Assembly (NCBI GenBank): GCA_002792115.1
Contig: PFNQ01000013.1
Location: 7,236-71,235 of the forward strand
Direction: 5' to 3'
DNA: 64,000 nucleotides
Source: Candidatus Woesearchaeota archaeon CG_4_10_14_0_2_um_filter_33_13
Lineage (GTDB): Archaea; Nanobdellota; Nanobdellia; Woesearchaeales; GW2011-AR9
Part shown: positions 1-64,000 of the stretch, piece by piece
How the letters are laid out: every line of letters begins with the position of its first letter
Position numbering within the stretch: position 1 is the stretch's first letter
Notes under the pieces: generated by a model
Databases searched by the model: none
Told to the model about the DNA's origin: nothing
Seen by the model: only the letters and a program-made list of their open reading frames with translations
Translations under genes and position numbers: made by a program

Positions 1-2
1 AA

Positions 3-110
3 ACAACTGTGGATCAAACAAATAGCGTAATTCAGAAACTAGTTAAAGAGGATGGGTTGTTTAAACTTACACACTCAACAAATGAGTTTGTTCTCTTCAA
101 AGTAATATGA
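3..110 (+). CDS. 3' end of an upstream gene (C-terminal 35 codons, function unknown)
   Basis: Frame 3 is open from the window edge (..TTVDQTNSVIQKLVKEDGLFKLTHSTNEFVLFKVI*). Its TGA overlaps the next ATG as ATGA at 107-110, suggesting translational coupling. Confidence 0.4.
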   Translation, partial: TTVDQTNSVIQKLVKEDGLFKLTHSTNEFVLFKVI

Positions 111-1195
111 AAATAGTTTTATTTGGCTTAAATGGACGAGGGGGAATGCTTCATTATACCTCTCAATATGCTAACGCTTTGTCAAAGAAAGTAGATGTTT
201 ATGTAATATTACCATCTTATTCAGATACAAGTTTATTTGATTCTTCAGTAAAGTTAATCAAGATAAATGCTCCTTTATCTGTTGTCAGAACACTGTTTTC
301 TTCTATCAATATAATTCAACATTTACAGTTAATTAGAACAATAAATGAACTCAATCCTTCAATAGTTCAATTTATGGATAATCATCCTTGGTACCTGCCT
401 TATGTTTATATGTTAAAAAGATATAAGATTTTTGTTACTCAACATGATCCTCAACTTCACTCTGGTGAAGCAAGGGGAATAAGATCATTTTTGATTAGCA
501 TAACTAACAAAGTTCTTAGAAATAAAGCAGATCGAGTAATTGTGCATGGTGAAGGATTAAAGAAAGTCTTATTAAAATATGGGGTTTCAGATAGAAAAAT
601 TTTGGTTGTTCCACACGGAGATTATTCTTTTTTCACTAAATATAGTCTCCCTAATATTAGAACAGAACCCTATACTATTTTACAATTTGGTAGGATTGTT
701 AAGTATAAAGGCGTAGATACTTTACTTAAAGCAATACCCTTGGTTAAGAAAAAGATTCCCCTGATTAAAGTTATTATCGCCGGAGAAGGAGATTTTTCCC
801 CTTATCGACAGTATTTAACAAAAGACATTAAAGAAAATGTTAAAATAATCAATCGTTATGTTCCTGATGAAGAAGTTGCTGAACTATTTCAAAAATGTTC
901 TTTTGTTGTTCTTCCTTATGATGATGCGACTCAGTCTGGGCCACTTCATGTTGCTTATTCGTTTAAGAAACCGGTAATTGTAACTGATGTTGGATGTTTG
1001 CCTGAGGTTGTTGATGATGGTAAGACTGGATTAATCATTAAGCCAAAAGACCCAGAAATTCTAGCAGAAGCTATAATCTCGATGTTTCATAAAGATTTAA
1101 AAGCCATGGGTGAGAATGGGTATATAAAAATGAAAGAATTAATGAATTGGGATAAAATCGCAGATATAATCCTTGTCAGCTTAAAACGCCTTTAA
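107..1195 (+). CDS. Glycosyltransferase, GT-B fold (GT4 / group 1)
   Basis: 362-aa ORF. The C-terminal half has GT4-type motifs (IIAGEGDFSPY; LPYDDATQSGPLHVAYSFKKPVIVTDVGCLPEVVDDGKTGLI). Confidence 0.8.
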   Translation: MKIVLFGLNGRGGMLHYTSQYANALSKKVDVYVILPSYSDTSLFDSSVKLIKINAPLSVVRTLFSSINIIQHLQLIRTINELNPSIVQFMDNHPWYLPYVYMLKRYKIFVTQHDPQLHSGEARGIRSFLISITNKVLRNKADRVIVHGEGLKKVLLKYGVSDRKILVVPHGDYSFFTKYSLPNIRTEPYTILQFGRIVKYKGVDTLLKAIPLVKKKIPLIKVIIAGEGDFSPYRQYLTKDIKENVKIINRYVPDEEVAELFQKCSFVVLPYDDATQSGPLHVAYSFKKPVIVTDVGCLPEVVDDGKTGLIIKPKDPEILAEAIISMFHKDLKAMGENGYIKMKELMNWDKIADIILVSLKRL

Positions 1196-1228
1196 GCAGA
1201 TATTGTTCAGAGGAGTTGAATTACAAAA

Positions 1229-2377
1229 ATGGTGAGAAAAGTGTTTATTCAAAATGTTTCAAGTCCTTATTTTGGAACCTTAGGGATGCGTAAAAAGGAG
1301 GATTGTGTAGCTTTGTCTGCGAATATTATGGCAGAGAATGGATATCAATCTATTATTGTCGCAATTGACGTTCTTAAACTTGGTAATCTTAAACACCCAA
1401 AAGAAAAAAACACTATTCCTGAAGTAAAAATTTATAATTTTAAGAGAGTCTTAAATTATTTTATGTTTGCAAGGAAATATAACTCCGCAACTTTTTTTGG
1501 AAATGCAAGGACTATAGTGGGTTTAACAACTTGTTTTTTTGGGGAGTACAGGATTTTTATGAGTCATACTTGTAATCTCCCTACTCATTGGTTGGAAAGA
1601 AAGATATTATCTTTTTTTTTAAAGCGATTTGATGCTATCAAAGTTGAAAGTTATGCTGAAAAGAGGTTGCTTGAGAAACTCGGAATTAACTCCCACCGAA
1701 TTTTTGTAATTCCCATTCCTATCGATTTTGATTATTTTTCTCAAAAACCGAATTCAAATTTGCTTAAGGAGTTAAAGAGTAAATATTTTATAGCTAAAGA
1801 TGAAGTGATACTGATTTTCCTTGCAGCATTGAGGGAGCAAAAACGTGCTGATACCGTGTTAAAGGCAATCAAAGTCTTGAAAGACAGGGGGATCAAAGTA
1901 AAATTATTACAAGTTGGACAAGATTTACTTAAAGAAAGATTAGGCAAAAGTTTTGTTGAATTAGCAACAGAGATTGGCGTAAAAGAAAACATAATCTGCG
2001 CCGGAAGAGTTAAAGATGAAGAATTAAGGGCTTTAATACATTTATCTCAAATTGGTATTCAAAGTTCAGAGGTTGAAGGACAATGTATTGTTGCATTTGA
2101 ATTTGCTGCAGCAGGGATTCCAGAGTGTCTTTCAAATATTCCTTCCTTCGAGGTGTTTGGAGGAAATGTTTTAAGACATAATCCCAGCGATTATCAGAAA
2201 CTTGCTTTTAATATTGAGTTTTACTTAAACAACCCAAATATTGCAAAAAAACATGTTAATGAAAACAAAAGATTAGTCCAAGAAAAGTATGATTATGAAA
2301 CAGTAAAGTTAGAAATGAAAAAATTGTTGATTAATAAGAAAGAATGTCTTAAACGGAAAAAAAGGTGGTTTAAATGA
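1229..2377 (+). CDS. Glycosyltransferase, group 1-like (GT-B)
   Basis: 382-aa ORF with a divergent GT4-like C-terminal region (SSEVEGQCIVAFEFAAAGIPECLSNIP). It lies in the glycan cluster and overlaps the next gene by 4 nt. Confidence 0.6.
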   Translation: MVRKVFIQNVSSPYFGTLGMRKKEDCVALSANIMAENGYQSIIVAIDVLKLGNLKHPKEKNTIPEVKIYNFKRVLNYFMFARKYNSATFFGNARTIVGLTTCFFGEYRIFMSHTCNLPTHWLERKILSFFLKRFDAIKVESYAEKRLLEKLGINSHRIFVIPIPIDFDYFSQKPNSNLLKELKSKYFIAKDEVILIFLAALREQKRADTVLKAIKVLKDRGIKVKLLQVGQDLLKERLGKSFVELATEIGVKENIICAGRVKDEELRALIHLSQIGIQSSEVEGQCIVAFEFAAAGIPECLSNIPSFEVFGGNVLRHNPSDYQKLAFNIEFYLNNPNIAKKHVNENKRLVQEKYDYETVKLEMKKLLINKKECLKRKKRWFK

Positions 2378-3141
2378 AATTTTCTGCTATGGTGCATCAA
2401 TTAAGAGTGTTGACTTATATTATCATAAAAATAAAAAATTGGCCTGAGTTTTTGTATGCCCATCTTAGAAAAAGTAAAAGATTAATGGTTGTAACCTTAA
2501 GGGGGGGATTAAAAGTTTTAGTTCGGCCTTATATGTCTGATGTTACTATGCTAATGGAAACGTGGGGTATGGAAGATTATACACCACCTGGCTTTAAGAT
2601 AAGATCGACTGACATTGTTTTTGATATTGGGGGACATATTGGTTCTTTTTCAATGTATGCTGCGATCAAGGCAACAAAAGGAAAGGTATATTCTTTTGAG
2701 CCATTACCTGAAAATTATCAGATTTTCAAAAGTAACATAGAACAAAACAAATTAAGTAATATTCATCTGGAACAAAAGGCTGTTTCTGATAAGGGGGGGG
2801 TTGGACAATTGTTTCTTTGCAAGGGAACTCATTCTGGAAGCAGCAGTTTGTTTTATCGTAATACAAAGGATACTGTTTCTATTAAAAGAATAACACTGAC
2901 AGATTTTTTTGAGAAATATAAAATTAGCAAGGTTGATTTTATGAAAATAGATTGTGAGGGGGCAGAGTATGATATTTTATTTAGCTTGCCTAAGAAACAA
3001 CTATCTAAAATCAAAAGAATATCTATGGAATATCATGATACTATAAATCATCACACTCATAGAGAATTAATCCATTTTTTTAAAAATAATGGGTTTAAGA
3101 CGAGGTTGAGTGGTGAAATGATTTATGCTATTCAAAAGTAA
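2374..3141 (+). CDS. FkbM-family SAM-dependent methyltransferase
   Basis: Motifs FDIGGHIGSFSMYAA and DFMKIDCEGAEYDIL are typical of the FkbM family. Confidence 0.8.
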   Translation: MKFSAMVHQLRVLTYIIIKIKNWPEFLYAHLRKSKRLMVVTLRGGLKVLVRPYMSDVTMLMETWGMEDYTPPGFKIRSTDIVFDIGGHIGSFSMYAAIKATKGKVYSFEPLPENYQIFKSNIEQNKLSNIHLEQKAVSDKGGVGQLFLCKGTHSGSSSLFYRNTKDTVSIKRITLTDFFEKYKISKVDFMKIDCEGAEYDILFSLPKKQLSKIKRISMEYHDTINHHTHRELIHFFKNNGFKTRLSGEMIYAIQK

Positions 3142-3246
3142 TAACCATCTAAATTAAAAGATTACACCCTTTCATTATTCCATAAACTGGTTAAATGTTT
3201 TTTTTAGAAAGATTATTCCACATTCTATGAATAAACAATCCTTTAA

Positions 3247-3855
3247 TTACAGTTGTTCTTTTTGTGGTTTATCCTCTTCAGTCATAACAGCAATAATTGC
3301 GTTTTTCACACAATGTGTGATAGCTAAGTGCAAATCCTCACAAATTTCCATGTTATTTATGTTTACATGAACCGATTTTGAAGCAATCTCTTTTATTTTC
3401 CCTCCTGAAAAACCACACAATGCGATAGTCAAAGCACCAACTTTATTGGCGTATATTAACGGTTTTACAATATTTGGAGAATTTCCACTACCAGAAATAC
3501 CAATGACCAAGTCATTTGGTTTTAAAAATACTTTCAAACTTTCAAGAAATATATCCTCGTAAGACAAGTCGTTTGCGATTGCCATCATCGCTGGAGAATT
3601 ATCATTAAGACAAATAGACTTGAATTTTCTATGCAATTGGCAAGACAATCCTTTTAAGATATCTCCACAAAAATGGGACGCATTCGCACCACTTCCTCCA
3701 TTACCAAAAATGTATATTGTGCCATCATTCTTATAAGTATTAATAATATCTTGCGCAAAAGAAACAATCTCTCCCTGATTTATTTTTCCTATCGCTTCTT
3801 GTAATTGAGTTAAATAGTTCTGTGTTTCTTCTTTAATTTTGTTCATGTTCATCAC
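3247..3855 (-). CDS. gmhA: Sedoheptulose-7-phosphate isomerase (SIS domain, GmhA)
   Basis: 202 aa with a SIS-domain motif (IYIFGNGGSGANASHFCGD; ISGSGNSPN). It is adjacent to the other heptose pathway genes. Confidence 0.85.
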   Translation of the reverse strand: MMNMNKIKEETQNYLTQLQEAIGKINQGEIVSFAQDIINTYKNDGTIYIFGNGGSGANASHFCGDILKGLSCQLHRKFKSICLNDNSPAMMAIANDLSYEDIFLESLKVFLKPNDLVIGISGSGNSPNIVKPLIYANKVGALTIALCGFSGGKIKEIASKSVHVNINNMEICEDLHLAITHCVKNAIIAVMTEEDKPQKEQL

Positions 3856-4828
3856 CCATGTAAATTATTCTAGATCCTTCATAATCAAATTTAAATTTCA
3901 TCTCCTTTAATTGGTGTAATGCCAATCTCAATTTTTCTCTATTTTCTTTTTCACAATAAAATAAAAGAAAACCCCCTCCCCCTGCACCTAAAAGTTTTCC
4001 TCCTACTGCTCCATTTTGTATCCCTTTTTCATACATTTCATTAATGAAAGGGGTTGTAATTTTTGATGCAAGCTTTTGTTTAAGTTGCCAATTTCGATGT
4101 AATATTTTTCCAAATTCTGTTAAATTGTTGTTACACAAAGCATCTTTTGCATCCCAAACCAACTCTACCATCTTTTTAAGAATCTCAACTTTTTCATCTT
4201 CTTTCATATTTTCATTCTGCTCTGACAAGATAGATGACGCTTCTCTTTGGTTTCCTAAATAAAACAAAATGAGATTATTTTGTAATCTCGTGTTGGTTTC
4301 TTCTGCAAGATTAATAGGTTCTACCTCTACTTTACCATTTGGATAGAATTTAATTATATTAAGTCCTCCAAATGAAGCAGCATATTGGTCTTGTTTGCCT
4401 ATTGGTTCTTTAAGAGTATCTATTTCTATCTCACATGCTTCTGATGCAAGTTGCTCTTTTGTAACATTTCTTCCAGAAAAAGTATGAAGATTATGTAACA
4501 TCCCAACAGTAAAAGACGATGATGAGCCCATTCCTGTACCAGAAGGGATATCAGCACCAGAACTGATTTCAATTGCTCCGTTCATATTAAATTTCTTTAA
4601 CACTTCTCTTGCTATTGGGTGCTGGATTTGATTTACAGAATCAACTGTTTCAGTTTTGGAGTATTTAATCCTAATTTTATTCTCATCAAAAAAACGATGA
4701 GAAGTGATATACATATATTTGTCAATACTTGTGCTGAGCACTGCACCTGGAGAATTCTGATAAAAACGTTTTAAATCTGAGCCCCCACCAACAAAACTAA
4801 TTCTGAACGGTGTTTTTGTGATTATCAT
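3833..4828 (-). CDS. hddA: GHMP kinase, D-glycero-alpha-D-manno-heptose-7-phosphate kinase-like (HddA)
   Basis: N-terminus MIITKTPFRISFVGGGSDL and GHMP motif PSGTGMGSSSS. It overlaps gmhA by 23 nt. Confidence 0.8.
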   Translation of the reverse strand: MIITKTPFRISFVGGGSDLKRFYQNSPGAVLSTSIDKYMYITSHRFFDENKIRIKYSKTETVDSVNQIQHPIAREVLKKFNMNGAIEISSGADIPSGTGMGSSSSFTVGMLHNLHTFSGRNVTKEQLASEACEIEIDTLKEPIGKQDQYAASFGGLNIIKFYPNGKVEVEPINLAEETNTRLQNNLILFYLGNQREASSILSEQNENMKEDEKVEILKKMVELVWDAKDALCNNNLTEFGKILHRNWQLKQKLASKITTPFINEMYEKGIQNGAVGGKLLGAGGGGFLLFYCEKENREKLRLALHQLKEMKFKFDYEGSRIIYMGDEHEQN

Positions 4829-4921
4829 GTTTATTTATTACCAAGATACTTCGTTAAATCACGCCAACATCCTTTATAAATTTTGTTAAGTGAAGTTCTC
4901 CTAAAGTAATCCAAAAGATAA

Positions 4922-6211
4922 TTAACTATTAGATATTTGGATTATAAAATTAACTGCCGCGTTTAAGTCTGGGAACAAATAATCTGGTTTTCCATTAATG
5001 CATCCCTCTCCAGTCTTAACACCAACTGTTTTAATCCCTGCGTTTTTCCCACAACTTATATCTCTAAGAGAGTCTCCTACAAAAAATGATTTTTTGAAAT
5101 CAATGTTAAAATATTCTTTTGCTTTAAGCAAAAGTCCAATATCTGGTTTTCGGCAGTTACATCTTACTTTATAAGTTATATTCTCTCCTTGATAACCTTT
5201 GTCTGGGTGGTGAGGGCAGTAATATATTGCATCGAACTTTGCTCCATTTTGTCCAAGCATGCTTTCCATCTTTTTGTGGATTTCTTCTAGTTCCTTAATT
5301 GAGCAAAGTCCTCTTGCAACAACCGGTTGGTTTGTAATTAAGATTGCAAGTAATTCAGTGTGGTTAATTTTTCTAATGGCTTCAGATACTCCAGGAATCA
5401 ACTCAAATTCATTTATATCATAAATGTGATCTTTTTTAACATTAATAGTTCCATCTCTATCTATAAATATCGCCCCTCTTTTATTTTGAGCATTTAACCT
5501 TTTTATCTTTCCATTTTCCAAATCTTTTTTAACTTCATCAAATCTTTCTTTTGTACCCATATCTTTTAAATATTCAGCAGTATTATACCCATACACCAGT
5601 AAACTTTGTGGTAGGCGGGGGAAAATATCTTTACCAAAATCTTCTTTTTTTCCTTTTTTAATATGTTTAAATATCTCTGTAGAAAATATATATATTCCGG
5701 CGTTAACTAGATTGTTATAATATGTTTTATTTTGATGTGGTTTAGGATGAAATGCAATAATTCTTCCTTCTTCATTAACTTCTAAAAGGTCACTATCATG
5801 GGGGTGGTCGTTTGGGTGAATAACTAGTGTGCATTTACTTGATTTCTGGTTATGAAACTGTATCAACTTATTTATGTTTATATCAAACATAATATCTCCA
5901 TATAATACTAAGAAGTCTTCAACTAATTTATTTTCAATTTCTTTCAATCCACCAGTTGTTCCAAGGGGAATTGTTTCTGTATAATATTCAATATTAACTC
6001 CAAATTCTTTTCCATCTTTGAAGTATTCTTCAATTACATTAGATAAATGCCCAGTAATTAGGATAATCTCCGAGATTCCATACCTTTTAAGGATGTTTAT
6101 TTGGTGTTCTAATATTGGTTTACTCCCTATTTGTATCATTGGTTTTGGAATTTCTTTTGATATATCTCCCATTCGAGTACCTTTCCCACCTGCAATTATT
6201 ACTGCTTTCAT
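4922..6211 (-). CDS. Fusion of heptose-1-phosphate nucleotidyl(guanylyl)transferase (HddC-like) and D,D-heptose-1,7-bisphosphate phosphatase (GmhB, HAD-IIIA)
   Basis: The N-terminal part has MKAVIIAGGKGTRM..PKPM (NTP-transferase). The C-terminal part has AIFIDRDGTIN (DxDxT) plus the GmhB-type Zn loop YYCPHHP..CNCRKP and FVGDSLRD. Confidence 0.8.
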   Translation of the reverse strand: MKAVIIAGGKGTRMGDISKEIPKPMIQIGSKPILEHQINILKRYGISEIILITGHLSNVIEEYFKDGKEFGVNIEYYTETIPLGTTGGLKEIENKLVEDFLVLYGDIMFDININKLIQFHNQKSSKCTLVIHPNDHPHDSDLLEVNEEGRIIAFHPKPHQNKTYYNNLVNAGIYIFSTEIFKHIKKGKKEDFGKDIFPRLPQSLLVYGYNTAEYLKDMGTKERFDEVKKDLENGKIKRLNAQNKRGAIFIDRDGTINVKKDHIYDINEFELIPGVSEAIRKINHTELLAILITNQPVVARGLCSIKELEEIHKKMESMLGQNGAKFDAIYYCPHHPDKGYQGENITYKVRCNCRKPDIGLLLKAKEYFNIDFKKSFFVGDSLRDISCGKNAGIKTVGVKTGEGCINGKPDYLFPDLNAAVNFIIQISNS

Positions 6212-6244
6212 CTTCTCATAGTAAGAATTCTATTAAATACAATT

Positions 6245-7210
6245 TTATTTTTTCACAACCCATTGGTTTTCTTTGATCCATTTGATTGTTTTTTCTACAC
6301 ATTCCATTATGGAATATTTTGGAGCCCACCCCAAAGATTTTATTTTTAAAGTATCAAGATGAACAAAGGGGCTGTCTCCAATCCATCCTCTACTCCCACC
6401 AGTATATTGAAAAGAGACGTCTTTGAGAGATAGTACATCACAAATTTTTTTTGCAATTGTCTTTATTTCTACAAAATCATCATTCCCCAGGTTGTAAATG
6501 TTTATTTTTTCGTTTGATTTTTCAATGGATAAAAACATTGCATCTATTGCGTCAGTTACATACAAAAATGATTTCCTTTGTTTTCCATCTCCAAGAATTT
6601 CTAACTGGCGGGGGTTTTGTAATAGTTTTTTATAAAAATCAAATGCACACCCATGGCTGTACCTTTCTCCCATAAGCGAAACAAATCTGTATATATACAC
6701 ATTAAATCCATATCCATTAGCATAGGCTTCTAAGAGGCCCTCGCATGCAAATTTTGAAGCTCCATAAATAGATGTTTGAATTGGAGATGAAACATTTTCT
6801 GGTGTTGGAAACACGCTTGGTTCTCCATAGATGGCTCCTGATGAAGCAAAAGCAATGTTCTTCACTCCCCATCGTCTCATTGCTTCCAGAACATTGTTTG
6901 TTGCAATGGTATTTTGATTTAAACATTTTATTGGGTCTTTTAGATTATCTTTTATGTCCGCATTTGCCGCCATATGAAATACAAAATCAATGTTTTCCAT
7001 TGCTTTGTGTAATGCTTCTTTATCTAGAATATCTCCTTGAATGAGTTCTACTTTTTCTTTTAAATGATTCACAAATTCTTTTTTCCCAGTAGTAAGGTTA
7101 TCATAAATAATGACATTATTGTTTAGAGAAATTAAGCGTTCAACAATATGACTACCAATGAAACCAGCCCCACCTGTAACTAATACTCTTTTATTATTCA
7201 ACAAGATCAT
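6245..7210 (-). CDS. NAD-dependent sugar-nucleotide epimerase/dehydratase (extended SDR)
   Basis: VLVTGGAGFIGSH Rossmann motif and YGASK (YxxxK) catalytic motif. 321 aa. Confidence 0.85.
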   Translation of the reverse strand: MILLNNKRVLVTGGAGFIGSHIVERLISLNNNVIIYDNLTTGKKEFVNHLKEKVELIQGDILDKEALHKAMENIDFVFHMAANADIKDNLKDPIKCLNQNTIATNNVLEAMRRWGVKNIAFASSGAIYGEPSVFPTPENVSSPIQTSIYGASKFACEGLLEAYANGYGFNVYIYRFVSLMGERYSHGCAFDFYKKLLQNPRQLEILGDGKQRKSFLYVTDAIDAMFLSIEKSNEKINIYNLGNDDFVEIKTIAKKICDVLSLKDVSFQYTGGSRGWIGDSPFVHLDTLKIKSLGWAPKYSIMECVEKTIKWIKENQWVVKK

Positions 7211-7398
7211 TTGCTACACTCCTCCCATTTTGCAAAAAACGTATTATGATTATGTTCTAATTATTAGTTATAAATTTTATGTAGTTAAAGATCAGACTAT
7301 CAACTCAGGGATATTAAATTGCCAGGGATTAAAGATAATTTCTGAGTAATGAACCAATAAGTGCCTAATAGTTCTCTGTATTTTTATTAATATTATTC

Positions 7399-8031
7399 TT
7401 AAATTTTCTCTAACTTCAAGATAGTTATTTCTCCCAATAGCCTACATCTTTTAATTGGCAAGTTAATATTAAGAATGGGTATGTGGGTTCTATTGTATAT
7501 TATGTTTATAATTTTAAACTTATCTTTAATCAACATCTTAATGGTGGCAGGGAATATTGGAGTGATATGGCCAGCACCAAGGTCTAAATAATCTTCTTTA
7601 TCAAAAAAATTTGCAAATTTCAGACTGAACAAGTACAATAATCGAGAGTACCAATTGGTAACATTTGGGGTTGTTAGTACAAGTTTTCCTCTTGGCTTTA
7701 AAACTCGATGAACTTCTCTAATGAACTGGTATGGGTTTTCTATGTGTTCAATTATTTCTATTGCAGTGACTAAATCAAAACTATTGTTCTCATATGGTAG
7801 AATGCCTTCATTTAGGTAAACTGAACAACAAGGTACATCTTTCAATTTAAATTTTTTACTAAATAATTCGCATGCTTTCCTTTCAAAATGCTCTTTATTT
7901 AAACTTGATAGAAATGCGCCAGATCCTGCAGCTATATCCAATATCTTCCCTCGCTCACCCTTTAATAATTCCCTAGCCGTTTCATGAACCCCTGGTGCTG
8001 CTCGAACCGGCAATTTAATTCTTTTTTCCAT
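7399..8031 (-). CDS. Class I SAM-dependent methyltransferase
   Basis: ILDIAAGSGAF motif I and LKPRGKLVLTTPN. 210 aa. Confidence 0.75.
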   Translation of the reverse strand: MEKRIKLPVRAAPGVHETARELLKGERGKILDIAAGSGAFLSSLNKEHFERKACELFSKKFKLKDVPCCSVYLNEGILPYENNSFDLVTAIEIIEHIENPYQFIREVHRVLKPRGKLVLTTPNVTNWYSRLLYLFSLKFANFFDKEDYLDLGAGHITPIFPATIKMLIKDKFKIINIIYNRTHIPILNINLPIKRCRLLGEITILKLEKI

Positions 8032-9061
8032 GTGTAATCCCCTTTTTTATTTGAGCATTCTTAATATTCAGTAGATGTTGTAAACAAACATTGTGTTCAC
8101 TATGTGTAGTGTGAACATATTGAGTACACTTTTTAATAAAACTTTCCCTAAATTTAACATTTTTAATTAACTTTAATGCCAGATTTGGAAGTTGAGAATT
8201 TTTTTTCTTAATTATTTCCCATTGGTCATTACAAACAACTGCAGTTCCACATGCCATCGCTTCTAATTCAACTAAACTTAAGACACCTTGCCAGAAGGAA
8301 CCTAGCACTAAGTCCGCAGAACGATACAACTTTGGAAGATCATTGCGTGGAAAGAAATTATGCCAGATGATATCGTCTTTATATGTTTCAAAGAAAGATT
8401 TATAACGGCCATATTGGCTAAACCTTTTTGGGTATTTAACCAAATGTAATTTAGCAGAAGGGCACTTTTCTTTTATTTTTGAAAATATCTTGAACCCGAA
8501 CTCTGGACTTTTGACTTTGTGCAAACGAGTTGGGAATAAGATAATTGGATTACCTTCTAATTGTATCTTTTCACCAGTTGGATTAAATATGTCCGTATTA
8601 ATTGGGTTTGGCAACCATTGCGCATCTTTTCTAATATATTTTAATGTTGGAAGAATACTAGGGATTGCAGCATAAACAATATCGTACTTTTTAACTGAAG
8701 AAATAATTTTATTCTCAACTATTCTATTTAATATTGTTCCAAAAAGATGACTAAAAAATTGACTATGTTTTAAAGAGTTCTTAGAATTAAGTCCAATTGA
8801 GAAACCATGCCAATGTGCAATCCCAACTTGCCTCTGGTTTGGTACCATATTAGTCATGTTTGACCACACATTACAATGTAAAATATCAAATCGAGACAAT
8901 TCGTCTTTTCTCATCTTTTTAAGATGAAGGTAATGGGTTATAAAGTCATAACGCCCACTCTTTGGTTGATAATAATAAAAATCCCATTCTTTCATATGTT
9001 TTTTAAAAGTGTCTAACAAAAAACCCGGACCAAATCCGTTCATAAAATATTTTCCCTTCAT
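8015..9061 (-). CDS. Glycosyltransferase, GT-B (group 1-like)
   Basis: C-terminal SLVELEAMACGTAVVC motif typical of GT4. Overlaps the downstream methyltransferase by 17 nt. Confidence 0.6.
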   Translation of the reverse strand: MKGKYFMNGFGPGFLLDTFKKHMKEWDFYYYQPKSGRYDFITHYLHLKKMRKDELSRFDILHCNVWSNMTNMVPNQRQVGIAHWHGFSIGLNSKNSLKHSQFFSHLFGTILNRIVENKIISSVKKYDIVYAAIPSILPTLKYIRKDAQWLPNPINTDIFNPTGEKIQLEGNPIILFPTRLHKVKSPEFGFKIFSKIKEKCPSAKLHLVKYPKRFSQYGRYKSFFETYKDDIIWHNFFPRNDLPKLYRSADLVLGSFWQGVLSLVELEAMACGTAVVCNDQWEIIKKKNSQLPNLALKLIKNVKFRESFIKKCTQYVHTTHSEHNVCLQHLLNIKNAQIKKGITHGKKN

Positions 9062-9197
9062 TTTTTAACTAATCTTGTAAACAGTTTATTTATTTTTCCA
9101 TATTCATTCTTCCTTTTAGGTATTCTTACTTATGAACTAGTAGTTTATACTCTAAACCACAGATAACCTTTTAAATCAGGAATAGTGGAGGAATTAA

Positions 9198-10358
9198 ATG
9201 ATTAGCATAGCTAAATATTTATCCGGGAAAGGTATAGACGTATCTAAGAAAAGCAGTCTTTCGGATGTTAAACATGTTTTCATCGTTCCCGATAATACCT
9301 ACAGAATAGTTGAAACAGAGTTAGATTTCATTTATAATGATGGTGTGATCAACCTTACTAAGTATTATCGCATATTATTAAAAGAATGGTTTTATGCGCT
9401 TAAAAAGGATGGAAAAATAATAATCAAGTTCATTGAATCAGATTGGTTTTCATCTGATTTTCTCAAAGAAGAAGTAGAACTCTTGTTTGGCGATAGCGTA
9501 TCGGTTATTTTTGAGAGAAAAGAGAATAAGAAAGATGGCGGGAGTTGTTTTTTGGTTCTTAATAAAAATATCTCTGGGCCGTATTATCCAGAAGGAATAA
9601 ATAATTGGTCTTTTGGAATAATTACCAATGGAAAGAAAATGGATGCCTTAGCTAAGATAATTGCATCTATTAGACACCAGAATATTCCTAATTATGAGAT
9701 TATTATTTGTGGAACTTATGGTGGTTTAATAGAAGAAGACACGAAATACATTCACTTTACAGAAAATGACCATCGGGGATGGATAACTAAAAAAAAAAAT
9801 TTGATTTGTGATAAAGCCAAATTTGAAAATTTGTTTGTTCTGCACGATAGGATTGTTCTTAATCCGGGATGGTTTGCAGGAATGAAAAAATACGGAAATA
9901 ACTTTGAAGTACTCTCTTGCAAAATAGATCATAAAACAATTAGGACTTATGATTGGATTACTTCTCGATACCCTTATAAAGATCCAAGAAGCCGACAATA
10001 TTTTGGTGGTTATTTAGAATATTCCGATTGGGACCAGTGGATTTACATTGATGGTGGGGCGATTATCCTAAAAAAAATAGTCTGGGAAAAAGTTAAATGG
10101 GATGAAAACCTATTTTGGAATGAAGCAGAAGATCTTAAGCTTAGTCATGATCAAACAGAGCACGGAATTTTAATTAGGTTCAATCCTTATTCAACGTGTG
10201 AATCATTAACCTGGAGACATCCATCAAGTAAACTTATTTTTAAAAAGAACAAAAAGAAACTTGGAAAACTAAGTGGTCCTTTTCATTATTTAATTGGAAA
10301 AAAGCTGCTTAATTATTCTGTCCTCGTGAAAAACAAGTTTAAAAATGAAAAATTATAA
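9198..10358 (+). CDS. Two-domain protein with a C-terminal GT-A-like (GT2-like) glycosyltransferase domain
   Basis: WSFGIITNGKKMDALAKIIASIRHQNIPNYEIIICG resembles the start of a GT-A domain. GGAGG lies upstream of the ATG. The N-terminal 130 aa are unassigned. Confidence 0.45.
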   Translation: MISIAKYLSGKGIDVSKKSSLSDVKHVFIVPDNTYRIVETELDFIYNDGVINLTKYYRILLKEWFYALKKDGKIIIKFIESDWFSSDFLKEEVELLFGDSVSVIFERKENKKDGGSCFLVLNKNISGPYYPEGINNWSFGIITNGKKMDALAKIIASIRHQNIPNYEIIICGTYGGLIEEDTKYIHFTENDHRGWITKKKNLICDKAKFENLFVLHDRIVLNPGWFAGMKKYGNNFEVLSCKIDHKTIRTYDWITSRYPYKDPRSRQYFGGYLEYSDWDQWIYIDGGAIILKKIVWEKVKWDENLFWNEAEDLKLSHDQTEHGILIRFNPYSTCESLTWRHPSSKLIFKKNKKKLGKLSGPFHYLIGKKLLNYSVLVKNKFKNEKL

Positions 10359-11856
10359 TACTGATGTGGTGTTAATTAACCTCAATGGACCATTACATAT
10401 GACTTCTAATTATTTGCATGCTCTATTGAAACGTGAGGGAATTTTAGTTAAAACTATTCACTTTAGAGAATATGAGCCTCGGAGCGAACCTCCTACAAAT
10501 AATGAATTAGAAATACTCTCAAATTTGATTAAAGAGATTAATCCTAAAATAATTAACATTTCTGTAAATTCAATGAATTACTTTGATGCTAAGGATATTA
10601 CTGAAAAAATAAGAGGGGAACTTGGCATCCCTTTTATTTGGGGGGGCCCCCATACCCTTGTAATGCCTGAAGAAAGTATTAAAATCGCAGATTTCATTTG
10701 TCGTGGTGAGGGCGATGTTTATTTCCCAGAACTAATTAAGAAATTTATTGCAGGTGAGGATTGCAGTAAAGTTCCGAACATTTGGATTAAGAGGGGCCTA
10801 GAAGTAATAAAAAACGAATTTGGGCCTCTAGTTAAAGATTTGGACATGCTTCCATTTCCGGATTACTCTGATGTGGATAAATATTATCTGATTGATTCTC
10901 GGATAAGCACAAAGTATGAAATTCCTTCTAGAAAGTATGTTTATCAACTAATGACTTCTCGAGGGTGTCCTTTCAGGTGTAGTTATTGTATGAATTCTCT
11001 TATATTTAACTTATTCCATAACAAATTTCTTCGTAAACGGGGAGTTAATTCAGTAATAGAAGAGTTAGTCCAAGTAAAAAAGATGCATCCAAAATTAAAA
11101 ACAATTTATTTTTGGGATGACGTGTTTGTAATGGATCTTCCTTGGTTAAAAGAATTTGCCAAAGTATATAAAGAAAAGATTAATATCCCATTTTTTTGCT
11201 ATTGCCACCCAATGTTTGTAAAAGATGAAACAATTAAAATTCTTAAATGGATGGGTGTTAAGATGATCTTTATTGGGATTGAGAGTGGTTCTCCGCGGGT
11301 TAGAAGAGAAATTTACGATCGTCACGAAACTAACGACAAAATAATTGAAGCAGCAACAATTATTAACAAACATAAAATTAAGGTTCATTATGACATCATC
11401 ACTTCAAAATTTGACACTCTAAAGGACTTTGACGTTGCATTACATCTGTTACTAAACTTGCCTAAACCGTTTCATATAAATCATAATAATTTGGCATATT
11501 ATCCGGGATTTAAAATTACGAATTTGGCCCTCCAAGAAAAAATAATATCAAAGCAGGAAGTTGCGGGGTATTCAAGAAAGATTAGAACACAATATGCAAC
11601 AAAAAATGAATTTGAGAATAATCCTGAATTGGCATATTATTACCTCATTGGGAGAAAATTCATCCCCAACCAGTTTATTTTTTGGTTGTACTCACATGAA
11701 TCTCATCTCAAACATAAGAGTTTATTTGGCCATATCCCTTCTTTGTTTGAAAGCTTTGATAATAATTTACATGCTCTAAATTTGATGTTTAAGCTGTTGT
11801 CATATGGGGAATTTAAATTTGTATTTTTTGAACTTAAGAAACGATTCTTTAAGTGA
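10345..11856 (+). CDS. B12-binding-domain radical SAM enzyme (class B)
   Basis: MTSRGCPFRCSYC (CxxxCxxC) preceded by an N-terminal B12-binding-like domain (WGGPHTLVMPEE; CRGEGDVYFPEL). 503 aa. Confidence 0.8.
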   Translation: MKNYNTDVVLINLNGPLHMTSNYLHALLKREGILVKTIHFREYEPRSEPPTNNELEILSNLIKEINPKIINISVNSMNYFDAKDITEKIRGELGIPFIWGGPHTLVMPEESIKIADFICRGEGDVYFPELIKKFIAGEDCSKVPNIWIKRGLEVIKNEFGPLVKDLDMLPFPDYSDVDKYYLIDSRISTKYEIPSRKYVYQLMTSRGCPFRCSYCMNSLIFNLFHNKFLRKRGVNSVIEELVQVKKMHPKLKTIYFWDDVFVMDLPWLKEFAKVYKEKINIPFFCYCHPMFVKDETIKILKWMGVKMIFIGIESGSPRVRREIYDRHETNDKIIEAATIINKHKIKVHYDIITSKFDTLKDFDVALHLLLNLPKPFHINHNNLAYYPGFKITNLALQEKIISKQEVAGYSRKIRTQYATKNEFENNPELAYYYLIGRKFIPNQFIFWLYSHESHLKHKSLFGHIPSLFESFDNNLHALNLMFKLLSYGEFKFVFFELKKRFFK

Positions 11857-11877
11857 GATACTTTAACATCTGTAAAA

Positions 11878-13500
11878 TTGTCAGAGATTCACAAACTTTA
11901 TATAAGCCCAGTTACACAGAATTTGTGGTGTACCCAAGTGATTCCTGATAACAAATATGTATTAGTTTTAAATTTAGGATTGAGGAGTATTAGAGCAATT
12001 GTTTTTGATCATACTGGTAAAAAGTTAACACATAGCTGGCTACCAGTAAGAACTTTTATTAAGGATGAGATGGTTGAACAAGATCCAAATGAGTGGTGGT
12101 CACTTGCCTTACGTGTAATTGACGAAGCTACTACTAGCCAAGAAATAAAAGATAATTTGGAATATATTACTGTTACAAGTTCATCTTGTAATCTGGTTCT
12201 TGTTGATGAAGATAAAAACTCGTTGGGTAATTCTTTAATGGTTTCTGACAAAAGGTCTTTAATACAGGCACAACAACTTTTTGAACATGAACCAATAAAA
12301 TATTTGTTTGATACACATAATATTCTTCCAGTTTCAAGTTTCTTAGCTCCAAAAATTCTTTGGATAAAAGATAAAGATCCAAATCGATTTTATCATACAA
12401 AACATTTTATTAGCTCTGATTCTTACCTTTTGATGAAACTAACTAATGGGATTATTGTTTCTGACCCTCTTAATGCTGAAAAAGCATTTTATTACATGCC
12501 TGAGAATAAATACCCTGCTCCATTATTAGAATATTTAGGTCTAACTGAAAAAAACTTTCCTCAAGTTAAGAATGTTGGAACAATTATTGGTAAAATTTCT
12601 CCTGAACTAAAAACTTTGTTTGCTTTTAACCAAAACGTTAGTGTGGTTCTTACAACTTATGATGCATTAGCTTCATTCTGGGGTTCGGGAGCACTAGAAG
12701 AAGGAGAAGCATGCATTGTTTGTGGAACGTGTTCTTCCATTAGAGTTTACTCTAAAGAAGGGCTAAAACAAAAAACTGCTGGATTATTATCTCAATATTT
12801 TGAAAATAAAAATGCTCATGTTGTTGGTGGATCAAATAATCTTGCAGGCGGTCTTTTAGAATGGGCTAAGGACGCATTTTATCAGGATGTTTATTCAGAT
12901 AATAATGACTATATCTTTGGTTTGATGGAGCAAGAAGCTAACACTAGTACTCTTGGAGCAAAAGGATTAATCTTTCTGCCATATCTTATTGGAGAAAGAA
13001 CCCCCTTCTTTGATTCTGAGGTTAGAGGTATGTTCTTTGGATTAGAAAGATCCCATAATAGAAAAGATATTATCAGATCAATCTACGAAGCCATTGGGTT
13101 TTTATCTTGGGATATTATCACATCTATGGAAAGAGGTGGGGTGTTAGTCAGAAATCTTCGCCTTTCTGGCGGCTTAGGAAAAAATGAGTTAATTTGTCAG
13201 ATTAAGGCTGATATTACTGGGAAAGAAGTTCATCTTTTGGATGAGGTTGAAACAACTGCTCTCGGATGTTTTATGCTTATTGCTTCTGCTTTAGGGGGTA
13301 ATGAAACACAGAAAGTTTTTCCCACAAATCTCTCTATCAGTAAAAGGTTCATTCCTAATTTAGATAACCATATCAAATATCAACAACTCTATCACCTTTT
13401 CAAAAAATTATACAAAGACAATAAAGAAAATTTTAAGTACAGAAATGAATTACTCAAAACAATTAATGAAAAGAGGAAATACGAAGTAAAAAACTTATAG
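11878..13500 (+). CDS. FGGY-family carbohydrate kinase (xylulokinase/glycerol-kinase-like, substrate unknown)
   Basis: 540 aa with FGGY architecture (LNLGLRSIRAIVFD..; VGGSNNLAGGLLEW; LPYLIGERTPF; RLSGGLGKNE). The track start is TTG, so the true start is uncertain. Confidence 0.75.
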   Translation: MSEIHKLYISPVTQNLWCTQVIPDNKYVLVLNLGLRSIRAIVFDHTGKKLTHSWLPVRTFIKDEMVEQDPNEWWSLALRVIDEATTSQEIKDNLEYITVTSSSCNLVLVDEDKNSLGNSLMVSDKRSLIQAQQLFEHEPIKYLFDTHNILPVSSFLAPKILWIKDKDPNRFYHTKHFISSDSYLLMKLTNGIIVSDPLNAEKAFYYMPENKYPAPLLEYLGLTEKNFPQVKNVGTIIGKISPELKTLFAFNQNVSVVLTTYDALASFWGSGALEEGEACIVCGTCSSIRVYSKEGLKQKTAGLLSQYFENKNAHVVGGSNNLAGGLLEWAKDAFYQDVYSDNNDYIFGLMEQEANTSTLGAKGLIFLPYLIGERTPFFDSEVRGMFFGLERSHNRKDIIRSIYEAIGFLSWDIITSMERGGVLVRNLRLSGGLGKNELICQIKADITGKEVHLLDEVETTALGCFMLIASALGGNETQKVFPTNLSISKRFIPNLDNHIKYQQLYHLFKKLYKDNKENFKYRNELLKTINEKRKYEVKNL

Positions 13501-13504
13501 AAAA

Positions 13505-14221
13505 ATGAAAGTATTAATCCCCCTCGCAGGACGTGGCTCACGCTTTATTGAAGCAGGTTATACCCTGCCAAAACCATTGGTTCTTATTATTAAAGAACCA
13601 ATGATTCGATGGGCAACTAAAAACCTTAACATTGAGGATAAAGATTTGATTTTTTTCATTCTCAAGATCCATATCGATAATTATCAATTAGATCAGAAAT
13701 TAAGAGAAATATTCTCCGCTAATATCAAAATTGTTGTTGTGGATAAAATTACCGAAGGGGCTCCAATAACTCTTCTTCAGGCAAAAGACATTATCGATAC
13801 CGAAGAAGAACTTTTAATATTTAATGGAGACCAGAACTTCAAAGAAAACATTATAGAAATGATTCGTAATCTTCCATTAAAGTATTCTGGGTTAATACCT
13901 GTGTTTCATTCAACACAAACAAAATTTAGTTACGCTCAAGTTGATAAGGGTATGGATGTTATAGAAGTGGCAGAAAAGATTCCAATTTCTAGTTATGCAA
14001 CTGCAGGAGTTTACTATTTCCGCCATGGAAAAGATTTTGTGTGGGCCACAGAACAAATGATATCTAAAGATATTAGAAGAGGGAATGAATTCTTTGTTTG
14101 TCCAGTATACAATGAATTGCTTGGACGCGGGGACAAAATAAAAGCCACCTTAATTGAAACTTTCTGGCCTTTAGGAACACCAGAAGATGTAGAACACTTT
14201 AAAAGGTATTATCATCCTTGA
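13505..14221 (+). CDS. Sugar-phosphate nucleotidyltransferase (GT-A fold), paralog 1
   Basis: MKVLIPLAGRGSRF..LPKPLV N-terminus. It shares AGVYYFRHGKDFVW..EFFVCPVYNELL..LGTPEDV with the ORF at 15478. Confidence 0.7.
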   Translation: MKVLIPLAGRGSRFIEAGYTLPKPLVLIIKEPMIRWATKNLNIEDKDLIFFILKIHIDNYQLDQKLREIFSANIKIVVVDKITEGAPITLLQAKDIIDTEEELLIFNGDQNFKENIIEMIRNLPLKYSGLIPVFHSTQTKFSYAQVDKGMDVIEVAEKIPISSYATAGVYYFRHGKDFVWATEQMISKDIRRGNEFFVCPVYNELLGRGDKIKATLIETFWPLGTPEDVEHFKRYYHP

Positions 14222-15047
14222 TGTGTTTATATAATTGTTTTAATTTATTGGGATAGTCAGTACAGATTCCATCAACATTCAATCTAATGAGGCGTTCCCA
14301 TACTTCTTCAAATCCTTCTTTTGATAGTGGGTGCTTAGGAATAGTATCTTTATGCAGTTCTGGTGAGATTGCGTAGACTAATTTGCCGTCATTATGGCAT
14401 TTATCAATAAACTCTTTGTTATATAATCCATGAACCCATTCATCTGCCCAGACAATTTCCCAACAATTCTCTTTAATGGCCTCTTGGTAGTTGTAGATTG
14501 TTGGATATCTTTTGTCCGGAAAGAGTATATTCTCTCCAATCGATAAAGATAGTTTAAGCTTAGGTTGGAGTTTTTGAAACTTTTTAGCAGAACTAATCAA
14601 AATGTCAAACACAAAAACACGTTTATAAATGTTAAAATCTGGAAAATCTTTTTCAAACTGGTCTAGTTCCTTAACTATCAATATTTCAATATCCTTTTCG
14701 GAACAATCTTTAACTTGAATTGCCAATTCAACCACAGGTAAGGATTTTGCTCTAAACAATTCTAATGTTTCTCTCAAGGAAGGAATTTTTCCAGTGTTAT
14801 TTACTCCAGTTGCTTTTATATAATTAATGCCAATTTTCTGAAGAGAATCAAAATTTATGTTAGTTATTTCTTTATCAATACTTGCTAGGCGTTTAAGATT
14901 AGAATCATGGATGACCACTAGTTTGCCATCTTTGGTACGGTGGATGTCAATCTCTAGACCAAACCCTTGTTCTAGGGCGTGTGTAAAAGATAAAATCGTA
15001 TTCTCTGGATAATTAAGCATTAATCCGCGATGAGCAAAAATTTTCAT
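14199..15047 (-). CDS. Glycerophosphodiester phosphodiesterase (GDPD family)
   Basis: MKIFAHRGL..YPENT..FGLEIDIHRTKDGKLVVIHD are classic GDPD motifs. Its 3' end overlaps the convergent neighbour by 23 nt. Confidence 0.8.
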   Translation of the reverse strand: MKIFAHRGLMLNYPENTILSFTHALEQGFGLEIDIHRTKDGKLVVIHDSNLKRLASIDKEITNINFDSLQKIGINYIKATGVNNTGKIPSLRETLELFRAKSLPVVELAIQVKDCSEKDIEILIVKELDQFEKDFPDFNIYKRVFVFDILISSAKKFQKLQPKLKLSLSIGENILFPDKRYPTIYNYQEAIKENCWEIVWADEWVHGLYNKEFIDKCHNDGKLVYAISPELHKDTIPKHPLSKEGFEEVWERLIRLNVDGICTDYPNKLKQLYKHIKDDNTF

Positions 15048-15151
15048 ACTACTCTCCTTATAACTGTTTTTTATATTTTTTTCGCAAGAGATATAACTTT
15101 AGGTCGCTTTTTTTCATAATTATTATAAATAAAAAGCGTAACCTTTGTTCC

Positions 15152-15481
15152 ATGGAAAGGCAAGATTTTAAGGAAATGACTAAAGGGTGGTTTGTTGGAG
15201 ATTTTGAGCCAAGTGCATTAAAGACAGATAAAGCGGAAGTAGCGGTTAAAAGATATAAAAAGGATGATTTTGAAGAAAAACATCATCATAAAGTTGCTAC
15301 GGAAATAACTTTAATTATCTCTGGAAAAGTTGAGATGAATAATCAGTGTTATCAAACCAATGATATTATTATAATTCTTCCTGGAGAAAGTACTAACTTT
15401 AAAGTTCTTGAAGACACTATTACCGTGGTCGTAAAAGTTCCATGTGTGAAAGGAGATAAATATTTAGGTGATGCAAAATGA
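15152..15481 (+). CDS. Small cupin-domain protein
   Basis: 109 aa with a His-rich cupin-like core (EEKHHHKVATEITLIISGKVEM). 4-nt overlap with the next gene. Confidence 0.55.
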   Translation: MERQDFKEMTKGWFVGDFEPSALKTDKAEVAVKRYKKDDFEEKHHHKVATEITLIISGKVEMNNQCYQTNDIIIILPGESTNFKVLEDTITVVVKVPCVKGDKYLGDAK

Positions 15482-16197
15482 AAATTGTTATGCCCATTGC
15501 GGGATTAGGTTCAAGATTTACTAAGGTGGGGATTGATACTCCAAAACCATTAATCAGTATTCTTAACAACCATATGGCAAAATGGTCTGCTAAATCCATT
15601 CCTTTTGCTAAACCGGAAGACTTTATTTTTATTCTCAGAAAAGAACATGTTAAATCTCATAATCTTGACAAGGAAATGCGGAAATTATTCCCCGAATGTA
15701 AAATCATTGAAATTGATTATGTTACTCAGGGAGCTGCATGTACTGTACTTTTAGCTAAAGAATTTATTAACAACGATGAACAACTAATAGTTACGGATTG
15801 TGACCATTTCTTTAGGAACACCCATTACAACTTTTTAGTAACTAGCAAGATTGATGACCTTAAAGGAATAATCCCTGTTTTTAAGGCTGATGGTGAGAAA
15901 TGGAGCTTTACAAAGTTTGATGAGAATAATGTAGTTTTACAAGTAGCAGAAAAGAAAAGGATTTCAGACTATGCTAATATTGGGGCGTACTATTTTCGAT
16001 ACGGGAAAGATTTCGTATGGGCTGCTGAAAAGATGATCAAAGAGAATAAACGGGTGAATAATGAATTTTATGTTGCTCCAGTTTATAATGAGTTGTTAGA
16101 AAGTGGCGCTAAGATTATGGCTGCCGTTTGTGACGAAGTATGGGGTTTGGGCACCCCAGAGGATGTTAAAATATTTGAAGAAAAGTTTATAAATTAA
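15478..16197 (+). CDS. Sugar-phosphate nucleotidyltransferase (GT-A fold), paralog 2
   Basis: MKIVMPIAGLGSRF..TPKPLI; IGAYYFRYGKDFVW..EFYVAPVYNELL..LGTPEDV. Roughly 35-40% identical by eye to the ORF at 13505. Confidence 0.7.
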   Translation: MKIVMPIAGLGSRFTKVGIDTPKPLISILNNHMAKWSAKSIPFAKPEDFIFILRKEHVKSHNLDKEMRKLFPECKIIEIDYVTQGAACTVLLAKEFINNDEQLIVTDCDHFFRNTHYNFLVTSKIDDLKGIIPVFKADGEKWSFTKFDENNVVLQVAEKKRISDYANIGAYYFRYGKDFVWAAEKMIKENKRVNNEFYVAPVYNELLESGAKIMAAVCDEVWGLGTPEDVKIFEEKFIN

Positions 16198-16793
16198 ATA
16201 GTAACAATTTTGGAAGTATGGTCTTTCGGATTGATTAAAACAGCATAAACCTCTTCATTAGAAGGATTATAAGCTATTATTTCTGGTTCAGAACAGTTTT
16301 CAAAATACCTTTTTGTATTACGCATTACTCCCAAATGTGAAATCACTAAAATTACATCTTTTTTGTTTCCTTTGATTAACTTCTTCAAGAAATTAGCAAC
16401 GCGGGGATAAATAATGGCATAACTTTCTCCAGCTAATCCTTCATACTCTCCGGGATGAACAAAATTATATTTGTCCTTGTTTCTTGTTTGCCAAAGATTA
16501 TCTGCCTTTAACAAAGATTTTTTATGACCTTCCCATGAACCATAACACATCTCTTTCAAATTATTAATAATTGTAACTGGAATGTTGGATTCTTTTGCAA
16601 TGACTTTCGTCGTCTCTATACACCGAGTAGCAGGACTAGAGAAGATTTGGATTACATTTATGGTCTTAGCTAGTTTTGCTAGTTTTTTTGCTTGTTCTAT
16701 TCCTTTTTTTGTTAATGGAGAATCTGATATCCCTTGTAATCTACCTTCACAATTATATTCAGTTTCTCCATGCCGTGCAAAAACAATTAACAT
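16194..16793 (-). CDS. Histidine phosphatase family protein (phosphoglycerate-mutase-like)
   Basis: N-terminal FARHGETEYN (RHG motif) and a later ISHLGVMR (His motif). 199 aa. Confidence 0.8.
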   Translation of the reverse strand: MLIVFARHGETEYNCEGRLQGISDSPLTKKGIEQAKKLAKLAKTINVIQIFSSPATRCIETTKVIAKESNIPVTIINNLKEMCYGSWEGHKKSLLKADNLWQTRNKDKYNFVHPGEYEGLAGESYAIIYPRVANFLKKLIKGNKKDVILVISHLGVMRNTKRYFENCSEPEIIAYNPSNEEVYAVLINPKDHTSKIVTI

Positions 16794-16865
16794 GTTTATC
16801 TTTTGGAAGGGGTTATTTATAAATTAATTGATATATCTAAGTATTATTTTATACTACTAAATAAA

Positions 16866-18146
16866 TTAATTCTTTTTTTTAAGTGCGTAATAAAAGTAAA
16901 CTATCCCCAAACTAGTACTTAACAAAGTAGCCAATACTGCTCCGGTGATATAATATTTTGGTATCAGGATAACATTGAAGAGTATGTTACTTGCTGTTTG
17001 TAATATCATCCCATAAAAATAGTTCTTTGTTTTTCTTAAGCTTGTTGCAGTGAGTAATGACATATAAACCATGTTTATTGAAAGTAATGTTGATGCTAGG
17101 CAGAAGATGATCCATGAATTAATTAAAAAGGGGTAATCATATATTTTAACAACAATAATGTATGTGATTGGCAGGAGCACCATAAAAGCAAGAGGGGTAG
17201 AAAATAGCAATAGCTTGTTTATTTTCTTAAAAGCAGATCCTTTTTCTTTAAACTGGGTTATTGTTGGGAATAAAACATTAATGAACACACCCGTGATGGT
17301 TGCAATAATTATAGTTGAAGCTAAGAAATAAGCTTGATACATCCCCACACTTTCAGTTCCGTAAAAATAATTTAACATTATCTTGTCAACGTTGGCCAAA
17401 ACTATTCCAGAAACTGAAGCAAAAATAATAAATTGATTATATTGACTAATTTTATTAAATACTTTCTGATTAAAGGTGATCTTTATTTTAGGGATAATGT
17501 ATTTAGTAGTCAAAAAGAAACTAATGATATGTATACTAAATAATGGAAGCAAGATCAAATAAATGCCTCTCCCTGTGAAATATAAATACACAAATGTAAT
17601 AAACAATACACTATGTGATATTATTTGTATTGTAGACAACTCTTTGAACTTTAACAATGTTTTGAGAAAGTTATCAGAATAACTAGATAATGCGACTAGT
17701 AATGCGTAAAAAATACTCAAAATAATTGTACTTATTTCTACTTTAAAAACAATGCTTAACAAACCTTTTATCAAAAATAAAATTATTCCAGAGAAAATAA
17801 AAATTACAAAGTAGGAAATGGTTATTGTTGAGAGTAATTCTGTCTTTTTAACTTGGCTTTCTTCTTCTTGATAAAATTTAGTTAAGGCATTTCCCCCAGA
17901 AAAGATAATTATTGGTAGGCATAATATTGTTCCAATAGATATAATCAAGTTAACTTTACCATATATTGCTGGACCCAAAACTCTGCCACCAATTGTTTGG
18001 ACCATAAATAGTAATCCTTTGGCAAAAAGTGTTGCCAGTAAAACAAGGCCAACATTCTTAAGAAAAGCTTTCTCGCCAGAGCTAATCTCATTATTAAATA
18101 TTTTCTGGTGCAATTTATATATTAAGTTAAGTAATAATCTTTTCAT
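16866..18146 (-). CDS. Oligosaccharide/polysaccharide flippase (Wzx / MOP superfamily)
   Basis: 426-aa polytopic membrane protein with about 12 hydrophobic segments, inside the glycan cluster. Confidence 0.65.
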   Translation of the reverse strand: MKRLLLNLIYKLHQKIFNNEISSGEKAFLKNVGLVLLATLFAKGLLFMVQTIGGRVLGPAIYGKVNLIISIGTILCLPIIIFSGGNALTKFYQEEESQVKKTELLSTITISYFVIFIFSGIILFLIKGLLSIVFKVEISTIILSIFYALLVALSSYSDNFLKTLLKFKELSTIQIISHSVLFITFVYLYFTGRGIYLILLPLFSIHIISFFLTTKYIIPKIKITFNQKVFNKISQYNQFIIFASVSGIVLANVDKIMLNYFYGTESVGMYQAYFLASTIIIATITGVFINVLFPTITQFKEKGSAFKKINKLLLFSTPLAFMVLLPITYIIVVKIYDYPFLINSWIIFCLASTLLSINMVYMSLLTATSLRKTKNYFYGMILQTASNILFNVILIPKYYITGAVLATLLSTSLGIVYFYYALKKKN

Positions 18147-18147
18147 T

Positions 18148-19290
18148 TTAACTCAATCTTTTATAAAATTCTAACGTTCTTTTCCAGCTAAATCTATTTT
18201 TGATACGTTCTTTAATTATTTTTGATGATTTTCTGAACAAATAATTATCTTTAATAAATTGTTTAATTCTAATCTTTATCACTTCTGGTTGATTTGGAGT
18301 AATTAAGTTAATGGTGTTTCCTTCCCCAACAATTTCTTTAGTTCCCCCCACATTCGTAGCAATAATCGGCAGACCCATAGCAGCAGCTTCTAACACAGAA
18401 GTGGGCATCCCTTCAGAGTAAGAAGGGTTGACAAAAATGTCAGTTATTGAAAGCGATTCTATTACTCCTTTTTGATCTTTGTTACCAACAAAAAGCGCAT
18501 TGACTCTTTGTTCTTTAGCTAAGTTCTCTAATTCTTTGCGATAAGGACCATCTCCAACAATCAAAAGAGTTACACCAGAAATACCTTTACAAGCTAAAAT
18601 TAGATCCTGTACTCCTTTAGCATAAATTAATCGTCCAACAAAAGTAATTATTTTGTTTTCTTTTGGAATTCCTAATTTCTGTCTTAAATCTGTTTTAACT
18701 TTTTTGTATTTTGTAACATCAATAGAATTAGGGATGTAAACCACTTTTTTTGGATTTGCTCCCATTTTAATGGCAAAATCACAGCAAGGTTTACTTATGC
18801 CAATAACTTTCCACGCCGATTTAAAGATTAACCTTCCTAAACTTTGATCATAAATCCACGCAATTAATTGTATTAATTTGTTATCATGTTTTACAAAAAC
18901 ATTACCATGTTCCGTATGTATTAGTTTAATTTTATTTTTCTTAGCAAACCACCATCCTAACAGTGTGCTTAAAAAGAACCTTGTTTGTGTGTTAATATAA
19001 TCATATTTCTGATCACCTAATTCTTTTAACATTCTTTTTGTTTGCTTGTTCCATCTAGGAATAGAATAAGTCTTCCCTAAAACACTTTTTGATGGAATGC
19101 GGTATATGTTAATGCCTTGATAGTTCTCATAAGAAGGAAGCCTACCATAATTAAAAGTTAGGACATCGGCTTGTATGCCCCTTTTAATAAGACCCGTGCT
19201 TAGATTTAGGACATAATTTTCTAATCCTCCAGCATAAGGATAAAAATTAGTGGTAAAGAACAGTATCTTCATTTTTCTCTCTTTTCTCAC
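18148..19290 (-). CDS. Glycosyltransferase GT4 (group 1)
   Basis: MKILFFTTNFYPYAGG..; SYSEGMPTSVLEAAAMGLPIIATNVGGTKEIV. The track start is GTG at 19290 (GTGA overlap with the upstream stop). ATG at 19272 (MKILFF) is an alternative. Confidence 0.85.
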   Translation of the reverse strand: MRKERKMKILFFTTNFYPYAGGLENYVLNLSTGLIKRGIQADVLTFNYGRLPSYENYQGINIYRIPSKSVLGKTYSIPRWNKQTKRMLKELGDQKYDYINTQTRFFLSTLLGWWFAKKNKIKLIHTEHGNVFVKHDNKLIQLIAWIYDQSLGRLIFKSAWKVIGISKPCCDFAIKMGANPKKVVYIPNSIDVTKYKKVKTDLRQKLGIPKENKIITFVGRLIYAKGVQDLILACKGISGVTLLIVGDGPYRKELENLAKEQRVNALFVGNKDQKGVIESLSITDIFVNPSYSEGMPTSVLEAAAMGLPIIATNVGGTKEIVGEGNTINLITPNQPEVIKIRIKQFIKDNYLFRKSSKIIKERIKNRFSWKRTLEFYKRLS

Positions 19291-19613
19291 TTTTTCTCTA
19301 AAGCAATTTTTCTAACCATATCTTCCATCTTTAGTTGTAATCTTTTAATATTTGTATAATTATAAAAAGATAGGGCAATCAAGAAAAGTATTCCTAACAC
19401 CGTCAATAAATCAATCGGACGAGACAAAGACATTTTCCTGATGAAATAGTCCAATGTGTATGAGAATAGAGTTAAAAGCATAAAACTTATCCAAACCAAA
19501 AACCACCCGATCATTTCCTTAACAGTAAATTCGTTTTTTCTAAATTTTAAGTACGTAACGTAAAGCATAAAGACACCAAATAAAATTCCTACAATTTGAA
19601 TTGTCGATACCAT
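19287..19613 (-). CDS. Small membrane protein, DUF2304-like (GT2-associated)
   Basis: 108 aa with 3-4 TM segments and an SRPIDLL motif. It sits directly downstream of a GT2, as is typical for DUF2304. Confidence 0.55.
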   Translation of the reverse strand: MVSTIQIVGILFGVFMLYVTYLKFRKNEFTVKEMIGWFLVWISFMLLTLFSYTLDYFIRKMSLSRPIDLLTVLGILFLIALSFYNYTNIKRLQLKMEDMVRKIALEKK

Positions 19614-19614
19614 C

Positions 19615-20271
19615 TTATCTTCTTAACCTCCACACCAGCATATTAAAAGCAATTGTTATTCCATCTAAGAAGGTTGTACCTTTATAATTGTCATGGTATA
19701 TCGTTTGAATGGGGATTTGGGTATATTTCAACTTTGATCTACCAAGATTGGCAATCATTTCTGTTTCTACAGAATAATCACTGGATTGCCATCTGATTAA
19801 CTTATAAGTGTGATCAGTAAATGCCCTGTACCCAGATTGTGTGTCATCTAATTTAATTTTAAACAACAATCTTGTCCAGATATTAAGAAACCAGTTGCCA
19901 AATTTTAATATTAATGGCATGTTTTTTGATCTTTTTCTAACACCAAAAACAAGGTCATAAGTTTCTAAGAGTTTGACGAATGTAGGGATCTCTGCGGGGT
20001 CATGTTGCCCATCAGAGTCCATGACAATAATCTTTTTAGCCCCACACTTTATTGCATAATCACAGCCAGTTTTTAAAGCAGAACCTTTGCCTAAGTTAAT
20101 GATATGTTGTAAAGAATGGACATTTGGAATGGTTTTGATTAATCTGGAAGTATTATCTGTGCTTCCATCATCAATTACAATAATATTTTGGGCATATTTC
20201 TTTGTTTCTTCTAAAGTAAAAACTATCCTTCTTTCTTCATTATAAGCAGGAATAACAATCCATTCATTCAT
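19615..20271 (-). CDS. GT2 glycosyltransferase, polyprenyl/dolichyl-phosphate sugar synthase-like
   Basis: VIPAYNEE, IDDGSTDNT and MDSDGQHDP motifs. 218 aa. TTTATAAA lies 23 nt upstream of the ATG. Confidence 0.8.
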   Translation of the reverse strand: MNEWIVIPAYNEERRIVFTLEETKKYAQNIIVIDDGSTDNTSRLIKTIPNVHSLQHIINLGKGSALKTGCDYAIKCGAKKIIVMDSDGQHDPAEIPTFVKLLETYDLVFGVRKRSKNMPLILKFGNWFLNIWTRLLFKIKLDDTQSGYRAFTDHTYKLIRWQSSDYSVETEMIANLGRSKLKYTQIPIQTIYHDNYKGTTFLDGITIAFNMLVWRLRR

Positions 20272-20293
20272 AGATCATAACTCAAAATATTGC

Positions 20294-20301
20294 TTTATAA
20301 A
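20294..20301 (-). promoter_or_regulatory. TATA box (TTTATAAA) for the GT2/DUF2304/GT4/flippase transcription unit
   Basis: Palindromic TTTATAAA 23 nt upstream of ATG 20271. Confidence 0.5.
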
Positions 20302-20356
20302 GATTATGAACTATAAAACCTCTCTGAAGTAAGAAGATAATAAAAAATAACGTTTC

Positions 20357-23260
20357 CTAGCAGTTGTAATCAACGATCCACGTTGAAATTTTCCCGCCAG
20401 TAAACTGTTGTACTTCATCAAACTTTTCAAAGCACTTCGTTCCAAGACCATCAAAAAAGAATAACTTGGTAAAGGTGCTGTACGCCAGCGACGTGTCAGA
20501 TAACAACGCAGCATACCCATTACCATTTGGAATCAGAATTAAAGATGAACCGATAGTCTGACCATCAAATTTTTGTTCTTTTAACTCTTTTCCTTGTACA
20601 TAAACTAAAGATGCTGGGGAAACATTTTGTCCGTTATTAGTTCTAACTTTAGCAATGGCTTCATTTAAATTGATATCTAATGTAATGGATCCTTGCTGAG
20701 TATTGATCTGGCAGGTTACATTTGCTGAACTACTATTCTGACATTGATTTAACCCAGAATGATAGCTTGGCCATGAAGCAATCCATTGATCGGCATCTGT
20801 GGTTTGTATTTCATAACGAATCCTGTCTGCTTCATCTTCAGTTAAGGAGAAATTTTTAGTTAAATAATTAATTGCATCATCTTTTTTCATATTTTTTGTA
20901 TTTTGATACATAACTGCTTTATCAAAATCCCAGCTTCCAAAATGTCCCCAAACTCCTGCTTTACCCACCATATCTTCTGAGGTGATGTAATAATCGGTTG
21001 GTGCTTCGCAGTGTGTGTATTGAATAACGGAAGCCACTTGATTAGCATTTAATCCATAATCATTTAAGGTTTCAATCGCAGCTTCTTTCTTTTCTACGAT
21101 TATTTTGTTGATTATCTTAATCTCTTTTGGCGTGTCATTGAAAATATTATCTAACTCTATGAATGCACTGTTTTGCCCGCAATTTAACATTCTGATTATG
21201 CCTACTGTTGTTTTTTCATCGCTTGTCAAAAGTGATTTCCCGACCCAATGGGCATCCCATCCAACTTGCATACCTCCATCAAAGGTTGTTGGTCGCTCAG
21301 CTATCGCCATAAACCAGTATCCAAAATCCCACCACGAAGTTATCACTGCTTCAGCGGGAGCTTCGCTATTGATCTTAGTTAAAGTGTTATGCCAAGCATC
21401 ATTCATCGCTGGTACAGAATTGTATGCAGTTGAATATCCTGCCATGCTTGGTTGAATTAATAGCACTCCTAACAATAAAAATACAACCACCTTTGAAATA
21501 GTTAAATTAAGATTTAGTTCTTTATTAGTCCAATTACTAATATAACTCCAAGCTAATCCCAAGAATGCACCGAATAATATTGCCACTATCGGTGCAACCA
21601 TTAAAATAAACCTAACTCCCCTTGTTGTAGTATATAATGCTATAGCTAACCAAAAAGATAAAATTAATGCAATCATCAAATTATTGTTTGATTTATCTTT
21701 AACATTTCTTAACATCAATAAAATAATTCCTACTATCGCTAGAGTAAAAATTAGTTTTCCTCCTACTTGGCTGATTACTTGTGAGAATGGAGCAACATTA
21801 AGCTCTGCTACTGTAGTTAAGATATTTGGCCATAAGGAATCTATTGCTACTGCCTTTAAGTGGATTAATGAATTTATTGGTTCAAACAATCCGCTGTAAA
21901 AAGAGTTAAACGAACTAAATATAGAAACAAAAAGTCCTGAACTTATGAGGTAGGTTCCAAATAGGGACACATTTGAGAAAAAATCATCTTTCTTAATTAG
22001 AGTTTTAAGAGCCTTAGAATTTCTAATTAATTCATAAGCAAAGTATGAAAGCATAGATACTGCAAATATGGAAAAGAAATACCACCAAGCTCCCCACACA
22101 AAACTAAGTAATCCTGTTGCTAAACCAGCTAAGACAGTCCAACCTAATTTCTTCTTTAAATCCTTGCAAGTAATCGCTTCAATTAATAACCACAAAATCA
22201 GTATTGGAAAGAAGACAACGTAAACATCTGTGTCTGAACTTTCTCCGGTGGTTCTGGAAACAAAAAAAGCTGAGACTGCAATTAAAATAGCAACAAAAAA
22301 TCCACCAACATTATTTTTAGTGATTTTTTTACCGATAAAGAATGCAGGAATAACTGTTAATGCTGAGAAGATAGTTCCTATTAAAAAGAAACTAAACATC
22401 AATGGTACGTCTGAAAAAGAACTTAAAAATCGATGTAAAAATGCTCCAAACCAGGTGTGAAAATTTCCCCCTTCTGGTGAACCAGTTGGGTAGGCTCGAT
22501 AAGAATCATAATACTTTCCATCTTTTATTGAATTACCCGGATGACCATTTTCTAATCTATATTCTGTTTGTCTGTAAAAATAATAAGGGTCAATTCCTAA
22601 CAGATATAAAGTTCCCTGATCATCTCTAAACTGATCTTTATATTGTTGTGATACTTGCTTAATATCATTATTAACCTGGTCCTTGTTTTTCTCTTTTAAT
22701 TTTTGCAATTCATTCTGGACTAATGCATCTCTGTTTTGTTGTGGCAAGTTAGGATACTGTTGATTGATCTGGGCGGTAACTTGATTTTGATAAAAATTAT
22801 TAACTGTATTGTCGGCCCATTCATCGGTTATTGACATTCTTAATGGCATGGTTCGTAGATAAACAGAAGCAAACATAGCAATTAAAATAAATAATGCGGG
22901 GATGATCCATTTAGCATTAGTTTTAGCAAAAGTGGTAATTTTTGAAAAATCTACAGAAAGTTCGTCATCATTAACTTCTTTTTTGTGATGTTTATGTTCC
23001 GGATGGGAATGTTTATCTTTATCAGAAGAAGTTAAGCTTTTAAAAAATCGTTTAGCTTTATTTTTTATCTCAGAAAAATCTATTGATAAATCCTCATTAT
23101 CCTTATGAAACTCTTTTTTAACAACTTCTACTTTCCCAAGAGTGATCGTTTTTTTGTCACTATGATGTTGCAAAGTGTCTTCTGTTTTTGTTTCTTCCTG
23201 CTCCTCAGTATTAGAATCAATCTTAATATCTTTAGCCAATTTTCCACCCCAATAATCCAT
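20357..23260 (-). CDS. aglB: Archaeal oligosaccharyltransferase AglB (STT3 family)
   Basis: 967 aa and polytopic. It has the WWDYG-type motif SWWDFGYW (encoded at 21314-21334) and the EL1 motif GIDPYYFYRQ. There is an unusual charged N-terminal extension of about 117 aa. Confidence 0.9.
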   Translation of the reverse strand: MDYWGGKLAKDIKIDSNTEEQEETKTEDTLQHHSDKKTITLGKVEVVKKEFHKDNEDLSIDFSEIKNKAKRFFKSLTSSDKDKHSHPEHKHHKKEVNDDELSVDFSKITTFAKTNAKWIIPALFILIAMFASVYLRTMPLRMSITDEWADNTVNNFYQNQVTAQINQQYPNLPQQNRDALVQNELQKLKEKNKDQVNNDIKQVSQQYKDQFRDDQGTLYLLGIDPYYFYRQTEYRLENGHPGNSIKDGKYYDSYRAYPTGSPEGGNFHTWFGAFLHRFLSSFSDVPLMFSFFLIGTIFSALTVIPAFFIGKKITKNNVGGFFVAILIAVSAFFVSRTTGESSDTDVYVVFFPILILWLLIEAITCKDLKKKLGWTVLAGLATGLLSFVWGAWWYFFSIFAVSMLSYFAYELIRNSKALKTLIKKDDFFSNVSLFGTYLISSGLFVSIFSSFNSFYSGLFEPINSLIHLKAVAIDSLWPNILTTVAELNVAPFSQVISQVGGKLIFTLAIVGIILLMLRNVKDKSNNNLMIALILSFWLAIALYTTTRGVRFILMVAPIVAILFGAFLGLAWSYISNWTNKELNLNLTISKVVVFLLLGVLLIQPSMAGYSTAYNSVPAMNDAWHNTLTKINSEAPAEAVITSWWDFGYWFMAIAERPTTFDGGMQVGWDAHWVGKSLLTSDEKTTVGIIRMLNCGQNSAFIELDNIFNDTPKEIKIINKIIVEKKEAAIETLNDYGLNANQVASVIQYTHCEAPTDYYITSEDMVGKAGVWGHFGSWDFDKAVMYQNTKNMKKDDAINYLTKNFSLTEDEADRIRYEIQTTDADQWIASWPSYHSGLNQCQNSSSANVTCQINTQQGSITLDINLNEAIAKVRTNNGQNVSPASLVYVQGKELKEQKFDGQTIGSSLILIPNGNGYAALLSDTSLAYSTFTKLFFFDGLGTKCFEKFDEVQQFTGGKISTWIVDYNC

Positions 23261-23283
23261 AAGGGTAGCAAAACTGAGCTTTG

Positions 23284-23291
23284 TTTATAAA
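23284..23291 (-). promoter_or_regulatory. TATA box (TTTATAAA) for aglB
   Basis: 24 nt upstream of ATG 23260. Confidence 0.5.
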
Positions 23292-23309
23292 ATTTATTAT
23301 CCTCAATAA

Positions 23310-23348
23310 GGTGCTACATCCAATTTTTCTAGAAATTGGCACTGCACC
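23310..23348. other. Imperfect hairpin H1 in the aglB-mbf1 intergenic region
   Basis: GGTGC-tacat-CCAATTT-ttctag-AAATTGG-cact-GCACC. Confidence 0.5.
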
Positions 23349-23363
23349 ATTATTGAGATCTTA

Positions 23364-23438
23364 AAAATGCGGTGTGTTGAAAATCGTTCTGTGATACTCT
23401 GTTCTTTGAGGCAGAATGGAACGATTTTACCGCATTTT
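23364..23438. other. 75-nt extended hairpin H2 (20 bp of stem), candidate structured RNA or protein-binding palindrome
   Basis: AAAATGCGGT (23364-73) pairs with ACCGCATTTT (23429-38). AAAATCGTTC (23380-89) pairs with GAACGATTTT (23419-28). There is a 6-nt 5' bulge and a 29-nt apical loop. Confidence 0.55.
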
Positions 23439-23498
23439 ATGATACTTGAAGCAGGTGTTCGCCGATAAGTTTTAATATTGGTTAAATTTAAATCACTT

Positions 23499-23987
23499 AT
23501 GGCTGTTTGTGAAATGTGTGGAAAGGATGCGTATTTATCTAGTGTAAACGTTGAAGGGGTAGAACTAAAAGTTTGCCCTAATTGTAGTAAGTATGGTACC
23601 AAAAACCCTTCCCTTGAGCGTAGATTTAACTCGCGAGACCGATTTAAACAAGATAAGTCTTCAAATCGGCAAGAAGTTGAATGGAAGATCATTGAAAACT
23701 TCTCTATTTTACTTAAGAAAGCGAGAGATGAGAAACATTTTACTCAAGAACAATTTGCAAAGTTTATCAATGAACGGGAAAGCGTATTGCAAAAATGGGA
23801 GAATGGCGATCTTAAACCTAGAATTGATGTAGCAAGGAAACTAGAACAAATTTTAAATCTGAACTTAGTTGTTAAGGACAACAAAGACACTAGTGAAGGT
23901 GATGAAGACTTAACCTCAAATCAAAAGAATAAAAAGGCTGCAGAAGAGTTCACGTTAGGAGACTTTATCAAAATTCGTAAAAAGTAA
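23499..23987 (+). CDS. mbf1: Archaeal multiprotein-bridging factor 1 (zinc ribbon + HTH)
   Basis: MAVCEMCGKDAY..VCPNCSKYG zinc ribbon followed by an HTH (FTQEQFAKFINERESVLQKWENG). The track ORF begins at TTG 23478. ATG 23499 is preferred because a TATA-like box lies 21 nt upstream. Confidence 0.85.
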   Translation: MAVCEMCGKDAYLSSVNVEGVELKVCPNCSKYGTKNPSLERRFNSRDRFKQDKSSNRQEVEWKIIENFSILLKKARDEKHFTQEQFAKFINERESVLQKWENGDLKPRIDVARKLEQILNLNLVVKDNKDTSEGDEDLTSNQKNKKAAEEFTLGDFIKIRKK

Positions 23988-24022
23988 TTTTCTGAATAAT
24001 TAGTTGAGAATTATTCGTTTCT

Positions 24023-24880
24023 TCATAAATATATGATTGATAAGGTTAATCCCACCCATATTGCCATCCCTATAACTAAAGGCTTATTTTTAAATACCCT
24101 TTCCGGATGTCTAGCAACATCAGAACCATTATTTATTAAGTTCAAGAATCCAAAGATTAAATAGATCCCTAAAGGGACAGTATAGATGAGAGTTGGGTGT
24201 TCACTAAGAAAGGAGTATAAACAATACGAAACAATTAATAATATCGTAGAGAAGTTCACTAATTGGTTCGTCAGCTGTTTGTTGTAATGTTCTAATATTG
24301 CTCTTGTTCTCTTACCATCGGTTTTCATTAAGCTTAAATCTGCCTGCCTTTTTCCTACAACCAAAAACAATGCTAAGAAAAAAGGGCACAAAATCAACCA
24401 CGGAGAAACCCAAACATCAACTGCTAAAGCTCCAGATAACGCTCGTAAGGCAAACAAACTAGCAATAGTCAGGATGTCTGCGAACAAAACATTCTTTAAG
24501 TAAAGAGTATAAATCTGCGTTAGTACAAATAACAAGATTACAATTAATAAAAATGTTAAGTTAATTGATTTTGCTATCAACAAACCGATTATTAGTAAAA
24601 GCAATAATGCCAAAATTGCTTTATTTAAGCCAATCTTTCCAGAAGCAAGAGGACGGTTTTTCTTCTCTGGGTGCAGGGCATCTTTTTTTCTGTCAACTAA
24701 ATCATTAATAATATATCCTGCCGAAGAAACAAAAGATAGTGAGAAGAAGGCTAAAATGGAAATTAAGAATAGTTCTCCATCAAAAAGTTTCTCAGAAAAG
24801 ATAATCGCCAGGAATACAACTAGGTTTTTGTACCATTGTCTGATTCGCATCAGGTTCAAATAATCTTTGATTTTAGTCAT
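24023..24880 (-). CDS. UbiA-superfamily enzyme resembling polyprenyl-phosphate phosphoribosyltransferase (DPPR synthase-like)
   Basis: N-terminal MRIRQWYKNLVVF (RxxQWxKN) and NDLVDRKKDALHPEKKNRPLASG motifs. 285 aa with about 8 TM segments. 8-nt overlap with the upstream GT-C gene. Confidence 0.7.
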   Translation of the reverse strand: MTKIKDYLNLMRIRQWYKNLVVFLAIIFSEKLFDGELFLISILAFFSLSFVSSAGYIINDLVDRKKDALHPEKKNRPLASGKIGLNKAILALLLLLIIGLLIAKSINLTFLLIVILLFVLTQIYTLYLKNVLFADILTIASLFALRALSGALAVDVWVSPWLILCPFFLALFLVVGKRQADLSLMKTDGKRTRAILEHYNKQLTNQLVNFSTILLIVSYCLYSFLSEHPTLIYTVPLGIYLIFGFLNLINNGSDVARHPERVFKNKPLVIGMAIWVGLTLSIIYL

Positions 24881-26309
24881 TTTCTAGAGGAAGATAAATC
24901 TTATAATTGCACGTTTTAATGGTTTTATTAAAGATTTCTTTGTTCTCAATCTCAATTTGGGCCAATAATTCTGCCTTTTCAGATACACATTCGTTATCCT
25001 TAGGCTTACAAATTAGATCACAATCATTGATAAAAATAAGTTGGTATGGTTCTTCTAATTTCCCGTAGATTTTTGCTGCAAATTCCATGCCGTCTAAAGT
25101 GATAATCTTATTATCTAAAAAAGAAACAAAAGATGGGTCTGACGAGACAATTGTTCCAGTAATATTTTTTTCGGTAATAATCTGTTGAATCTCTGTCCTG
25201 AAGGCCGGAGCACTTTCAAAACTAAGGTTAGCTGGCATTGGTACTAGTAATAGCAATAATACAACAAGCAAAAATGCTTTTGGTTTAATAAATGGCTTTT
25301 GCTGTTGTTTTAAATTCTCATAAATCATTAGAATTACTTTTACAGCAAAGAATGCTAAGAAGGGTATAATTATCACCAAGTATCGTGGCTCCTTTCTTGG
25401 AACAATAAAAATAAAATAAACTAGAGTGAGGATCGTTATTGTTAGCGTGATTATACTATGACCTGTTACATCTATTTTCCTCCTAAAGAAAAGATATCCA
25501 TAATAAATTGAGAATAGGAATATTGGGTTACTTAAAAAGAAATGTAAGAAGTAGTAACTCCAACCTTGGCCATATAACCAGGTTGCTGTTCCTACAATCA
25601 TTGATCCAGACAAGAATGGTTCCAAAATGTTTCCGTACTTATACTGATTTAAGATTAAGTATGGGATTAATGGTAATAAAAAACCAACGCCCAAAAAGAA
25701 GATATTTTTAGTCTTCCCCCATAACGTTTCTTTGTTGAATAAAAGAACAATTGCTACTCCTGCAATGTACGTCCAAAGCGTAAATTTAGTTAAGAAAGCC
25801 AAACTTAATAATACTCCAGCGAGAAATATCTTTGTTTTATGTTGATGACCTAATAACAAATAAAGGCCAAGTAACCCAAAAGTCATCGCCAATGGTTCAG
25901 TAAGAATCATTCCGGTATGCATCAGGAATATAGGAGTTACACTAAAGATTAATGATGAGAAGAATGCGGTTTTCTTGTCAGAGACCTGTTTAACAATCTT
26001 GTAAAAAGCAGCAATTGCGATTAGAGAAAATAATAGGTCCAAAATTTTTCCAAAAGCAATTGGGTTTAACCCTAGTTTCCAAATTAAACCGATTAAGAAT
26101 GGATGGATCAACGGACGAAATGATTCCCAAATTCCAATTTCTCCTCCAGTGAAGATATATTTGCCCATACCAATATACACGTGGGCGTCCCACCACAATG
26201 GCCAATTAATTGATAAGTAAAAGATTCTGATCAGAAAACTAAATACTAGAACAAAAAAAAAAGGCTTTTGTTTAATTAGGTTAAACATTCTTTGCAAGTA
26301 TTGTTTCAT
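24873..26309 (-). CDS. GT-C fold membrane glycosyltransferase (ArnT/PMT-like)
   Basis: 478 aa: about 11 TM segments plus a C-terminal soluble domain. The first loop reads WPLWWDAHVY. Confidence 0.65.
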   Translation of the reverse strand: MKQYLQRMFNLIKQKPFFFVLVFSFLIRIFYLSINWPLWWDAHVYIGMGKYIFTGGEIGIWESFRPLIHPFLIGLIWKLGLNPIAFGKILDLLFSLIAIAAFYKIVKQVSDKKTAFFSSLIFSVTPIFLMHTGMILTEPLAMTFGLLGLYLLLGHQHKTKIFLAGVLLSLAFLTKFTLWTYIAGVAIVLLFNKETLWGKTKNIFFLGVGFLLPLIPYLILNQYKYGNILEPFLSGSMIVGTATWLYGQGWSYYFLHFFLSNPIFLFSIYYGYLFFRRKIDVTGHSIITLTITILTLVYFIFIVPRKEPRYLVIIIPFLAFFAVKVILMIYENLKQQQKPFIKPKAFLLVVLLLLLVPMPANLSFESAPAFRTEIQQIITEKNITGTIVSSDPSFVSFLDNKIITLDGMEFAAKIYGKLEEPYQLIFINDCDLICKPKDNECVSEKAELLAQIEIENKEIFNKTIKTCNYKIYLPLEND

Positions 26310-26312
26310 TAT

Positions 26313-27050
26313 TTAATTTTCTTCTGTTAGACAGATCTCAGAGTTTTCTAGTGAGTTACAGATCTGTTCTTGTAACTGTTCTTTACTTACAACACCTTCA
26401 AACTTTCTGTTATCAATGATTAGGGTGGGATATTTCTTAACAGTAAATTGTTCCATTACAATATCTACCATTGGTTCACTGTTCTTTAAATCAACATTAA
26501 TTGGAAAGACTAATACTTGTTCCCCAAATTTTTTCTTGAAGTATGTAAGTATGGTTCCTTGGTTTGGACAAGAAGGACAGTCAGCGGAGTAGAAGTAAAT
26601 AATTGGTACAATATCTAAATTACATTTTTTCTTACTTTCTAAGGCTAATAACCAGTAACGGAGGTTGTCGATGGCATAACGCCGCATGATAATGGTTTTT
26701 CTGGCATCAGAAACTTTTTGTTCTTCTTCATAAGCAACAACCTCACTAAGTGATTCAGAAAGGTCGACAACGGCCTCCTTAAGAGTTGTAGATAAGATTG
26801 GACAATTATCGGCATTATTAAATGCGTTGAGATAAAGATATTGCATCTGTAAACTTAAGTATTTAGTTTCTTGTGCTAAATTAACGTCTTCTATTAAGTT
26901 ATATCTATAATCATCTAAAACAAACCCTAATGTTATTCCTAATGAGAATATTAACAAAGTTATCACTCCTGCGATAATATACTTATCCTTACTTATTCTT
27001 CTAAAATTATTTTGATCATTAGTTTTGTCTTGTTTTTTTTCACTTACCAT
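26313..27050 (-). CDS. Membrane-anchored thioredoxin-fold protein (CxxC)
   Basis: One N-terminal TM (IIAGVITLLIFSLGITLGFVL) followed by FYSADCPSCPNQG and a Trx-like region (VFPINVD..KYPTLII). Confidence 0.6.
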   Translation of the reverse strand: MVSEKKQDKTNDQNNFRRISKDKYIIAGVITLLIFSLGITLGFVLDDYRYNLIEDVNLAQETKYLSLQMQYLYLNAFNNADNCPILSTTLKEAVVDLSESLSEVVAYEEEQKVSDARKTIIMRRYAIDNLRYWLLALESKKKCNLDIVPIIYFYSADCPSCPNQGTILTYFKKKFGEQVLVFPINVDLKNSEPMVDIVMEQFTVKKYPTLIIDNRKFEGVVSKEQLQEQICNSLENSEICLTEEN

Positions 27051-28333
27051 TTTAGTTTTTTACCTCTAGCAAATTCAAATAGTGATAATAGTAATATCAC
27101 TCCTTTAAGCAAATAATAAAAAAAGAAATAGGGGATTAAAGGAATAAATCCAAACTTAGTCATTCTTTCATTAGCATTTTTATGGGCTAAATAAAAAAAA
27201 GATGCACCAACGACAAAAATAAAGATAATTAAAAAACTGCGCCTAAAATCCATCTGCAAGAAATTAATCAAGTTAAATTTGAAACTTAATGTTTTAAGAT
27301 AAGGTATTATGTTAAATTTTATTGCAATCAAATTCTTTACTCGATTAATCATTGGCAAGAAGATTAAATAAACCGCAATAGTTATCCCTGTTATTGCCAA
27401 TATGTATCCCGCAACATTCTTAATCATCTGCATCATGCCGAAATCACCGTACTTTTTATTGGCGATTAATTCCTTGTATTGGTTAACACAAATTATACTC
27501 CCCAAATACCATCTCCTTCTTTGTCGGTAAAAGGGTTTAACTTCTTTTGGTGCAGTAGTATGAACATAACCATCAAAACATTGCTTTATTTTGTAATGAT
27601 GTTTTTGTAGTCTATAAGCAATCTCCTGATCTTCAGTTATGCTTTTAACATCAAATCCTCCTAATTCTCGGATGATCTTTGTTCTGTATAATGAGAATGG
27701 GCCTGGTGCCACATATAAAGAATCTAATCTGCTAGAAAGTCTTGCAATCAAGATAATTACTAAGTACTCTAACCACTGCACACGTTGTAGTAAATTCTTT
27801 GGTTTGTCAACTTTCATTGCGGGGGTAACAATAGCTAATTTGGGATCATTTTCTTGATCATAGATATTTAACATTTTTCTTAATGTCTGTGGATCTACAA
27901 AAGAATCGGCGTCCAGACAAGCAAAAAAATCTCCCTTCGTTAATTCTAAGGCCTTGTTCATAGATGCAGCCTTTCCTATGTTTTTGTGAGAGATTAACTG
28001 AAAATGTTTTTTATTTTGAATGTATTCCGCGATTATTTTTTTTGTATCGTCCTTAGAACCATCATCAATAACAATAACCTCTAATTTATCTTTTGGGTAT
28101 TCTATTTCATTGATTGATTGTAGTGTTCTCAGTATTGTTTTCTCTTCATTGTACGCAGGGACAAGAATAGAGACAAATGGAAATTTGTTTATTTGAGTGG
28201 AAGATTTTTCTTTTTTGAAAAATTCTCGATTATCCAGATAAACCAATAATAAGAATATTGAAAAGTACAATGATATAGCATACACAATCCATAATAGCAT
28301 ATTTACAAATATATTCATCAGTTTGTACTCCAA
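27044..28333 (-). CDS. Processive family-2 glycosyltransferase (membrane-integrated beta-glycan synthase; PgaC/NodC/cellulose-synthase-like)
   Basis: VPAYNEE, IDDGSKDDT, LDADSF, ITEDQE and the RQRRRW (QxxRW) motif. TM segments lie on both sides of the catalytic domain. Confidence 0.8.
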   Translation of the reverse strand: MEYKLMNIFVNMLLWIVYAISLYFSIFLLLVYLDNREFFKKEKSSTQINKFPFVSILVPAYNEEKTILRTLQSINEIEYPKDKLEVIVIDDGSKDDTKKIIAEYIQNKKHFQLISHKNIGKAASMNKALELTKGDFFACLDADSFVDPQTLRKMLNIYDQENDPKLAIVTPAMKVDKPKNLLQRVQWLEYLVIILIARLSSRLDSLYVAPGPFSLYRTKIIRELGGFDVKSITEDQEIAYRLQKHHYKIKQCFDGYVHTTAPKEVKPFYRQRRRWYLGSIICVNQYKELIANKKYGDFGMMQMIKNVAGYILAITGITIAVYLIFLPMINRVKNLIAIKFNIIPYLKTLSFKFNLINFLQMDFRRSFLIIFIFVVGASFFYLAHKNANERMTKFGFIPLIPYFFFYYLLKGVILLLSLFEFARGKKLKW

Positions 28334-28344
28334 AAGTTTTAAGC

Positions 28345-29751
28345 TTAGTCAGCTTTCCCAAACACCCACACCTCAGAATCTTCGTTGGAATGGACTAATT
28401 TAAATCTTTCGTTTTTAAGTAAGAAAAGCAGACCTTGTTCTTTGGGCAAGATTTCTTTCATATATTTGTTAACATATATAATAGAAATGTTGTGTTCTTC
28501 AAGTATTGGAAAAAGTTCGGTAATATACAATGATGCTAATGCTTTATACGTTAGATCTAAGGAAGAAGAATCTTTTTGTTTAAACAACGTTTCCCTTCCA
28601 GAAAAATAATTGATAATAAATGTATTCTCCGGCAAAGATAAGACCTTGCCTTCTTGAGGTATGTTTTGCTGAACCCAATACAAAGATTCTATGTCTCCAG
28701 CAGTTGGTCCATTTTCTTTGACTCTATCTAAATATGTTATTGTGGAGAAAAGCAGACCTAACACTAATAACAAAAACGTGAACTTTTTAAGAGAAATTAA
28801 GTTCCAATCTCGTTGAAATAGTTTTATAATTCCTGTGGCTGCAAAGAAAGAAGTTAACAGGCTTAAATGAAAAATTGCTTGGCTGTTTAACAAATATGCT
28901 CCCAAGGCGAGAGGTAAGAAAAGGTAGAAAATGTAAAAATTTTTCTTCTTCCAAGTTGTGGTTAAACCAATTAACGCTAAGGCTAAGGTAAATATTTTTA
29001 TGCCACTAACACTACCAAAGTCAGATATTAAACTGGCAATCTTCATCTGAAAGTTGAAAGGACCTAGAATGAATGGAATCTTTAAAACCAAATAATTAAA
29101 TAAAGCAATTATTGTAATTGAAGAGATAATCACATAGCCCTGCAAACTAAAATCTTTTTTTATCAAATATAAGTAGCAAGCTAAAATCAGAATCATAAAT
29201 ATGCTACTATATAGGTCAAAAAAAGTTGCCAAAAGAAAAGGAATTATTGATAAATGGTGTTGCCAATTTTCCTTTTGGTAAAAGTAAAATCCTAATAATA
29301 CAAGAGTAATGTAAAAGGAATATGCTGATAATGTACTAAATGTGTAAATAAATGTTGGAGATAGTGATACCATTAACAAAAAGAAGAAAATAACTTTATC
29401 TGAGATAGTTGTTTTTTCAGTTATTTTGAAGAAAAGCCATAATGAAACGATGGCTAGTCCTAATGGCAGTAATATTAACAAGCTCGTGGAAAATAATTCT
29501 GTCGCCAACTGTAACGGCAGATAATAAAATGTGTTAATGTCCCAAGATTGTGCCTTTAAGAGATGGTAATAACTTTCTTCTCCCATCAATATTGGTTTGC
29601 CCAATGAATGATTATACAGTGAAGGAAGTAACAAGACTACTAAAAATAAACATATGAAAAATGTTCTTTGGTTTTTTAGAAAAAAATTGAATATTTTATT
29701 GTTACTGCTAATAATGGTTTGTTCAATTTTAGTATCTTCGGTTTGACTCAT
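28345..29751 (-). CDS. Polytopic membrane protein, GT-C/STT3-like architecture without WWDYG
   Basis: 468 aa. The first loop MGEESYYHLLK resembles the STT3 EL1 motif. There are about 11 TM segments and a C-terminal soluble domain of about 130 aa (VLSLPENTFIINYFSGRE). Confidence 0.5.
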   Translation of the reverse strand: MSQTEDTKIEQTIISSNNKIFNFFLKNQRTFFICLFLVVLLLPSLYNHSLGKPILMGEESYYHLLKAQSWDINTFYYLPLQLATELFSTSLLILLPLGLAIVSLWLFFKITEKTTISDKVIFFFLLMVSLSPTFIYTFSTLSAYSFYITLVLLGFYFYQKENWQHHLSIIPFLLATFFDLYSSIFMILILACYLYLIKKDFSLQGYVIISSITIIALFNYLVLKIPFILGPFNFQMKIASLISDFGSVSGIKIFTLALALIGLTTTWKKKNFYIFYLFLPLALGAYLLNSQAIFHLSLLTSFFAATGIIKLFQRDWNLISLKKFTFLLLVLGLLFSTITYLDRVKENGPTAGDIESLYWVQQNIPQEGKVLSLPENTFIINYFSGRETLFKQKDSSSLDLTYKALASLYITELFPILEEHNISIIYVNKYMKEILPKEQGLLFLLKNERFKLVHSNEDSEVWVFGKAD

Positions 29752-29752
29752 T

Positions 29753-31243
29753 TTATTTTCCGATCAATTTACATTTTATTAAATAAATTTTTGTTTCTTG
29801 ATTATAAATCAATTCAAAACAATTCTTATCTAAGTAAGGTAATTCTTCAATTCCATACCTCTGTTTTGATTTTGAGGTTATTACAATATAATTAATTCCA
29901 TACGCATCGTAAATGCTTAGGGCCTGTGTTTGGAATTTAGCAGTAAACAGAGCGTTCAAATTATCAAATCTTTGATTTACTTTTTTTATTAAATTAAACT
30001 GGTCATCCATCAAATTTTTTCTGTTTCCATAATAGCTTACCAAGCTGCCCTCTCTAAGATTAGATGCCACCACGCTTTTTTCAGGAGTATTTTGCTTTAA
30101 CCAGACAAAACTATTTACTTGTTCTGTTGTTGGAGTATCTTGATCAAGAGAAAAACTTAATGCTGGGGGAACAATTGTCAAAAGTAATATGATTGTTAAA
30201 ATTAAAGTTATCTTTTTAGTGTAATTGTAGAATTTTGTTTTTTTAATATAATCTGTAAGGTCAACATAAAATACTGAAAACAATATTGCTAAGATTATGG
30301 CAAAAAAACTTAATGATAATTTGAATTCTATTAGCTTTAACCATGATAATATCGTTGTTGAAATGACAAAACTAATCAATAAAAATGCCTTTTGATTTTT
30401 AAGATTAAACAAAGAATTATAGACCACATATATTCCTGTAACAAAGGGAATTATACCAACTAAAACTATTGCCTGTGCTAATGATAATTGTGGATAGTAT
30501 TGAGCTAGAATCTGTTGTGGGATGTTTTGCCAAATAAAGTTTATCCCTTCTGTCAATAATGTCTGTTTGTAAAATAGAAATTGCGTCCAAAGGTAAAGGA
30601 AAAAAGAGAAGATAATGACTTCTGTTTCAGCCCGGTTTATTCTTTTCTTTTCAATTGCTAACAAAACCAAATAGATTAGGTATCCTCCTAAAATTAAGAT
30701 TGTCCCAGAGCTGGTTAAGGAAAGGCAAAACATGGAAAAGATGTACAAATACAAGTAAAATTCTTCTTTAATATTTAAGAAGGCATAGATTGAAAGAAAC
30801 AGAAGCGGCAAAAATAGTGTTTGTGGCGTAAATGAATCTGTTGAGTATAATATTGGTAGGAATCCAGCTATTACGGCCGATAATATTGATGCTTGCTGGT
30901 TATCTGTTAATTTCTTGCTTATCAAATATACTAATGGAACAATTAAAGCGATTAACAAATTTGGTAAAATTTTGGCAACTAGTTCTAAAGGAAGGATTAG
31001 AGCAAAAAATGCTGCAAGATAGTGAAATAATGGTAGAAATACATTAGTTCTTCCTCCATAAGATAGAGGGTCATTGTATAAAGGCAATCCTGTTGAAGAA
31101 ATATGTTCCACCTGTCTAAGATGAAAGTAAGAATCGTATGTTAAGTTTGGCATAAAAAAAGCAAGGACTAATCTTATCGTTAAAGTTAGCATAAATATTG
31201 CCAATAACCAGTATTTGGTATTTTTACCCATAAACATTAACAA
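29753..31243 (-). CDS. Polytopic membrane protein, GT-C/STT3-like architecture without WWDYG
   Basis: 496 aa. The first loop is NLTYDSYFHLRQ. There are about 12 TM segments and a C-terminal soluble domain (VVASNLREGSLVSYYGNRKNLMDD). Several Met codons occur near the start (MLMFMGKN), so the start is uncertain. Confidence 0.5.
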   Translation of the reverse strand: MLMFMGKNTKYWLLAIFMLTLTIRLVLAFFMPNLTYDSYFHLRQVEHISSTGLPLYNDPLSYGGRTNVFLPLFHYLAAFFALILPLELVAKILPNLLIALIVPLVYLISKKLTDNQQASILSAVIAGFLPILYSTDSFTPQTLFLPLLFLSIYAFLNIKEEFYLYLYIFSMFCLSLTSSGTILILGGYLIYLVLLAIEKKRINRAETEVIIFSFFLYLWTQFLFYKQTLLTEGINFIWQNIPQQILAQYYPQLSLAQAIVLVGIIPFVTGIYVVYNSLFNLKNQKAFLLISFVISTTILSWLKLIEFKLSLSFFAIILAILFSVFYVDLTDYIKKTKFYNYTKKITLILTIILLLTIVPPALSFSLDQDTPTTEQVNSFVWLKQNTPEKSVVASNLREGSLVSYYGNRKNLMDDQFNLIKKVNQRFDNLNALFTAKFQTQALSIYDAYGINYIVITSKSKQRYGIEELPYLDKNCFELIYNQETKIYLIKCKLIGK

Positions 31244-31256
31244 AAAGACACTTTTT

Positions 31257-31264
31257 TTTATAAA
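31257..31264 (-). promoter_or_regulatory. TATA box (TTTATAAA) for the six-gene GT-C/GT2/UbiA operon
   Basis: 14 nt upstream of the first Met codon at 31243 and 17-26 nt upstream of the next Met codons (31240, 31234, 31231). Confidence 0.4.
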
Positions 31265-31287
31265 TGTGTATGTTCAAGCTCAGATAT

Positions 31288-31295
31288 ATTTATAT
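31288..31295 (+). promoter_or_regulatory. TATA-like box (ATTTATAT) for radB
   Basis: 23 nt upstream of ATG 31318. Confidence 0.45.
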
Positions 31296-31317
31296 CTTTT
31301 AAAATACTATTAATTTT

Positions 31318-31992
31318 ATGGAAAAACTATCCACCGGGGCATTATTCTTAGATCAACTCCTTAATGGGGGGTATGACCAAGATATTGTTACTACCATATA
31401 TGGTCCTTCCGGTTCTGGTAAAACTAATTTTTGTTTAATGGCTGCTGTTAAAGTAGCTGAAAATGGCAAAAAAGTTATTTTTGTTGATACTGAAGGGGGA
31501 ATTGCTGTTGAAAGAATAAAACAAATTTCTACCTCTTATAAAGATGCTTTAATTAATATGTTATTTTTTAACCCATTTAATTTTATTGAGCAAAATGAGA
31601 TAATGGACAAATTGAAAGAATTGATTAATGAAGATATTGGTTTGATTGTAGTTGATTCTATTTCTATGCTCTATCGTTTAGAATTGGGAAAAAGAGAGGA
31701 TGTTTATGATGTGAACATATCTTTAGGTAGACAAATCGCCACATTGGTGGAGATTACCAGAAAAAGAAAAATTCCTGTCTTGATTACAAATCAAGTTTAT
31801 TCTGATTTTGATGATCGTAATGAGGTTAAGATGGTGGGCGGAGATTTATTGAGGTATGGTTCAAAATGTTTAATTGAACTAAAGAGAAATAATAACTCTA
31901 GAGAGTTCATTTTACGAAAACATCGCTCCTTACCAGAAGGATTAGGCACTACCTTCAAAATTGTGCAATCGGGCTTAGAATCAATAAATTAA
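31318..31992 (+). CDS. radB: RadB-type recombinase paralog (RecA/RadA family, no N-terminal HhH domain)
   Basis: 224 aa with Walker A GPSGSGKTNF and Walker B LIVVDS. A TATA-like box lies 23 nt upstream. Confidence 0.8.
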   Translation: MEKLSTGALFLDQLLNGGYDQDIVTTIYGPSGSGKTNFCLMAAVKVAENGKKVIFVDTEGGIAVERIKQISTSYKDALINMLFFNPFNFIEQNEIMDKLKELINEDIGLIVVDSISMLYRLELGKREDVYDVNISLGRQIATLVEITRKRKIPVLITNQVYSDFDDRNEVKMVGGDLLRYGSKCLIELKRNNNSREFILRKHRSLPEGLGTTFKIVQSGLESIN

Positions 31993-32000
31993 AGCAAATC

Positions 32001-32008
32001 TTTATAAA
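32001..32008 (+). promoter_or_regulatory. TATA box (TTTATAAA) upstream of the structured rps2 leader
   Basis: Lies 181 nt upstream of the rps2 ATG. This implies a long 5' UTR or a separate small transcript. Confidence 0.4.
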
Positions 32009-32075
32009 TAAGTCCACAAAACTTGTTTCTATAGCCGACGCTTATCTGTTATAGGATAAAGCATAACTGCGTGAG

Positions 32076-32091
32076 GCAAAAAAAATCGCAG
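32076..32091 (+). repeat. 16-nt direct repeat copy 1 (GCAAAAAAAATCGCAG)
   Basis: Exact copy at 32134-32149. Followed by the palindrome AGTCAG-ttaatt-CTGACT (32090-32107). Confidence 0.8.
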
Positions 32092-32133
32092 TCAGTTAAT
32101 TCTGACTTCCATTTTTAGGCTTTACTACGCAAA

Positions 32134-32149
32134 GCAAAAAAAATCGCAG
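32134..32149 (+). repeat. 16-nt direct repeat copy 2 (GCAAAAAAAATCGCAG)
   Basis: Exact copy of 32076-32091. Followed by the hairpin CAGATAAG-acttatt-CTTATCTG (32147-32169). Confidence 0.8.
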
Positions 32150-32188
32150 ATAAGACTTATTCTTATCTGATTAATATGAGGCAATAAA

Positions 32189-32794
32189 ATGAGCGAAGAA
32201 CAAGAGAACTTGTTGATTGATTCCAAGGAATACCTTAAGTCTGGAATTCATATCGGAACTAAGTTTAAAACGAAGTATATGGCCAATTTTATCTATAAAA
32301 CCAGGCCAGACGGATTATCCGTATTGAACCTTAAAAAGATTGATGAAAGAGTAAAGTTAGCCGCAAATTTTTTATCAAACTATTCCCCTGAAGAAATATT
32401 AATTGTTTGTAGAAGAGAGAATGGTTGGAAGGCATTAAAGGTTTTAAGTAAAATAACTGGGATGAAAGTAATTGCTGGTAGATATCCTCCAGGAATATTA
32501 ACAAACCCAAATTTAGCAACATTTATCGAACCAAGAGTAATTATGGTTTGTGATCCTTGGCCAGACAAAAATGCAGTTGATGATGCCCGTCGTGTTGGTG
32601 TTCCAATAATTGCATTGTGTGATACTAATAATCAATCCAACAATGTTGATTTAGTTGTACCTTGTAACAATAAAGGTAAGAAATCTGTTGGTTTAGTATT
32701 TTATTTAATTGCAAGGGAATATCTTCATACAAAAGGAGATTTAAAGAGCAACGAAGAATTATCTGTTCCTATTGACGATTTTGTTGAGGAATAA
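32189..32794 (+). CDS. rps2: 30S ribosomal protein uS2 (archaeal form)
   Basis: 201 aa: LLIDSKEYLKSGIHIGT..; IIALCDTNN..VDLVVPCNNKG. Confidence 0.92.
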   Translation: MSEEQENLLIDSKEYLKSGIHIGTKFKTKYMANFIYKTRPDGLSVLNLKKIDERVKLAANFLSNYSPEEILIVCRRENGWKALKVLSKITGMKVIAGRYPPGILTNPNLATFIEPRVIMVCDPWPDKNAVDDARRVGVPIIALCDTNNQSNNVDLVVPCNNKGKKSVGLVFYLIAREYLHTKGDLKSNEELSVPIDDFVEE

Positions 32795-32913
32795 ACATAA
32801 GGTTCTCTGATTAAATTTTTATTTTTCTTAATTCTTTATTTTTTTAATTCTAACTTTCTTCACTAATCTATCTGCTTATTCCATAACCTTTAAAAACGAA
32901 ATTTTTCTTTACT

Positions 32914-33897
32914 TTGATTATGCGTAAAGTAGTTACTTTAGGTGGCGGAACTGGCAATTTTACTGTTCTAAGAGGACTTAAGAAATATGATCTTGATCTC
33001 TCTGCGATTGTTTCTATGGCTGACGATGGTGGTAGTACAGGGATATTGCGAGATGAATTAGGAGTCTTGCCTCCAGGAGATGTTCGTCAATGTTTAGTGG
33101 CGTTATCTGATTCTAGTAGGTTAATGCGTAGCTTGATGAACTATCGTTTTGAAAATGGTTGTTTGCAGGGCCATAGCTTTGGTAATTTATTATTATCTGC
33201 TTTAGAGAAGGTTACTGGTAGTTTTGAAAAGGCGGTGGAAGAAGCAGGAAAAATTCTTTCCATTAAAGGAAAAGTTATTCCCGTAACTACTAATCCCGTA
33301 AGGTTACAAATGCTTTTACCCAATGGTAAGATCTTAAGGGGAGAAAGTGAAATATTGATGTCGAAAAAATCCCTTGTTGGTTTTCAAAGTTTATATTTAG
33401 AACCATTTCCTAAAGCCAATCCTCATGCTATTGATGAAATACTTAACGCCGATTTAGTTGTTTTTGGTCCGGGTGGTTTGTATACTAGTTTAATTCCTTT
33501 ACTTTTAGTTGAAGGTGTGGGGAAGGCCCTGAGGGAAACTAAAGCCAAGAAAGTCTTTGTACTTAACCTGATGAATAAAAAAGCCCAGACTCCAAATTTT
33601 AAAGCAAACAGTTATTTGCAAGAAATTAAAAAATTTATGGGCAAAGATGTTTTTGATTACATTCTGATAAATAATGCTAGGCCAGATCAAGAGTTAATTT
33701 TCAAGTATTCAGAAGAGAGCGAATTTATTGATAATGATCTAGTTAAAGATTCTCGAGTCCTTGAAACAGATTTGATTGATAAAGAATCTGCGGAATATAG
33801 TTCTAGTGATGCCTTGGCAAAAACTAGAGCATTAATTCGTCATGATCCTAAAAAGCTTGCAATAGTGTTAATGAATATAATGGATGAGAAATGTTAA
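32914..33897 (+). CDS. YvcK/CofD-family protein (UPF0052, 2-phospho-L-lactate-transferase-like fold)
   Basis: VVTLGGGTGNFTVLRGLK..SMADDGGSTG..GDVRQC motifs. The track start is TTG; ATG at 32920 is likelier. Confidence 0.8.
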   Translation: MIMRKVVTLGGGTGNFTVLRGLKKYDLDLSAIVSMADDGGSTGILRDELGVLPPGDVRQCLVALSDSSRLMRSLMNYRFENGCLQGHSFGNLLLSALEKVTGSFEKAVEEAGKILSIKGKVIPVTTNPVRLQMLLPNGKILRGESEILMSKKSLVGFQSLYLEPFPKANPHAIDEILNADLVVFGPGGLYTSLIPLLLVEGVGKALRETKAKKVFVLNLMNKKAQTPNFKANSYLQEIKKFMGKDVFDYILINNARPDQELIFKYSEESEFIDNDLVKDSRVLETDLIDKESAEYSSSDALAKTRALIRHDPKKLAIVLMNIMDEKC

Positions 33898-34585
33898 AAT
33901 GCTGATTATCTTAGACTTAGATGATACTTTGATTGATACTTCTGGGTATTATCTGCCTTTAAAACTGCGTCAGGCTTTAGATGCAATGATTAATTCTGGG
34001 TTGGAGACGGGGGATAAAAAAGAAGAGCAATTGTTTCAAGCATTGTTACAAATTGACACTAGTTCTCCTAATGGTAGAGAGACTATAAAGTCTTTCTTAA
34101 CTCAATATTCTGCAGGAAATAATTCTCGTCTTTTTGAGGTTGGAGAAGAAGCATATTATGGTCCATGTGCTGATGAGTTTAAAATTCCTTTGTTAGATCA
34201 TACCAACGAAGTCATTTCTTATTTAAAACAAAATGGTCACATTCTTGTTCTAGTAACTTATGGGATGAAATCTGAGCAGCATAAAAAGATCCTAACATCA
34301 GGCATTAGGAAAGAATTATTTGATCAGATCATAATTGTTGATTTTACCGAAGGATATGATAAAGGGCACGTTTATAAAAAACTATTAATGGAATATGGTC
34401 TCTCTGAGAAAGAGATCGTTGTTTGTGGGGATAAATACAGTAGTGATATCTTACCGGCAAAAAAATTAGGACTTAAGACTGTGCATTTTAGACATGGCCG
34501 TGGAAAAAATCACCGTTATAATCCCAACGAAGTTGATTATTCAATTGAGAATATTATTAAACTTAAAGAAATTGTTGAAAATTAA
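33884..34585 (+). CDS. HAD-superfamily hydrolase
   Basis: ILDLDDTLIDT (DxDxT) and GDKYSSDI motifs. The start could be ATG 33899. Confidence 0.75.
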   Translation: MRNVKMLIILDLDDTLIDTSGYYLPLKLRQALDAMINSGLETGDKKEEQLFQALLQIDTSSPNGRETIKSFLTQYSAGNNSRLFEVGEEAYYGPCADEFKIPLLDHTNEVISYLKQNGHILVLVTYGMKSEQHKKILTSGIRKELFDQIIIVDFTEGYDKGHVYKKLLMEYGLSEKEIVVCGDKYSSDILPAKKLGLKTVHFRHGRGKNHRYNPNEVDYSIENIIKLKEIVEN

Positions 34586-34612
34586 TTAAAACTTAGCGAA
34601 AAAATTATTAAA

Positions 34613-35311
34613 ATGAAAGTTGTTATTTTAGCAGCAGGGAAAGGGACTAGAATGTTACCCTTAACAGAAACATTTCCCAAGGTATTGGTGCCGATAAATG
34701 GCAAACCATTTTTGTATTATCTGATGAGAAATCTGCAGAAAGCAGGTTATTCTGAGTTTTCTTTGGTGGTTGGTTACAAAAAAGATAAAATTCAGAGTTT
34801 TCTGAAGGAGTATGGTTTTGAAGCAGAATTGATAGAACAAAAAGAACAACTTGGAACAGGCCATGCCGTTTTACAAGCCAAAAATTTTGTTAATAATGAA
34901 GAGTTTATTGTTTTGGGTGGAGACAATCTGTGGGGTGTTGATGATTTAAAAGGTATTAATCAAAAGGACGAATTTAATTATATCAGTGGTTTGGAAGTAG
35001 AAAATCCAGAAAAGTATGGCGTTTTAGTTGAAGAAAAAGGTTTATTAAAAGACATTAAAGAAAAACCAAAACAGTTTGTTGGTTATCTGATTAATACTGG
35101 GCTATATAAGTTTAAGTCTGAAGTGTTTACATATTTAGAGAATGTTATTCCTTCTGTAAGGGGAGAGATAGAACTAACTAGTGCGATTGCTAAGATGGCA
35201 GAAAAGAATAAAGTTAAGGTTTTAAGGGTTTTAACTTATTGGAAGGATCTTGGTTGTATCAAAGATGTAGAACCATTAGAACATTTCTTGAAAGAAGTAT
35301 GGTCAGAATAA
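34613..35311 (+). CDS. Sugar-1-phosphate nucleotidyltransferase
   Basis: MKVVILAAGKGTRMLPLTETFPKVLVPINGKP is the canonical NTP-transferase N-terminus. 232 aa. Confidence 0.85.
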   Translation: MKVVILAAGKGTRMLPLTETFPKVLVPINGKPFLYYLMRNLQKAGYSEFSLVVGYKKDKIQSFLKEYGFEAELIEQKEQLGTGHAVLQAKNFVNNEEFIVLGGDNLWGVDDLKGINQKDEFNYISGLEVENPEKYGVLVEEKGLLKDIKEKPKQFVGYLINTGLYKFKSEVFTYLENVIPSVRGEIELTSAIAKMAEKNKVKVLRVLTYWKDLGCIKDVEPLEHFLKEVWSE

Positions 35312-35377
35312 AAATAATAATAAAGTAACTTTTATAAATTCTGGGTTCTTAATTATGATTTAAAAGAGGTTGATAGA

Positions 35378-36856
35378 ATGAAATTTAAAGTAAAAGATAT
35401 GGATATCGCTACTGGCGGGATTCTTATAGTTATTCTTAATCACAATGATGCCACAAAACTAGATCTTCATTCTGGAGACCGGATTTTAGTAAAAGCAAAA
35501 AAAAGTTCTATTACCTGTATTTTAGATATTTCTGAAAGTGACGTGGCTGTTCCTGAGGGAAAGATTGGTCTTTTTGAAGAAGTTTTAGATCGTTTAGGGA
35601 TACATGAAGGCAATTTAGTTGAAGTTAGTTTTACTGGTAAGCCAGAGTCCGTAAAACATATTAGAGAAAAATTACACGGTAAAAGATTATCTTACAAACA
35701 ATTGTATCATATAATTGATGACATCACCCATGATCGATTAACAGATATTGAAAAAACTTACTTTGTTGCTGCAGGGTTTAGTAATGGTTGGAACATTGAA
35801 GAAATTGTCGATATGACTCAGGCAATGGTAGAAACCGGCACAAAGATGAAGTTTAAAGGGATAGTTTTAGATAAACATTGTATTGGTGGCGTGCCTGGAA
35901 ATAGGACTACGATGGTGGTTATTCCAATAATTGCGGCTGCAGGATTTGTTATTCCTAAAACCAGTTCTCGAGCTATAACTTCTCCAGCTGGAACGGCCGA
36001 TACTATGGAATGTTTAGCAAAGGTAGAATTGCCACAAGAAAAAATTAAAGAAATTGTTAAGAAAACCGGGGCGTGTATAGTTCATGGCGGATCAATGAAT
36101 CTTGCTCCAGCAGATGATAAGATTATTGATGTAGAAAATCCATTGTCAATAGATGCGGAAGGACAACTTTTAGCTTCTGTAATGGCCAAAAAGTATTCTG
36201 TTGGTGCCAACCATGTTTTAATAGATATTCCCATGGGTAAGAGCACTAAAGCTAACACCTGGGACAAGGCAAAAAGATTGCGAAAGTTGTTTGAAAAGAT
36301 TGGTAAACGTTTGGATATGAATGTTAAAGTCATAATTACCGACGGTACGCATCCAATTGGAAACGGTGTTGGACCGGTATTGGAGGCCGAGGATGTGATG
36401 GCCGTCCTGAGAAACGAAATTCTTGCTCCTTCCGATTTAAGGAAAAAAGCTCTTTATATGGCAGGAATACTTTTTGAGATGACTGGCAAGTGTAAGAAAG
36501 GGAAGGGTTACCAAATGGCCACAGAAATCCTTGACAACGGCAGAGCGTATAAAAAGATGTTAGATATCATTAAAGAGCAAGGTAAACAACCCATGCCAAA
36601 GTTGGGTGAGGAAAAGTACTATGTCAAAGCCAAGAAGTTTGGCCACGTAACCGAAATAAATAATGAGATTATTGCTAAAGTTGCTAGGATTGCTGGTGCT
36701 CCCACAGACAAGGGTGCGGGTTTGTACCTTAACAAGAAACCACATGATGTAGTAAAAAAAGGTGAGTTGTTGTATACTATTTATGCCGAGAGTAAATTTA
36801 AATTAGATTTAGCAGTTAATTTCATTAAAAAGAATAGTGGGTTTGTGATTAAGTAA
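35378..36856 (+). CDS. deoA: AMP phosphorylase (archaeal thymidine-phosphorylase family)
   Basis: 492 aa with the N-terminal extension typical of AMPpase (MKFKVKDMDIATGG..) and DKHCIGGVPGNRTT. An SD-like AGAGG lies upstream. Confidence 0.8.
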   Translation: MKFKVKDMDIATGGILIVILNHNDATKLDLHSGDRILVKAKKSSITCILDISESDVAVPEGKIGLFEEVLDRLGIHEGNLVEVSFTGKPESVKHIREKLHGKRLSYKQLYHIIDDITHDRLTDIEKTYFVAAGFSNGWNIEEIVDMTQAMVETGTKMKFKGIVLDKHCIGGVPGNRTTMVVIPIIAAAGFVIPKTSSRAITSPAGTADTMECLAKVELPQEKIKEIVKKTGACIVHGGSMNLAPADDKIIDVENPLSIDAEGQLLASVMAKKYSVGANHVLIDIPMGKSTKANTWDKAKRLRKLFEKIGKRLDMNVKVIITDGTHPIGNGVGPVLEAEDVMAVLRNEILAPSDLRKKALYMAGILFEMTGKCKKGKGYQMATEILDNGRAYKKMLDIIKEQGKQPMPKLGEEKYYVKAKKFGHVTEINNEIIAKVARIAGAPTDKGAGLYLNKKPHDVVKKGELLYTIYAESKFKLDLAVNFIKKNSGFVIK

Positions 36857-36876
36857 TCAATCCAATAATCAATCCA

Positions 36877-37392
36877 ATGAAACAAAAAGTAAAGAAGGTT
36901 TCAGTTGTATCTATGATTAACACAGATAGGCCTAAAGGAACTTCTTCAGAGATTTTGAATATTTTTACAAAAGAAATTAAGAAGGTTGAACAATCCTTAA
37001 AGAGAATTGAGGAGATTTACACTAAAGATTTGAGATGGTTTGAAAGATTATCAGATAAGATTGCAGAAGTTGGTGGAAGTTGGAAATTTATTGTTAGTTT
37101 CTTATTGTTTATCCTTGTATGGATGATTATAAACATTTTTGTTCTTGCCACTAAACCTTTTGATCCTTATCCGTTTATACTTCTCAATTTGTGTTTATCT
37201 TGTTTAGCAGCGATACAGGCCCCAGTAATATTAATGAGTCAAAGTAGGGCAGCAAAAAGAGATCAAGCAAGAGCAGAAATGGATCTTGAAAAAGATTTGA
37301 GAGACCTTAAAATTGACCAGAGTTCCCATAGAATATTATTGGACTTGCAGAAGGACATCGCAGAAATTAAACTTGAATTAAAGTTAAAGTAG
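36877..37392 (+). CDS. DUF1003 membrane protein
   Basis: PFDPYPFILLNLCLSCLAAIQAPVILMSQSRAAKRD is the DUF1003 signature. 171 aa. Confidence 0.7.
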   Translation: MKQKVKKVSVVSMINTDRPKGTSSEILNIFTKEIKKVEQSLKRIEEIYTKDLRWFERLSDKIAEVGGSWKFIVSFLLFILVWMIINIFVLATKPFDPYPFILLNLCLSCLAAIQAPVILMSQSRAAKRDQARAEMDLEKDLRDLKIDQSSHRILLDLQKDIAEIKLELKLK

Positions 37393-37413
37393 TTTTTAAT
37401 TGTTATTAAAAAA

Positions 37414-37851
37414 TCATCTTAACCCCGTGCTGCCAAAACCGCCCCTATCAGAATTTTCTATTTCTTCAATCTCATTCCACATATCTCGTTCATACTTTAC
37501 TAAAAATGCGTTAGCAATCCTATCTCCGCGATTGATAGTTATGTTTTTATCAGTCATATTATACAGAGAGATTTTGATCTCATCTTTTGGTCCTCGATAA
37601 TCAGAATCAATCAATCCTATCCCATTAGCTAATATTAAACCGGGATAATTTTTTGCTAAACTGCTTCTCGCACTTATAATTAATCCTTGTCCGTGCGGAA
37701 TTTCCATAATTATATTACTTGGAGCTAAAGCCCAACCTTTTGCAGGTATGACTATTTCTTCTCTGCTATAAAGATCAAATGCCGCAGATCCGGAGGTTTT
37801 GTATTCTGGTAAGGGTAAAGTTTGATCAATCCTTTTAATCTTGATTGGCAT
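37414..37851 (-). CDS. dut: dUTP diphosphatase (trimeric dUTPase)
   Basis: 145 aa with GSAAFDL, GLIDSDYRG and the C-terminal RGGFGSTG motif. Confidence 0.88.
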   Translation of the reverse strand: MPIKIKRIDQTLPLPEYKTSGSAAFDLYSREEIVIPAKGWALAPSNIIMEIPHGQGLIISARSSLAKNYPGLILANGIGLIDSDYRGPKDEIKISLYNMTDKNITINRGDRIANAFLVKYERDMWNEIEEIENSDRGGFGSTGLR

Positions 37852-37866
37852 TTTATTGTTTCCGAT

Positions 37867-38601
37867 TCAAAATCTGCGACAGAATATTAAAAATCCCGTG
37901 TGGCCCAACATTTGGAATTCCGGACGCATAATCTTATCTTCAATTTTCCATTCTCTCTCTAAGATTTCTATAATTTGTAGAACTTTGATCCTGGTTTTAT
38001 TTGTTGAGTCAATAAAGGTTTTAACTTGTGTTAGGTTTGGAAGATATACTACTAAATGACCGCCTGTTTTTAATGATTTTTCCGCATGTTCTATAACTTG
38101 CCATGGTTCTGGTAGGTCTAAAGTCAATAAGTCAATATTTTTCTCTTTAATCCCTTTGTAAATATCCTCTTGTTTAAGTTTTAAATTTTTAACTCCAAAC
38201 ATCTCTATGTTTTTTCTAATAACATCAAGGTGTTCAGGATTAATTTCATAGACTATTATTTCTTTACATATATTTGCTAAAGAGAGACATAATGAACCAG
38301 AACCTCCACCGGCATCTACTACAAAAGTGGTTTTATTTATCCCAGTTTTAGCTATAATCAAACCAATGTCTTTTTGAATCATAACTTGCGGGCCCCGCTG
38401 TAATGATTCCCATAAGTCTGCAAAATTTGGTTCTAGTAACAAAAATCTCTTTCCTTTATTAGATATGATCACTTCTTTATCCGAGCGTAAATCCTCACTG
38501 GATATTACTCCAGAAGAGGTATGAAAATTATCTTCTAGCTCTTTAACAAAATATTTTTTGTAAGTTCTTTCTTCAATTAATATCTTTTTTATGTTACGCA
38601 T
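37867..38601 (-). CDS. trmI: tRNA (adenine-N1)-methyltransferase TrmI (GCD14 family)
   Basis: VVDAGGGSGSL SAM motif and LDLPEPW. The track ORF starts at TTG 38661. ATG 38601 is preferred because a GGAG SD lies about 8 nt upstream. Confidence 0.8.
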   Translation of the reverse strand: MRNIKKILIEERTYKKYFVKELEDNFHTSSGVISSEDLRSDKEVIISNKGKRFLLLEPNFADLWESLQRGPQVMIQKDIGLIIAKTGINKTTFVVDAGGGSGSLCLSLANICKEIIVYEINPEHLDVIRKNIEMFGVKNLKLKQEDIYKGIKEKNIDLLTLDLPEPWQVIEHAEKSLKTGGHLVVYLPNLTQVKTFIDSTNKTRIKVLQIIEILEREWKIEDKIMRPEFQMLGHTGFLIFCRRF

Positions 38602-38774
38602 TTTATTCTCCGAAAAGTCTAAACTATTTAAACCAATTAAACTAATATCAATTAAAAACAAAATAGTACTTTATATTATTTTTGCTCTTTTTCTAATCAT
38701 CGTCCATTAGTTTAAAAAGAAATAACAAATAAGAAAAGATAAGAAAAAACAAGAAAAGAAATGAGAATCTCCCG

Positions 38775-41700
38775 TTAACGTCTTTTTCTTTTTAAGGAAA
38801 CAATCAGGCCCATCAACACAGCAATAAATACTAATGCTACCATTATTGTTAATAATGATGTGTATGCAGTAGTATCCCTAAAAGAAGCTATTGTTTTCTG
38901 GCTTTGCACCTTCCTTACATCTAACTCATTTTGCAACTGCAAAGCTAACTGATCTTTGTTAACATATTGGTTAACCGCTTGTGTGGTTGAACTTTGTGCG
39001 TAACAATCTGTTAACTCTAATGTTACATCAGTACTATCTTCCAATATGTCATTATCCCTGTAAACCTTTACTGTAAGTGGATATGATCCCGCTTTAGCAT
39101 CTTCCAAATTAAGATTGAACGTGGCTTTGTAATCGTTGTCGCCACTGGAGTACTTTTCCAAGTCTATAGCAGTTTTACTCAAACTTAAGTCTAAAGCAGA
39201 GTTTTCTACAACAATCTTAACATCATCTTCATTACTCTTTCCAATATTCTCAACCATTACTTGCATAGTGGTTTGTCTTAAACATTGTAAAGTGCTAGAG
39301 GACAAGGAAGCAGAGTTGATGATAACTTGGTGTGTCTCTAAATCTACATCTACAGTTTTAATTTCTGTTGTAGTATGTGTAGACCCATCATCTGCTTCTC
39401 CTTCTATAGTTAGTTCTAATGTGTAAGTATCTTCATCAATGGTTTCTCCTTTAAGGTCAAAATCAACTGTAAAGGTTTCACTGTCTCCATCTCTAATATC
39501 ATTTTCATCAGATTCTTCTTCAAGGTCTTCTCCGTCAACATCTAGAATCTTAACCATCACAAACACATTATTAATGTCTTCACTATACTCATTGTTAACT
39601 TTAATTTCTATCTCATTTAGGTCTTGCAATGAAAGTTTTCCAGAGGATTTGCCATTAATCTTGATGTTATCAACTGTTAAGTAACTTTTTGGACTTAAGT
39701 AAATATCTTGCTCACTTGAATCCTCGTTGCTAGTAACATTTATTCTTCCAATCTGATGTTGTCCAGAATCTTCTCCTTCAGGAACGTAAAAGTTAAAGGT
39801 TAAGGAAAATTGTTGTCCTGCACTCAAACTTACTGGAACGCTTCCAGAAAAATTTGCTTTGTACTTGCTATTAATATCAAGTAGTTCTACTGATAATCCT
39901 GTTAATGATTGGTAAGTTCCAGTATTCTTAATAGTAACTTGAACACTTCCACTTTTTCCTTTATCAACGTTGCTTATAACGATCGGCGATATATCTATTG
40001 TAGCAGGTTGGTCTTCTACAACAAGATATGTAGAAAAACCTGTTACTGTAAAGATTATTTGTCCATTACTGTTATTGGTTATAACACAAATGGATTCTGG
40101 ACAAGTACTAAATTCGCTAGCATCATTATCAAACCCTTCTGCACGAAGAATCCTCGGGTTAGTAAATGATTTTTTTATAGTAATTGTTGCTGGAACATTT
40201 AATTCTGGTGCAGCATTATCACTAGTGTCGACTGAAACTTTATTAACATTAACCACAATAACTTCATCTATATTCAAGATTCCCGTCAAATCTAGATTGC
40301 CGTCAAAAACAATCTTTGCAAAGTTATTCTCAATTGTGAACTCATCTACACTTGCAGGATCTCTTATCTTACCATCAAAACTACCATTCCAATAACCTTC
40401 TGGAATTAATCCAGATTCTGAAACCGGTTCATCAGTGACGATATAAGTCCAAACTTGGGTATACTCTCCATTTATTTCCGCGTAAACCTCAAATTCACCA
40501 ACTTGATCAAATGGCAAGGGGTAATTTACTCCTTGGTAAACAGCTTCATCATTTACATACCACATTACTCTTTGATCAAAACCATCCTCTGCTAAAGTGA
40601 CACTTAATTCATCATCTGGTTGTCCTAACCCTATAATCCAGGTGTCTTCTTCTGGAGCATATGATAATAAACAATTATTTCTTTTTACTGTTGTTGACAA
40701 CACATTACTATATGTGGAATCGTCTCTGTACAACCCTTTAACATAAATAGTGTTATCTCCTTCACTTAAATCTTCAGTTTTTATCCATATTTTTATTAGT
40801 GCAGCAGTTGCTGAATCTATGGCTGGAACTTCTTTAACAATCTCTAAATCTCCTGATTGAATCAGCAATTTAAGATCGTCCTCTGTGTTTTTGCCAAGAT
40901 TGGTATACTCAATATTTAACCAAGCCCCTCCCCGACAAGTTAATTCTGATTGTCCTAAAGTTACGGCATTAATGATAATATCTGCGGCATCTTTGCTAAC
41001 TTCTAAATTAAAATTAAATAAATCCTTTCTCAGAATGGATGGATTTTGATAATCCTTACCAGTTATGATCAAATCAACGTTAAACACCTGCTCTACTGCT
41101 ACTAATGGTACATCAAAATCGATTGAAATAGTTTTTGTTTCTCCTGGATTTAAATTTGTGTTAAATTCATTTTCAACAACTGCACCATTTACATCCAATT
41201 TGTAAGCCAGTCCAGTTAACTTATAATTTAGGTGATTATTAACTTCAACACTAAGAGTTACATGGTCCAGTGGTTTTAACTCTTGGGCTAAATCTCCTGA
41301 ATTGACAGTTTCTCCATTTACTTTAAGAGATTTGATCTCCAGTGCGGGGGTAACAGATATATTAACTGTTTTTTGTACAACACCACCATAACTATCATCA
41401 ACAGAGATGGTGCAGCTTGCGTCCTTTTTCCAGTTTACACCTAACTTTAATTGTAATTGTTCATTTGTAATAACCTTACACAAAACTCCGCCCTTTTGGG
41501 AAATTTTTGTATAAATCAAATCGTCTCCGTCAGCATCAGAGAATAAGTCAGTAAGTTCTAGGATTATTAATTCATTATTTACTTCTGCTAAGTTCTGGGA
41601 TAGAATTGATCCAACAGGTTTTCTATTATTTGCAGAATTTTTTGTCGCTTCATTAGATATAATCCATTCTATATTGCCGTCATGGATACGAGAAATAAGT

Positions 41701-42119
41701 TCGTCTGTTAATAGAGTATCTGTGTGTGTTGCAATGGCTGCATGAGTGTAATCTCCGTAAGTAAGGGCGTCAATGAAACCAGACGGAGAATTCTTAAGAA
41801 CAATTTTGTCCCCAGAATCAGTTAGTTTATTATTTAATTCTAAAATTAGGTGACTATGTCCATTAATTTTTCCAGTAATGACGGTATCTCCTAAGTTGGT
41901 TCTAATAAATCCAGTACCTAAGGCATCATAATCAACAGAATCTACTCCGGTATTGTATAACTCGATCCATTCATTTCCTGTGCTTGGGTCAACCATTATT
42001 TCGTTAATGACCACGTCAGTATCCATACCTAATGCTGCTTTGGTTGTTAATATCAAAGCAACAATTACAAAAAGAATTGTTAGAATTTTAGTTTGTTTCA
42101 TTTTGTTTTTATACCTCAA
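38775..42119 (-). CDS. Large secreted surface protein with an N-terminal lamin-tail (LTD) domain, repeated beta-sandwich modules and a C-terminal TM anchor
   Basis: 1114 aa with a signal peptide (KILTILFVIVALILTTKAALG). The LTD motif is VVINEIMVDPSTGNEWIELYN. The C-terminus is LLTIMVALVFIAVLMGLIVSLKRKRR. Confidence 0.75.
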   Translation of the reverse strand: MRYKNKMKQTKILTILFVIVALILTTKAALGMDTDVVINEIMVDPSTGNEWIELYNTGVDSVDYDALGTGFIRTNLGDTVITGKINGHSHLILELNNKLTDSGDKIVLKNSPSGFIDALTYGDYTHAAIATHTDTLLTDELISRIHDGNIEWIISNEATKNSANNRKPVGSILSQNLAEVNNELIILELTDLFSDADGDDLIYTKISQKGGVLCKVITNEQLQLKLGVNWKKDASCTISVDDSYGGVVQKTVNISVTPALEIKSLKVNGETVNSGDLAQELKPLDHVTLSVEVNNHLNYKLTGLAYKLDVNGAVVENEFNTNLNPGETKTISIDFDVPLVAVEQVFNVDLIITGKDYQNPSILRKDLFNFNLEVSKDAADIIINAVTLGQSELTCRGGAWLNIEYTNLGKNTEDDLKLLIQSGDLEIVKEVPAIDSATAALIKIWIKTEDLSEGDNTIYVKGLYRDDSTYSNVLSTTVKRNNCLLSYAPEEDTWIIGLGQPDDELSVTLAEDGFDQRVMWYVNDEAVYQGVNYPLPFDQVGEFEVYAEINGEYTQVWTYIVTDEPVSESGLIPEGYWNGSFDGKIRDPASVDEFTIENNFAKIVFDGNLDLTGILNIDEVIVVNVNKVSVDTSDNAAPELNVPATITIKKSFTNPRILRAEGFDNDASEFSTCPESICVITNNSNGQIIFTVTGFSTYLVVEDQPATIDISPIVISNVDKGKSGSVQVTIKNTGTYQSLTGLSVELLDINSKYKANFSGSVPVSLSAGQQFSLTFNFYVPEGEDSGQHQIGRINVTSNEDSSEQDIYLSPKSYLTVDNIKINGKSSGKLSLQDLNEIEIKVNNEYSEDINNVFVMVKILDVDGEDLEEESDENDIRDGDSETFTVDFDLKGETIDEDTYTLELTIEGEADDGSTHTTTEIKTVDVDLETHQVIINSASLSSSTLQCLRQTTMQVMVENIGKSNEDDVKIVVENSALDLSLSKTAIDLEKYSSGDNDYKATFNLNLEDAKAGSYPLTVKVYRDNDILEDSTDVTLELTDCYAQSSTTQAVNQYVNKDQLALQLQNELDVRKVQSQKTIASFRDTTAYTSLLTIMVALVFIAVLMGLIVSLKRKRR

Positions 42120-42202
42120 GTTTGATGATTACACAAATCTCATGTTTAAACATCAATCACACAGAACAATCAAATAAAAAATAAAAAAGATTAACTTAAT
42201 AC

Positions 42203-43585
42203 TTATTTGAGTAACACCACCAAAAAGACAATAATCAATGCTACTACTAAAATAATTGCAATGATTATTGCTCCCACAAGGAAATCATTTGCGGAGTAAG
42301 AGTGTTCTGTGGTGGAAACAACAGTAGTTGAAGACGTTGGTTGATTACTCGTTGGGGTGTTTGTGTTACTTGCAGTAGTTTGATTCAACACTGTAACGAT
42401 AACTTCAGAGTCATCTGCAGTAGTTGGTGTGGTGGGGTTTATTGTTACTTGACATTTTCCAACATTTAAAGAAACTCTTTCATAATCAGCATTTTCATCT
42501 AAGTCAATGTAAGCGTTTATATCAAAATCGTATTTCCCCTCTTTAACTCCCACTAACGGAATGGTAACTGTTTTCTTCCAAGTGTTAACTTTATCACTAA
42601 ACTCGTTAATGACCAAGTTCTTAATGTTTTCATTAATTTTTAAAGCTTGGTTGTAAATAGCAACAGCAGCAGCTTTTTGATCATCAGTGCCATAGTTTGT
42701 TACTTCTACAGTTAAGAAAACTTCTTCATCACAAGTTGTAACTGTTTCAGGTTGAAATTCAGCTTTGACTATTCTTAAATCGTCTCTAACTCGATCGACT
42801 TCAATAGTTAAAGTCTTTTCAATCTTGTATTCTACATTTTTTTCATCTATTGCAACCAAAGTAATGTCTAATTCATACTTCCCTTCATCAACATCTTCAT
42901 CAGGTGTGAAAGAGATTTCAAATGAATCATCTGTATCTGCGTCTAAAGCATCTAAATCCCAAGAATCATCAATGTCCTGGCTCAGGTCATCATTATCATC
43001 AATAGTTAAAGTAATATCATCAAACGTTCCATATTTATATTTGTCATTAAATGAATTTGCGTATTTAAATGTGAATGTAATTTCTTCCCCAGCAAGAACT
43101 GTTTGATCTAAGTCCCAAGAACTTTCTTCATCATTACCATCAAACTTATCTGTTTCACTTCCATCTTCACTTTTGTAATCTACTTCTAATCTATCAAAGT
43201 CTAGCATCATGGCAGTGTTTTGTTCTAAACTAGCACTATCTGTATTGGCAGCATTACCTTTTTCTTCAACTTTTAAAGTCCCGATATTTTCAGTTCCTGC
43301 GTCTTTATCATGAGGAACCTTTATGGTATAAGAAACAGCCTGGGTGGAGTTGGCCGCAATAACAACTTCTTTTGTGTCTGCAACATATTTTGTGCTAGGT
43401 AAACCACTTGCTGAAACTACAATCGTTAAATTGCTTGCATCCGGATTGTTGACAGTAAAACTTGCTTGTCCTAAAACATAATCTTTATAATCACCATCAT
43501 CAAAATCCTGATAATCCACACTTAGATTAACTTTGTCTTCAACAATGTTCAAAGCAGAAACAACATTAACAACTAGTAAAAGCAT
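42203..43585 (-). CDS. Acidic secreted surface protein with a Thr/Ser/Pro/Asn-rich stalk and a C-terminal TM anchor
   Basis: 460 aa. The stalk is NPTTPTTADD..TNTPTSNQPTSSTTVVSTT, followed by the TM GAIIIAIILVVALIIVFLVVLLK. The N-terminus looks truncated (see finding). Confidence 0.7.
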   Translation of the reverse strand: MLLLVVNVVSALNIVEDKVNLSVDYQDFDDGDYKDYVLGQASFTVNNPDASNLTIVVSASGLPSTKYVADTKEVVIAANSTQAVSYTIKVPHDKDAGTENIGTLKVEEKGNAANTDSASLEQNTAMMLDFDRLEVDYKSEDGSETDKFDGNDEESSWDLDQTVLAGEEITFTFKYANSFNDKYKYGTFDDITLTIDDNDDLSQDIDDSWDLDALDADTDDSFEISFTPDEDVDEGKYELDITLVAIDEKNVEYKIEKTLTIEVDRVRDDLRIVKAEFQPETVTTCDEEVFLTVEVTNYGTDDQKAAAVAIYNQALKINENIKNLVINEFSDKVNTWKKTVTIPLVGVKEGKYDFDINAYIDLDENADYERVSLNVGKCQVTINPTTPTTADDSEVIVTVLNQTTASNTNTPTSNQPTSSTTVVSTTEHSYSANDFLVGAIIIAIILVVALIIVFLVVLLK

Positions 43586-43762
43586 TAATATTCCTAATAA
43601 TATTTTAGTTTTAATTTTAACCCACCCCAGATAGTTTTTATTATTGAGTAGTCAATTTGTTTTTTAAAGATTTATATACTACAGAATATAGTTTAAAGTT
43701 TATCTGGGTTTTCGTCAATAAATAGTGACTAAAACTATAAAAAAGAAAAAAGGGGGAGTGAT

Positions 43763-44278
43763 TTATTTATGTCCCATGTAAAAGAACTTTTCTATTGACA
43801 CATCAGAATCTACATAATTCCCTGATCTTGGGTGGGAACCATCTTGTTTTTGGGCTGCTCCTTGAGTTACCTGAGATTGTGCAGGCTGGGATTGTGTTTT
43901 AAGTTCTCCAGTGTTAATATCTCTGGCTGGGCCGGTAGCATATGGTCTATTCTTAAGATTAGTAATGTCTTTTTCTAAAGATTCAATTTTATCTTGAAAT
44001 TCCTTAAATTTTTTAATCACAAAAGCAGTATTTTTCTCTAGAATATCTTTGATTTGGTCTTGTGATAAATTATTCATGCCGGCCGGGTGGGGATTATCTA
44101 TAGTAGGAACTTCTTCCATTCTTTGTCTAATTTGTGCATAATCGTCTACATCTCTATTTCGAAAAATTGTTTCTGCTTTAGCAACGGCTTCTTCTCTGTC
44201 AGCGGCTAAACCTTGTCGCATTAAGTCTAGAGCAAGATTATTTACTTTTTGAATTCTTTCTACATCCATATTAATCAA
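43763..44278 (-). CDS. Hypothetical protein (predicted helical/coiled-coil)
   Basis: 171-aa ORF with no recognisable motif and coding-like composition. Confidence 0.5.
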   Translation of the reverse strand: MINMDVERIQKVNNLALDLMRQGLAADREEAVAKAETIFRNRDVDDYAQIRQRMEEVPTIDNPHPAGMNNLSQDQIKDILEKNTAFVIKKFKEFQDKIESLEKDITNLKNRPYATGPARDINTGELKTQSQPAQSQVTQGAAQKQDGSHPRSGNYVDSDVSIEKFFYMGHK

Positions 44279-44390
44279 CCTCTCTTTTGATGGTCAAACT
44301 TAACAAGAAGTTAGTTATAACGTTTTCTATTCTAGTAGATATAGTTAGTACTACTTAGACAAAATAAAAGTTAAAAGAATTAGTTTAATT

Positions 44391-44534
44391 TTATCCACAT
44401 ACAGCAGGTATCTTAAATGGAATAATGCCTTTTGTTCCCAAAAACACTAAAACAAAAGCAATAATTATACCAATAAGCAGACCAACTATAAAATATTTGA
44501 GTTCAATAATCCCTAATTGTCCTCTTTTTTGCAT
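44391..44534 (-). CDS. Small membrane protein (47 aa) with a prepilin-like N-terminus
   Basis: My own translation gives MQKRGQLGIIELKYFIVGLLIGIIIAFVLVFLGTKGIIPFKIPAVCG*. It is below the track size cut-off. TTTATATA lies 24 nt upstream of the ATG. Confidence 0.45.
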   Translation of the reverse strand: MQKRGQLGIIELKYFIVGLLIGIIIAFVLVFLGTKGIIPFKIPAVCG

Positions 44535-44557
44535 AGTCTAAAAGCATTCCTTTTGAG

Positions 44558-44565
44558 TATATAAA
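44558..44565 (-). promoter_or_regulatory. TATA box for the 47-aa micro-ORF
   Basis: The minus strand reads AAACATTTATATA. It lies 24 nt upstream of ATG 44534 and is the mirror image of the box at 44596. Confidence 0.45.
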
Positions 44566-44595
44566 TGTTTCCTTTGCTTGTCTTAAAGCAAAACA

Positions 44596-44603
44596 TTTAT
44601 AAA
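44596..44603 (+). promoter_or_regulatory. TATA box (AAACATTTATAAA) upstream of tfb
   Basis: 69 nt upstream of the tfb ATG, which has its own GGAGG SD. It forms an inverted repeat with 44558-44570. Confidence 0.45.
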
Positions 44604-44671
44604 CTATGAGCTTGGTTAGTATTTAAACTTAACTATTAGGTAGTGGTTCTTATGGTTAGGAGGTTTTCAAG

Positions 44672-45592
44672 ATGATAAGAAAAACCTTAAAGGAATGTCC
44701 GGAATGTGCAAGCAAGAATATTTATCGTGATCAAGATAAAGGGGAAACCATTTGTCGGGATTGTGGATTAGTTATTGAAGATAGGATGGTTGACTTTTCT
44801 CAAGAATGGAGAGAATTTGACGATGATGGTGCCAGTAAAAGAAGGACTGGTGCACCGACCTCCGAAACGTCTTTTGATCGTGGTTTAGGCACCGAGGTGG
44901 GAAGTACTTCTGATTTTTATAAGTTAGGTTCTGAAAGAGAAAGAGATAGATTCTTTAGATTAAGAAAATGGAACATTAGAATTAGTACCGCTATTGAAAG
45001 AAACTTGAAAGTTGCCTTGGCTGAGCTCAAAAGAGTGAGTTCGTTTTTAAAATTACCTAAATCAGTTGAAGAAGAAGCAGCAAGAATTTATCGCTTGGCT
45101 GTACAGAAAGGATTAGTTCGTGGAAGAAGTATGGAATCTGTTGTGGCTGGAGCGTTGTATGCTGCTTGCAGAAGACACGAAGTTCCTAGAACTTTAGATG
45201 AGATGGGTGAAGCTTCAGGTATTGAAAAGAAGGAAATTGGTAGAACCTATCGTTTTGTTACTAGAGAACTTGAGATTAGTATCAAACCAAGTAATCCTGC
45301 TGATTATATTCCAAGATTTGCTTCTGCTTTGAAATTAAGTCCAGAAACTCAATCAAAGTCTGTCGAGATTCTTGAACAAGCAAGAGATATTGAGCTGACT
45401 TCAGGAAGAGGACCAACTGGAATTGCTGCTGCTGCTCTTTACGTAGCTTCTTTAATCCATGGTGAGAAAAGAACTCAAAGAGAAGTTGCTGACGTAGCTG
45501 GAGTAACGGAAGTTACTATCAGAAATCGTTACAAGGAACTGATTAAGAAACTTAAACTTGGCAAGGACGTTGAGAAAAGCAAGAAGAAATAA
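44672..45592 (+). CDS. tfb: Transcription initiation factor IIB (TFB)
   Basis: Zinc ribbon CPECAS..CRDCGLVIED followed by two cyclin-like repeats. 306 aa. GGAGG SD lies upstream. Confidence 0.95.
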   Translation: MIRKTLKECPECASKNIYRDQDKGETICRDCGLVIEDRMVDFSQEWREFDDDGASKRRTGAPTSETSFDRGLGTEVGSTSDFYKLGSERERDRFFRLRKWNIRISTAIERNLKVALAELKRVSSFLKLPKSVEEEAARIYRLAVQKGLVRGRSMESVVAGALYAACRRHEVPRTLDEMGEASGIEKKEIGRTYRFVTRELEISIKPSNPADYIPRFASALKLSPETQSKSVEILEQARDIELTSGRGPTGIAAAALYVASLIHGEKRTQREVADVAGVTEVTIRNRYKELIKKLKLGKDVEKSKKK

Positions 45593-45649
45593 ATTTTATT
45601 TTTTAAGTTCTGGTTTTGATTGGTGTTTATAGGAAAGACCGTTTGTAAT

Positions 45650-46192
45650 ATGAGACTAGAAGATTTATTGTCAGAAAAAGAATTAATGCTAAATGAATTT
45701 ATGGATAGATTTGGCAATGCCGTTGCGGGTTTGGTTTCCCACACAGAATTCTTACTGGTCGCGACAGGTAATGGAGAAGTCATTGTCCCCTCTTATAGAC
45801 TGCCTGATTACGCAAATTATGCCCCCTGGTTTAAAGTAGAAAAAATAACGGATTTATTAACAGAATATGCTGTACTTAAAGGTATTGTTGACTACCAATA
45901 TAAAGAAAAAAACCAACATAGCAAACATTTTCAATGGGTTAAGAGTTTGGTTGATCAAATCTCAGAACCATTAGTATCCTTAAGACAATGCTCTGAGATT
46001 ACTCCAGAAACAGCAGCAGTCTTAAGACTAAATGAATTGGGGGCAGAAGTAAAGCAATTGTATGGCTTACTATTAGAAGTGAACCGAGCCATAGAATTAT
46101 ATTACACAGTAGTTTCTCAGGATGTTGGAAGAGCTCATTTTTTAGATAAACATCCAGATGTTGCTGTAAGATATGGAAAACGAAAAGTATAA
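45650..46192 (+). CDS. Hypothetical protein
   Basis: The track ORF starts at TTG 45620. The first ATG is 45650 (MRLEDLLSEKE..). No recognisable motif. Confidence 0.5.
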   Translation: MRLEDLLSEKELMLNEFMDRFGNAVAGLVSHTEFLLVATGNGEVIVPSYRLPDYANYAPWFKVEKITDLLTEYAVLKGIVDYQYKEKNQHSKHFQWVKSLVDQISEPLVSLRQCSEITPETAAVLRLNELGAEVKQLYGLLLEVNRAIELYYTVVSQDVGRAHFLDKHPDVAVRYGKRKV

Positions 46193-46218
46193 ATTTTACT
46201 ACAAAACTTAAAGTAAAA

Positions 46219-47322
46219 ATGCAATTAACCCCAGAAATAAAGCAACAGTTAGCTGAACAAAAGAAGCAATGTGTTTTTTGTAAATTAATTTCTGGTGAGA
46301 TGCAGGCCAAAACAGTTTTTGAAGATAATAAAACGATGGCTTTATTGGATATTTATCCTGCTATTAAAGGGCATACTTTGTTTATGACTAAAGAGCATTA
46401 TCCGATTATGCCTTATCTTCCACCGGATGAGTTTCAACAACTATTTGGTTTAGTACCACAATTATGTAATGCAGTAAAGAAAGCTAGGGTTGCAACAGGA
46501 GTTAATCTATTCATTGCTAATGGCGGTGTTGCCGGACAACAAGCCCCACATTTTTTGATACATTTATTTCCTAGAGAAACTGGAGATGGATTCTTTAATT
46601 TTTTATTTAAAGAGAAACAAACTTTAGAAGAAGAGAAAGTCCAGATCCTTTTGCATAACTTCCCTTTAATGATGCAAAACCATTTTGCCAGAACTCCAGG
46701 TTCTTGGCATAGTGGAAATGGAGAAAGATCAATTTTTTTGCAGAGTAAAGTTGCTGCTGGCCAAGTCATTTATGAAGACGAAAAAGTGCTTTGTCTTTTA
46801 TCAAATAAAGGAGTGGTTAAAGGCCACATTAAGATTTACAGTAAAGTTGAAGCAAAAGATATTGAAAAATTATCTAGTGAAGATTCTGCACATTTATTTT
46901 ATGTTGCTTCTTATGCTGCAACATTATTATTTGAAGGATTAAAAGTTCAAGGAACAAATATTATTCTGAAATCTGGAGTTTCTGACGATAATCTTGACGG
47001 AGAGTTATGTTTACATGTTCTACCAAGAATGCCCGAAGACGGATTAAATAAAACATTGTTGTGGGAACCTAAACAGCCCAGTTATAATCTTGACGATATT
47101 TTGGGGAAGTTAAAAGATAAAACATGGAGTATTAAATATAAAGAAATTAAAAAGGATATAGACACAAAAACAAAGAAAGAACCATTTTTTGTAAAATCAG
47201 AAGTTGTTAGGTTGTCTAATTCTCAGCAAGGAGATGAAGATGTTGATAAACAGTATGGTGATTCTCAAGAAGAATCTTCTGAAGAAGAAATAAAGAAAGC
47301 TATAGAAAAAGTAAAAAATTAG
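46219..47322 (+). CDS. Tandem HIT-like domain protein with degenerate histidine triads and an acidic tail
   Basis: Domain 1: CVFCKLISGE..LDIYPAIKGHTLFMTKEH..GQQAPHFLIHLFPR. Domain 2: ..KGHIKIYSK..GELCLHVLPR. The C-terminus is Asp/Glu/Ser-rich. Confidence 0.7.
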   Translation: MQLTPEIKQQLAEQKKQCVFCKLISGEMQAKTVFEDNKTMALLDIYPAIKGHTLFMTKEHYPIMPYLPPDEFQQLFGLVPQLCNAVKKARVATGVNLFIANGGVAGQQAPHFLIHLFPRETGDGFFNFLFKEKQTLEEEKVQILLHNFPLMMQNHFARTPGSWHSGNGERSIFLQSKVAAGQVIYEDEKVLCLLSNKGVVKGHIKIYSKVEAKDIEKLSSEDSAHLFYVASYAATLLFEGLKVQGTNIILKSGVSDDNLDGELCLHVLPRMPEDGLNKTLLWEPKQPSYNLDDILGKLKDKTWSIKYKEIKKDIDTKTKKEPFFVKSEVVRLSNSQQGDEDVDKQYGDSQEESSEEEIKKAIEKVKN

Positions 47323-47324
47323 AA

Positions 47325-47846
47325 TTATTCTCCTTTAAACTCAACTAAAGTGAAGATATCATAACCTTGCAACTTTTCTTTTCCTTTTAATTCATGGAGG
47401 CCTATTACAAATGCTACACTAACAACTTTTCCACCTAACTTTTCCACTAATTTACAGGCAGCACAAATAGTTCCGCCGGTGGCAATCAAATCATCAATAA
47501 CCAGAACATTATCTCCTTCATTAATGGCATTCTTATGGATTTCTATTTGATCTGTTCCGTATTCTAACTCATATTTTTGAGAAATTGTTTCTCCAGGTAA
47601 TTTTCCTTTCTTACGAATTAACACTAATGGTAACTTTAATTCACGAGCCAAAGCAGCACCAAAAATAAATCCTCTAGATTCAATAGCCGCAATTTTTGTA
47701 ATTTCCTTATTTTGGTATTGTTCTTTAAATATTTCAATACACTGATTGAATGCTTCTGGATTCTCTATTAATGAAGTAATGTCTCTAAACATTATTCCTG
47801 GCTTAGGCCAATTTGGAATTGTTCTAATTGATTCTTTAAGATTCAT
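47325..47846 (-). CDS. apt: Adenine phosphoribosyltransferase
   Basis: VLVIDDLIATGGT PRPP motif. Start taken at MNLKESIRTIPNWPKPGIMFRDIT. The longer track ORF (to 47906) would overlap mtnP. Confidence 0.88.
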   Translation of the reverse strand: MNLKESIRTIPNWPKPGIMFRDITSLIENPEAFNQCIEIFKEQYQNKEITKIAAIESRGFIFGAALARELKLPLVLIRKKGKLPGETISQKYELEYGTDQIEIHKNAINEGDNVLVIDDLIATGGTICAACKLVEKLGGKVVSVAFVIGLHELKGKEKLQGYDIFTLVEFKGE

Positions 47847-47847
47847 T

Positions 47848-48609
47848 TTAATTCTCTTTAATTCTTGGTATCGTATTAACCAAAAGGTTAACCACCTTAC
47901 CAACATTTTCTTTAAAAACTTTCAAAACTTCTTCCCAAGTAACTGGGACAACATCATTAAATAAACAATCATAATCTGTACTCATTGCTATCGTGGCGTA
48001 AGGAATATCAATTTCATTGGCGAGGATACATTCTGGTGCAATGGACATGTTAATAACATTTGCCCCCCATAATGAGAACATTCTTGATTCCGCTTTTGTG
48101 CTGAAACGTGGACCTTCAATAGTTATTACCGTCCCTTTTGGATGATGTTTTAAATTTAATTCTTGACAAGTGTTGATCAAAAGGTTCCTTAACTCATTGT
48201 TAAATGGTGTAGCCATTGAGGTATGTATCATCTTTCCTGGTTCAAACGAATCATAAAAACTCAATTTTCTTAATCTAGTGAAGTCAATAAACTGATCCAA
48301 GATTACTAAATCACCACGTTCAATTTCTTTTTTTAAAGAACCACAAGCAGTTGTAGATAAAATGTGTGTGCAACCAATATCTTTAAGTGCTTGGATATTA
48401 GCTTGATTATTAACCTGTGTTGGCGGGAGATTATGGTCTCTTCCGTGTCTTGCTAGTAAAACAACATCTACCCCTTTTATCTTTCCACATTTTAATTGAG
48501 AAGAAGGTTTGCCAAATTTTGTTTCAACATCAACATCTTTTGCTTCTTGTAATATCTCTGGGTTATCTAATCCTGAGCCGCCAATAATTCCAATTTTAAT
48601 CATGTGCAA
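47848..48609 (-). CDS. mtnP: S-methyl-5'-thioadenosine phosphorylase (PNP/MTAP family)
   Basis: IGIIGGSGL N-terminus; ..HGR..PP..VN..ANI..LK..G; 253 aa. Confidence 0.85.
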   Translation of the reverse strand: MHMIKIGIIGGSGLDNPEILQEAKDVDVETKFGKPSSQLKCGKIKGVDVVLLARHGRDHNLPPTQVNNQANIQALKDIGCTHILSTTACGSLKKEIERGDLVILDQFIDFTRLRKLSFYDSFEPGKMIHTSMATPFNNELRNLLINTCQELNLKHHPKGTVITIEGPRFSTKAESRMFSLWGANVINMSIAPECILANEIDIPYATIAMSTDYDCLFNDVVPVTWEEVLKVFKENVGKVVNLLVNTIPRIKEN

Positions 48610-49606
48610 TCTCCCTTTTTAATTCTTGACCATTAATATTTTTTAAATCAACCCCTTTTTGTGCAACAACCTTTGAAGCAAGCAAAGAACCCAATCTTCC
48701 TGCTTTTTCTAAATGCCAATTGTTGCAGTAACCATAAAGAAATCCAGCTGCGTAACTATCTCCTGCTCCCGTGGTGTCAATACATTGTGCTGGGAAGCAC
48801 GGGATTTTTGTAATAACTTCATTATAATAAATTAGTGATCCTTCTTTACCTATTTTCACGATTGCAATTTTACAATGTTTGCCTAATTCTTTAGCTGCTT
48901 CTGCTTCTTCCAAACCAGTAAACTCTTTTGCTTCTTTTTCATTAACAAAAACTATGTCTGCATGTTTCATTACTAATTCTTTGAGGAATTCTTTGTTTCT
49001 TCTAATTAATCCGGGATCTGCTAAATCAATAGAAACTAAAGTGTTATGCTTTTTTGCTAAAGCAATTGCGTGAAGAAGAGTTTCTCTAGTTGGTCCTTCT
49101 ATTTGATATCCTTCTAAGTGTAATACTTTACTTTTTTGAATATCTTCCTCTAAAACATCTTCTTTTTTTAATTGGATTGCTGCTCCCAAATGTACTGAAA
49201 AAGTTCTTTCAGAATCTGGAGTGATAAAAGTTAGTGCATGGCCTGTTATTGAAGAGTGTTTATTGATTCTTGCAATAACTCCATGTTTTTCAATCTCTTG
49301 CACATAGATCTCTCCATGTTTATCGTTTCCAACTTTTCCACAAAGTAAAGCGTTTCCACCTAATAAAGCAATTCCTTTCAATGTATTTGCAGAACTGCCT
49401 CCAGGTATGGCCTCTATCTTTAGTTGTTGTTGATTGATTTTTTCTAGAATAAGTTTAGCCTTTTCTTCTTCTACTAAATGCATCTCTCCCTTCTTTAAAT
49501 CAAATTCTAACAATTTATTATCTTCTACTTCAATCAAGAGATCCATCAAAGCATTTCCTAAACCAATTACATCGTTTGTTTTTATGGCTGTATTTTCTTC
49601 CATCAT
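48596..49606 (-). CDS. PfkB-family kinase (adenosine-kinase-like)
   Basis: GGSSANT and DTTGAGDSYAAGF motifs. Sits between ahcY and mtnP. Confidence 0.75.
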   Translation of the reverse strand: MMEENTAIKTNDVIGLGNALMDLLIEVEDNKLLEFDLKKGEMHLVEEEKAKLILEKINQQQLKIEAIPGGSSANTLKGIALLGGNALLCGKVGNDKHGEIYVQEIEKHGVIARINKHSSITGHALTFITPDSERTFSVHLGAAIQLKKEDVLEEDIQKSKVLHLEGYQIEGPTRETLLHAIALAKKHNTLVSIDLADPGLIRRNKEFLKELVMKHADIVFVNEKEAKEFTGLEEAEAAKELGKHCKIAIVKIGKEGSLIYYNEVITKIPCFPAQCIDTTGAGDSYAAGFLYGYCNNWHLEKAGRLGSLLASKVVAQKGVDLKNINGQELKREIAHD

Positions 49607-49607
49607 T

Positions 49608-51026
49608 TTAATATCTGTAATGGTCCGCTTTGTACGGGCCTTCTTTTTTAATTCCCAAATAAGCAGCTTGTTTATCAGTTAACTCATCCATCTGTACTCC
49701 CAATTTCTTTAGATGTAACCTGGCAACTTCTTCATCTAACGCTTTTGGTAACATATGAACTCCAAGTGCGTATTTCTTATTCCACAATTCTAACTGTGCT
49801 AAAACTTGATTAGTAAAGCTTGCCGACATCACAAAACTAGGATGTCCAGTAGCACAACCTAAATTAACTAATCTTCCTTCTGCAAGAACATAAAGCTCTT
49901 TTCCGTTCGGGAAAACATATTTATCATATTGTGGCTTAATCTGTTCTTTCTTTGCACCAGACTTTTTGTTCAACCAGCCCATATCAATCTCATTGTCAAA
50001 ATGACCAATATTACAAACAATAGCCTGATCTTTCATAGCCAAGAAATGCTTTTCTACGATTATATCGGTGTTTCCGGTGGTAGTCACAAAAATGTCTCCC
50101 TCTTTAATTGCATCATCCATTCTCTTTACTTCGTAACCTTCCATCGTAGCCTGAAGAGCATTGATTGGGTCTATTTCTGTAATTAAAACTCTGCATCCAT
50201 ATCCTTTTAAAGATTGGGCACAACCTTTTCCAACATCACCGTAGCCAGCAACGACTGCAATTTTTCCTGCCAACATTACATCGGTTGCTCTTTTGATGCC
50301 ATCTACTAAAGATTCTCTACAACCATAGAGATTATCAAATTTTGATTTCGTAACGGAATCATTAACATTAATTGCTGGAAACAACAATTTTTTCTCTGTA
50401 GCCATTTGATACAAACGATGTACTCCCGTAGTTGTTTCTTCAGAAACTCCTTTGACCTCTTTAGCCACTCTGGTCCAAATATTTTGATTTTTTGCATAAA
50501 GTTCTTTGAGGATGTTCATTAACTCCTGAAAATCTTCTCCTTCTTGGGAATAATCTTTTTCTAGAACCGAAGAATTTTCTTCAATTTCAACACCTTTATG
50601 AATCATTAACGTAGCGTCTCCACCATCATCAACAATTATTTGTGGCCCTTGCCAGTCTCCAAAATCTAGTGCTTTCATTGTGCACCACCAATATTCCTTA
50701 AGCGATTCACCCTTCCAAGCAAAGACCGGAATGCCAGCAGCAGCTATTGCGGCAGCTGCATGATCTTGAGTGGAGAATATATTACAACTGCACCACCTTA
50801 CATCTGCACCCAGTTCTTTTAATGTTTCAATTAACACTGCCGTTTGAATGGTCATATGTAAAGAACCGGTAATTCTTGCTCCTTGTAACGGTTTTTGATC
50901 TTTAAACTTTTCTCTTAAAGCCATTAATCCTGGCATTTCTTTCTCTGCAATCTGAATTTCTTTTCTGCCCCATTCAGCTAAAAAAATATCTTTAACTTTG
51001 TAATCATTATTTTTTGTTTGTTCCAT
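49608..51026 (-). CDS. ahcY: Adenosylhomocysteinase
   Basis: [28 protein letters not shown].. and the NAD motif GYGDVGKG. Start taken at MEQTKNN (GGGGTG SD upstream). The longest ORF (to 51068) would abut the TATA run. Confidence 0.9.
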
Positions 51027-51068
51027 TAAAAACACCCCATCGTTTAAGTTAATATTTTCACGAAACAT

Positions 51069-51080
51069 AATATATATAAA
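51069..51080. promoter_or_regulatory. Bidirectional TATA run (AATATATATAAA) between ahcY and gatD
   Basis: It is the only AT-alternating element between the divergent genes. It lies 24 nt from gatD ATG 51104, and the minus strand reads TTTATATA. Confidence 0.5.
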
Positions 51081-51103
51081 TGTTTAGAAATTATAGTCCT
51101 ACT

Positions 51104-52399
51104 ATGGTTAAAGTTGGAGACAAGATTAAAGTATTAACAGAAAGTGGAGAAGAGCAAGGTATAATGATGCCTAGTCCTGATCTTGATGTAGTTATCATCA
51201 AATTATCTAATGGTTACAACATTGGTTTTGATAAAAAAAATATTAAAAAAACAACGTTAATTGAAGAGTTAAAACCTATTTCTAAGGAAAAAAAAGAAAT
51301 AGTCTCTCCAAAAGACGGGTTAAAAACAATTTCAATTTTACATTGCGGTGGAACAATTGCTAGCAAGGTTGATTATCAAACCGGGGCAGTTAAAGCACAG
51401 TTTTCTCCTGAAGAATTATTGGAAATGTTTCCAGAATTAAGTACAATTGTTAATTTACGTAGCAAACTGATTTCTAATATGCTATCGGAAAATATGGTTT
51501 TTGCTCATTACAATCTTATCGCTAAAGAAATTGAAAAAGAAATCAAGGCCGGGTCGCAAGGAATTATTTTGACTCATGGCACAGATACACTTCACTATAC
51601 TGCTGCAGCACTATCCTTTATTTTAGAAGGATTAAATGTTCCTGTATTGTTGGTTGGAGCACAAAGAAGTTCTGATCGTGGTAGTAGTGATGCATTTATG
51701 AACCTTAGATGTGCAGCCCATTTTATTGCACAAACTAATTTTGCTGAAGTGGCTATTTGTATGCATGCATCGGCAGGAGATGAGCAATGTGCGATTATTT
51801 CCGGTACACGGGCTAGAAAATTACATTCTTCTCGTCGAGACGCGTTTAAATCAATCAATTCTGATCCTTTTGCATTTATTGATAACAACGGCAAAGTGGA
51901 GTGGCAAAGAAAAGATTTTGCAGTAACAGCAAAAAGAGATCTTAAATTAAAGTTGATGCATGAAAAAATTAGGGTTGGCATCTTACGTTCACATCCACAA
52001 ATGTATCATGAAGAGATAGAGTTTTATGAAAAGTTTGATGGATTAATCTTGGAAGGAACAGGCCTAGGTCATTTTCCGGTAGAGAAATACGATCCATTTA
52101 CTGGTGAAAATGAAGTTATTTATCACGCACTTGGTAAATTAGCAAAAAAAATGCCTGTTGTAATGACTTTACAGACTATTTTTGGTGGGGTTAATATGAA
52201 TGTGTATACTCCTGGAAGAATGTTACAATCTGTTGGTATTTTAGGTAATGGTTTTGATATTACTGTTGAAACGGCTTTCATTAAGTTGGCTTGGTTACTA
52301 AGTAACTATGAAAGGAAAGACATAAAAGACCTATGGTCAAAAAATTTCCGAGGAGAGTTTTCAAAAACTGTTGGTTACCAACCAAACTTTTTAAAATAA
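51104..52399 (+). CDS. gatD: Glutamyl-tRNA(Gln) amidotransferase subunit D
   Basis: Asparaginase-type motifs HCGGTIAS and THGTDT, with an N-terminal AD domain (GDKIKVL..LSNGYNIGF). The ATG at 51080 lies inside the TATA run, so 51104 is preferred. Confidence 0.88.
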   Translation: MVKVGDKIKVLTESGEEQGIMMPSPDLDVVIIKLSNGYNIGFDKKNIKKTTLIEELKPISKEKKEIVSPKDGLKTISILHCGGTIASKVDYQTGAVKAQFSPEELLEMFPELSTIVNLRSKLISNMLSENMVFAHYNLIAKEIEKEIKAGSQGIILTHGTDTLHYTAAALSFILEGLNVPVLLVGAQRSSDRGSSDAFMNLRCAAHFIAQTNFAEVAICMHASAGDEQCAIISGTRARKLHSSRRDAFKSINSDPFAFIDNNGKVEWQRKDFAVTAKRDLKLKLMHEKIRVGILRSHPQMYHEEIEFYEKFDGLILEGTGLGHFPVEKYDPFTGENEVIYHALGKLAKKMPVVMTLQTIFGGVNMNVYTPGRMLQSVGILGNGFDITVETAFIKLAWLLSNYERKDIKDLWSKNFRGEFSKTVGYQPNFLK

Positions 52400-52452
52400 T
52401 ATTACTCATTTAAATTTAAATACTTAATTGACAAAGAAAAGAGGGAAATAAA

Positions 52453-52716
52453 ATGAAAAAAGTAATTGGTGTGATGTTTGTCTTATTAACTTTTTTAATA
52501 GTTGGTTGTTCTAGTGTTGATGAAGAATTAGTTTGTACTAAAGATGTTGATTGTGTCCCTAATCAATGTTGTCATGCTGACGGGGCATTAAATAAAGAGT
52601 TTGGACCAAATTGTTTAGGGCAACTTTGTACAATGGAATGCGTTCCCGGAACGATTGACTGTGGCCAAGGTGAGATTAAATGTTTAAATGAGCAGTGCCA
52701 AGTTGTGTTTAAATAA
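52453..52716 (+). CDS. Small Cys-rich secreted lipoprotein-like protein
   Basis: Signal plus lipobox-like LIVGCSS. There are 10 further cysteines in about 65 mature residues. Confidence 0.55.
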   Translation: MKKVIGVMFVLLTFLIVGCSSVDEELVCTKDVDCVPNQCCHADGALNKEFGPNCLGQLCTMECVPGTIDCGQGEIKCLNEQCQVVFK

Positions 52717-52795
52717 ACCAATTTTTTGTCAAGTGTTTCATTTTTCTTATTTTTGTGTCAAAGGATATATATCTCCCTTTTAGTTACTAATTATT

Positions 52796-53050
52796 ATGGC
52801 ATTATTAGACTTGGATTTACCTGATCTGGAAGTTCCTTTAGAGATTATCATTGATCAAGAAAGGAGAAGGAGGGAACGTCCTTCTGAAGGTGTACCTTTA
52901 TATCTTCCAGTTCCAGATTATTTTCCTATCCCTAAAGATCAAAGAGATGATCATCCATCATCGCGGGGAGTGTTGATTATTGATCCAGAAGATTCAGATC
53001 GAGGATCTGGTGTGGTAATAGAAATGTCTGGTCAAAAATATTTCTCTTAA
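52796..53050 (+). CDS. Hypothetical small acidic/Pro-rich protein
   Basis: 84-aa ORF with no motif. Confidence 0.35.
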   Translation: MALLDLDLPDLEVPLEIIIDQERRRRERPSEGVPLYLPVPDYFPIPKDQRDDHPSSRGVLIIDPEDSDRGSGVVIEMSGQKYFS

Positions 53051-53060
53051 TTTTCTTAAC

Positions 53061-53714
53061 TTATTTTAATTCTTGTTCTATTCTTAATTCTTCCCTTCTA
53101 AGCTCTACAAAACCAAGACCTATTCTTTTTAACTCTTTTAGATCTGTTGTTTCCTGTTCAAAGATTTGATGATATATCGCAGATACAATACAATAATGAA
53201 CCATCGCGTCCATCCAAAATGTAAAAGCATTGCGTTGTAATGGTTCAGAGCTAGTTTCATGCCAATTTTTAAATGTTTTATATTCTAACAAGAAATCATT
53301 TGGATCAGAATACATTTGTGGTAAATAATCAGAGATTATCTGTGTCACTGCTGGTTCCGCTAGGGTAATTACTGCACCCAAATTTTCTCCTACCCTAAAT
53401 TTGTGATATCTTGCTAATTCAAATGCAATCGCTGCATAGGTCATCGGAAATTCATTTTTAGTAAACTCCTTTGAATCAGAAACATAAAAATCTGAGATAA
53501 TTTCTTCTTCATCAAGAGGATCGAATAATGTTTGTTTAGTTTGTAGGATAGTTTTTTCAAGTTTACTTCCTTTGATTGCAGAACCATCTCTAATTGCGTT
53601 GTATAAAACATCAACTGTGGCGCGTATTCCTTCTAAATGTTCATGCAATTGTAATGTGTATTCTTCTAGTGCAGTAACCATAATTACCTGTTTTTTGTAT
53701 TTTATTATAAACAT
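53061..53714 (-). CDS. Hypothetical protein
   Basis: 217-aa ORF with no recognisable motif. The start may be the internal Met (MVTALEEY). Confidence 0.5.
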   Translation of the reverse strand: MFIIKYKKQVIMVTALEEYTLQLHEHLEGIRATVDVLYNAIRDGSAIKGSKLEKTILQTKQTLFDPLDEEEIISDFYVSDSKEFTKNEFPMTYAAIAFELARYHKFRVGENLGAVITLAEPAVTQIISDYLPQMYSDPNDFLLEYKTFKNWHETSSEPLQRNAFTFWMDAMVHYCIVSAIYHQIFEQETTDLKELKRIGLGFVELRREELRIEQELK

Positions 53715-53866
53715 TTGTTGACTGAGAAAACTATCTTTGACTAGTCATTTAATTATTAAGACTTAATGATCTCAACAAATTGAATGTTTAGTTGTAATTT
53801 TAAACTAAAGGTTTATTTATCAGTTTTTGTTATGGCCATTCTATTAATAAAAAAGGTGTATTAAAG

Positions 53867-54499
53867 ATGGAATACTTAGAATTAATCTTACGTTTTATAC
53901 TTACATTTGTTGCTGCTCTTTTATTTGGTTTAGAAAGACAACGGTCACACAAACCAATTGGTTTTGGTACATTTATTTTTGTATCTATTGGTGCATGTGC
54001 ATTATCAATTGTTGCTGTTATTATTGTTCCGGAAAATCCTCTGCCATTACTTGGTGCGATTGTAACCGGAATTGGTTTCTTAGGAGCTGGCGCGTTAATT
54101 AAAACAACAGATAAAATTTTTGGGTTTACCACTGCAGCAGCTATTTGGTCTTTCGCCATTTTAGGTTTGATTATTGGAGTTGGCCAATATTTTATTGCTG
54201 GATTAGTCTATTTTTTTATCTGGATAATAATTATAGTAGACAATATTCTAAAAAAAAAGGGCATTGGTTCTTATCAACGTAGAATGATTCTCACTACTAA
54301 CAAGATTATCAACAATAACCATATTAAGGAAGTTTTTGATAAAAATTTTGTTACTTACAAAGTAATTGAATACTTCATTGATCGCACAGCTAAGACTCTT
54401 TCTTTTACTTTATTGGTAGAAGGGAGGAAAGAAAATATTAATCATCTGCCACAAGACTTATTGAAAGAAGAATGGCTTAATACTTGTAGGATTGAATAA
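53867..54499 (+). CDS. mgtC: MgtC/SapB-family membrane protein
   Basis: LERQRSHKPIGFGTFIFVSIGA..GIGFLGAGALIK..TTAAAIW are MgtC-family motifs. 210 aa. Confidence 0.8.
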   Translation: MEYLELILRFILTFVAALLFGLERQRSHKPIGFGTFIFVSIGACALSIVAVIIVPENPLPLLGAIVTGIGFLGAGALIKTTDKIFGFTTAAAIWSFAILGLIIGVGQYFIAGLVYFFIWIIIIVDNILKKKGIGSYQRRMILTTNKIINNNHIKEVFDKNFVTYKVIEYFIDRTAKTLSFTLLVEGRKENINHLPQDLLKEEWLNTCRIE

Positions 54500-54504
54500 T
54501 TCAT

Positions 54505-55224
54505 CTATTTGTCTTCATTAACTTCATAATAAAGACGATCTAATTCTACTTTAACATTACTCATTGCTCGACCAAGCCCTTTCAACCTTAATGTACATTC
54601 CTCTTTGAATGCAGCCCCATATTTTGATAAGACAAATAGTCCTAGCCCTCCAACTAAAGATATCCCTATATTCGTTAATGCTGGAGCCAATTCCCATTCG
54701 GTACAACAGCTATAAGTTGTATATCCTCCAGCATAAGCGACAGATAATTTTGCAGAAAGGCCGAAAAATGTTTCCGTTGCTTTTGCTCCCCACTTCATGT
54801 TGTCAAGTTCAGTCTCTTGTTGTTTCATTGCCCTTAATCTTTCTTCCAACTGATCTATTCTGTCCATCCTTTTTTGATTTGGTTTATAATCTCTTGTAGA
54901 AGGGCCTTTTGCAGTAGTTTTGGAGCGATTAGCGCGTTGTTCCCAGAATGCGTTGTCTCTAGCCTCAAACTCTTCAACTGACATCCGTATAATCTCTAAT
55001 AAAGATAATGGTTGATATTCACGGGAAAGATCATATACTGTTTTTTTCCTGTCGTCTCCTAATACCTCATATGCTTCATTGAGTTCTATTAGTATTGCTT
55101 CAGATTGAGGATTATTTGGATCTCTATCCGGATGATATTGTAAGGCTAATCTTCGATAAGCTGATTTAATCTCTGCATGTGTTGCTGATGGATCAACTTC
55201 AAGAGTAGTGTAATAATCTTTCAT
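54505..55224 (-). CDS. J-domain protein with a C-terminal membrane region
   Basis: DYYTTLEVDPSATHAEIKSAYRRLALQYHPDR (HPD motif). C-terminal hydrophobic segments (LAPALTNIGISLVGGLGLFVL). TTTATAAA lies 22 nt upstream. Confidence 0.75.
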   Translation of the reverse strand: MKDYYTTLEVDPSATHAEIKSAYRRLALQYHPDRDPNNPQSEAILIELNEAYEVLGDDRKKTVYDLSREYQPLSLLEIIRMSVEEFEARDNAFWEQRANRSKTTAKGPSTRDYKPNQKRMDRIDQLEERLRAMKQQETELDNMKWGAKATETFFGLSAKLSVAYAGGYTTYSCCTEWELAPALTNIGISLVGGLGLFVLSKYGAAFKEECTLRLKGLGRAMSNVKVELDRLYYEVNEDK

Positions 55225-55245
55225 TTTGGGATTCTCGGGGGGGAG

Positions 55246-55253
55246 TTTATAAA
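55246..55253 (-). promoter_or_regulatory. TATA box (TTTATAAA) for the J-domain gene
   Basis: 22 nt upstream of ATG 55224. Confidence 0.5.
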
Positions 55254-55312
55254 TTTTTTGACAAGGAACTATTGCAGGGGAGTAACATAATGGTTAAATC
55301 AGGTAGTTAATT

Positions 55313-55320
55313 TTTTAAAT
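55313..55320 (+). promoter_or_regulatory. TATA-like box (TTTTAAAT) for tRNA-Leu
   Basis: 24 nt upstream of tRNA position 1 (55344). Confidence 0.45.
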
Positions 55321-55343
55321 CACCCTCTTATCCCAACTTTCAT

Positions 55344-55441
55344 GCGAGGGTTGGAGAGCGGTCAAATCCGCTACCTTGAGGTTATTAAAGCAAAAGGGTA
55401 GTCCCTTAGTGGGTACGCGTGTTCAAATCACGTCCCTCGCA
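55344..55441 (+). tRNA. tRNA-Leu (anticodon GAG) with a ~14-nt intron 3' of position 37
   Basis: Folded by hand. Acceptor GCGAGGG/CCCTCGC plus discriminator A. 3-bp D stem with GG in the loop. Anticodon stem CTACC/GGTAG. Anticodon GAG at 55378-55380. Intron about 55382-55395. Long variable arm CCC-TTAGT-GGG. T arm GCGTG-TTCAAAT-CACGT. Confidence 0.85.
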
Positions 55442-55447
55442 TTTTTT
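55442..55447 (+). terminator. Oligo-T terminator after tRNA-Leu
   Basis: A T6 run immediately follows the discriminator base. Confidence 0.45.
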
Positions 55448-55681
55448 CATGTACTTTTCAAGAAAGATTTTTATATTCCAACAAATTAATTAATTTTAAT
55501 GAAACAAATTCAATTCAACGCTTTTGGTTTTAGCTTTTTCTAGACTTAAATTTCAATCAAGATAAATTCTCTTTTTGCTTGGATCCGAAAAATCTTTTGC
55601 GTCGGGGATGAAACTTGATTGCATGGCAAACAACAACCCAACATCTTTATTCTTATTTTAATCAAGGTAATGGAGGATAAA

Positions 55682-55942
55682 ATGAAAATTATAGTTCAAA
55701 TCTTAAATTTATTATTCTTGCCTAACTGTCCAAAGGAAGAAGCGGAAAGACCTGACTACTTCAAACAATGGGTTCGAACAAAATACGGAGTTTATCGAAA
55801 AGTAGAAGAACAACTTTTGTTAAATCCCGGTGACCTTGTTCTTTGCAGAAGCTATGCAAAACTTGAAGCTCAGATCAGAAATCGTTTCCCTAATGAATTA
55901 AGGGACAAGAATCTTGAAGAAGTTGTTATAAACTACCTTTAA
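55682..55942 (+). CDS. Hypothetical small protein
   Basis: ATG 55682 is preceded by GGAGG (taatGGAGGataaaATG). 86 aa. The longer track ORF starts at 55619. Confidence 0.45.
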   Translation: MKIIVQILNLLFLPNCPKEEAERPDYFKQWVRTKYGVYRKVEEQLLLNPGDLVLCRSYAKLEAQIRNRFPNELRDKNLEEVVINYL

Positions 55943-56008
55943 TTCTTATTTTTTTATTTCTTTTCCCTCACCCAAACATATTTAAACAACTAAATTCTTT
56001 GCTTCTCC

Positions 56009-56815
56009 ATGGAATCCACTTGGCAAATAACTCAAGAAACAAAAGTTTTACCGAAATTAAACAAACCCATTTTTATTGAAGGTTTACCTGGAATTGGAAA
56101 TGTTGGTAAGATTGCAGTTGATTATCTTGTTGAAGGGTTAAAAGCAAAGAGAATATATTCTTTTTTTTCTTACAAATTTCCCCATTCTGTTTTTGTTTCA
56201 GAAAAAAATTTAATAGAAATGCCCCGGATTGAAATTTTTTACAAAAAATCTACCGGCAAGGGAAGAGACTTTTTATTTTTAGTCGGGGACATTCAACCAA
56301 TTGATGAAGACAGTTGTTACTCTTTTTGTAATGAAATTTTAACTATCATAAAACAGTACAATTGTTCGGAGGTAATAACTACCGGCGGGATTGGTTTACA
56401 AACTATTCCAGATACCCCCAAAATATATTGTACTAGTAACGATGCTGAACTCTTAAAACAATATCACCAAAAAAGCAAGATTCTAGAAAAAGAAATATTT
56501 GGTGTAGTTGGTCCAATTGTTGGTGTTTCCGGAGTATTGTTGGGATTTGGTCAAAGGCAAGGAGTTAAAGGTGTTGCTTTACTAGCAGAGACTTATGGTC
56601 ATCCATTATATTTGGGAATAAAAGGGGCTAAAGAAATATTAAAAATCATTGATAAAAGATTTTCTTTAAAGATTAATCTGCAAAAAGTTGATAAAGATAT
56701 TCTTAGTTTGGAAAAAGAATTGTTAAAGAAGACTGCTGAGCTTTCCTCTGAGATATTGCATTCAACATCAGCTGGTGCAAAAGCAAGAGATAAAGATGTT
56801 AATTATATTGGTTAA
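56009..56815 (+). CDS. PAC2-family protein (proteasome-assembly-chaperone-like)
   Basis: IEGLPGIGNVGKIAVDYL is a typical PAC2 N-terminal motif. 268 aa. Confidence 0.7.
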   Translation: MESTWQITQETKVLPKLNKPIFIEGLPGIGNVGKIAVDYLVEGLKAKRIYSFFSYKFPHSVFVSEKNLIEMPRIEIFYKKSTGKGRDFLFLVGDIQPIDEDSCYSFCNEILTIIKQYNCSEVITTGGIGLQTIPDTPKIYCTSNDAELLKQYHQKSKILEKEIFGVVGPIVGVSGVLLGFGQRQGVKGVALLAETYGHPLYLGIKGAKEILKIIDKRFSLKINLQKVDKDILSLEKELLKKTAELSSEILHSTSAGAKARDKDVNYIG

Positions 56816-56924
56816 ATGCAATCCTACATTTTTTTAATTAAAACTCACACTTCTCAATTTAGCAAACTTAATGTATTTATTTGTTTTTTTAAGACGACAT
56901 TCTTCAAGTTAAGGTAACACAAGC

Positions 56925-56932
56925 TTTATAAA
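56925..56932 (+). promoter_or_regulatory. TATA box (TTTATAAA) for the 666-aa / giant-ORF unit
   Basis: 23 nt upstream of ATG 56955. Confidence 0.5.
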
Positions 56933-56954
56933 TAAATATAATATACTTTAATCA

Positions 56955-58955
56955 ATGCCAAAAAAGAGGTTGGGATGTGGTTTATTTAGTTTTCTTCCTA
57001 TTAGCTCAGGCTCTGGGCGAAGCTCTAAAAGAGGGCAAATCACTGTTTTTATTATTCTGGGCATTTTAATGTTGTTGGCATTGGTTTTAGTTATCGCTTT
57101 AAAATCAGAAATTTTTGCTTTTAAAACGGATGAAATCGCTCCTACAGAAAAAGGCAAAGTTGAAAATTATATTGTTGCGTGTATGGATAGACTTGGAGAA
57201 GAAGCTTTATTTAAAATTGGTCTTCAAAGCGGATACATTGAAGTACCTACCCAAATTGCTAAAGATAATCAACAAAGTTTGAGACTTTCTCCTATGAATG
57301 TAGTTCCCTATTGGGCGGTTGGGCCAAATATCTTTGTTCCCTCATTACAAGAGATAAAAGAACGGATTGATCTTTACATGGAAGAAAATATGCGCGATTG
57401 TCTTTTCTCTACTCAAGCTTTTACAGAACAATACGACCTAATCGAGAAAAGTGAAATTACTGCAGATACAAATATTGCTGAGAATCAAGTTATCTTTAAT
57501 ATTCATTGGGACATTGAAGTTAATAATAAAGCAGGAGAAGTTGTTAGTGAAGTTATCAACCATATTACTGAGTCTCCTGTGAAATTAAAGAAAGTTTATA
57601 CTATGGCAGTAAAGATTCTTGAGAATGAGATGCAATCATTAAAGGTGGAAGATATTACTCAAGACCTTATTGCTTTAGAACATCCTAAAGTGCCGGTAGC
57701 TGGAATTGAATTAAGATGTAGTAAAAAAACATGGGATGTTAAAGAAGCGGAGAGTACTTTGCTAAAGATGTTACGTATCAACATCCGAGAATTAAAAATT
57801 AAAGGGACCGATTTTTTAGAGTTTCCTGAAGAATTACCTTACTATGATAATCATTATGTTTGGGACATTGGAGAAGATATTTCTGAAAGAAAAGTTAGTG
57901 TAATGTTTAACTTTGATGAGACTTATCCACATGTTTTTGCAGTTACTCCTTTATCCGGCACAAAAATGGCTAGTTCTCAATTAGGTGGTACTGATCAAAT
58001 TTCTTTCTTATGTATTCAAACGTGGAAATTTACTTACGATTTGGTTTACCCGGTACTGGTAAGAGTGAGGGATGAAACAACCAATTATGAATTTAATATG
58101 GCCTTTACAGTTCATTTAATTCAGAACACTCCTAACAAAGGCGATCCTGTCGCTAGAGCTTCGTTGCAATTTCCTACAATAAATGCTGATGGGTATTGTA
58201 CTTCTGCTAATGTTCCAATGAGTATAAAAACTTATGAACTAGTAGAAAATGGTGAGGGAGTAAGTTATAACGAAGATTTGGGAGATGTTAACCTCAGCTT
58301 TACTTGTTTAAGATACAAATGTGACTTGGGCCAAAGTAAATACGACTACGCAGGTTTGGGTTTCTCTGGAATAAGTTTGAATGTGCCGTATTGTGTTGGA
58401 GGAATTTTAAGGGGAACTAAACCAGGATATAAAGAATCTTGGCAGAGAGTAGTTACAACGGCCGGCAAGGAAGCCGAGTTAAGCTTGACTCCAGTTATTA
58501 ATATTCCTCTCAATAAAATTAAGGTGGTTAAACATGATTTTACTGAAGTTAATGGAGTTAAAAATATTGGTCCTGCTCAAGAAGGTGCAGTTGAGGAGAC
58601 TACATTAATCAAACTTAAGTTTATTAAATCAAATCTTACCGAAACAAATTTAGAACATGAGGCTACTGTTGCAGTATCAAAACAGATGGACAAAAAAATA
58701 TTTGAAGAAGAGAAATTAGAATTGTTGGCTAAAGCCGATTTTACCTATTATTTGGAAGTGATGGTTTTCAGAGAAGAAGAGTTTATTGGAGGATATAAAG
58801 GTGAAGTAACCTTACCTTGGAGCCAATTAAAAGATGCTAGTCAATTAATCTTCCACATTTTATCCAGTAAAACAACTAATGAGGAAGAAATGTTTGCATT
58901 TATGACAAACATTGAAGAGCTGAGCAAAGAAATACCTGCTTTAGAAATAAAATAA
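56955..58955 (+). CDS. Large exported protein of unknown function with a class III (prepilin-like) signal motif
   Basis: 666 aa. N-terminus ..SSKRGQITVFIILGILMLLALVLVIAL. 9 Cys. TTTATAAA lies 23 nt upstream of the ATG. Confidence 0.7.
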   Translation: MPKKRLGCGLFSFLPISSGSGRSSKRGQITVFIILGILMLLALVLVIALKSEIFAFKTDEIAPTEKGKVENYIVACMDRLGEEALFKIGLQSGYIEVPTQIAKDNQQSLRLSPMNVVPYWAVGPNIFVPSLQEIKERIDLYMEENMRDCLFSTQAFTEQYDLIEKSEITADTNIAENQVIFNIHWDIEVNNKAGEVVSEVINHITESPVKLKKVYTMAVKILENEMQSLKVEDITQDLIALEHPKVPVAGIELRCSKKTWDVKEAESTLLKMLRINIRELKIKGTDFLEFPEELPYYDNHYVWDIGEDISERKVSVMFNFDETYPHVFAVTPLSGTKMASSQLGGTDQISFLCIQTWKFTYDLVYPVLVRVRDETTNYEFNMAFTVHLIQNTPNKGDPVARASLQFPTINADGYCTSANVPMSIKTYELVENGEGVSYNEDLGDVNLSFTCLRYKCDLGQSKYDYAGLGFSGISLNVPYCVGGILRGTKPGYKESWQRVVTTAGKEAELSLTPVINIPLNKIKVVKHDFTEVNGVKNIGPAQEGAVEETTLIKLKFIKSNLTETNLEHEATVAVSKQMDKKIFEEEKLELLAKADFTYYLEVMVFREEEFIGGYKGEVTLPWSQLKDASQLIFHILSSKTTNEEEMFAFMTNIEELSKEIPALEIK

Positions 58956-58986
58956 TTTCAGTTTAAGAAATGATGTATCATTAAAC

Positions 58987-61900
58987 ATGGTCAATATGAA
59001 AAGACATTGGAAAAGTAAGTGGTTATTAACCATCATTGTATTGGTTATAATGATTAACCTACCAATAATCAGTGCTTTAGAACTCTCAAACGTTCGAGCA
59101 GAAGACATCACTGATAATAGTGCCAATGTTAAATGGGACACCGATGAACCGGCAGATAGTTTTGTAAGTTATGGAAATGATAAAACTAATTTACAAAAAG
59201 TTGGTGATGCTAAACAGTTAACAGAACACGGATTCTATTTAACTGGATTAAATGCAGAACAAGAATATTTTTACAAGGTAGAAAGTAATGATGTTGTTGA
59301 CGATAATTCTGGGTCTCTTTATTCTTTTAAGACTTTAGCCCCAGATAAAACTCCTCCTGCGTTACAGGTAGATCTTCCTGAAATGATGGCGGGAACAAGG
59401 ATGGATGTTATCGGATGGACCGAGCCAGGAGCGGAAGTTTCCTTATTCTTGGATGGGTCTTTAGCCGGAAACACCAGAGCAGAGTTGGAAAATGCTAGCA
59501 ATGTGATTACCTCGAACTTTACGGAAGAAATTATTGAAGAACAGCCAATTGAAGATGTTACAATTGAGGAAATGGTAGATGAAGAAGTTACAATTAATAA
59601 TAGCACTGAACAGATTGAACAGATTTTGGAAGAGATTAATATTACTTCTGATCCTACGTCTGAATCTACCTCTGAGTCATTAACAAATGAAACTAACATT
59701 AACATTACAGAAAATGCTATTACCGGCCAAGCTTTTTTTGGTAATAATGATAATGACAAAACTGCCGAGAAACCGCAAGGAAAATTTACTTTTAATAACA
59801 TTTTAATAAACAAGGACGATTATACTAATATTACTATAGAATCAATTGATGCTTCTGGAAACAAAGCCACTTTCTCTGGTCAAGTTTTTTCAGATAATAG
59901 CAAACCAAAAATTGAAATTGGTAATTACTCTAATGTTATAGACACTAACTCTATTGATTTAGCAGTAATTTTTTCTGAAGAAGTTGAATTTGAAATTTTT
60001 GCTGATAATCGTTCTGTAAAGAAAGGTCAGGGAACAAGTATGAATGAAAGCATTTCTTTACAAGAAGGAGAAAATAAAATTAAGATTATAGCCAAAGATG
60101 TTGCAGGTTGGGAAACCACAAAAGAAATTGTTGTTTTATCTGACACTCAACCTCCAACAGTTAAGATAGAGATTGAAAAGGGAAATGAATATTATCAAGG
60201 AAGAGCTGTTTCTAACATTCATGGAGAGACTGAACCAGGAGCAACTTTGTATCTTTATGTTTACCGTCCACAAGCATATGAATTTAGTCCTGATTTCAAA
60301 CGGCCATGGACAAGAGTAACGGCAGATCAAAACGGAACCTTTACCTTTTCTGATGTTAACTTTGAAGGTGAACCAATAAGTTTAGAAGATTTTGCACCAA
60401 AACAAGTTCCATCAGGATTAGAACAATATTCTATTTTCCCAGTAGAATTAGTTAATGAACAGCAAAGGCACACTTATTACTTATTTGTTATTGCTGAAGA
60501 TCAGACTGGTAAAACTTCTTCTGCTCAAGCAACCATCACTATTAATAGTTGTTATACTGGAGATTGGGCTTTTGATGTTAGATCTGTTCCAGAATTTCAA
60601 AGACCAATGCGTCTTGATCCTGGACTGTTAGATGAAGGAAGAGAACAAGTTACTGCCGTTTTCAATTTAAGTTATCGTGGCAGTGCGTCGCCTAAAATTA
60701 ACGTTTTAAATCCGCAAGACAAAGAAGAGGCATTTCAAATTGTTGATGTTGTTTTTGATCGTGCCTGCACACAAAGTATGATGGATGATGAACAATTCCG
60801 GCTAGGATGTAGTATCTTGCCGCCTAGTCCAAATAAAATCAAGAATGGCGATGGGACCGCTTGGTATTTAACTTACAAGCTAAGTAGTTCTCAAAAGTTA
60901 AGCGAAGCAAAAGACGATTTTTGGGATGAATTTCAAAAAAGACAATTAATTTTTCCAATGAAGTTGAGGATACAATATCAAGAAAGACAACCGGGGGGAG
61001 AGTTTGGTCCAGTAAAAACTCAAACTAGTTGCTATGATCTTGGTTATTTTGTGGATATTCCCATTGATAGTAAGGATATGATTCCTGATTGGTTAGCAGA
61101 TGAAGGGATGGATGCAATTGAAGGGACATTAAATGTTATTGATACAATCTTGCCTTATTTAGAAAAAGCAATTTTAGTAACTGGTTATGCTTGCATTTTC
61201 TCTTTCTTAGGAAGAATGACGATGCGCTGGATTAGAATTTTTGTTGCTAAGATGGAAGTCTATTCTTCTAAGATGAAGAAAGAAGGGGAGAAATGTCCTT
61301 CAAATCAAAACGGTTATTATTTGAAAAGTACCATTGATCATTGGAAAGAGATTGAAAATATTTTTGGAAAAACCCCAGGAGAAGACAACCAACCGAAAGG
61401 AGATTGGAAGAATCAGAAACCGCTTGATGATCTTTGTCCAAGTACAGCTAGTATGTGGAAAGTTGAAGCAGCATTAGATCAGGCTTATCGTTGGACTTGT
61501 GATCGAGTATATTGTCGGGCAGTTCCTGCTGGATGGACAGCTAGTAAGACTAAAGATCAAGTTGAAACGGTTATTTTAGCACAGAATCAATGTACTGTTA
61601 GTAGTAGAGGAATTCCTTTGCAAGAGGTTGAGAATTGTCAAGAATTATTAACACAAGATGTTACCAATCCTTCTCAAAAAGCACAAGCTTTAGTTAAGAA
61701 AGGAGCCTTTACTTGTTATCGTTACAACGGCCGTTTATATCAAGTAACTTCAGAACAAACTCAAAGTGATGTTGGGGAAGTTGTTACATTAGAGATGATC
61801 CATGACTTTGGTTTAACGATTAATCAAGGATCACAATTTATTGGTTATAGTAATCTAATTGCTTACAAACCCCCTAGGTCTGATCAATTTATTGTTGGAC

Positions 61901-64000
61901 AAGATCAAAGTTGTAAGAATGCTTGTAAAAATCCACGCAAACCAGGTTACAAACCAGACTTGGAAGGAAGCATAACTAACCTTAAATCAGAAACTGCTAC
62001 AAGCCCTGAACATAATGGCTGTTATCAAGAAGTGTACCAAGATGGTTCTTTTAGTGGAGCAACAACGTTAGTTGGATCAAAAGGACCAATGACTGGCAAT
62101 AGATTTTCTGCTGGTTATACTAAAGATTGCTTTGTTGATTTCAATAAAGGTTCTGGTTTATCCACCCAAACAACTACTAACGAAAGTTGTAGTGGAACAC
62201 CAGATTGTGTAAGTGGTAATAGTGGACAATGTATTAATAACAAATGTGTTTATCAAACAACTAGCGACATTGATGTAATTGGACCTAACTCTGCCACGGG
62301 CACAACAGGTTTATTACAATGTGTATGTACTGTTGATGAGAAACAAGAACAAAAATATGGGGCGAGAACAGCAGCAAAGGAAGTTGAAGAATCTGACACT
62401 TCTGAAGATTGGGTTTATCGTCAATCTTCAATCTTTAAAGATACTCGAGGCATGTACGGAACATATTATCCCGAATGGCGTTATTATGGTGGAAGAGATT
62501 TATCCTCTGCTTTTGGTGCAGACTATCTCTTAGATTATTTTGGTACGGAAAAAACAGTTCATGAAGTTAATCCCCATACCCAATTCCTTGGAATTTACCA
62601 AACCATTTGTTTATCTGGAATTAGAGCACATCTAGTGATGTTAAAAAGTATACTTGAAGGATTGAGGGGATGTATTGAACAAGCTAAGTACACGGGATTA
62701 ACTGATGCTGGAACTTGTAAAACTATTTTCTCACAACATGTATGTGGGTTAATCTATAAAGCAATTGCTTATTTCTTTACCAGTTGTAGTCCACATTCCT
62801 TTGCAGATGAAACCAAAACAGAAGGTGGAGTAGTAGAAGGTATTGGTGAAGTCTTTAGTGCAGGGTTTGGCTCTATTGGAGAAGCAATGCAATCTTCAAT
62901 AGATGATATCAAATCTGATTATGGAAATGCTAAATTAAATGAATACTTTTCAACTGGAGCAAGAGGCTTTACAGAATCATTATGTATGGCTGCTTTTGGT
63001 TATGATTGGCCGTTAGGTATGGACTTTATTCTAGATTCAGCATACTCTTATCCTATGAAATCAACAGTAATGGTTTTCCCAGCAGAAAGAGAACTTGCTA
63101 CTTTTAATCCAACTAAAGGGACTGCTGTTTATAATTATAATCTTGGCGCGATGGTCTTGCCTGGTTGTCAGATTAAAAGTGCAGACGTTTATTTGAAATG
63201 TGTCGGCCCAGAAGATCAAGGTCATCCAGGGTTACAATGTGGTAACCAGGGTTGTGATTGTATACACGCAACAGAATCATCTTCATTGGAAGGAGAAAAA
63301 ATACGTTATTTGGATAATGGACGACAGTTTAACATAAAGCAAGGTTCTTTTATTGACTTAAAGATTCCTTCTCCACAAAAGATTGACTCTCAATATAGGT
63401 ATGATCATGTTGTAGTTAAACTTGTGTTGGACTCTTCTGAATCTCCAGACAATTGTTTTGATGAAGGTTATAAAGACGGATTATTTTATTTCCCAATAAT
63501 TGATATATCTCCTCCTGCAGAATTCATTTGTCAAGTGCAACCAACTACAGGAAGATATTATTGTCCAGAAGTTGTTAAGATGTTTGGTGGTGGTGGCGGA
63601 GCGTATTTAGAAGATCCTTACATTAGTTGTTATGACAAAGATTCAGAATCTTACGTCTCGTGTAAAACTCCCAATTTGTTTGTTAAAGGAGACCAGATTA
63701 AAGTTAAAACTCATGTAGTTACGGATGGAGAAGCTTATTGTTTAAGGATGAGTGCTACCGGATTAGGTCCAGATAAACAAGAATTAGGCATCAAGCAACT
63801 GCCAAAGAATCTTCCTGGTCCGTATGGTATTGAAACTAATCTCGGAACTGTTTCGCCAGAATTATTTTCCGGAGCATATAATTCTATGACCCTTACTTCA
63901 GATAGTGACCCACAATGTAGCAGGCAAGTACAATACAATAATTTTCCGCAAGGACAAATAGCTCAAAAGTCTTACACCTTTACCTATACTGTAACTAATA
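58987..64000 (+). CDS. Giant surface protein, 5' part only (at least 1,671 codons, open to the window end)
   Basis: I translated it codon by codon from ATG 58987 to 64000 and found no stop. It is not in the supplied track. It has a signal/TM (KWLLTIIVLVIMINLPIISA) and an FN3-like domain (AEDITDNSANVKWDTDEPADSFVSYG..YFYKVES). Ig-like modules follow (TPP..TEPGA), then a hydrophobic segment near codon 726 and a region with about 40 Cys. Confidence 0.85.
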   Translation, partial: MVNMKRHWKSKWLLTIIVLVIMINLPIISALELSNVRAEDITDNSANVKWDTDEPADSFVSYGNDKTNLQKVGDAKQLTEHGFYLTGLNAEQEYFYKVESNDVVDDNSGSLYSFKTLAPDKTPPALQVDLPEMMAGTRMDVIGWTEPGAEVSLFLDGSLAGNTRAELENASNVITSNFTEEIIEEQPIEDVTIEEMVDEEVTINNSTEQIEQILEEINITSDPTSESTSESLTNETNINITENAITGQAFFGNNDNDKTAEKPQGKFTFNNILINKDDYTNITIESIDASGNKATFSGQVFSDNSKPKIEIGNYSNVIDTNSIDLAVIFSEEVEFEIFADNRSVKKGQGTSMNESISLQEGENKIKIIAKDVAGWETTKEIVVLSDTQPPTVKIEIEKGNEYYQGRAVSNIHGETEPGATLYLYVYRPQAYEFSPDFKRPWTRVTADQNGTFTFSDVNFEGEPISLEDFAPKQVPSGLEQYSIFPVELVNEQQRHTYYLFVIAEDQTGKTSSAQATITINSCYTGDWAFDVRSVPEFQRPMRLDPGLLDEGREQVTAVFNLSYRGSASPKINVLNPQDKEEAFQIVDVVFDRACTQSMMDDEQFRLGCSILPPSPNKIKNGDGTAWYLTYKLSSSQKLSEAKDDFWDEFQKRQLIFPMKLRIQYQERQPGGEFGPVKTQTSCYDLGYFVDIPIDSKDMIPDWLADEGMDAIEGTLNVIDTILPYLEKAILVTGYACIFSFLGRMTMRWIRIFVAKMEVYSSKMKKEGEKCPSNQNGYYLKSTIDHWKEIENIFGKTPGEDNQPKGDWKNQKPLDDLCPSTASMWKVEAALDQAYRWTCDRVYCRAVPAGWTASKTKDQVETVILAQNQCTVSSRGIPLQEVENCQELLTQDVTNPSQKAQALVKKGAFTCYRYNGRLYQVTSEQTQSDVGEVVTLEMIHDFGLTINQGSQFIGYSNLIAYKPPRSDQFIVGQDQSCKNACKNPRKPGYKPDLEGSITNLKSETATSPEHNGCYQEVYQDGSFSGATTLVGSKGPMTGNRFSAGYTKDCFVDFNKGSGLSTQTTTNESCSGTPDCVSGNSGQCINNKCVYQTTSDIDVIGPNSATGTTGLLQCVCTVDEKQEQKYGARTAAKEVEESDTSEDWVYRQSSIFKDTRGMYGTYYPEWRYYGGRDLSSAFGADYLLDYFGTEKTVHEVNPHTQFLGIYQTICLSGIRAHLVMLKSILEGLRGCIEQAKYTGLTDAGTCKTIFSQHVCGLIYKAIAYFFTSCSPHSFADETKTEGGVVEGIGEVFSAGFGSIGEAMQSSIDDIKSDYGNAKLNEYFSTGARGFTESLCMAAFGYDWPLGMDFILDSAYSYPMKSTVMVFPAERELATFNPTKGTAVYNYNLGAMVLPGCQIKSADVYLKCVGPEDQGHPGLQCGNQGCDCIHATESSSLEGEKIRYLDNGRQFNIKQGSFIDLKIPSPQKIDSQYRYDHVVVKLVLDSSESPDNCFDEGYKDGLFYFPIIDISPPAEFICQVQPTTGRYYCPEVVKMFGGGGGAYLEDPYISCYDKDSESYVSCKTPNLFVKGDQIKVKTHVVTDGEAYCLRMSATGLGPDKQELGIKQLPKNLPGPYGIETNLGTVSPELFSGAYNSMTLTSDSDPQCSRQVQYNNFPQGQIAQKSYTFTYTVTN

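Follow-up and report, generated by a model that had tools for sequence, protein, structure and literature searches.

A predicted heptose-activation operon encoding a nucleotidyltransferase-phosphatase fusion in a woesearchaeal glycan-assembly island

Results

An operon predicted to supply an activated heptose

A four-gene operon of the tiny, uncultured Candidatus Woesearchaeota archaeon CG_4_10_14_0_2_um_filter_33_13 (GTDB Nanobdellota; Woesearchaeales; GW2011-AR9) is predicted to convert sedoheptulose-7-phosphate to an activated heptose for the glycan-assembly island around it, a proposal to which we give a probability of roughly 60%. It lies in a window of 64,000 nt (contig PFNQ01000013.1, positions 7,236 to 71,235 of the forward strand, assembly GCA_002792115.1). 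A preliminary description had placed four minus-strand genes at 3247-7210, and the open reading frames match exactly (202, 331, 429 and 321 aa by increasing coordinate, the 429-aa frame at 4922-6211; Table 1). Transcription runs from the SDR through the fused nucleotidyltransferase-GmhB protein and the HddA kinase to GmhA, whose frame overlaps the HddA stop by 23 nt. Pfam assigned SIS_2 to the GmhA frame, GHMP_kinases_N and C to the kinase, NTP_transferase plus HAD-like in one chain to the fusion, and Epimerase to the SDR. The host is archaeal: the fusion is 100% identical to a Candidatus Woesearchaeota archaeon protein and the window also encodes TFIIB, GatD and AglB/STT3.

[quoted passage not shown] In the 429-aa protein, the GmhB domain at the C-terminus would remove the 7-phosphate, and the N-terminal ManC/HddC-like nucleotidyltransferase would join heptose-1-phosphate to a nucleoside triphosphate, most likely GTP; with both domains on one chain, a rigid two-domain enzyme would physically link these consecutive third and fourth steps. 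The GalE-type SDR would probably invert C-4, yielding either a GDP-heptose of talo configuration or an equilibrium mixture, after which GT4 and GT2 enzymes would build the sugar into a lipid-linked glycan that is flipped and then transferred by AglB. No source of sedoheptulose-7-phosphate was identified within the window.

Table 1. Features of the operon and of the surrounding island (window coordinates)
Feature	Position	Strand	Evidence
GalE-type SDR, operon gene 1, probable NDP(GDP)-heptose 4-epimerase	6245-7210	-	Pfam Epimerase 179 bits, PDB relatives
Nucleotidyltransferase half of fusion, residues 1-232, probably heptose-1-phosphate guanylyltransferase	5516-6211	-	PF00483 138 bits
Inter-domain linker, residues 233-245	5477-5515	-	conserved pattern, pLDDT
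GmhB-type HAD-IIIA half, residues 246-429 and stop codon, predicted heptose-1,7-bisphosphate 7-phosphatase	4922-5476	-	NCBIfam, 2gmw, Foldseek
[quoted passage not shown]
GmhA-type predicted sedoheptulose-7-phosphate isomerase, SIS domain	3247-3855	-	PDB, NCBIfam, motifs
Class-I methyltransferase, upstream, co-oriented	7399-8031	-	Pfam Methyltransf_11
GT4 glycosyltransferase, upstream, co-oriented	8015-9061	-	Pfam Glycos_transf_1
Wzx-type flippase	16866-18146	-	Pfam Polysacc_synt
GT4	18148-19290	-	Pfam Glycos_transf_1
GT2	19615-20271	-	Pfam Glycos_transf_2
AglB/STT3 oligosaccharyltransferase	20357-23260	-	Pfam STT3 155 bits

The isomerase, kinase and phosphatase belong to heptose-enzyme families

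By sequence, the isomerase, kinase and phosphatase are assigned to heptose-enzyme families; an NDP-heptose core is highly probable. The kinase is placed unambiguously within the HddA clade, as previously claimed. A PDB sequence search returned 3k85 (2.7e-43), WcbL 4usk (4.7e-37) and C. jejuni 4n3o (7e-37), with fucokinase as the next family (2e-15); in round figures, HddA structures at 1e-43 to 1e-37 are separated from fucokinase at 1e-15 by more than 20 orders of magnitude. The isomerase likewise groups with heptose enzymes, its PDB matches being mostly phosphoheptose isomerases (1tk9 at 3e-21) apart from two weaker matches to the GmhA paralog DiaA. The GmhA motifs GNGGS, SGSGNS and E-x-x-H-x-x-x-x-H align, with Asp at the catalytic-acid position. 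The phosphatase half passes TIGR01656 (121 bits, cut-off 84) and TIGR01662 (107, cut-off 45) and matches E. coli GmhB 2gmw at 1.8e-32 and, by Foldseek, with a TM-score of 0.90 at 1.9 A. Residue-by-residue alignment confirmed the DxDxT motif and zinc loop described earlier and showed that every E. coli GmhB motif is retained, namely D251-R-D253-G-T, TNQ, C351-x-C353-RKP, GDxxxD and the zinc loop C332-P-H334 ... C351-x-C353; an alignment of 34 homologs shows the motif and zinc-loop residues to be invariant.

All four enzymes score below the curated NCBIfam equivalog cut-offs of the pathway-specific models, which are the best models for the isomerase (gmhA, 97 bits against 209) and the kinase (HddA, 163 against 600). 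The GmhB models are missed narrowly (160 against 178; 131 against 149.6), and the HddC model is missed too (113 against 300). These misses, the better scores of ManC models on the nucleotidyltransferase half and the JGI annotation of some homologs as 'mannose-1-phosphate guanylyltransferase / phosphomannomutase' would fit a cassette that makes no heptose at all and instead produces a GDP-hexose such as GDP-mannose, the HAD half acting on a hexose bisphosphate either as a phosphatase or as a mutase. We regard this as very improbable given a kinase that falls unambiguously in the HddA clade, an isomerase that matches chiefly GmhA structures, a GmhB-type HAD half that has the family-specific zinc loop and is unrelated to phosphomannomutases, and unfused operons that carry the same four functions.

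Authenticity of the 429-aa fusion protein

As had been proposed, a nucleotidyltransferase and a GmhB-type phosphatase are truly fused in the 429-aa protein: Pfam detects NTP_transferase (residues 2-232, 138 bits) and HAD-like (residues about 246-416) in the same chain. An assembly or frameshift artefact, raised earlier as a possible objection, is contradicted by several observations. The frame is uninterrupted, with its sole stop at the end, and the identical protein is recorded on two contigs (sources NCBI, JGI, ENA and Logan). In bacteria and archaea alike, the halves are connected by a conserved linker some 20 residues long, whose pattern G-K-[IV]-x-R-[LF]-N-x-x-N-[KR]-[RQ] is kept across CPR, DPANN, Firmicutes and others. 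The whole-chain AlphaFold2 model is confident (mean pLDDT 93.9, pTM 0.90), including the linker region 231-250 (mean pLDDT 94-96 over 10-residue blocks). In the literature searched, we found neither a paper describing the fusion nor biochemical data on any member of the fused family.

The GDP-heptose route with HddC (2001 work, summarised in PMC10680097) shares its four chemical steps with the proposed pathway, with an SIS isomerase, a GHMP kinase of the HddA clade and a HAD-IIIA zinc-loop GmhB, and the nucleotidyltransferase fold is that of HddC (TM 0.84). The operon differs in carrying steps 3 and 4 on a single polypeptide, nucleotidyltransferase first, and in a nucleotidyltransferase that lies outside the HddC equivalog; in C. 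jejuni, GmhB is encoded outside the capsule cluster (PMC10680097). HldE and the NDP-beta-heptose enzymes also fuse consecutive heptose-activation steps and also occur in archaea. HldE, however, joins a PfkB kinase to a cytidylyltransferase-fold adenylyltransferase and activates the beta-anomer, the sugar being carried by ADP, CDP or UDP, whereas the window encodes a GHMP kinase of the alpha route and an RmlA/ManC-fold nucleotidyltransferase. The architectures listed for these enzymes are mono-domain, kinase/nucleotidyltransferase and isomerase/kinase/nucleotidyltransferase, never nucleotidyltransferase/phosphatase (Tang et al. 2024, summarised in PMC11573728).

The nucleotidyltransferase half and the choice of nucleotide

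The nucleotidyltransferase half, earlier called HddC-like, is not a canonical HddC: its matches assign it to a separate ManC-like lineage. It scores 174 bits with ManC_Rv, 136 with Arch_glmU and 113 with HddC, all sub-cut-off; in the PDB, 8x7s (1e-37) and GMPP/VTC1 (1e-26) are closer than HddC (4e-17), and Foldseek likewise ranked tlr0611 and VTC1/GMPPB at the top, HddC 5xhw aligning at 3.2 A. The GGxGTR...PKP motif is conserved, and the fusion and operon point to heptose-1-phosphate as the predicted substrate. The preliminary description had counted a grouping of this domain with mannose-1-phosphate or glucose-1-phosphate enzymes, and of the kinase with unrelated GHMP kinases, against the pathway. 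The former grouping is formally observed, whereas the latter is not, and the former is a weak argument because the standalone nucleotidyltransferase of a classical unfused heptose operon itself scores 194 bits with HddC and 177 with ManC.

We consider GDP the probable nucleotide of the product. The nucleotidyltransferase half falls in the ManC/HddC neighbourhood, and in T. onnurineus a GMPPB-type nucleotidyltransferase adjoins the ortholog of the epimerase PhGal4E_1. A bona fide LegB (519 bits, cut-off 475) partners relatives that share 32-35% identity with it in the nucleotidyltransferase half, and the LegB pathway runs on a GDP-sugar. The same heptose core might instead be linked to another nucleotide, since 8x7s (tlr0611), the best solved match in both sequence and fold, is deposited as a UTP--glucose-1-phosphate uridylyltransferase, so that a ManC-like sequence is no guarantee of GTP use and GDP is a likely rather than a firm assignment. 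PhGal4E_1 also accepts UDP-glucose (PMC12171764), and a C-terminal PRK/uridine-kinase-family domain, present in 39 of the 120 closest relatives among the matches listed, could hint at a pyrimidine nucleotide. The window protein, however, lacks this P-loop domain, which lies equally far from phosphoribulokinases; ManC_Rv is the top model, the LegB-paired relatives belong to a GDP-sugar pathway, and the characterised relatives of the partner SDR favour GDP-sugars (PMC12171764), which together make a nucleotide other than GDP unlikely.

The SDR and a probable modified heptose

Comparative data show the SDR to be a conserved member of the cassette, sister to the recently described GDP-sugar 4-epimerases. 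Its best PDB matches are 3EHE of A. fulgidus (2e-82) and PhGal4E_1 (8RDG/8RDH, 1.5e-74), each 42% identical to it, followed by 3ICP and by P. calidifontis 3AW9. 3EHE, 3AW9 and PhGal4E_1 form an archaeal subgroup of promiscuous 4-epimerases that prefer GDP-sugars (PMC12171764), a paper in whose text 'heptose' does not occur. The window enzyme shares their S/T-Y-K triad (as S-Y-K) and H182, and a GalE-type mechanism is expected by analogy. It differs in that P80, R83 and N174 are replaced by A, K and S, leaving one of the four PhGal4E_1 substrate contacts (H182), and in its heptose neighbours; most cassette SDRs carry S, Q and N at these three positions.

In nine of the 16 genome loci, and also in a Nanoarchaeota locus, the fusion is flanked directly by an SDR of this subgroup, often a few bases from it or overlapping it, and in the Firmicutes order HddA-SDR-fusion-GmhA it sits between heptose genes. 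In one locus (L015) a different tailoring SDR, a GMD/LegB-like dehydratase, fills the slot, an argument for a heptose-tailoring role of whatever enzyme is encoded there. The SDR noted earlier after the heptose genes is thus present, and is more than a generic neighbour. Since it is conserved in the cassette and related to GDP-sugar 4-epimerases, the product is likely a modified heptose, probably C4-epimerised instead of plain GDP-manno-heptose; 4-epimerisation of the heptose is a tentative assignment, a little short of an even chance. [quoted passage not shown]

An ordinary archaeal hexose 4-epimerase, acting on UDP- or GDP-glucose/galactose with the heptose genes as mere neighbours, would agree with GalE as the top NCBIfam model, with a slightly higher identity of the window SDR to 3EHE and PhGal4E_1 (42%) than to most bacterial cassette SDRs (36-45%), with characterised Thermococcales orthologs of PhGal4E_1 that have no heptose gene neighbours, and with the several activated hexoses that the glycan island requires. 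It is nonetheless improbable, as it sits poorly with the recurrence of the SDR immediately beside the fusion in unrelated phyla, with S80/Q83 common to cassette SDRs as against P80/R83 of hexose-active members, and with the dehydratase in the equivalent slot.

The enzyme could also act elsewhere on the heptose, as an HldD-like C-6 epimerase giving L-glycero-D-manno-heptose or as a C-4 oxidase opening a longer route. The ADP-heptose 6-epimerase model TIGR02197 is significant (93 bits in the window, 101 in locus L004), and Campylobacter fixes heptose stereochemistry through 4-keto intermediates (PMC10680097). GalE (167 bits) and the GDP-sugar 4-epimerase structures score far higher, however; neither a cupin epimerase nor a separate C4-reductase lies in the cassette, and the dehydratase-type acid/base pair is absent as judged from the sequence and known SDR motifs, so we rate this as quite improbable. 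Campylobacter likewise modifies GDP-manno-heptose with SDR-family enzymes whose genes neighbour those for activation, using a C4-dehydrogenase, a 4,6-dehydratase, C3/C5-epimerases and C4-reductases. There, C-4 passes through a free 4-keto form and is set by separate reductases, whereas the sole tailoring gene of the operon encodes a GalE-type enzyme; the talo-configured 6-deoxy product is expressly recorded as unobserved in C. jejuni (PMC10680097).

The surrounding island and the distribution of the cassette

The operon lies, as described earlier, near flippase and AglB genes, within an island that also holds GT4 and GT2 genes. From their co-location, the flippase, its neighbouring GT4, the GT2 and AglB probably make use of the activated sugar downstream, and the upstream methyltransferase and GT4 possibly perform tailoring and transfer steps. 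No GT9 was found in the window; a Nanoarchaeota contig carries a GT9 heptosyltransferase-like gene two genes downstream of the fusion.

The fusion is no archaeal oddity but widespread in bacteria, both environmental and from the gut. Its full-length relatives at 53-65% identity number at least 120 and come from CPR bacteria, Firmicutes, Bacteroidota, Thermodesulfobacteriota, Planctomycetota and several DPANN archaea; about one third, among the matches listed, have the extra P-loop kinase domain. Across the 16 independent genome loci, with the Nanoarchaeota locus L027 counted separately, HddA adjoins the fusion in 13 and GmhA in 12, an association far beyond chance. Of the 13 neighbouring HddA homologs, 12 are 42-63% identical to the window kinase and the one in L015 is 36% identical. 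Synteny extends to Saccharibacteria, Nealsonbacteria, Thermodesulfobacteriota, Gastranaerophilales, Firmicutes and a second Woesearchaeote, and L004 has the same gene order as the window. Lachnospiraceae and Clostridium carry an unfused nucleotidyltransferase-HddA-GmhB-GmhA operon, which indicates that the separate halves work together in the same pathway. The suggested bacterial-to-archaeal transfer of the block is plausible from this distribution, while the tree gives no decision on direction. Heptoses, earlier thought unusual in archaeal glycans, have precedents in the Thermoplasma N-glycan and in ADP-heptose enzymes of methanogens (PMC11407970, PMC11573728).

A predicted heptose-activation cassette in an archaeal genome

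Open reading frame calls combined with Pfam assignments placed four minus-strand genes, for a GalE-type SDR, a nucleotidyltransferase (NT)-GmhB fusion, an HddA-type kinase and a GmhA-type isomerase, exactly where the preliminary description had located them (see table). Since the kinase and isomerase genes overlap by 23 nt and the other neighbours lie 33 and 93 nt apart, the block looks like one transcription unit running from the SDR through the fusion and the kinase to the isomerase. The sequence comes from an archaeon: a protein deposited from Candidatus Woesearchaeota archaeon CG_4_10_14_0_2_um matches the fusion at 100% identity, and TFIIB, GatD and AglB/STT3 are also encoded in the window. 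Scans of the 64-kb window for tRNAs and Rfam families gave no matches.

We interpret the block as a divergent cassette for heptose activation by the alpha branch, in which a bifunctional NT-GmhB enzyme is accompanied by a GalE-type SDR dedicated to tailoring. It represents a variant form of a pathway already known, occurs in DPANN archaea as well as in many bacteria, and has a GDP-linked alpha-heptose as its predicted product. All four proteins missed the pathway-specific curated equivalog cut-offs of NCBIfam, which indicates a divergent lineage outside the current models and means for annotation that none of them captures the cassette. Whereas the HldE-type (beta/ADP) route employs a PfkB heptose-7-P kinase and a cytidylyltransferase-fold adenylyltransferase, the window cassette has a GHMP kinase and an RmlA/ManC-fold NT; the sole PfkB protein in the window is distant from the cassette, and its best models are ribokinase/IolC-like.

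In its fullest form, to which we give a probability of roughly 0.3, the reading is that HddA, GalE-type SDR, NT-GmhB and GmhA make up a route that is widespread and biochemically uncharacterised and that leads to a C-4-epimerised GDP-heptose (D-glycero-D-talo, or galacto-heptose entry). The route would include a one-enzyme NDP-heptose 4-epimerase, the first of its kind, and a phosphatase-transferase of rigid, bifunctional build passing heptose-1-P directly between its active sites; the cassette would be both common to CPR bacteria and DPANN archaea and exchanged between them. If true, ultra-small CPR and DPANN episymbionts would carry the same unusual heptose on their surfaces, a trait common to both within the same groundwater communities. 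The alpha (GHMP-kinase) branch would then reach into DPANN archaea, archaeal reports so far being confined to the beta/ADP branch; the NT-GmhB fusion would define a large protein family; and a new tailoring reaction would be suggested, in which an activated heptose is epimerised directly at C-4. Heptose had been called unusual for archaeal glycans, which is correct but not without precedent. The Thermoplasma acidophilum N-glycan has a rare heptose isomer (PMC11407970), and HldE-type ADP/CDP/UDP-beta-heptose enzymes are known from archaea, the architectures listed in that source including no NT-phosphatase fusion (PMC11573728). The searchable literature, which leaves out most subscription journals and so is no proof of absence, held nothing relevant on an HddC-GmhB fusion or on archaeal GDP-heptose.

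Coordinates of features in the window and in homologous loci (NT, nucleotidyltransferase)
Feature	Location	Strand	Details
GmhA-type SIS isomerase	3247-3855	-	202 aa; Pfam SIS
HddA-type kinase	3833-4828	-	331 aa; Pfam GHMP kinase N and C
NT-GmhB fusion	4922-6211	-	429 aa; Pfam NTP_transferase and HAD-like, single chain
GalE-type SDR	6245-7210	-	321 aa; Pfam NAD-dependent epimerase/dehydratase
Glycan island	first 23 kb		four GT4s, GT2s, FkbM and class-I methyltransferases, B12-radical SAM enzyme, FGGY kinase, two short NTs, GDPD, histidine phosphatase, Wzx-type flippase, AglB
B12-binding radical SAM enzyme	10345-11856		among glycosyltransferases
Second activation module	11878-16793
First short NT	13505-14221		in second module, directly after FGGY kinase
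Glycerophosphodiester phosphodiesterase	14199-15047	-	in second module
Second short NT	15478-16197		in second module
Histidine phosphatase	16194-16793	-	in second module
HAD + NT pair	33884-35311	+	free-standing HAD_2 hydrolase, then archaeal GlmU/RmlA-type NT
Housekeeping-type NT	34613-35311
Large multidomain protein	38775-42119	-	1114 aa
PfkB protein	48596-49606
Three-domain fusion P0007, Nanoarchaeota	L027:6001-7887		C-terminal PF00485
Three-domain fusion, Thermodesulfobacteriota	L004:5959-7875		C-terminal PF00485
Three-domain fusion P0028			C-terminal PF00485
Three-domain fusion P0118	L029		C-terminal PF00485
Cassette variant, second Woesearchaeote	L015:389-4145
Gene set, Nanoarchaeota	L027:5067-10459
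Cassette fragments	L029:7881-9618		2.1-Mb contig

The predicted kinase, isomerase and phosphatase activities

In a PDB search the best matches of the kinase were three solved structures of HddA/WcbL proteins (1e-43 to 1e-37), far ahead of fucokinase, the next family (2e-15). It scored 163 bits on the NCBIfam HddA equivalog (cut-off 600) and can be assigned, as had been proposed, to the heptose-7-P 1-kinase clade of GHMP kinases as a divergent member. PDB matches of the isomerase were mainly GmhA phosphoheptose isomerases (best 3e-21); the GNGGS, SGSGNS and E..H....H motifs of GmhA align, with Asp at the catalytic-acid position, and the curated gmhA equivalogs were missed (97 bits against 209). 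The C-terminal half of the fusion aligned with E. coli GmhB at 1.8e-32, retaining DxDGT, TNQ, CRKP, GDxxxD and the Cys-x-His...Cys-x-Cys zinc loop, and these elements are invariant across 34 homologs. It passed the NCBIfam cut-offs for HAD-IIIA and histidinol-phosphatase-domain models and narrowly missed those of the GmhB-specific models (160/178 and 131/149.6). A GmhB structure also fits this half of the predicted model at TM 0.90 (Foldseek). The earlier description of a GmhB part with DxDxT and a zinc loop is borne out.

The fusion is genuine and widespread

The fusion reads as a single frame, the identical protein occurs in NCBI, JGI, ENA and Logan sources and on two contigs, and the inter-domain linker of ~20 residues is kept from Firmicutes to DPANN. 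These observations rule out a frameshift or assembly artefact and confirm a true single-protein NT-GmhB fusion. Its AlphaFold2 model had a mean pLDDT of 93.9, with no residue below 50, and a pTM of 0.90 that implies a fixed geometry between the two domains; Foldseek returned no solved structure covering both halves (best query TM-score 0.53).

Of 8,000 candidates scored in a homolog search, 7,996 reached E<=1e-10, and the 120 top-ranking ones are all full-length and 53-65% identical to the fusion. Among these 120, 81 have two domains; the other 39 have a third, a P-loop domain at the C-terminus (PF00485, about 47 bits) of the phosphoribulokinase/uridine-kinase family. Replacement of HddA by this domain is ruled out for the Thermodesulfobacteriota locus, where HddA and GmhA still lie downstream; in the Nanoarchaeota locus L027 neither was found within 6 kb of the three-domain fusion. 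Among species-representative genomes, full-length fusions occurred in Saccharibacteria, Nealsonbacteria, Thermodesulfobacteriota, Polaribacter, Cryomorphaceae, Gastranaerophilales, Erysipelotrichaceae, Clostridiales, Eubacterium, Bacilli, Spirochaetaceae, 'Tenericutes', Lachnospiraceae and a second Woesearchaeote; other named relatives are from Nanoarchaeota, Diapherotrites, Planctomycetota and Peregrinibacteria. With at least 120 full-length relatives of mostly bacterial distribution, the fusion is neither rare nor an archaeal peculiarity. It is authentic, old and frequent. Its family comprises at least 120 clusters (53-65% identity) and probably runs to thousands of proteins, for which the only current database names are 'HAD-IIIA hydrolase' and 'D,D-heptose 1,7-bisphosphate phosphatase'.

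The nucleotidyltransferase half and its nucleotide

The N-terminal half comprises an entire sugar-1-P nucleotidyltransferase, with GGxGTR...PKP present. On NCBIfam it scored 174 bits with ManC_Rv, 136 with archaeal GlmU, 128 with MurU and 113 with HddC (NF049965; cut-off 300). By sequence its PDB matches were 8x7s (1e-37; entry title 'tlr0611', deposited as UTP--glucose-1-phosphate uridylyltransferase), GMPPB/VTC1 (1e-26) and, only at 4e-17, the Y. pseudotuberculosis HddC. An HddC structure fits this half of the predicted model at TM 0.84 (Foldseek). The label HddC-like thus holds for the fold, but judged by these scores the domain is not a canonical HddC equivalog. The GDP-heptose pathway as originally read is supported in part. 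Grouping of the NT with mannose-1-P or glucose-1-P enzymes, and of the kinase with unrelated GHMP kinases, had been named as an argument against the pathway. The kinase belongs with HddA. The NT does formally group in that way, yet this is a weak discriminator, since the standalone NT of an unfused Lachnospiraceae operon (NT-HddA-GmhB-GmhA) scored nearly equally on HddC (194 bits) and ManC (177), making the two near neighbours. We infer heptose-1-P as the NT substrate from the covalent fusion to GmhB and the conserved operon, not from orthology.

GDP is the nucleotide that we would favour, with some reserve, because ManC is the best model, NT relatives are paired with LegB and SDR relatives prefer GDP-sugars. 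In Clostridium loci (L019-L026), relatives 32-35% identical to the NT half adjoin a bona fide LegB 4,6-dehydratase (519 bits, cut-off 475) and look like legionaminic-acid-type guanylyltransferases. Legionaminic-acid synthesis begins with a GDP-sugar. The characterised relatives of the cassette SDR likewise favour GDP-sugars (PMC12171764). A different nucleotide on the same heptose core seems unlikely, although two points speak for one: the solved protein nearest to the NT half is deposited as a UTP-dependent enzyme, and the optional third domain of relatives belongs to the uridine-kinase/PRK family. That domain, though, is equally remote from the uridine-kinase and PRK branches (3asy 2.5e-9, 6kev 3e-7).

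The SDR as a candidate heptose 4-epimerase

A PDB sequence search gave 3EHE (2e-82), 8RDG/8RDH (1.5e-74), 3ICP and 3AW9 as the best solved relatives of the SDR. The 8RDG/8RDH protein is Pyrococcus horikoshii PhGal4E_1, a promiscuous GDP-sugar 4-epimerase, with which 3EHE and 3AW9 are placed in one archaeal subgroup (PMC12171764). Cassette SDRs are 40-49% identical to these solved 4-epimerases and the window SDR 42%. The window SDR shares with the subgroup the NS-SDR triad [S/T]-x(n)-Y-x3-K (equivalents S119/S120, Y145, K149), which the cassette SDRs keep as well, but departs from three of the four substrate-network residues. The PhGal4E_1 contacts P80, R83, N174 and H182 are A, K, S and H in the window and S, Q, N and H in most cassette SDRs, with S/K at the first two positions in L027 and with N174 and H182 retained in nearly all. 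The cassette SDRs are therefore best treated as a putative sister group of the PhGal4E_1 subgroup with a remodelled sugar pocket. As for activity, C-4 epimerisation of an activated heptose is the parsimonious prediction, offered tentatively at a little under even odds; we infer the preference for GDP-sugars and the C-4 inversion from the 42% identity and the pairing with a ManC-like NT. Heptose as the physiological substrate of PhGal4E_1-type enzymes themselves was unsupported, since the ortholog neighbourhoods of P. furiosus and T. onnurineus carry no GmhA, HddA or GmhB; the former has no sugar-activation neighbours and the latter adjoins a GMPPB-type NT. Campylobacter sets C-4 via a 4-keto intermediate and separate reductases, the talo-configured 6-deoxy product not being observed (PMC10680097), whereas the window holds a single candidate. 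A one-enzyme NDP-heptose 4-epimerase would be new.

Conservation and variants of the cassette

When window proteins were compared by tblastn with 16 fusion loci from genomes, HddA adjoined the fusion in 13 loci and GmhA in 12, and an SDR 36-45% identical to that of the window lay nearby in nine, plus the Nanoarchaeota locus. The order SDR-fusion-HddA-GmhA is common to the window and the Thermodesulfobacteriota locus; gut Firmicutes have HddA-SDR-fusion-GmhA. This recurrence and shared order argue that the SDR belongs to the unit and is no bystander.

The second Woesearchaeote encodes HddA, a GMD/LegB-like 4,6-dehydratase SDR, GmhA and NT-GmhB, a set that points to 6-deoxy-heptose as the product of this other DPANN lineage; with a dehydratase in the SDR position, the slot appears to hold each lineage's own heptose-tailoring SDR. 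The Nanoarchaeota locus, from assembly GCA_016782615.1, has in this order an SDR, an NT-GmhB-kinase triple fusion, a flavin amine-oxidase/UDP-galactopyranose-mutase-like protein, which hints at a possible pyranose-furanose mutase step, and a GT9 heptosyltransferase-like glycosyltransferase. The GT9, two genes downstream of the fusion, matches heptosyltransferase models only, and the gene set independently supports the use of heptose by DPANN. In L029, HddA, GmhA and SDR fragments lie in different frames downstream of the three-domain fusion, being either pseudogenes or long-read frameshift errors.

Origin of the cassette

In a bootstrapped neighbour-joining tree rooted on an unfused pair, DPANN fusion copies were interleaved with those of CPR, Planctomycetota and Thermodesulfobacteriota in a star-like group whose printed internal nodes mostly had <50% bootstrap, so neither DPANN monophyly nor a clear donor was supported; gut Firmicutes grouped in a clade of their own (100% support), and the second Woesearchaeote branched apart. 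Inter-domain exchange of the fusion is evident. Together with the overwhelmingly bacterial distribution, it makes the previously proposed bacterial-to-archaeal transfer plausible, but the tree gives neither direction nor number of events. The GC content of the block (0.315-0.323) falls within that of the window (0.29-0.37) and provides no compositional sign of recent transfer. The window's housekeeping-type NT (archaeal GlmU-type, 215 bits) shares just 32% identity with the fusion NT half, consistent with a separate origin of the latter. The same scores rule out the HAD + NT pair to which it belongs as a split paralog of the fusion, its HAD being of the unrelated HAD_2/CTE7 type and not GmhB-homologous.

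The surrounding glycan island and other genes

A single glycan island occupies the first 23 kb of the window, and co-location suggests that the product is used in an AglB- or flippase-dependent glycan, as had been supposed; no GT9 heptosyltransferase was found in the window. The same island holds a second, unassigned activation module, in which the FGGY kinase resembles xylulokinase (215 bits, cut-off 380). The B12-binding radical SAM enzyme resembles HpnJ, ladderane-lipid and C-methyltransferase models, all below cut-off, and may perform C-methylation or ring modification of a glycan or lipid. Elsewhere in the window, the 1114-aa protein has Lamin Tail Domain, Nup98-96 autopeptidase S59-like and CARDB matches, a domain combination unusual for an archaeon, and is probably a large surface protein.

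Follow-up and report, generated by a model that had tools for sequence, protein, structure and literature searches.

A widespread gene cassette in an AglB N-glycosylation island of a Woesearchaeote with a proposed role in NDP-sugar synthesis and transfer

The window, i.e. the whole analysed stretch of 64,000 nt, is part of a MAG assigned to Candidatus Woesearchaeota (DPANN), a tiny archaeon with a symbiotic way of life. The eight genes under study are located inside its AglB N-glycosylation island (Table 1). All eight were recovered as consecutive ORFs with the coordinates and folds that had been predicted, using the ORF listing, Pfam and, for the two proteins without a Pfam match, structure. 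The start of the rSAM gene overlaps the end of the X386 gene by 14 nt and the two are translationally coupled, while the cupin gene and the start of NT2 have 4 nt in common. On the minus strand, HisP closes a run with the order AglB-GT2-DUF2304-GT4-Wzx-HisP. The remaining genes of this run encode the machinery for N-glycan assembly and transfer, which the module would feed.

Table 1. Genes of the module and their surroundings (positions within the window)
Feature	Position	Strand	Basis
X386, two-domain protein: methyltransferase-like + GT-A	9198..10358	+	No Pfam match, fold from structure
Class B (B12-binding) radical SAM enzyme (rSAM)	10345..11856	+	Pfam B12-binding + Radical_SAM
FGGY-family kinase	11878..13500	+	Pfam FGGY_N + FGGY_C
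Nucleotidyltransferase NT1, clade A	13505..14221	+	Pfam NTP_transferase, NJ tree
GDPD-family phosphodiesterase, cytoplasmic	14199..15047	-	Pfam GDPD, E 1e-25
Minimal 109-aa cupin	15152..15481	+	AF2 model; no Pfam match
Nucleotidyltransferase NT2, clade B	15478..16197	+	Pfam NTP_transferase, tree, gene context
HisP, histidine phosphatase branch 1, PhoE/CobC/PspA-like	16194..16793	-	Pfam His_Phos_1, E 4e-41
Context: Wzx-like flippase, GT4, DUF2304, GT2, 967-aa AglB/STT3 oligosaccharyltransferase	16866..23260	-	Pfam
Context: NDP-heptose-type set (GmhA-like SIS, HddA-like GHMP kinase, NT-GmhB fusion, SDR epimerase/dehydratase)	3247..7210	-	Pfam

The statement of the original prediction that these genes fit no nameable pathway holds true, as all NCBIfam equivalog scores for the eight genes are far below the cutoffs. 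None of the eight genes fits a curated equivalog model. The FGGY-family kinase, for instance, reaches 215 bits with XylB, 193 bits with GntK and 171 bits with GlpK, all below the cutoffs. The members of the neighbouring heptose-type set also score below their respective cutoffs (GmhA 97, HddA 163 and GmhB 160 bits).

A scattering of the genes in related genomes had been named as a possible refutation, and our search for it revealed the opposite, namely strong co-conservation. In other Woesearchaeota (L005, L007), X386, FGGY, two NTs, GDPD and HisP are encoded beside Wzx, GT4, DUF2304, GT2 and AglB, and in L005 this arrangement likewise comes after the module. The set of FGGY, two NTs, GDPD and HisP is also present in Falkowbacteria, Parcubacteria, Gammaproteobacteria and Methanosarcinales-binned MAGs, and in Dehalococcoidia it occurs with a HAD phosphatase replacing HisP. 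The gene order is common to other DPANN archaea, CPR bacteria, Dehalococcoidia and Gammaproteobacteria. Among the GTDB species representatives, the NT is encoded in at least 581 loci. A reduced core, which consists of NT, phosphatase and GDPD-like enzyme and may include the cupin, is carried by SAR11, Legionella and others, as well as by plasmids and Synechococcus phages (cyanophages). Within 5 kb of the NT, a phosphatase was found in 67 of 79 loci, a GDPD or mini-GDPD gene in 56, both in 51, a cupin in 17 and FGGY in 11. HisP occurs in 8/79 loci, and FGGY is present in all eight of them. Cultured Ruegeria carries the same module order (hyp211-HAD-NT-hyp106-NT-WavE-flippase-ligase), which is also found on plasmids of Azospirillum and Scandinavium. 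The genes for X386, WavE-like proteins and LicD are mutually exclusive (13, 14 and 8 loci, respectively).

Several parts of the cassette are moreover fused to each other. We identified HAD-NT fusions in 41 loci, which LicD adjoins in eight Legionella species, an NT-IMPase fusion (L001), an NT-RpiB fusion (P0236), a HisPhos-cupin fusion (P0449) and further fusions of the types cupin-NT, cupin-HAD, HAD-cupin and cupin-WavE. NT-APH-kinase fusions occur near the NT family in loci of Myxococcota, Planctomycetia and CPR (cluster 26). The natural fusions indicate that the parts belong to one pathway, and since the genes also recur together in many unrelated lineages, their clustering is far beyond chance. 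The predicted module for an activated donor within a glycan island is thus real with regard to synteny and fusions, and it represents a cassette, uncharacterized to date, that is present in hundreds of other microbial species.

In view of the co-conservation across archaea, bacteria and phage and of the domain fusions, it is very improbable that the eight genes are chance neighbours with unrelated housekeeping or catabolic functions, be it glycerophosphodiester and sugar catabolism or the assembly of the cobamide nucleotide loop. GDPD and the FGGY kinase could in principle pair for glycerophosphodiester/glycerol catabolism, and the cobamide version could rely on a B12 enzyme and on CobC as the best NCBIfam match of HisP. 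However, the CobC score is 109 bits versus a cutoff of 163 and all other curated scores are below the cutoffs as well, HisP tracks FGGY and not the rSAM, and CobS, CobT and CobU were not found in the window. In addition, the genes are always located among glycosyltransferases, flippases, ligases or AglB.

We therefore propose, with a probability of roughly one half, that the eight genes are a version of a horizontally mobile, widespread cassette that makes one (possibly two) NDP-sugars and decorates a surface glycan with the sugar. In the Woesearchaeote this glycan would be the AglB-dependent N-glycan. The cupin would isomerize a central or salvaged ketose or ketose phosphate, the FGGY kinase would phosphorylate the product, the histidine phosphatase would trim it to a sugar monophosphate and NT1/NT2 would couple the latter to an NMP. 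The resulting sugar would be transferred by X386, for which WavE-type or LicD-type transferases stand in elsewhere, and the B12-binding rSAM would be an optional tailoring enzyme, most likely methylating the donor or the installed residue. The folds, the co-conservation, the fusions, the paralogy of the NTs and the link to the N-glycosylation operon are shown by the data, whereas the sequence of the reactions, the class of substrate and the product itself are inferred. X386, the proposed transferase, consists of an N-terminal class I methyltransferase-like fold (~125 aa; GxGxG motif not obvious) and a C-terminal GT-A (GT2-like) glycosyltransferase domain of ~210 aa.

The AF2 model of the 109-aa protein (pLDDT 97) has a cupin fold, and structure comparison revealed an archaeal 112-aa phosphomannose isomerase (PDB 7zvy) as the nearest solved structure, at a sequence identity of only 17%. 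The two-His metal site is partly kept, since H44 and E51 are conserved but H46 is not universal. The protein is probably an aldose/ketose isomerase for a sugar or sugar phosphate, which is supported by the fusion of the isomerase RpiB to an NT mentioned above.

NT1 and NT2 are paralogues with a pairwise identity of 42%, and not 35-40% as had been predicted. In the neighbour-joining tree NT1 belongs to the FGGY-coupled clade A, and NT2 was assigned to the cupin-coupled clade B by tree and gene context. NT1 has conserved catalytic motifs and its best PDB match is a structure without assigned function (4evw), and the NCBIfam models for MurU, LicC and IPCT match the NTs only at E 1e-4 or weaker. 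The presence of two or three NT paralogues in one locus has no explanation in the proposed pathway and argues against it.

The FGGY-family kinase belongs to a distinct orthogroup. In an alignment of eleven orthologues the canonical first Asp is an invariant Asn ('NLGLRS'), and alignment to kinases in the PDB revealed an unusual substrate loop ('TSSSCN') that differs from that of glycerol kinase. Because the Asn replaces the canonical Mg-binding Asp, kinase activity of the orthogroup is not assured. The ORF has the predicted length of 540 aa, but it begins with TTG and the orthologues start ~25 codons further in, so the real protein probably comprises ~515 aa. The suggested pairing of kinase and nucleotidyltransferase is well founded, with the FGGY gene immediately preceding a clade-A NT gene in 8 of 11 loci. 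Phosphorylation by FGGY kinases is known for the primary hydroxyl groups of ketoses, polyols and aldonates and not for anomeric positions. On a strictly heptose-like route via a bisphosphate, FGGY would thus have to show an unprecedented activity, or else the phosphatase would have to work as a mutase. It also counts against the proposed pathway that a dedicated kinase is missing from most loci (SAR11, Legionella).

Such kinase-less loci, as well as the HAD-NT fusions, would be accounted for if the cupin isomerized a ketose-6-phosphate of central metabolism, a beta-PGM-like HAD or dPGM-like HisPhos mutase converted the product to the sugar-1-phosphate and the NT activated it, in parallel to the sequence F6P, M6P, M1P and GDP-mannose. 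FGGY would then merely supply free sugar where the metabolism of the organism is reduced. Among the NCBIfam families HAD indeed matches beta-phosphoglucomutase best, and beta-PGM is among its top PDB matches. We nevertheless regard this route as improbable: HAD scores below the beta-PGM cutoffs, HisP is short and nearest to PhoE (its closest PDB entries), PspA and CobC phosphatases and not to dPGM, the NT in L001 is fused to an IMPase-family phosphatase, a family without a known mutase, and GDPD would be left over. Both HisP and HAD are nearest to sugar-phosphate or broad-specificity phosphatases.

The GDPD enzyme possesses all catalytic motifs (HRG, PENT, ExD, HD and ICTDYP), which are retained from 282-aa down to 144-aa forms. 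It is an integral part of the cassette and, judged by its motifs, catalytically intact. A GDPD-like gene partners NT and phosphatase in free-living SAR11, in Ruegeria and in Cohnella, an Azospirillum plasmid carries the same combination, and in a cyanophage the gene beside HAD-NT is probably a further example. The enzyme is thus no scavenging device peculiar to DPANN archaea, and the idea that it scavenges host-lipid head groups is not specifically supported. The proposed pathway has the weakness that it gives GDPD no step, although this is among the most conserved partners.

GDPD would have a role in a teichoic-like route, in which the NT makes a CDP-polyol (CDP-glycerol-like) and a phospho-alcohol is put on the glycan, an idea that comes near to the original prediction. 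FGGY would phosphorylate the primary hydroxyl of a polyol or ketose, or GDPD would free glycerol-3-phosphate from glycerophosphodiesters, the phosphatase would be a pyrophosphatase pulling the NT reaction, and the transferase would be LicD in Legionella and possibly a GDPD-like enzyme elsewhere. This agrees with the generally known FGGY chemistry, the intact GDPD motifs, the resemblance of HAD to the pyrophosphatases PpaX and BT2127 and the fact that LicC, IPCT and MurU-type enzymes are small NTs with this fold (weak matches). LicD occupies the position of the SAR11 mini-GDPD directly upstream of HAD-NT and never occurs together with it, an exclusivity based on one genus, and in Legionella it suggests phospho-alcohol rather than glycosyl transfer, contrary to our proposal. 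However, 12 other loci share with the window a GT-A glycosyltransferase as the transferase, TagF, LicD and CDP-alcohol transferases were not found in the window with Pfam, and an alditol-making reductase is not present. Furthermore, the FGGY substrate loop is unlike that of glycerol kinase, GDPD plus HAD would be superfluous in SAR11-type bacteria, which already own glycerol-3-phosphate, and neither the isomerase (cupin/RpiB) nor the fusions of cupin and phosphatase would be accounted for. We consider this route possible but unlikely. Of the salvage routes originally suggested, the GT-A transferase of the window favours the one to an NDP-sugar over a CDP-alditol-phosphate donor, the replacement of GT-A by LicD in Legionella notwithstanding.

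The proposed isomerase-kinase-phosphatase-NT scheme may best be read as a non-orthologous analogue of NDP-heptose and UDP-arabinofuranose synthesis. Like the GDP/ADP-D-glycero-D-manno-heptose pathway (GmhA, HddA/HldE, GmhB, HddC/HldE), the cassette combines isomerase, kinase, phosphatase and a PF00483-type NT in one cluster and would supply a glycosyltransferase in a surface-glycan locus. In contrast to the SIS isomerase, GHMP kinase and HAD-IIIA phosphatase of that pathway, it contains a 109-aa cupin, FGGY and His_Phos_1 (elsewhere HAD-IA), and it has additional NT paralogues as well as a GDPD-like enzyme that is obligatory. The classical logic is itself represented next to the module by the heptose-type set (3247-6211), whose genes belong to different families. 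The phage UDP-D-arabinofuranose pathway comprises an arabinose-5-P isomerase, AfhE (NT+kinase) and the HAD phosphatase AfhF, and leads from sugar-5-P via the 1,5-bisphosphate and 1-P to the NDP-sugar with a small MurU/LicC-like NT (PMC13326640). The NT-APH-kinase fusions adjoining the cassette NT family resemble it, whereas the module in the window has neither SIS isomerase nor APH-type kinase, its phosphatase family differs, GDPD has no counterpart there and the cassette serves glycans, not DNA. The same four-activity logic would thus be realized here with isomerase, kinase and phosphatase from families unrelated to those of GmhA-HddA-GmhB-HddC and isomerase-AfhE-AfhF. A minimal cupin that is coupled to a sugar-1-P NT, and forms a fusion protein with it in other loci, is reminiscent of type II phosphomannose isomerase/GDP-mannose pyrophosphorylase, but the cassette lacks a PMM-family mutase and the classical two-His site is partial. 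MurNAc salvage (MupP, AmgK, MurU) and the Lic-1 phosphocholine pathway (LicA, LicC, LicD) likewise combine a kinase and a small PF00483 NT, the former together with a HAD phosphatase, and LicD beside HAD-NT in Legionella adds a further likeness to the latter. The kinase family differs from both, the window has no LicD and the NT model scores are weak.

The eight genes are not one indivisible unit, since the rSAM gene was not found in the closest syntenic loci L005, L007 and L022. It adjoins the gene for an X386 homologue in L090 and is separated from it only by the cupin gene in L002, so that, including the window, the rSAM is an accessory travelling with the GT-A protein. Its homologues are encoded within glycan clusters, frequently with more than one paralogue. 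Class B rSAM methylases whose substrates are nucleotide-activated compounds or glycans include Fom3 (cytidylyl-HEP), GenK and TokK. Unlike these, the window rSAM is near no subfamily cutoff (best NCBIfam match HpnJ, 96 bits versus 578), its sole PDB sequence match is TokK (E 2e-7), and it belongs to an uncharacterized subfamily. It shares with them the B12-binding domain and the CxxxCxxC core ('RGCPFRCSYC') and is encoded beside nucleotidyltransferase and transferase genes, and a role in C-methylation as a tailoring methylase is plausible.

An ORF listing placed all eight genes at the coordinates of the original prediction, and their products are identical to PIZ52021-PIZ52028 (COY27_01550-01585), which NCBI labels 'hypothetical protein' or 'glycosyl transferase family 2'. 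Pfam agreed with the families proposed from the sequence, namely the B12-binding radical SAM enzyme (rSAM; PF02310 with 38.1 bits at a cutoff of 32.1, PF04055 with 65.5 bits at a cutoff of 29.5), the FGGY kinase (FGGY_N of the PF00370/PF02782 family, 118.8 bits, cutoff 28.8; FGGY_C, 113.1 bits, cutoff 27), the two nucleotidyltransferases NT1 and NT2 (PF00483, 45.5 and 45.4 bits, cutoff 21.2), the glycerophosphodiesterase (GDPD; PF03009, 91.7 bits, cutoff 23.6) and the branch 1 histidine phosphatase (HisP; 141 bits, cutoff 21.7). The predicted cupin and the 386-aa predicted GT-A protein X386 have no Pfam or NCBIfam match and were resolved by structure prediction, X386 being modelled from 33 homologs with a pLDDT of 92.5. 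HisP carries the catalytic RHG motif ('ARHGETEYN', residues 6-14). The GDPD sequence contains the catalytic HRG, E-x-D and HD motifs, which are kept across the family series, and together with the Pfam score these motifs predict a member of the glycerophosphodiester phosphodiesterase family. The rSAM combines an N-terminal B12-binding domain with a radical SAM core in which the CxxxCxxC motif reads 'CPFRCSYC', so that its domain composition suggests a class B (cobalamin-dependent) enzyme.

The statement that these genes fit no nameable pathway is accurate for the databases, since the curated NCBIfam equivalog models stay well below their cutoffs for all eight proteins and none reaches it. A PDB sequence search with NT1, FGGY, rSAM, the cupin profile, HAD and HisP gave only generic relatives or structures of unknown function; the top match of the NT was 4evw, one of the latter. 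NT1 and NT2 share 42% identity and both keep the catalytic signature: G-x-G-(S/T)-R and the PKPL lysine are present, and G9, G11, S12, F14, P22 and K23 are (nearly) invariant across both paralogs. An assignment to RmlA, GalU, GlmU, MurU, HddC or IPCT was rejected, the highest score being 55 bits for rmlA_long (cutoff 320), with MurU and IPCT at about 21 bits. The FGGY protein is likewise no xylulokinase, gluconokinase or glycerol kinase equivalog (XylB 215 bits, cutoff 380; GntK 193 bits, cutoff 649; GlpK 164-171 bits, cutoffs 498-590).

The FGGY orthogroup (the window gene and L005, L007, L009, L011-L014, L016, L022 and L036) deviates from characterized FGGY kinases in the phosphate-1 loop. 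Whereas these have DxGT[TS] with the Mg-binding Asp, all 11 of 11 orthologs have an invariant 'NLGL(R/K)S' ('NLGLRS' in the comparison), with Asn in place of the Asp and no Thr/Ser pair. Two other elements are intact in the alignments, namely 'TYDA' with its catalytic-base Asp, and GG..KN. The substrate loop 'TSSSCN' is unique, as compared with RETT in GlpK and QMH in GntK/XylB. Its members may be ordinary ATP-dependent kinases, a function that is putative given the Asn at the Mg-binding position.

On the plus strand, X386, rSAM, FGGY and NT1 are closely packed, with a 14-nt overlap followed by gaps of 21 and 4 nt. The minus-strand GDPD gene lies between NT1 and the cupin gene, and cupin and NT2 overlap by 4 nt. 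HisP ends a minus-strand run AglB (967 aa)-GT2-DUF2304-GT4-Wzx-HisP, and an NDP-heptose-type set adjoins the module on the opposite side. The GC content of 0.31-0.33 over 8-18 kb resembles that of the window elsewhere, and a search for tRNA genes as a mark of foreign islands found none. There is accordingly no sign of a recently inserted foreign island; the AglB run on one side, the heptose-type set on the other and the even composition rather place the module inside an N-glycosylation island. The NCBIfam scores of the heptose-type set are all below the equivalog cutoffs, and its sugar may therefore differ from classical heptose. The module itself is not a member of the NDP-heptose-type pathways: SIS isomerase, GHMP/PfkB kinase and HAD-IIIA GmhB are missing among the eight genes and occur only in the neighbor cluster. 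It may, however, work in the manner of such pathways.

Positions of the features in the window and on the compared contigs
Feature	Sequence	Positions	Strand	Content
Eight-gene module	window	9198-16793		X386, rSAM, FGGY, NT1, GDPD, cupin, NT2, HisP
FGGY kinase gene	window	11878-13500	+	
NDP-heptose-type set	window	3247-7210	-	GmhA-like SIS, HddA-like GHMP kinase, 429-aa NT-GmhB fusion, SDR epimerase/dehydratase
Neighbor cluster with the heptose-type families	window	3247-6211		SIS isomerase, GHMP/PfkB kinase, HAD-IIIA GmhB
AMP phosphorylase group	window	32914-36856	+	YvcK-type CofD-related protein (318 bits, cutoff 196), HAD hydrolase, Arch_glmU-like sugar-1-P NT, AMP phosphorylase (569 bits, cutoff 535)
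Multidomain protein	window	38775-42119	-	1114 aa, lamin-tail, Nup98-type S59 autopeptidase and CARDB domains
Nucleoside phosphorylase group	window	47848-51068	-	purine/MTA nucleoside phosphorylase, PfkB-family kinase, S-adenosylhomocysteine hydrolase
Radical SAM array (L001)	ENA ERZ24794647 NODE_6293	66-17684		eight radical SAM genes, of which seven carry or resemble the B12-binding type
Tandem B12-rSAM genes (L004)	GCA_004196315.1 SDBT01002829.1	6032-10502		two B12-rSAM genes, two SAM methyltransferases
Phage S-CAM9 cluster (L092)	NC_031922.1	3691-7140		461-aa HAD-NT, flanking hypothetical proteins of ~217 and ~242 aa, second HAD

Scattering of the genes in related genomes would speak against a module; instead, the set recurs together from archaea to bacteria, which excludes chance adjacency. 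X386-FGGY-NT-NT-GDPD-HisP is found in the same order on two other Woesearchaeota contigs, where HisP is followed by GT4/DUF2304/GT2/AglB (L005) or a Wzx-type flippase (L007). With the window proteins as tblastn queries, we found FGGY, two NT, GDPD and HisP in a Falkowbacterium, a Parcubacterium, two Gammaproteobacteria and two MAGs binned as Methanosarcinales; in a Dehalococcoidia MAG a HAD phosphatase replaces HisP. One Methanosarcinales-binned MAG (L022) has the exact order of the window at 46-74% identity. The loci nearest to the window module, L022 and L036, share its gene order at up to 74% identity; their Methanosarcinales label indicates that either genes moved horizontally between DPANN archaea and their putative hosts or DPANN contigs were binned wrongly.

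With an NT profile as query, at least 581 loci were found in species-representative genomes, and 80 of these were taken. Clustering all flanking ORFs de novo at 79 loci anchored on the NT, and counting up to 5 kb from it, we recovered a phosphatase at 67, a GDPD-like protein at 56 and both at 51, next to two or more NT paralogs (20/79), a cupin (17/79) and the FGGY kinase (11/79). The window thus holds one version of a widespread cassette, whose carriers include DPANN and CPR symbionts, SAR11 and Legionella as well as plasmids and phages. The clearest view comes from isolates: Ruegeria sp. SCSIO 43209 has the order hyp211-HAD-NT-hyp106-NT-WavE-flippase-...-O-antigen ligase, plasmids of Azospirillum lipoferum 4B and Scandinavium goeteborgense are arranged similarly, and in Cohnella massiliensis the set lies within a flagellin glycosylation island. 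In Synechococcus myophages a HAD-NT fusion stands among glycosyltransferases; besides S-CAM9, the cyanomyophages S-PRM1, B3/B23 and Bellamy possess it, and the cluster seems to represent this cassette as an auxiliary gene set.

A neighbor-joining tree of 102 NT domains resolved three clades. Apart from L010, clade A (NT1 type) is confined to FGGY-containing loci, and in 8 of 11 of these FGGY is the gene immediately upstream of it; clade B (NT2 type) accompanies cupin, GDPD and a phosphatase; the members of clade C are fused to HAD or adjoin it. The window combines A and B, CPR bacteria often B and C. HisP was found only in loci with FGGY (8/8), from which HAD is absent with one exception. FGGY, HisP and NT-A on the one hand and HAD and NT-C on the other behave as alternatives, while GDPD, cupin, NT-B and the transferase are common to both.

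The HAD-NT fusion occurs at 41 loci, and in SAR11, Legionella and Flavobacteriia its β-PGM-like HAD domain is N-terminal to the NT. We also detected an NT-IMPase fusion (544 aa, in L001), a fusion of NT with an RpiB/LacAB isomerase (protein P0236) and, among cupin relatives (699 relatives; 1.84 billion representatives), the combinations cupin-NT, cupin-HAD, HAD-cupin, His_Phos_1-cupin and cupin-WavE. The HAD-NT, NT-IMPase and cupin-phosphatase fusions show that three unrelated phosphatase families fill one functional slot, and the fusions as a whole link cupin, phosphatase, NT and the WavE-type protein in one pathway. One way to connect these parts would be a mutase route resembling GDP-mannose synthesis, in which the cupin isomerizes the substrate, HAD or HisP acts as a mutase and the NT follows; we consider this improbable. 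In sequence, HisP is nearest to PhoE and HAD to TM_1254, which are sugar-phosphate or broad-specificity phosphatases.

The rSAM belongs to none of the named subfamilies HpnJ, HpnR, BchE, PhpK, TokK-like and Mmp10 (highest score HpnJ, 96 bits at a cutoff of 578). Its homologs (up to 66% identity) stand in glycan clusters, frequently as multiple paralogs. The unusually dense array of L001 lies beside the NT-IMPase fusion and a metallo-β-lactamase-fold protein. In L004 one of the tandem enzymes is 40% identical to the window protein, and the contig is virus-like, with dozens of ORFs of 45-130 aa and a 1142-aa Gly-rich protein. The rSAM is missing from the nearest syntenic loci L005, L007 and L022, whereas a paralogous gene directly follows the X386 homolog in L090 and a pair lies one gene after it in L002, with the cupin between. 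It is therefore an accessory tied to the GT-A protein and not a core component. Some class B radical SAM enzymes act on nucleotide-activated substrates, and by analogy a role as methylase is plausible. A reading of HisP as CobC, which would join it to the B12 enzyme in cobamide metabolism, was rejected because the score for TIGR03162 (109.5 bits) is below the cutoff of 162.9, the surrounding genes do not fit and HisP co-occurs with FGGY and not with the B12 enzyme. No cob genes, B12 transporter or other genes for cobalamin uptake or synthesis were found within the 64-kb window. The nucleoside phosphorylase group of the window recycles SAM by-products, which bears on the many enzymes of the island that depend on SAM.

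In SAR11 a 144-aa 'mini-GDPD' with conserved HRG, ExD, HD and ICxD motifs precedes the HAD-NT fusion. This unit stands among lepA, pheS and pheT, outside glycan islands, in many Pelagibacteraceae (L029, L031, L033, L035, L038-L040, L042, L044, L046 and L069), and a WavE-like gene comes next in some genomes and not in others. The idea that GDPD scavenges host lipids is unsupported, because free-living bacteria, and probably a cyanophage, have its gene beside the NT too. X386 (13 loci), the WavE-like protein (14 loci) and LicD (8 loci, Legionella) never co-occur. Compared profile to profile, X386 and the WavE-like proteins show no similarity (probability 0.2%) and are analogs at most. In the eight Legionella species (L037, L047, L053, L061, L062, L079, L080 and L084), the LicD-family phosphotransferase gene is directly upstream of HAD-NT, without a GDPD-like gene nearby, and thus holds the position of the mini-GDPD in SAR11. 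This position, together with the chemistry of FGGY kinases, would fit a phospho-alcohol route in which the cassette makes a CDP-polyol. We regard such a route as rather unlikely.

We favor the view that the cassette is a non-orthologous analog of the isomerase-kinase-phosphatase-NT logic of NDP-heptose and UDP-arabinofuranose synthesis. The activities at hand would be an isomerase-like cupin, a kinase, a phosphatase, an NT and a glycosyltransferase, and the final NDP-sugar would be used by X386. Both this match of activities and the nearest relatives of HisP and HAD argue for it. The NDP-heptose pathway employs the same activities and is encoded next door in the window by unrelated families. 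To our knowledge, no FGGY kinase phosphorylates anomeric hydroxyls, which is a problem for the favored model, as are the Asn at the Mg-binding position of all FGGY orthologs and their unique substrate loop. Further problems are that a dedicated kinase is absent from most loci, that the extra NT paralogs are left over and that the scheme offers no step to GDPD, which is among the most constant partners. The same activities as in the module make up the UDP-arabinofuranose pathway that was recently described in phages, with an isomerase, the kinase and NT AfhE and the HAD phosphatase AfhF (PMC13326640).

A bolder version, which we put forward tentatively, is that the cassette might make an activated sugar outside the known repertoire, for instance an NDP-ketose or NDP-pentofuranose, with the atypical FGGY kinase and with the GDPD-fold phosphodiesterase performing a reaction of a type new to nucleotide-sugar metabolism (e.g. 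the opening or formation of a sugar phosphodiester or cyclic phosphate, or phosphotransfer). The residue would then stand on surface glycans of SAR11, Legionella and possibly Campylobacter jejuni strains of HS1/8 and the HS4 complex, and would be manipulated by cyanophages. If so, its bearers would include microbes that rank among the most abundant or are of medical relevance.

The single proteins all fall into known superfamilies, and as a nucleotide-sugar biosynthesis module the cassette, too, is of a known kind. What we did not find described in the libraries or papers searched is the combination: an atypical FGGY, two or three paralogous small NTs, interchangeable HAD, histidine phosphatase and IMPase, a minimal cupin, an obligatory GDPD-fold enzyme and an unclassified GT-A or WavE transferase. 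A literature search for GDPD+NT+HAD modules and WavE returned nothing relevant, the gene name 'WavE' colliding with the word 'wave'. The ten-gene insertion CJSA_1353-1362 in the HS1/8 capsule locus of C. jejuni IA3902 consists entirely of genes of unknown function (PMC7901785, Table 4), among them a 212-aa unknown, a 219-aa HAD, a 241-aa 'glycosyl transferase', unknowns of 111 and 109 aa and a 619-aa 'dTDP-glucose pyrophosphorylase'; neither a product nor a second capsule was detected (PMC7901785). This insertion resembles the cassette by gene sizes and annotations and serves as a lead only.

The cassette lacks a curated annotation: NCBI names the NTs 'glycosyltransferase family 2 protein' and the GT-A protein, the cupin and the shorter GDPD-like forms 'hypothetical protein'. 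Nucleotide-sugar pathways set which building blocks a cell can show on its surface. Knowing the product would add a residue, and probably new FGGY, GDPD and cupin enzymology, to glycobiology and would set this widespread misannotation right. It would also account for a portion of the hypervariable surface-glycan regions of SAR11 and for an auxiliary gene of cyanophages, and would open a way to the N-glycan of uncultivated Woesearchaeota. Since cultivable carriers exist, the question is directly testable; this and its breadth make the cassette moderately interesting.

Two further loci of the window deserve mention. The product of AMP phosphorylase is ribose-1,5-bisphosphate, and the location of its gene beside a phosphatase and an NT invites the speculation of another route from a bisphosphate via a 1-phosphate to an NDP-sugar. 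The 1114-aa multidomain protein is probably a large surface protein and might undergo autoproteolysis through its S59 domain.

What the first reader, a model, noticed from the sequence alone, without database searches (positions are those of the whole stretch)
24023..31243. Six-gene envelope-glycan operon combining three GT-C proteins, a processive GT2 synthase, a membrane thioredoxin and a DPPR-synthase-like UbiA enzyme
All six ORFs are on the minus strand with gaps of 1-11 nt or overlaps of 7-8 nt. The coordinates are 29753-31243, 28345-29751, 27044-28333, 26313-27050, 24873-26309 and 24023-24880. They lie behind a single TTTATAAA box at 31257. The GT2 carries the full processive-synthase motif set (DDG, DAD, TED, QRRRW) flanked by TM helices, the PgaC/NodC/cellulose-synthase architecture. 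Three neighbours have the GT-C layout of 11-13 TM segments plus a C-terminal soluble domain. The last gene resembles the enzyme that makes a lipid-linked pentose donor. This combination is not the canonical Agl N-glycosylation pathway, whose AglB sits separately at 20357-23260. It looks like a dedicated system for building an extracellular polymer or lipoglycan in an archaeon that may lack a conventional wall.
Basis: partly seen in the sequence, partly recalled or inferred. Interest (0 to 1): 0.7.

Follow-up and report, generated by a model that had tools for sequence, protein, structure and literature searches.

The report
Woesearchaeal membrane glycan-assembly operon
A tightly packed six-gene operon in a tiny groundwater archaeon (Woesearchaeota) encodes a membrane sugar-polymer synthase, a thioredoxin-like membrane partner, three lipid-sugar-dependent transferases and a lipid-ribose donor enzyme. 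Its core is conserved in about 80 related species, so it probably builds a cell-surface glycan that nobody has yet characterised.

Summary
Six co-directional minus-strand genes occupy 24023-31243 with gaps of 1-11 nt or overlaps of 7-8 nt.

- **Gene assignments.** g3 is a PgaC/NodC/BcsA-type membrane GT2 with invariant DD, DxD, TED and QRRRW. g4 is a membrane-anchored thioredoxin fold with six conserved cysteines, including a CxxC. g5 is a PMT_2/GT22-like GT-C. g6 is closest to decaprenyl-phosphate phosphoribosyltransferase.
- **Correction.** g1 and g2 are not ArnT/PMT-like. They are mutually paralogous STT3/AglB-like proteins that lack the WWDYG motif.
- **Co-conservation across 80 species-level Woesearchaeal genomes.** g3-g4-g5 is nearly universal (72/74 and 69/72). 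g1 and g2 occur in 59/73 and are always found together. g6 occurs in only 27/63.
- **New result.** Distant g4 relatives (about 25-30% identity) in other archaeal metagenome contigs still sit next to QxxRW GT2 genes, but in a divergent, duplicated arrangement. GT2 plus the thioredoxin-like protein is therefore the stable functional module.

The product, the acceptor and the processivity of g3 remain unknown. Verdict: a real, uncharacterised, lineage-wide envelope-glycan locus, and a new variant of known synthase and GT-C systems. Interest is moderate.

The parts
31257..31264 (-). TATA-box-like TTTATAAA in the 74-nt divergent intergenic region between g1 and radB. It is the putative promoter of the operon.
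   Evidence: Sequence read. It is the only exact copy between 23292 and 32000. It lies 20-27 nt upstream of the g1 ATG at 31237, which is compatible with a leaderless transcript (inference).
29753..31237 (-). g1: 494-aa GT-C membrane protein with about 12 hydrophobic segments and a C-terminal soluble domain of about 130 aa. It is STT3/AglB-like but lacks WWDYG.
   Evidence: The start is set by the 100%-identical P0241. Family hits are Pfam PMT_2 at 26.6 bits (borderline) and NCBIfam archaeo_STT3 at E 1.9e-10. A profile search of the PDB hits STT3, PglB (298-418 vs 362-485, E 1.2e-6) and the AfAglB-S2 C-terminal domain 3vu0. The EL1 D/E35 is kept in 27/29 homologues and aligns to the AglB DPYY motif. 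WWDxG is replaced by x-L-E-E-G, with G397 invariant. E206, C473 and C489 are invariant.
28345..29751 (-). g2: 468-aa GT-C membrane protein. It is a divergent paralogue of g1 and is STT3-like without WWDYG.
   Evidence: It has no Pfam hit. hhalign of the g2 family against the g1 family gives probability 99.9%, E 3e-35, over 417 columns. A profile search of the PDB hits STT3A (E 9e-7), 3vu0 (2e-5) and PglB (1e-4). E/D59 is kept in 28/31 homologues, and the WWDYG position is degenerate (S-x-P-E-x). It co-occurs with g1 in 59/59 loci.
27044..28318 (-). g3: 424-aa membrane GT2 of the PgaC/NodC/BcsA synthase type. It has one N-terminal TM helix, a cytoplasmic GT-A domain and 3-4 C-terminal TM helices.
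   Evidence: Pfam Glycos_transf_2 scores 121 bits. NCBIfam PgaC_IcaA scores 176.5 bits over 14-381 (model positions 15-375 of 407), which is below the equivalog cut-off of 422. DD, DxD, TED and QRRRW are invariant. The AF2 model has pLDDT 77 overall and 50-75 in the TM part. The top Foldseek PDB hits are PcManGT 6yv7, XlHAS1, BcsA and CvHAS. BcsA aligns over 19-278, including QxxRW.
26313..27050 (-). g4: 245-aa type-II membrane protein, made of an N-terminal TM helix, a three-helix bundle and a C-terminal thioredoxin fold with a C158-P-S-C161 motif. It is predicted to face outward.
24873..26309 (-). g5: 478-aa GT-C glycosyltransferase of the PMT_2/GT22/GT50-like kind, with a Cys-containing C-terminal soluble domain.
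   Evidence: Pfam hits are PMT_2 at 46.5 bits (cut-off 26.1), Glyco_transf_22 at 30 bits and PMT at 20 bits. A profile search of the PDB hits GPI mannosyltransferase 1 and a mannosyltransferase, 9s6t (E about 1e-5). D41 (within WWD), Y45, K50, E62 and R65 are invariant, and C434 and C441 are kept in at least 90%. It is present in 69/72 loci.
24023..24880 (-). g6: 285-aa UbiA-superfamily enzyme closest to polyprenyl-phosphate 5-phosphoribosyltransferase (DPPR synthase).
   Evidence: Pfam UbiA scores 102.5 bits. NCBIfam NF008977 scores 225.5 bits (cut-off 234) over the full length, while the next non-DPPR UbiA family scores at most 74 bits. The best PDB match is 8j8j, M. tuberculosis DPPR synthase (E 1.7e-24). 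The aligned motifs are NDLVDRKKDALHPEKKNRPLASG and GKRQAD. It is present in 27/63 relatives, and only in genomes that also carry g1/g2 (25/25).

Best explanation
This is a conserved Woesearchaeal operon for assembling a cell-envelope glycan on the outer face of the membrane.

Shown:
- The six proteins belong to the families listed under 'parts'.
- The GT2 (g3), the membrane-anchored CxxC thioredoxin-like protein (g4) and the PMT_2-like GT-C (g5) form a near-universal, co-directional, translationally coupled core.
- The g3+g4 pair persists even in a distant lineage with a different gene arrangement.

Inferred mechanism:
1. g3 uses a cytoplasmic UDP-sugar (identity unknown). It makes a beta-linked chain, or primes a lipid, and passes it across the membrane through its own TM domain, as PgaC, NodC, BcsA and HAS do.
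2. g4 contributes one TM helix and an outward-facing helical-bundle/thioredoxin domain, and acts as the synthase's obligatory partner. Its redox-active CxxC either forms disulfides in the outward-facing domains of the machinery (g1 and g5 carry conserved Cys pairs) or gates export.
3. g5 then decorates or extends the glycan outside the cell, using a polyprenyl-phosphate-sugar donor.
4. In this lineage g6 makes polyprenyl-phospho-ribose-5-phosphate from PRPP as an additional pentose donor.
5. The paired WWDYG-less STT3 paralogues g1 and g2 transfer glycan to an acceptor other than an N-X-S/T sequon, such as a lipid, the polymer or a surface protein.
For: - Family assignments rest.
- The synthase motifs are invariant and are retained in GT2s only 22-33% identical.
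- Co-conservation in 80 species-level genomes with GT2 identity of 41-74%: g4 in 72/74, g5 in 69/72, g1+g2 in 59/73.
- Spacing is tight across species, with median gaps of -7 nt for g3->g4 and -11 nt for g4->g5.
- The g1-g2 module stays adjacent even when inverted (L062, L067, L069), and g1 and g2 are gained or lost only together.
- Genes inserted into the cluster in some relatives are unrelated and sporadic.
- In the converse test, 37 metagenome loci were anchored on g4 relatives about 25-30% identical to g4. Every locus with enough flanking sequence has one or two QxxRW GT2 genes next to the g4 relative. These are transcribed divergently or occur as extra GT2->g4 pairs.
- The g4 cysteines and cis-Pro loop are conserved.
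- The extracytoplasmic domains of g1 and g5 carry conserved Cys pairs.
- g6 occurs only where g1/g2 occur.
Against: - No product, sugar donor or acceptor can be read from sequence.
- g3 falls far below the PgaC_IcaA equivalog cut-off (176 against 422 bits).
- Its best structural match is PcManGT, which the depositors name a mannosyltransferase and which has a cellulose-synthase-like fold.
- QxxRW also occurs in GT21 lipid glucosyltransferases. The Pfam Glyco_transf_21 hit scores 42 bits and ceramide glucosyltransferase is a PDB hit.
- The TM part of the g3 model has low confidence, so a channel is not demonstrated.
- radB and MBF1 flank the cluster in most relatives, so part of the conservation reflects general synteny.
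- g4 could be the cell's general extracytoplasmic disulfide oxidoreductase.
- The PAP2 phosphatase that accompanies UbiA in 18/27 relatives is absent from this window.
- No DprE1/DprE2-type epimerase was seen among the 45 window ORFs scanned against Pfam.
Confidence: 0.45

Rival explanations
1. The operon is an accessory branch of protein glycosylation rather than a polymer system. In this reading g3 is a non-processive membrane GT2 (like PcManGT) that adds sugar to a dolichol-linked oligosaccharide. g1/g2 are alternative oligosaccharyltransferases with a non-canonical acceptor motif. g5 is a protein or N-glycan mannosyl-type transferase using Dol-P-sugar. g4 oxidises the cysteine-rich glycoprotein substrates.
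For: - g1 and g2 are STT3/AglB-like in both the TM region and the C-terminal domain.
- PcManGT is the top structural hit for g3.
- In this window the operon lies next to an AglB/GT2/GT4/Wzx-type flippase cluster, inside a glycan-gene island of about 23 kb.
- g5 matches the PMT/PMT_2 families, which include protein O-mannosyltransferases.
Against: - WWDYG, which forms the Ser/Thr pocket of every characterised OST (PMC3703281), is missing from both g1 and g2.
- A canonical AglB is already present.
- AglB is within 10 kb in only 9/44 relatives.
- The PcManGT alignment stops before QRRRW, whereas the BcsA alignment includes it.
- The PgaC model scores far above the Agl GT2 models: 176 bits against 38-49 bits for AglJ/AglG.
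- The distant branch keeps GT2+g4 without any STT3-like or GT-C neighbour.
Confidence: 0.25
2. The operon is a lipoglycan or glycolipid pathway. In this reading g3 glycosylates a membrane lipid (archaeol or polyprenyl phosphate) once or a few times, as GT21 ceramide/diacylglycerol glucosyltransferases do. After flipping, the GT-C enzymes g5, g1 and g2 elongate and branch the glycolipid outside the cell from polyprenyl-P-sugar donors, including the ribose donor made by g6. This follows the logic of mycobacterial LM/LAM assembly.
For: - The Pfam Glyco_transf_21 hit is above its cut-off (42 against 21.7 bits; 69.7 bits for the distant GT2).
- Ceramide glucosyltransferase is among the PDB hits.
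- g3 has only 4-5 TM helices, few for a self-sufficient channel.
- Three GT-C enzymes plus a DPPR-synthase-like enzyme parallel the AftB/UbiA/PAP2/GlfT2 neighbourhood of mycobacteria (own knowledge).
Against: - The full-length best match is PgaC/IcaA, and HAS and BcsA rank above lipid GTs in the fold search.
- No flippase gene lies in the operon; the nearest Wzx-like gene is in the agl cluster at 16866-18146.
- The role of g4 is left unexplained.
Confidence: 0.2
3. The six genes are not a functional unit. They are independent housekeeping membrane proteins kept together only by the slow decay of synteny in small DPANN genomes.
For: radB and MBF1, which have no plausible glycan role, are conserved as flanks in most relatives. 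The presence of g6 and g1/g2 is phylogenetically nested and could simply track ancestry.
Against: - Translational-coupling distances are kept across GT2 identities of 41-74%.
- The g1-g2 block moves as a block yet stays adjacent.
- GT2+g4 linkage survives a complete change of orientation and copy number in a distant branch, which synteny decay cannot explain.
- All six products are membrane glycan-pathway families.
Confidence: 0.05

Closest known systems
PgaC-PgaD / IcaA-IcaD poly-beta-1,6-GlcNAc synthases, and the NodC chitooligosaccharide synthase
   Same: g3 is a membrane GT2 of about 420 aa with D, DxD, TED and QxxRW motifs and TM helices flanking a cytoplasmic GT-A domain. PgaC_IcaA is its best NCBIfam model. 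Like PgaC and IcaA, it is always followed by a small membrane protein, g4, which is often translationally coupled to it.
   Different: g3 scores well below the equivalog cut-offs. The partner is a single-TM thioredoxin-fold protein with a CxxC, and its only family matches are thioredoxin-type. No deacetylase or porin family matched any of the six operon proteins; PilZ/c-di-GMP elements were not looked for specifically. The product is unknown.
Mycobacterial arabinan machinery (Rv3806c UbiA DPPR synthase, Rv3807c PAP2 phosphatase, AftA-D/Emb GT-C transferases, GlfT2 GT2)
   Same: g6 is closest to DPPR synthase. In 18/27 relatives it sits beside a PAP2 phosphatase, and it is clustered with GT-C transferases and a GT2. 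The logic is the same: a lipid-linked pentose donor is used outside the membrane by GT-C enzymes.
   Different: The organism is an archaeon. No DprE1/DprE2 epimerase was seen locally, so the sugar would be ribofuranose(-5-P) rather than arabinofuranose. This window has no PAP2. The GT-Cs are STT3-like and PMT_2-like, not Emb/Aft. The GT2 is a membrane synthase, not the soluble GlfT2 (the mycobacterial gene roles are from my own knowledge).
STT3/AglB/PglB oligosaccharyltransferases (GT66), especially the short AglB-S paralogues of Archaeoglobus fulgidus
   Same: g1 and g2 share the multi-TM N-terminal region with its EL1 acidic residue, and a C-terminal domain matching the AglB-S 'CC unit' structures 3vu0 and 3vgp (PMC3703281).
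   Different: They are about 100 aa shorter than AglB-S. WWDYG is replaced by x-L-E-E-G in g1 and by S-x-P-E-x in g2. Neither has a Pfam STT3 hit. They always occur as a pair of paralogues.
Three-component extracytoplasmic glycosylation systems (GtrA/GtrB/GtrC; CsbB-GtcA-YfhO) and Dol-P-Man synthase + PMT
   Same: A GT2 on the cytoplasmic face is paired with a GT-C that transfers sugar on the outer face.
   Different: GtrB, CsbB and DPMS lack the N-terminal TM helix and QxxRW. They rank far below the synthases for g3: GtrB-like sll0501 scores 36-41 bits and DPMS 26-37 bits.
PcManGT (PDB 6yv7), crenarchaeal membrane mannosyltransferase with a minimal cellulose-synthase-like fold
   Same: It is the best Foldseek hit (E 1.6e-17, TM-score 0.54/0.65). 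It is archaeal, of similar size and has the same overall architecture.
   Different: Identity is 20%. PcManGT has G-A-D-D where g3 has I-T-E-D, and the alignment ends before QRRRW. By the title of its paper, it is reported to act in N-glycan biosynthesis (the full text is not held).

Membership tests
Processive membrane GT2 synthases (PgaC/IcaA, NodC, BcsA, HAS, CHS) | GT-A domain with D, DxD, (T)ED and Q(R/Q)xRW motifs | tested here: met
   VIDDGS, LDADS, ITEDQE and QRRRW are present. They are invariant in 19 homologues and kept in GT2s 22-33% identical.
Processive membrane GT2 synthases (PgaC/IcaA, NodC, BcsA, HAS, CHS) | Cytoplasmic GT domain flanked by TM helices that form a glycan channel | tested here: inconclusive
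   There are one N-terminal and 3-4 C-terminal TM helices. HAS and BcsA are among the top fold hits. The TM region of the model has pLDDT of only 50-75, so no channel can be asserted.
Processive membrane GT2 synthases (PgaC/IcaA, NodC, BcsA, HAS, CHS) | Score above the curated equivalog cut-off of a named synthase model | tested here: not met
   PgaC_IcaA scores 176.5 against 422.3, NodC 75 against 550, CelA 85 against 699.
Processive membrane GT2 synthases (PgaC/IcaA, NodC, BcsA, HAS, CHS) | Processive polymerisation and export of a homopolymer | not testable with these tools
   This needs an enzyme assay or product analysis.
Polyprenyl-phosphate 5-phosphoribosyltransferase (DPPR synthase, UbiA superfamily) | UbiA fold with an N-D-x-x-D-x-x-x-D motif followed by H-P-x-K-x-x-R-P, and G-K-R-x-x-E/D in place of the second Asp-rich motif | tested here: met
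   The alignment to 8j8j shows NDLVDRKKDALHPEKKNRPLASG and GKRQAD against GKRYAE. That these motifs are family-specific is my own knowledge.
Polyprenyl-phosphate 5-phosphoribosyltransferase (DPPR synthase, UbiA superfamily) | Score above the NCBIfam equivalog cut-off | tested here: inconclusive
   NF008977 scores 225.5 bits against a cut-off of 234, over the full length. Models of other UbiA subfamilies score at most 74 bits.
Polyprenyl-phosphate 5-phosphoribosyltransferase (DPPR synthase, UbiA superfamily) | Pathway partners: a PAP2 phosphatase and a DprE1/DprE2 epimerase | tested here: not met
   There is no PAP2 in the window (tblastn), although 18/27 UbiA-bearing relatives have one beside it. 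No FAD-oxidase/epimerase pair was found among the scanned window ORFs. Whole genomes were not searchable.
STT3/AglB/PglB oligosaccharyltransferase (GT66): g1, g2 | Multi-TM N-terminal region with a catalytic acidic residue in external loop 1 (first DXD motif) | tested here: met
   g1 D/E35 is kept in 27/29 and g2 E/D59 in 28/31. g1 YDSYFHLRQ aligns to AglB IDPYYFYRQ.
STT3/AglB/PglB oligosaccharyltransferase (GT66): g1, g2 | [quoted passage not shown] | tested here: not met
   The equivalent positions read N-L-R-E-G in g1 (family consensus x-L-E-E-G) and L-P-E-N-T in g2. The motif definition is from PMC3703281.
STT3/AglB/PglB oligosaccharyltransferase (GT66): g1, g2 | C-terminal 'CC unit' fold | tested here: inconclusive
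   Profile hits to 3vu0 (E 4.7e-5 and 2.1e-5) and 3vgp (E 0.11 and 0.016).
STT3/AglB/PglB oligosaccharyltransferase (GT66): g1, g2 | DK/MI motif; second DXD motif | not tested
   These could not be placed reliably without a structure-based alignment.
PMT_2 / GT-C polyprenyl-P-sugar-dependent transferases (ArnT/PMT/ALG9-like): g5 | Pfam PMT_2 above the gathering score, and a conserved acidic residue in the first external loop | tested here: met
   PMT_2 scores 46.5 against 26.1 and GT22 scores 30.0 against 23.8. D41 is invariant in 31 homologues.
Thioredoxin-fold thiol-disulfide oxidoreductases: g4 | Thioredoxin fold, CxxC at the N-terminus of helix 1, and a cis-Pro loop | tested here: met
Thioredoxin-fold thiol-disulfide oxidoreductases: g4 | Redox activity and extracytoplasmic location | not testable with these tools
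   The topology is inferred from the positive-inside rule on the sequence.

The most novel reading that the evidence does not exclude
The membrane GT2 and the outward-facing CxxC thioredoxin-like protein form a previously undescribed two-subunit archaeal glycan synthase. In it, a redox-active partner takes the place of PgaD, IcaD or BcsB and is required for synthesis or export. In Woesearchaeales this core has recruited a heterodimer of WWDYG-less STT3 paralogues as glycan ligases for a non-sequon acceptor. It has also recruited a dolichyl-phospho-ribose donor pathway. The result would be a pentose-decorated envelope polymer, an archaeal counterpart of the mycobacterial arabinan logic.
Probability: 0.2. 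Interest if true: 0.75.

Novelty: new variant of a known kind. Interest (0 to 1): 0.55.

Why it matters
Woesearchaeota and other DPANN archaea are mostly uncultured, and their cell envelopes are essentially unknown. This locus is a concrete, lineage-wide candidate for an envelope glycan.

Three parts of it can be tested directly.
1. **Synthase plus thioredoxin-like module.** The GT2 and the thioredoxin-like protein stay linked even after rearrangement. If they form a complex, this would be a new kind of accessory subunit for synthase-dependent polysaccharide secretion.
2. **STT3-family proteins without WWDYG.** If active, they would show the oligosaccharyltransferase scaffold being reused for an acceptor other than the N-X-S/T sequon.
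3. **An archaeal DPPR-synthase-like enzyme.** This would extend lipid-linked pentose donors beyond Actinobacteria and a few Proteobacteria.

There is also a practical point. Public annotation of these genes is inconsistent: 'hypothetical', 'GT39', 'Stt3', 'DUF2079', 'TraF'.

Tried and rejected
- **Exact look-up of the 429-aa TTG-start GT2.** It is not on record. The ATG-start 424-aa form is the deposited one.
- **tRNA and Rfam scans of the window.** Nothing was found.
- **PAP2 in the window.** tblastn gave only chance hits, with E above 2.
- **Extra conserved partners.** I looked among genes inserted into the cluster in relatives. They were DUF362, PEP-utilizer, Q_salvage-like, SpoIIM, radical SAM, NUDIX and Glu dehydrogenase. 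They are sporadic and unrelated, and I rejected them as pathway members.
- **A small DPM-like GT2 substituting for UbiA in divergent relatives.** It is adjacent in only 10/63 loci and is usually on the opposite strand. I treat this as weak.
- **PAP2 as a dedicated DPPR phosphatase.** Its best models are undecaprenyl-diphosphate phosphatases, only weakly. It also occurs without UbiA in 7 loci. This stays ambiguous.
- **g4 as a redox regulator of g3.** I rejected this. The conserved cysteines of g3 (C134, C247, C277) are cytoplasmic or within the membrane, and C134 is not kept in distant GT2s.
- The 30-sequence distant g4 alignment had no stretch conserved enough to scan with, so I replaced it with a 3-sequence alignment. 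The PcManGT paper is not held.
- **Literature.** Searches found no description of this operon. One review modelled a Woesearchaeota PgaC/BcsA-like GT2 on its own (PMC10086821).

Full report
**1. Observation**

The junctions are a 1-nt gap, an 11-nt gap, a 7-nt overlap, a 3-nt gap and an 8-nt overlap.

Two starts should be moved. Database proteins identical to g3 and g1 begin at internal ATGs, giving g3 as 424 aa from 28318 (P0001) and g1 as 494 aa from 31237 (P0241).

A palindromic TTTATAAA lies at 31257-31264, 20-27 nt upstream of the g1 ATG, in the 74-nt divergent spacer shared with radB. No other exact copy lies inside the operon. The octamer is not enriched in the window (15 against 10.2 +/- 3.2). 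Other copies sit at TATA-box distance from AglB and from the small GT2.

The operon ends against a convergent MBF1-like gene at 23478-23987(+). The overlapping minus-strand ORF 23303-23692 has no family hit and is probably spurious. The source is a Candidatus Woesearchaeota MAG from the CG_4_10_14_0_2_um_filter series, with 29-37% GC.

**2. What the proteins are**

- **g3.** It has a GT2 domain at 121 bits. Its best NCBIfam model is PgaC_IcaA (176.5 bits, nearly full length, below the 422-bit equivalog cut-off), ahead of CelA, NodC and the Agl GT2 models. DD, DxD, TED and QRRRW are invariant in 19 homologues. An AF2 model (pLDDT 77, TM part 50-75) is most similar to PcManGT, Xenopus and Chlorella-virus hyaluronan synthases, and BcsA. 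The profile alignment to BcsA runs through QxxRW, whereas the alignment to PcManGT stops before it. A review has already modelled a Woesearchaeota PgaC/BcsA-like GT2 in isolation (PMC10086821).
- **g5.** It is a PMT_2/GT22-type GT-C with an invariant WWD aspartate.
- **g6.** It scores 225.5 bits on the DPPR-synthase model NF008977 (cut-off 234). Its best solved relative is M. tuberculosis DPPR synthase.

**3. A correction: g1 and g2 are STT3-like**

g2 has no Pfam hit and g1 has only a borderline PMT_2 hit. Their family profiles match each other at 99.9% probability (E 3e-35). Both profiles hit STT3, PglB and the C-terminal domains of A. fulgidus AglB-S1/S2 in the PDB (structures identified in PMC3703281).

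The first-loop acidic residue is retained and aligns with the DPYY motif of the window's own AglB. The WWDYG motif, which forms the Ser/Thr pocket of every characterised OST, is replaced by x-L-E-E-G in g1 and is degenerate in g2. They are therefore GT-C proteins of the OST lineage that fail a defining OST feature.

**4. Co-conservation**

A scan of one genome per species returned 80 loci whose GT2 is 41-74% identical. Nearly all are labelled Woesearchaeota or Nanoarchaeia, and some labels are evidently wrong. I searched their six-frame ORFs with the window proteins and counted only loci with enough flanking sequence.

| Gene | Present / loci evaluable |
|---|---|
| g4 | 72/74 |
| g5 | 69/72 |
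| g1 and g2 (always together) | 59/73 |
| g6 | 27/63 |
| PAP2 phosphatase (18 of them beside g6) | 25/63 |

- Median inter-gene distances are -5.5, +33.5, -7, -11 and +25 nt.
- The g1-g2 block is sometimes inverted together with radB but stays adjacent (L062, L067, L069).
- g6 occurs only where g1/g2 occur (25/25).
- Genes inserted in some relatives are unrelated.
- radB and MBF1 flank the cluster almost everywhere, so some of this conservation is plain synteny.

**5. The GT2 and thioredoxin-like pair is the stable module**

The g4 family is larger than it first appeared. It has 660 clusters at 50% identity with E up to 1e-10, all with the full-length architecture. C83 and C143 are kept in 128/128 and the CxxC in about 96%.

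I anchored a metagenome scan on three distant members, about 25-30% identical to g4. The 37 resulting loci have archaeal neighbours: an S-layer-like protein, a DUF7343 HTH protein and SRP54. Every locus with sufficient flank again has QxxRW GT2 genes next to the g4 relative. The layout is different, however. Two tandem GT2s are transcribed divergently from it, and in some loci there is an additional co-directional GT2->g4 pair. No GT-C or UbiA genes are found nearby.

Linkage that survives inversion and duplication argues for a functional GT2-g4 partnership. It also marks the GT-C and UbiA genes as lineage-specific additions.

**6. Mechanism**

*Shown:* the families, motifs, topology predictions and linkage.

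*Inferred:*
1. g3 polymerises, or primes, a glycan from a nucleotide sugar and passes it outward.
2. g4 is its outward-facing partner. Its CxxC either oxidises cysteine pairs in the extracytoplasmic domains of the machinery (g1 C473/C489; g5 C434/C441) or acts on export.
3. g5 adds sugar from a polyprenyl-P-sugar.
4. g6 supplies polyprenyl-P-ribose-5-P.
5. g1/g2 transfer glycan to a non-sequon acceptor.

I give this 0.45. The rivals are an accessory protein-glycosylation branch (0.25), a glycolipid/lipoglycan route with g3 acting as a GT21-like lipid glycosyltransferase (0.20), and mere synteny (0.05). Sequence alone cannot identify the sugar, the acceptor or the processivity.

**7. Comparison and novelty**

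The locus works like a synthase-dependent system (PgaCD/IcaAD) grafted onto a GT-C and lipid-pentose logic reminiscent of mycobacterial arabinan assembly. It fails membership tests for each named system:
- g3 falls below the PgaC/NodC/CelA cut-offs.
- No PgaD- or PgaB-type family matched any operon protein.
- g1 and g2 have no WWDYG.
- The window has no PAP2 and no DprE1/E2.

I found no paper describing the operon. I rate it a new variant of a known kind, with interest 0.55.

Noticed in passing
window 107-23260: The operon sits at the edge of a glycan-biosynthesis island of about 23 kb. The island holds three GT4s, an FkbM methyltransferase, a GHMP kinase, an NTP-transferase/HAD fusion, an NAD epimerase, a B12-radical SAM enzyme, an FGGY kinase, two more NTP transferases, a GDPD and a His-phosphatase. 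It ends with a Wzx-like flippase, a GT4, DUF2304, a small PpgS/AglJ-like GT2 and AglB, all on the minus strand (16866-23260).
   Followed up: partly
window 20357-23260 (-): AglB is 967 aa. It has a K/E/H/D-rich N-terminal extension of about 115 aa before the first TM helix, and a Q/N/K-rich insertion before the DPYY motif. The Pfam STT3 match only starts at residue 205.
   Followed up: no
window 23303-23692 (-) and 23478-23987 (+): Two ORFs overlap here. The plus-strand ORF is an MBF1/HVO_2718-like Zn-ribbon plus HTH_3 regulator and is conserved as the downstream flank in most relatives. The minus-strand ORF has no family hit and is probably spurious.
   Followed up: partly
window 38775-42119 (-): This is a 1114-aa protein with a lamin-tail domain, a CARDB domain and a match above threshold to the Nup98-96 autopeptidase S59 family (31.5 against 28.4 bits). 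It could be a self-cleaving surface protein.
   Followed up: no
L093, L094, L098, L103, L106 (about 8270-10570, minus strand): In the distant GT2/g4 branch, a 711-754-aa protein lies about 0.6 kb beyond the g4-like gene. The L094 copy matches PF05124 (S_layer_C). A small ORF of about 175-200 aa lies between the two genes.
   Followed up: no
L105-L107 (4334-9543), L115, L118: Some distant loci carry the module more than once. They have two divergent GT2s, a g4-like gene, a third GT2 and a second g4-like gene.
   Followed up: no
L001 14298-14756, L010 14311-14823 and 23 other loci: A small PAP2 phosphatase follows UbiA in most relatives. It also occurs without UbiA (L003, L012, L035, L040, L046, L047, L050) and is missing from this window. 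Its best models are undecaprenyl-diphosphate phosphatases, matched only weakly.
   Followed up: partly
L005, L008, L011 and others; L068; L078: Many genome records that carry this Woesearchaeal synteny are titled 'uncultured Methanosarcinales archaeon'. One is titled Aenigmatarchaeota and one 'Candidatus Aminicenantes bacterium'. The labels are probably placeholders or binning errors.
   Followed up: no
window 32914-36856 (+): Downstream of radB and rpS2 lie a CofD-like protein, a HAD hydrolase, a sugar-phosphate nucleotidyltransferase and an AMP-phosphorylase-like enzyme (Glycos_transf_3 + PYNP_C). These could bear on the supply of nucleotide sugars or ribose phosphate.
   Followed up: no
L013 8339-9412, L016 6809-7903, L077 12648-13739; L021 13377-14654, L033 13355-15964: DUF362 or PEP-utilizer-domain genes are inserted next to UbiA in several relatives. 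In L013, L016, L021 and L033 they lie between g5 and UbiA. UbiA is therefore less tightly coupled to the core than in this window.
   Followed up: partly
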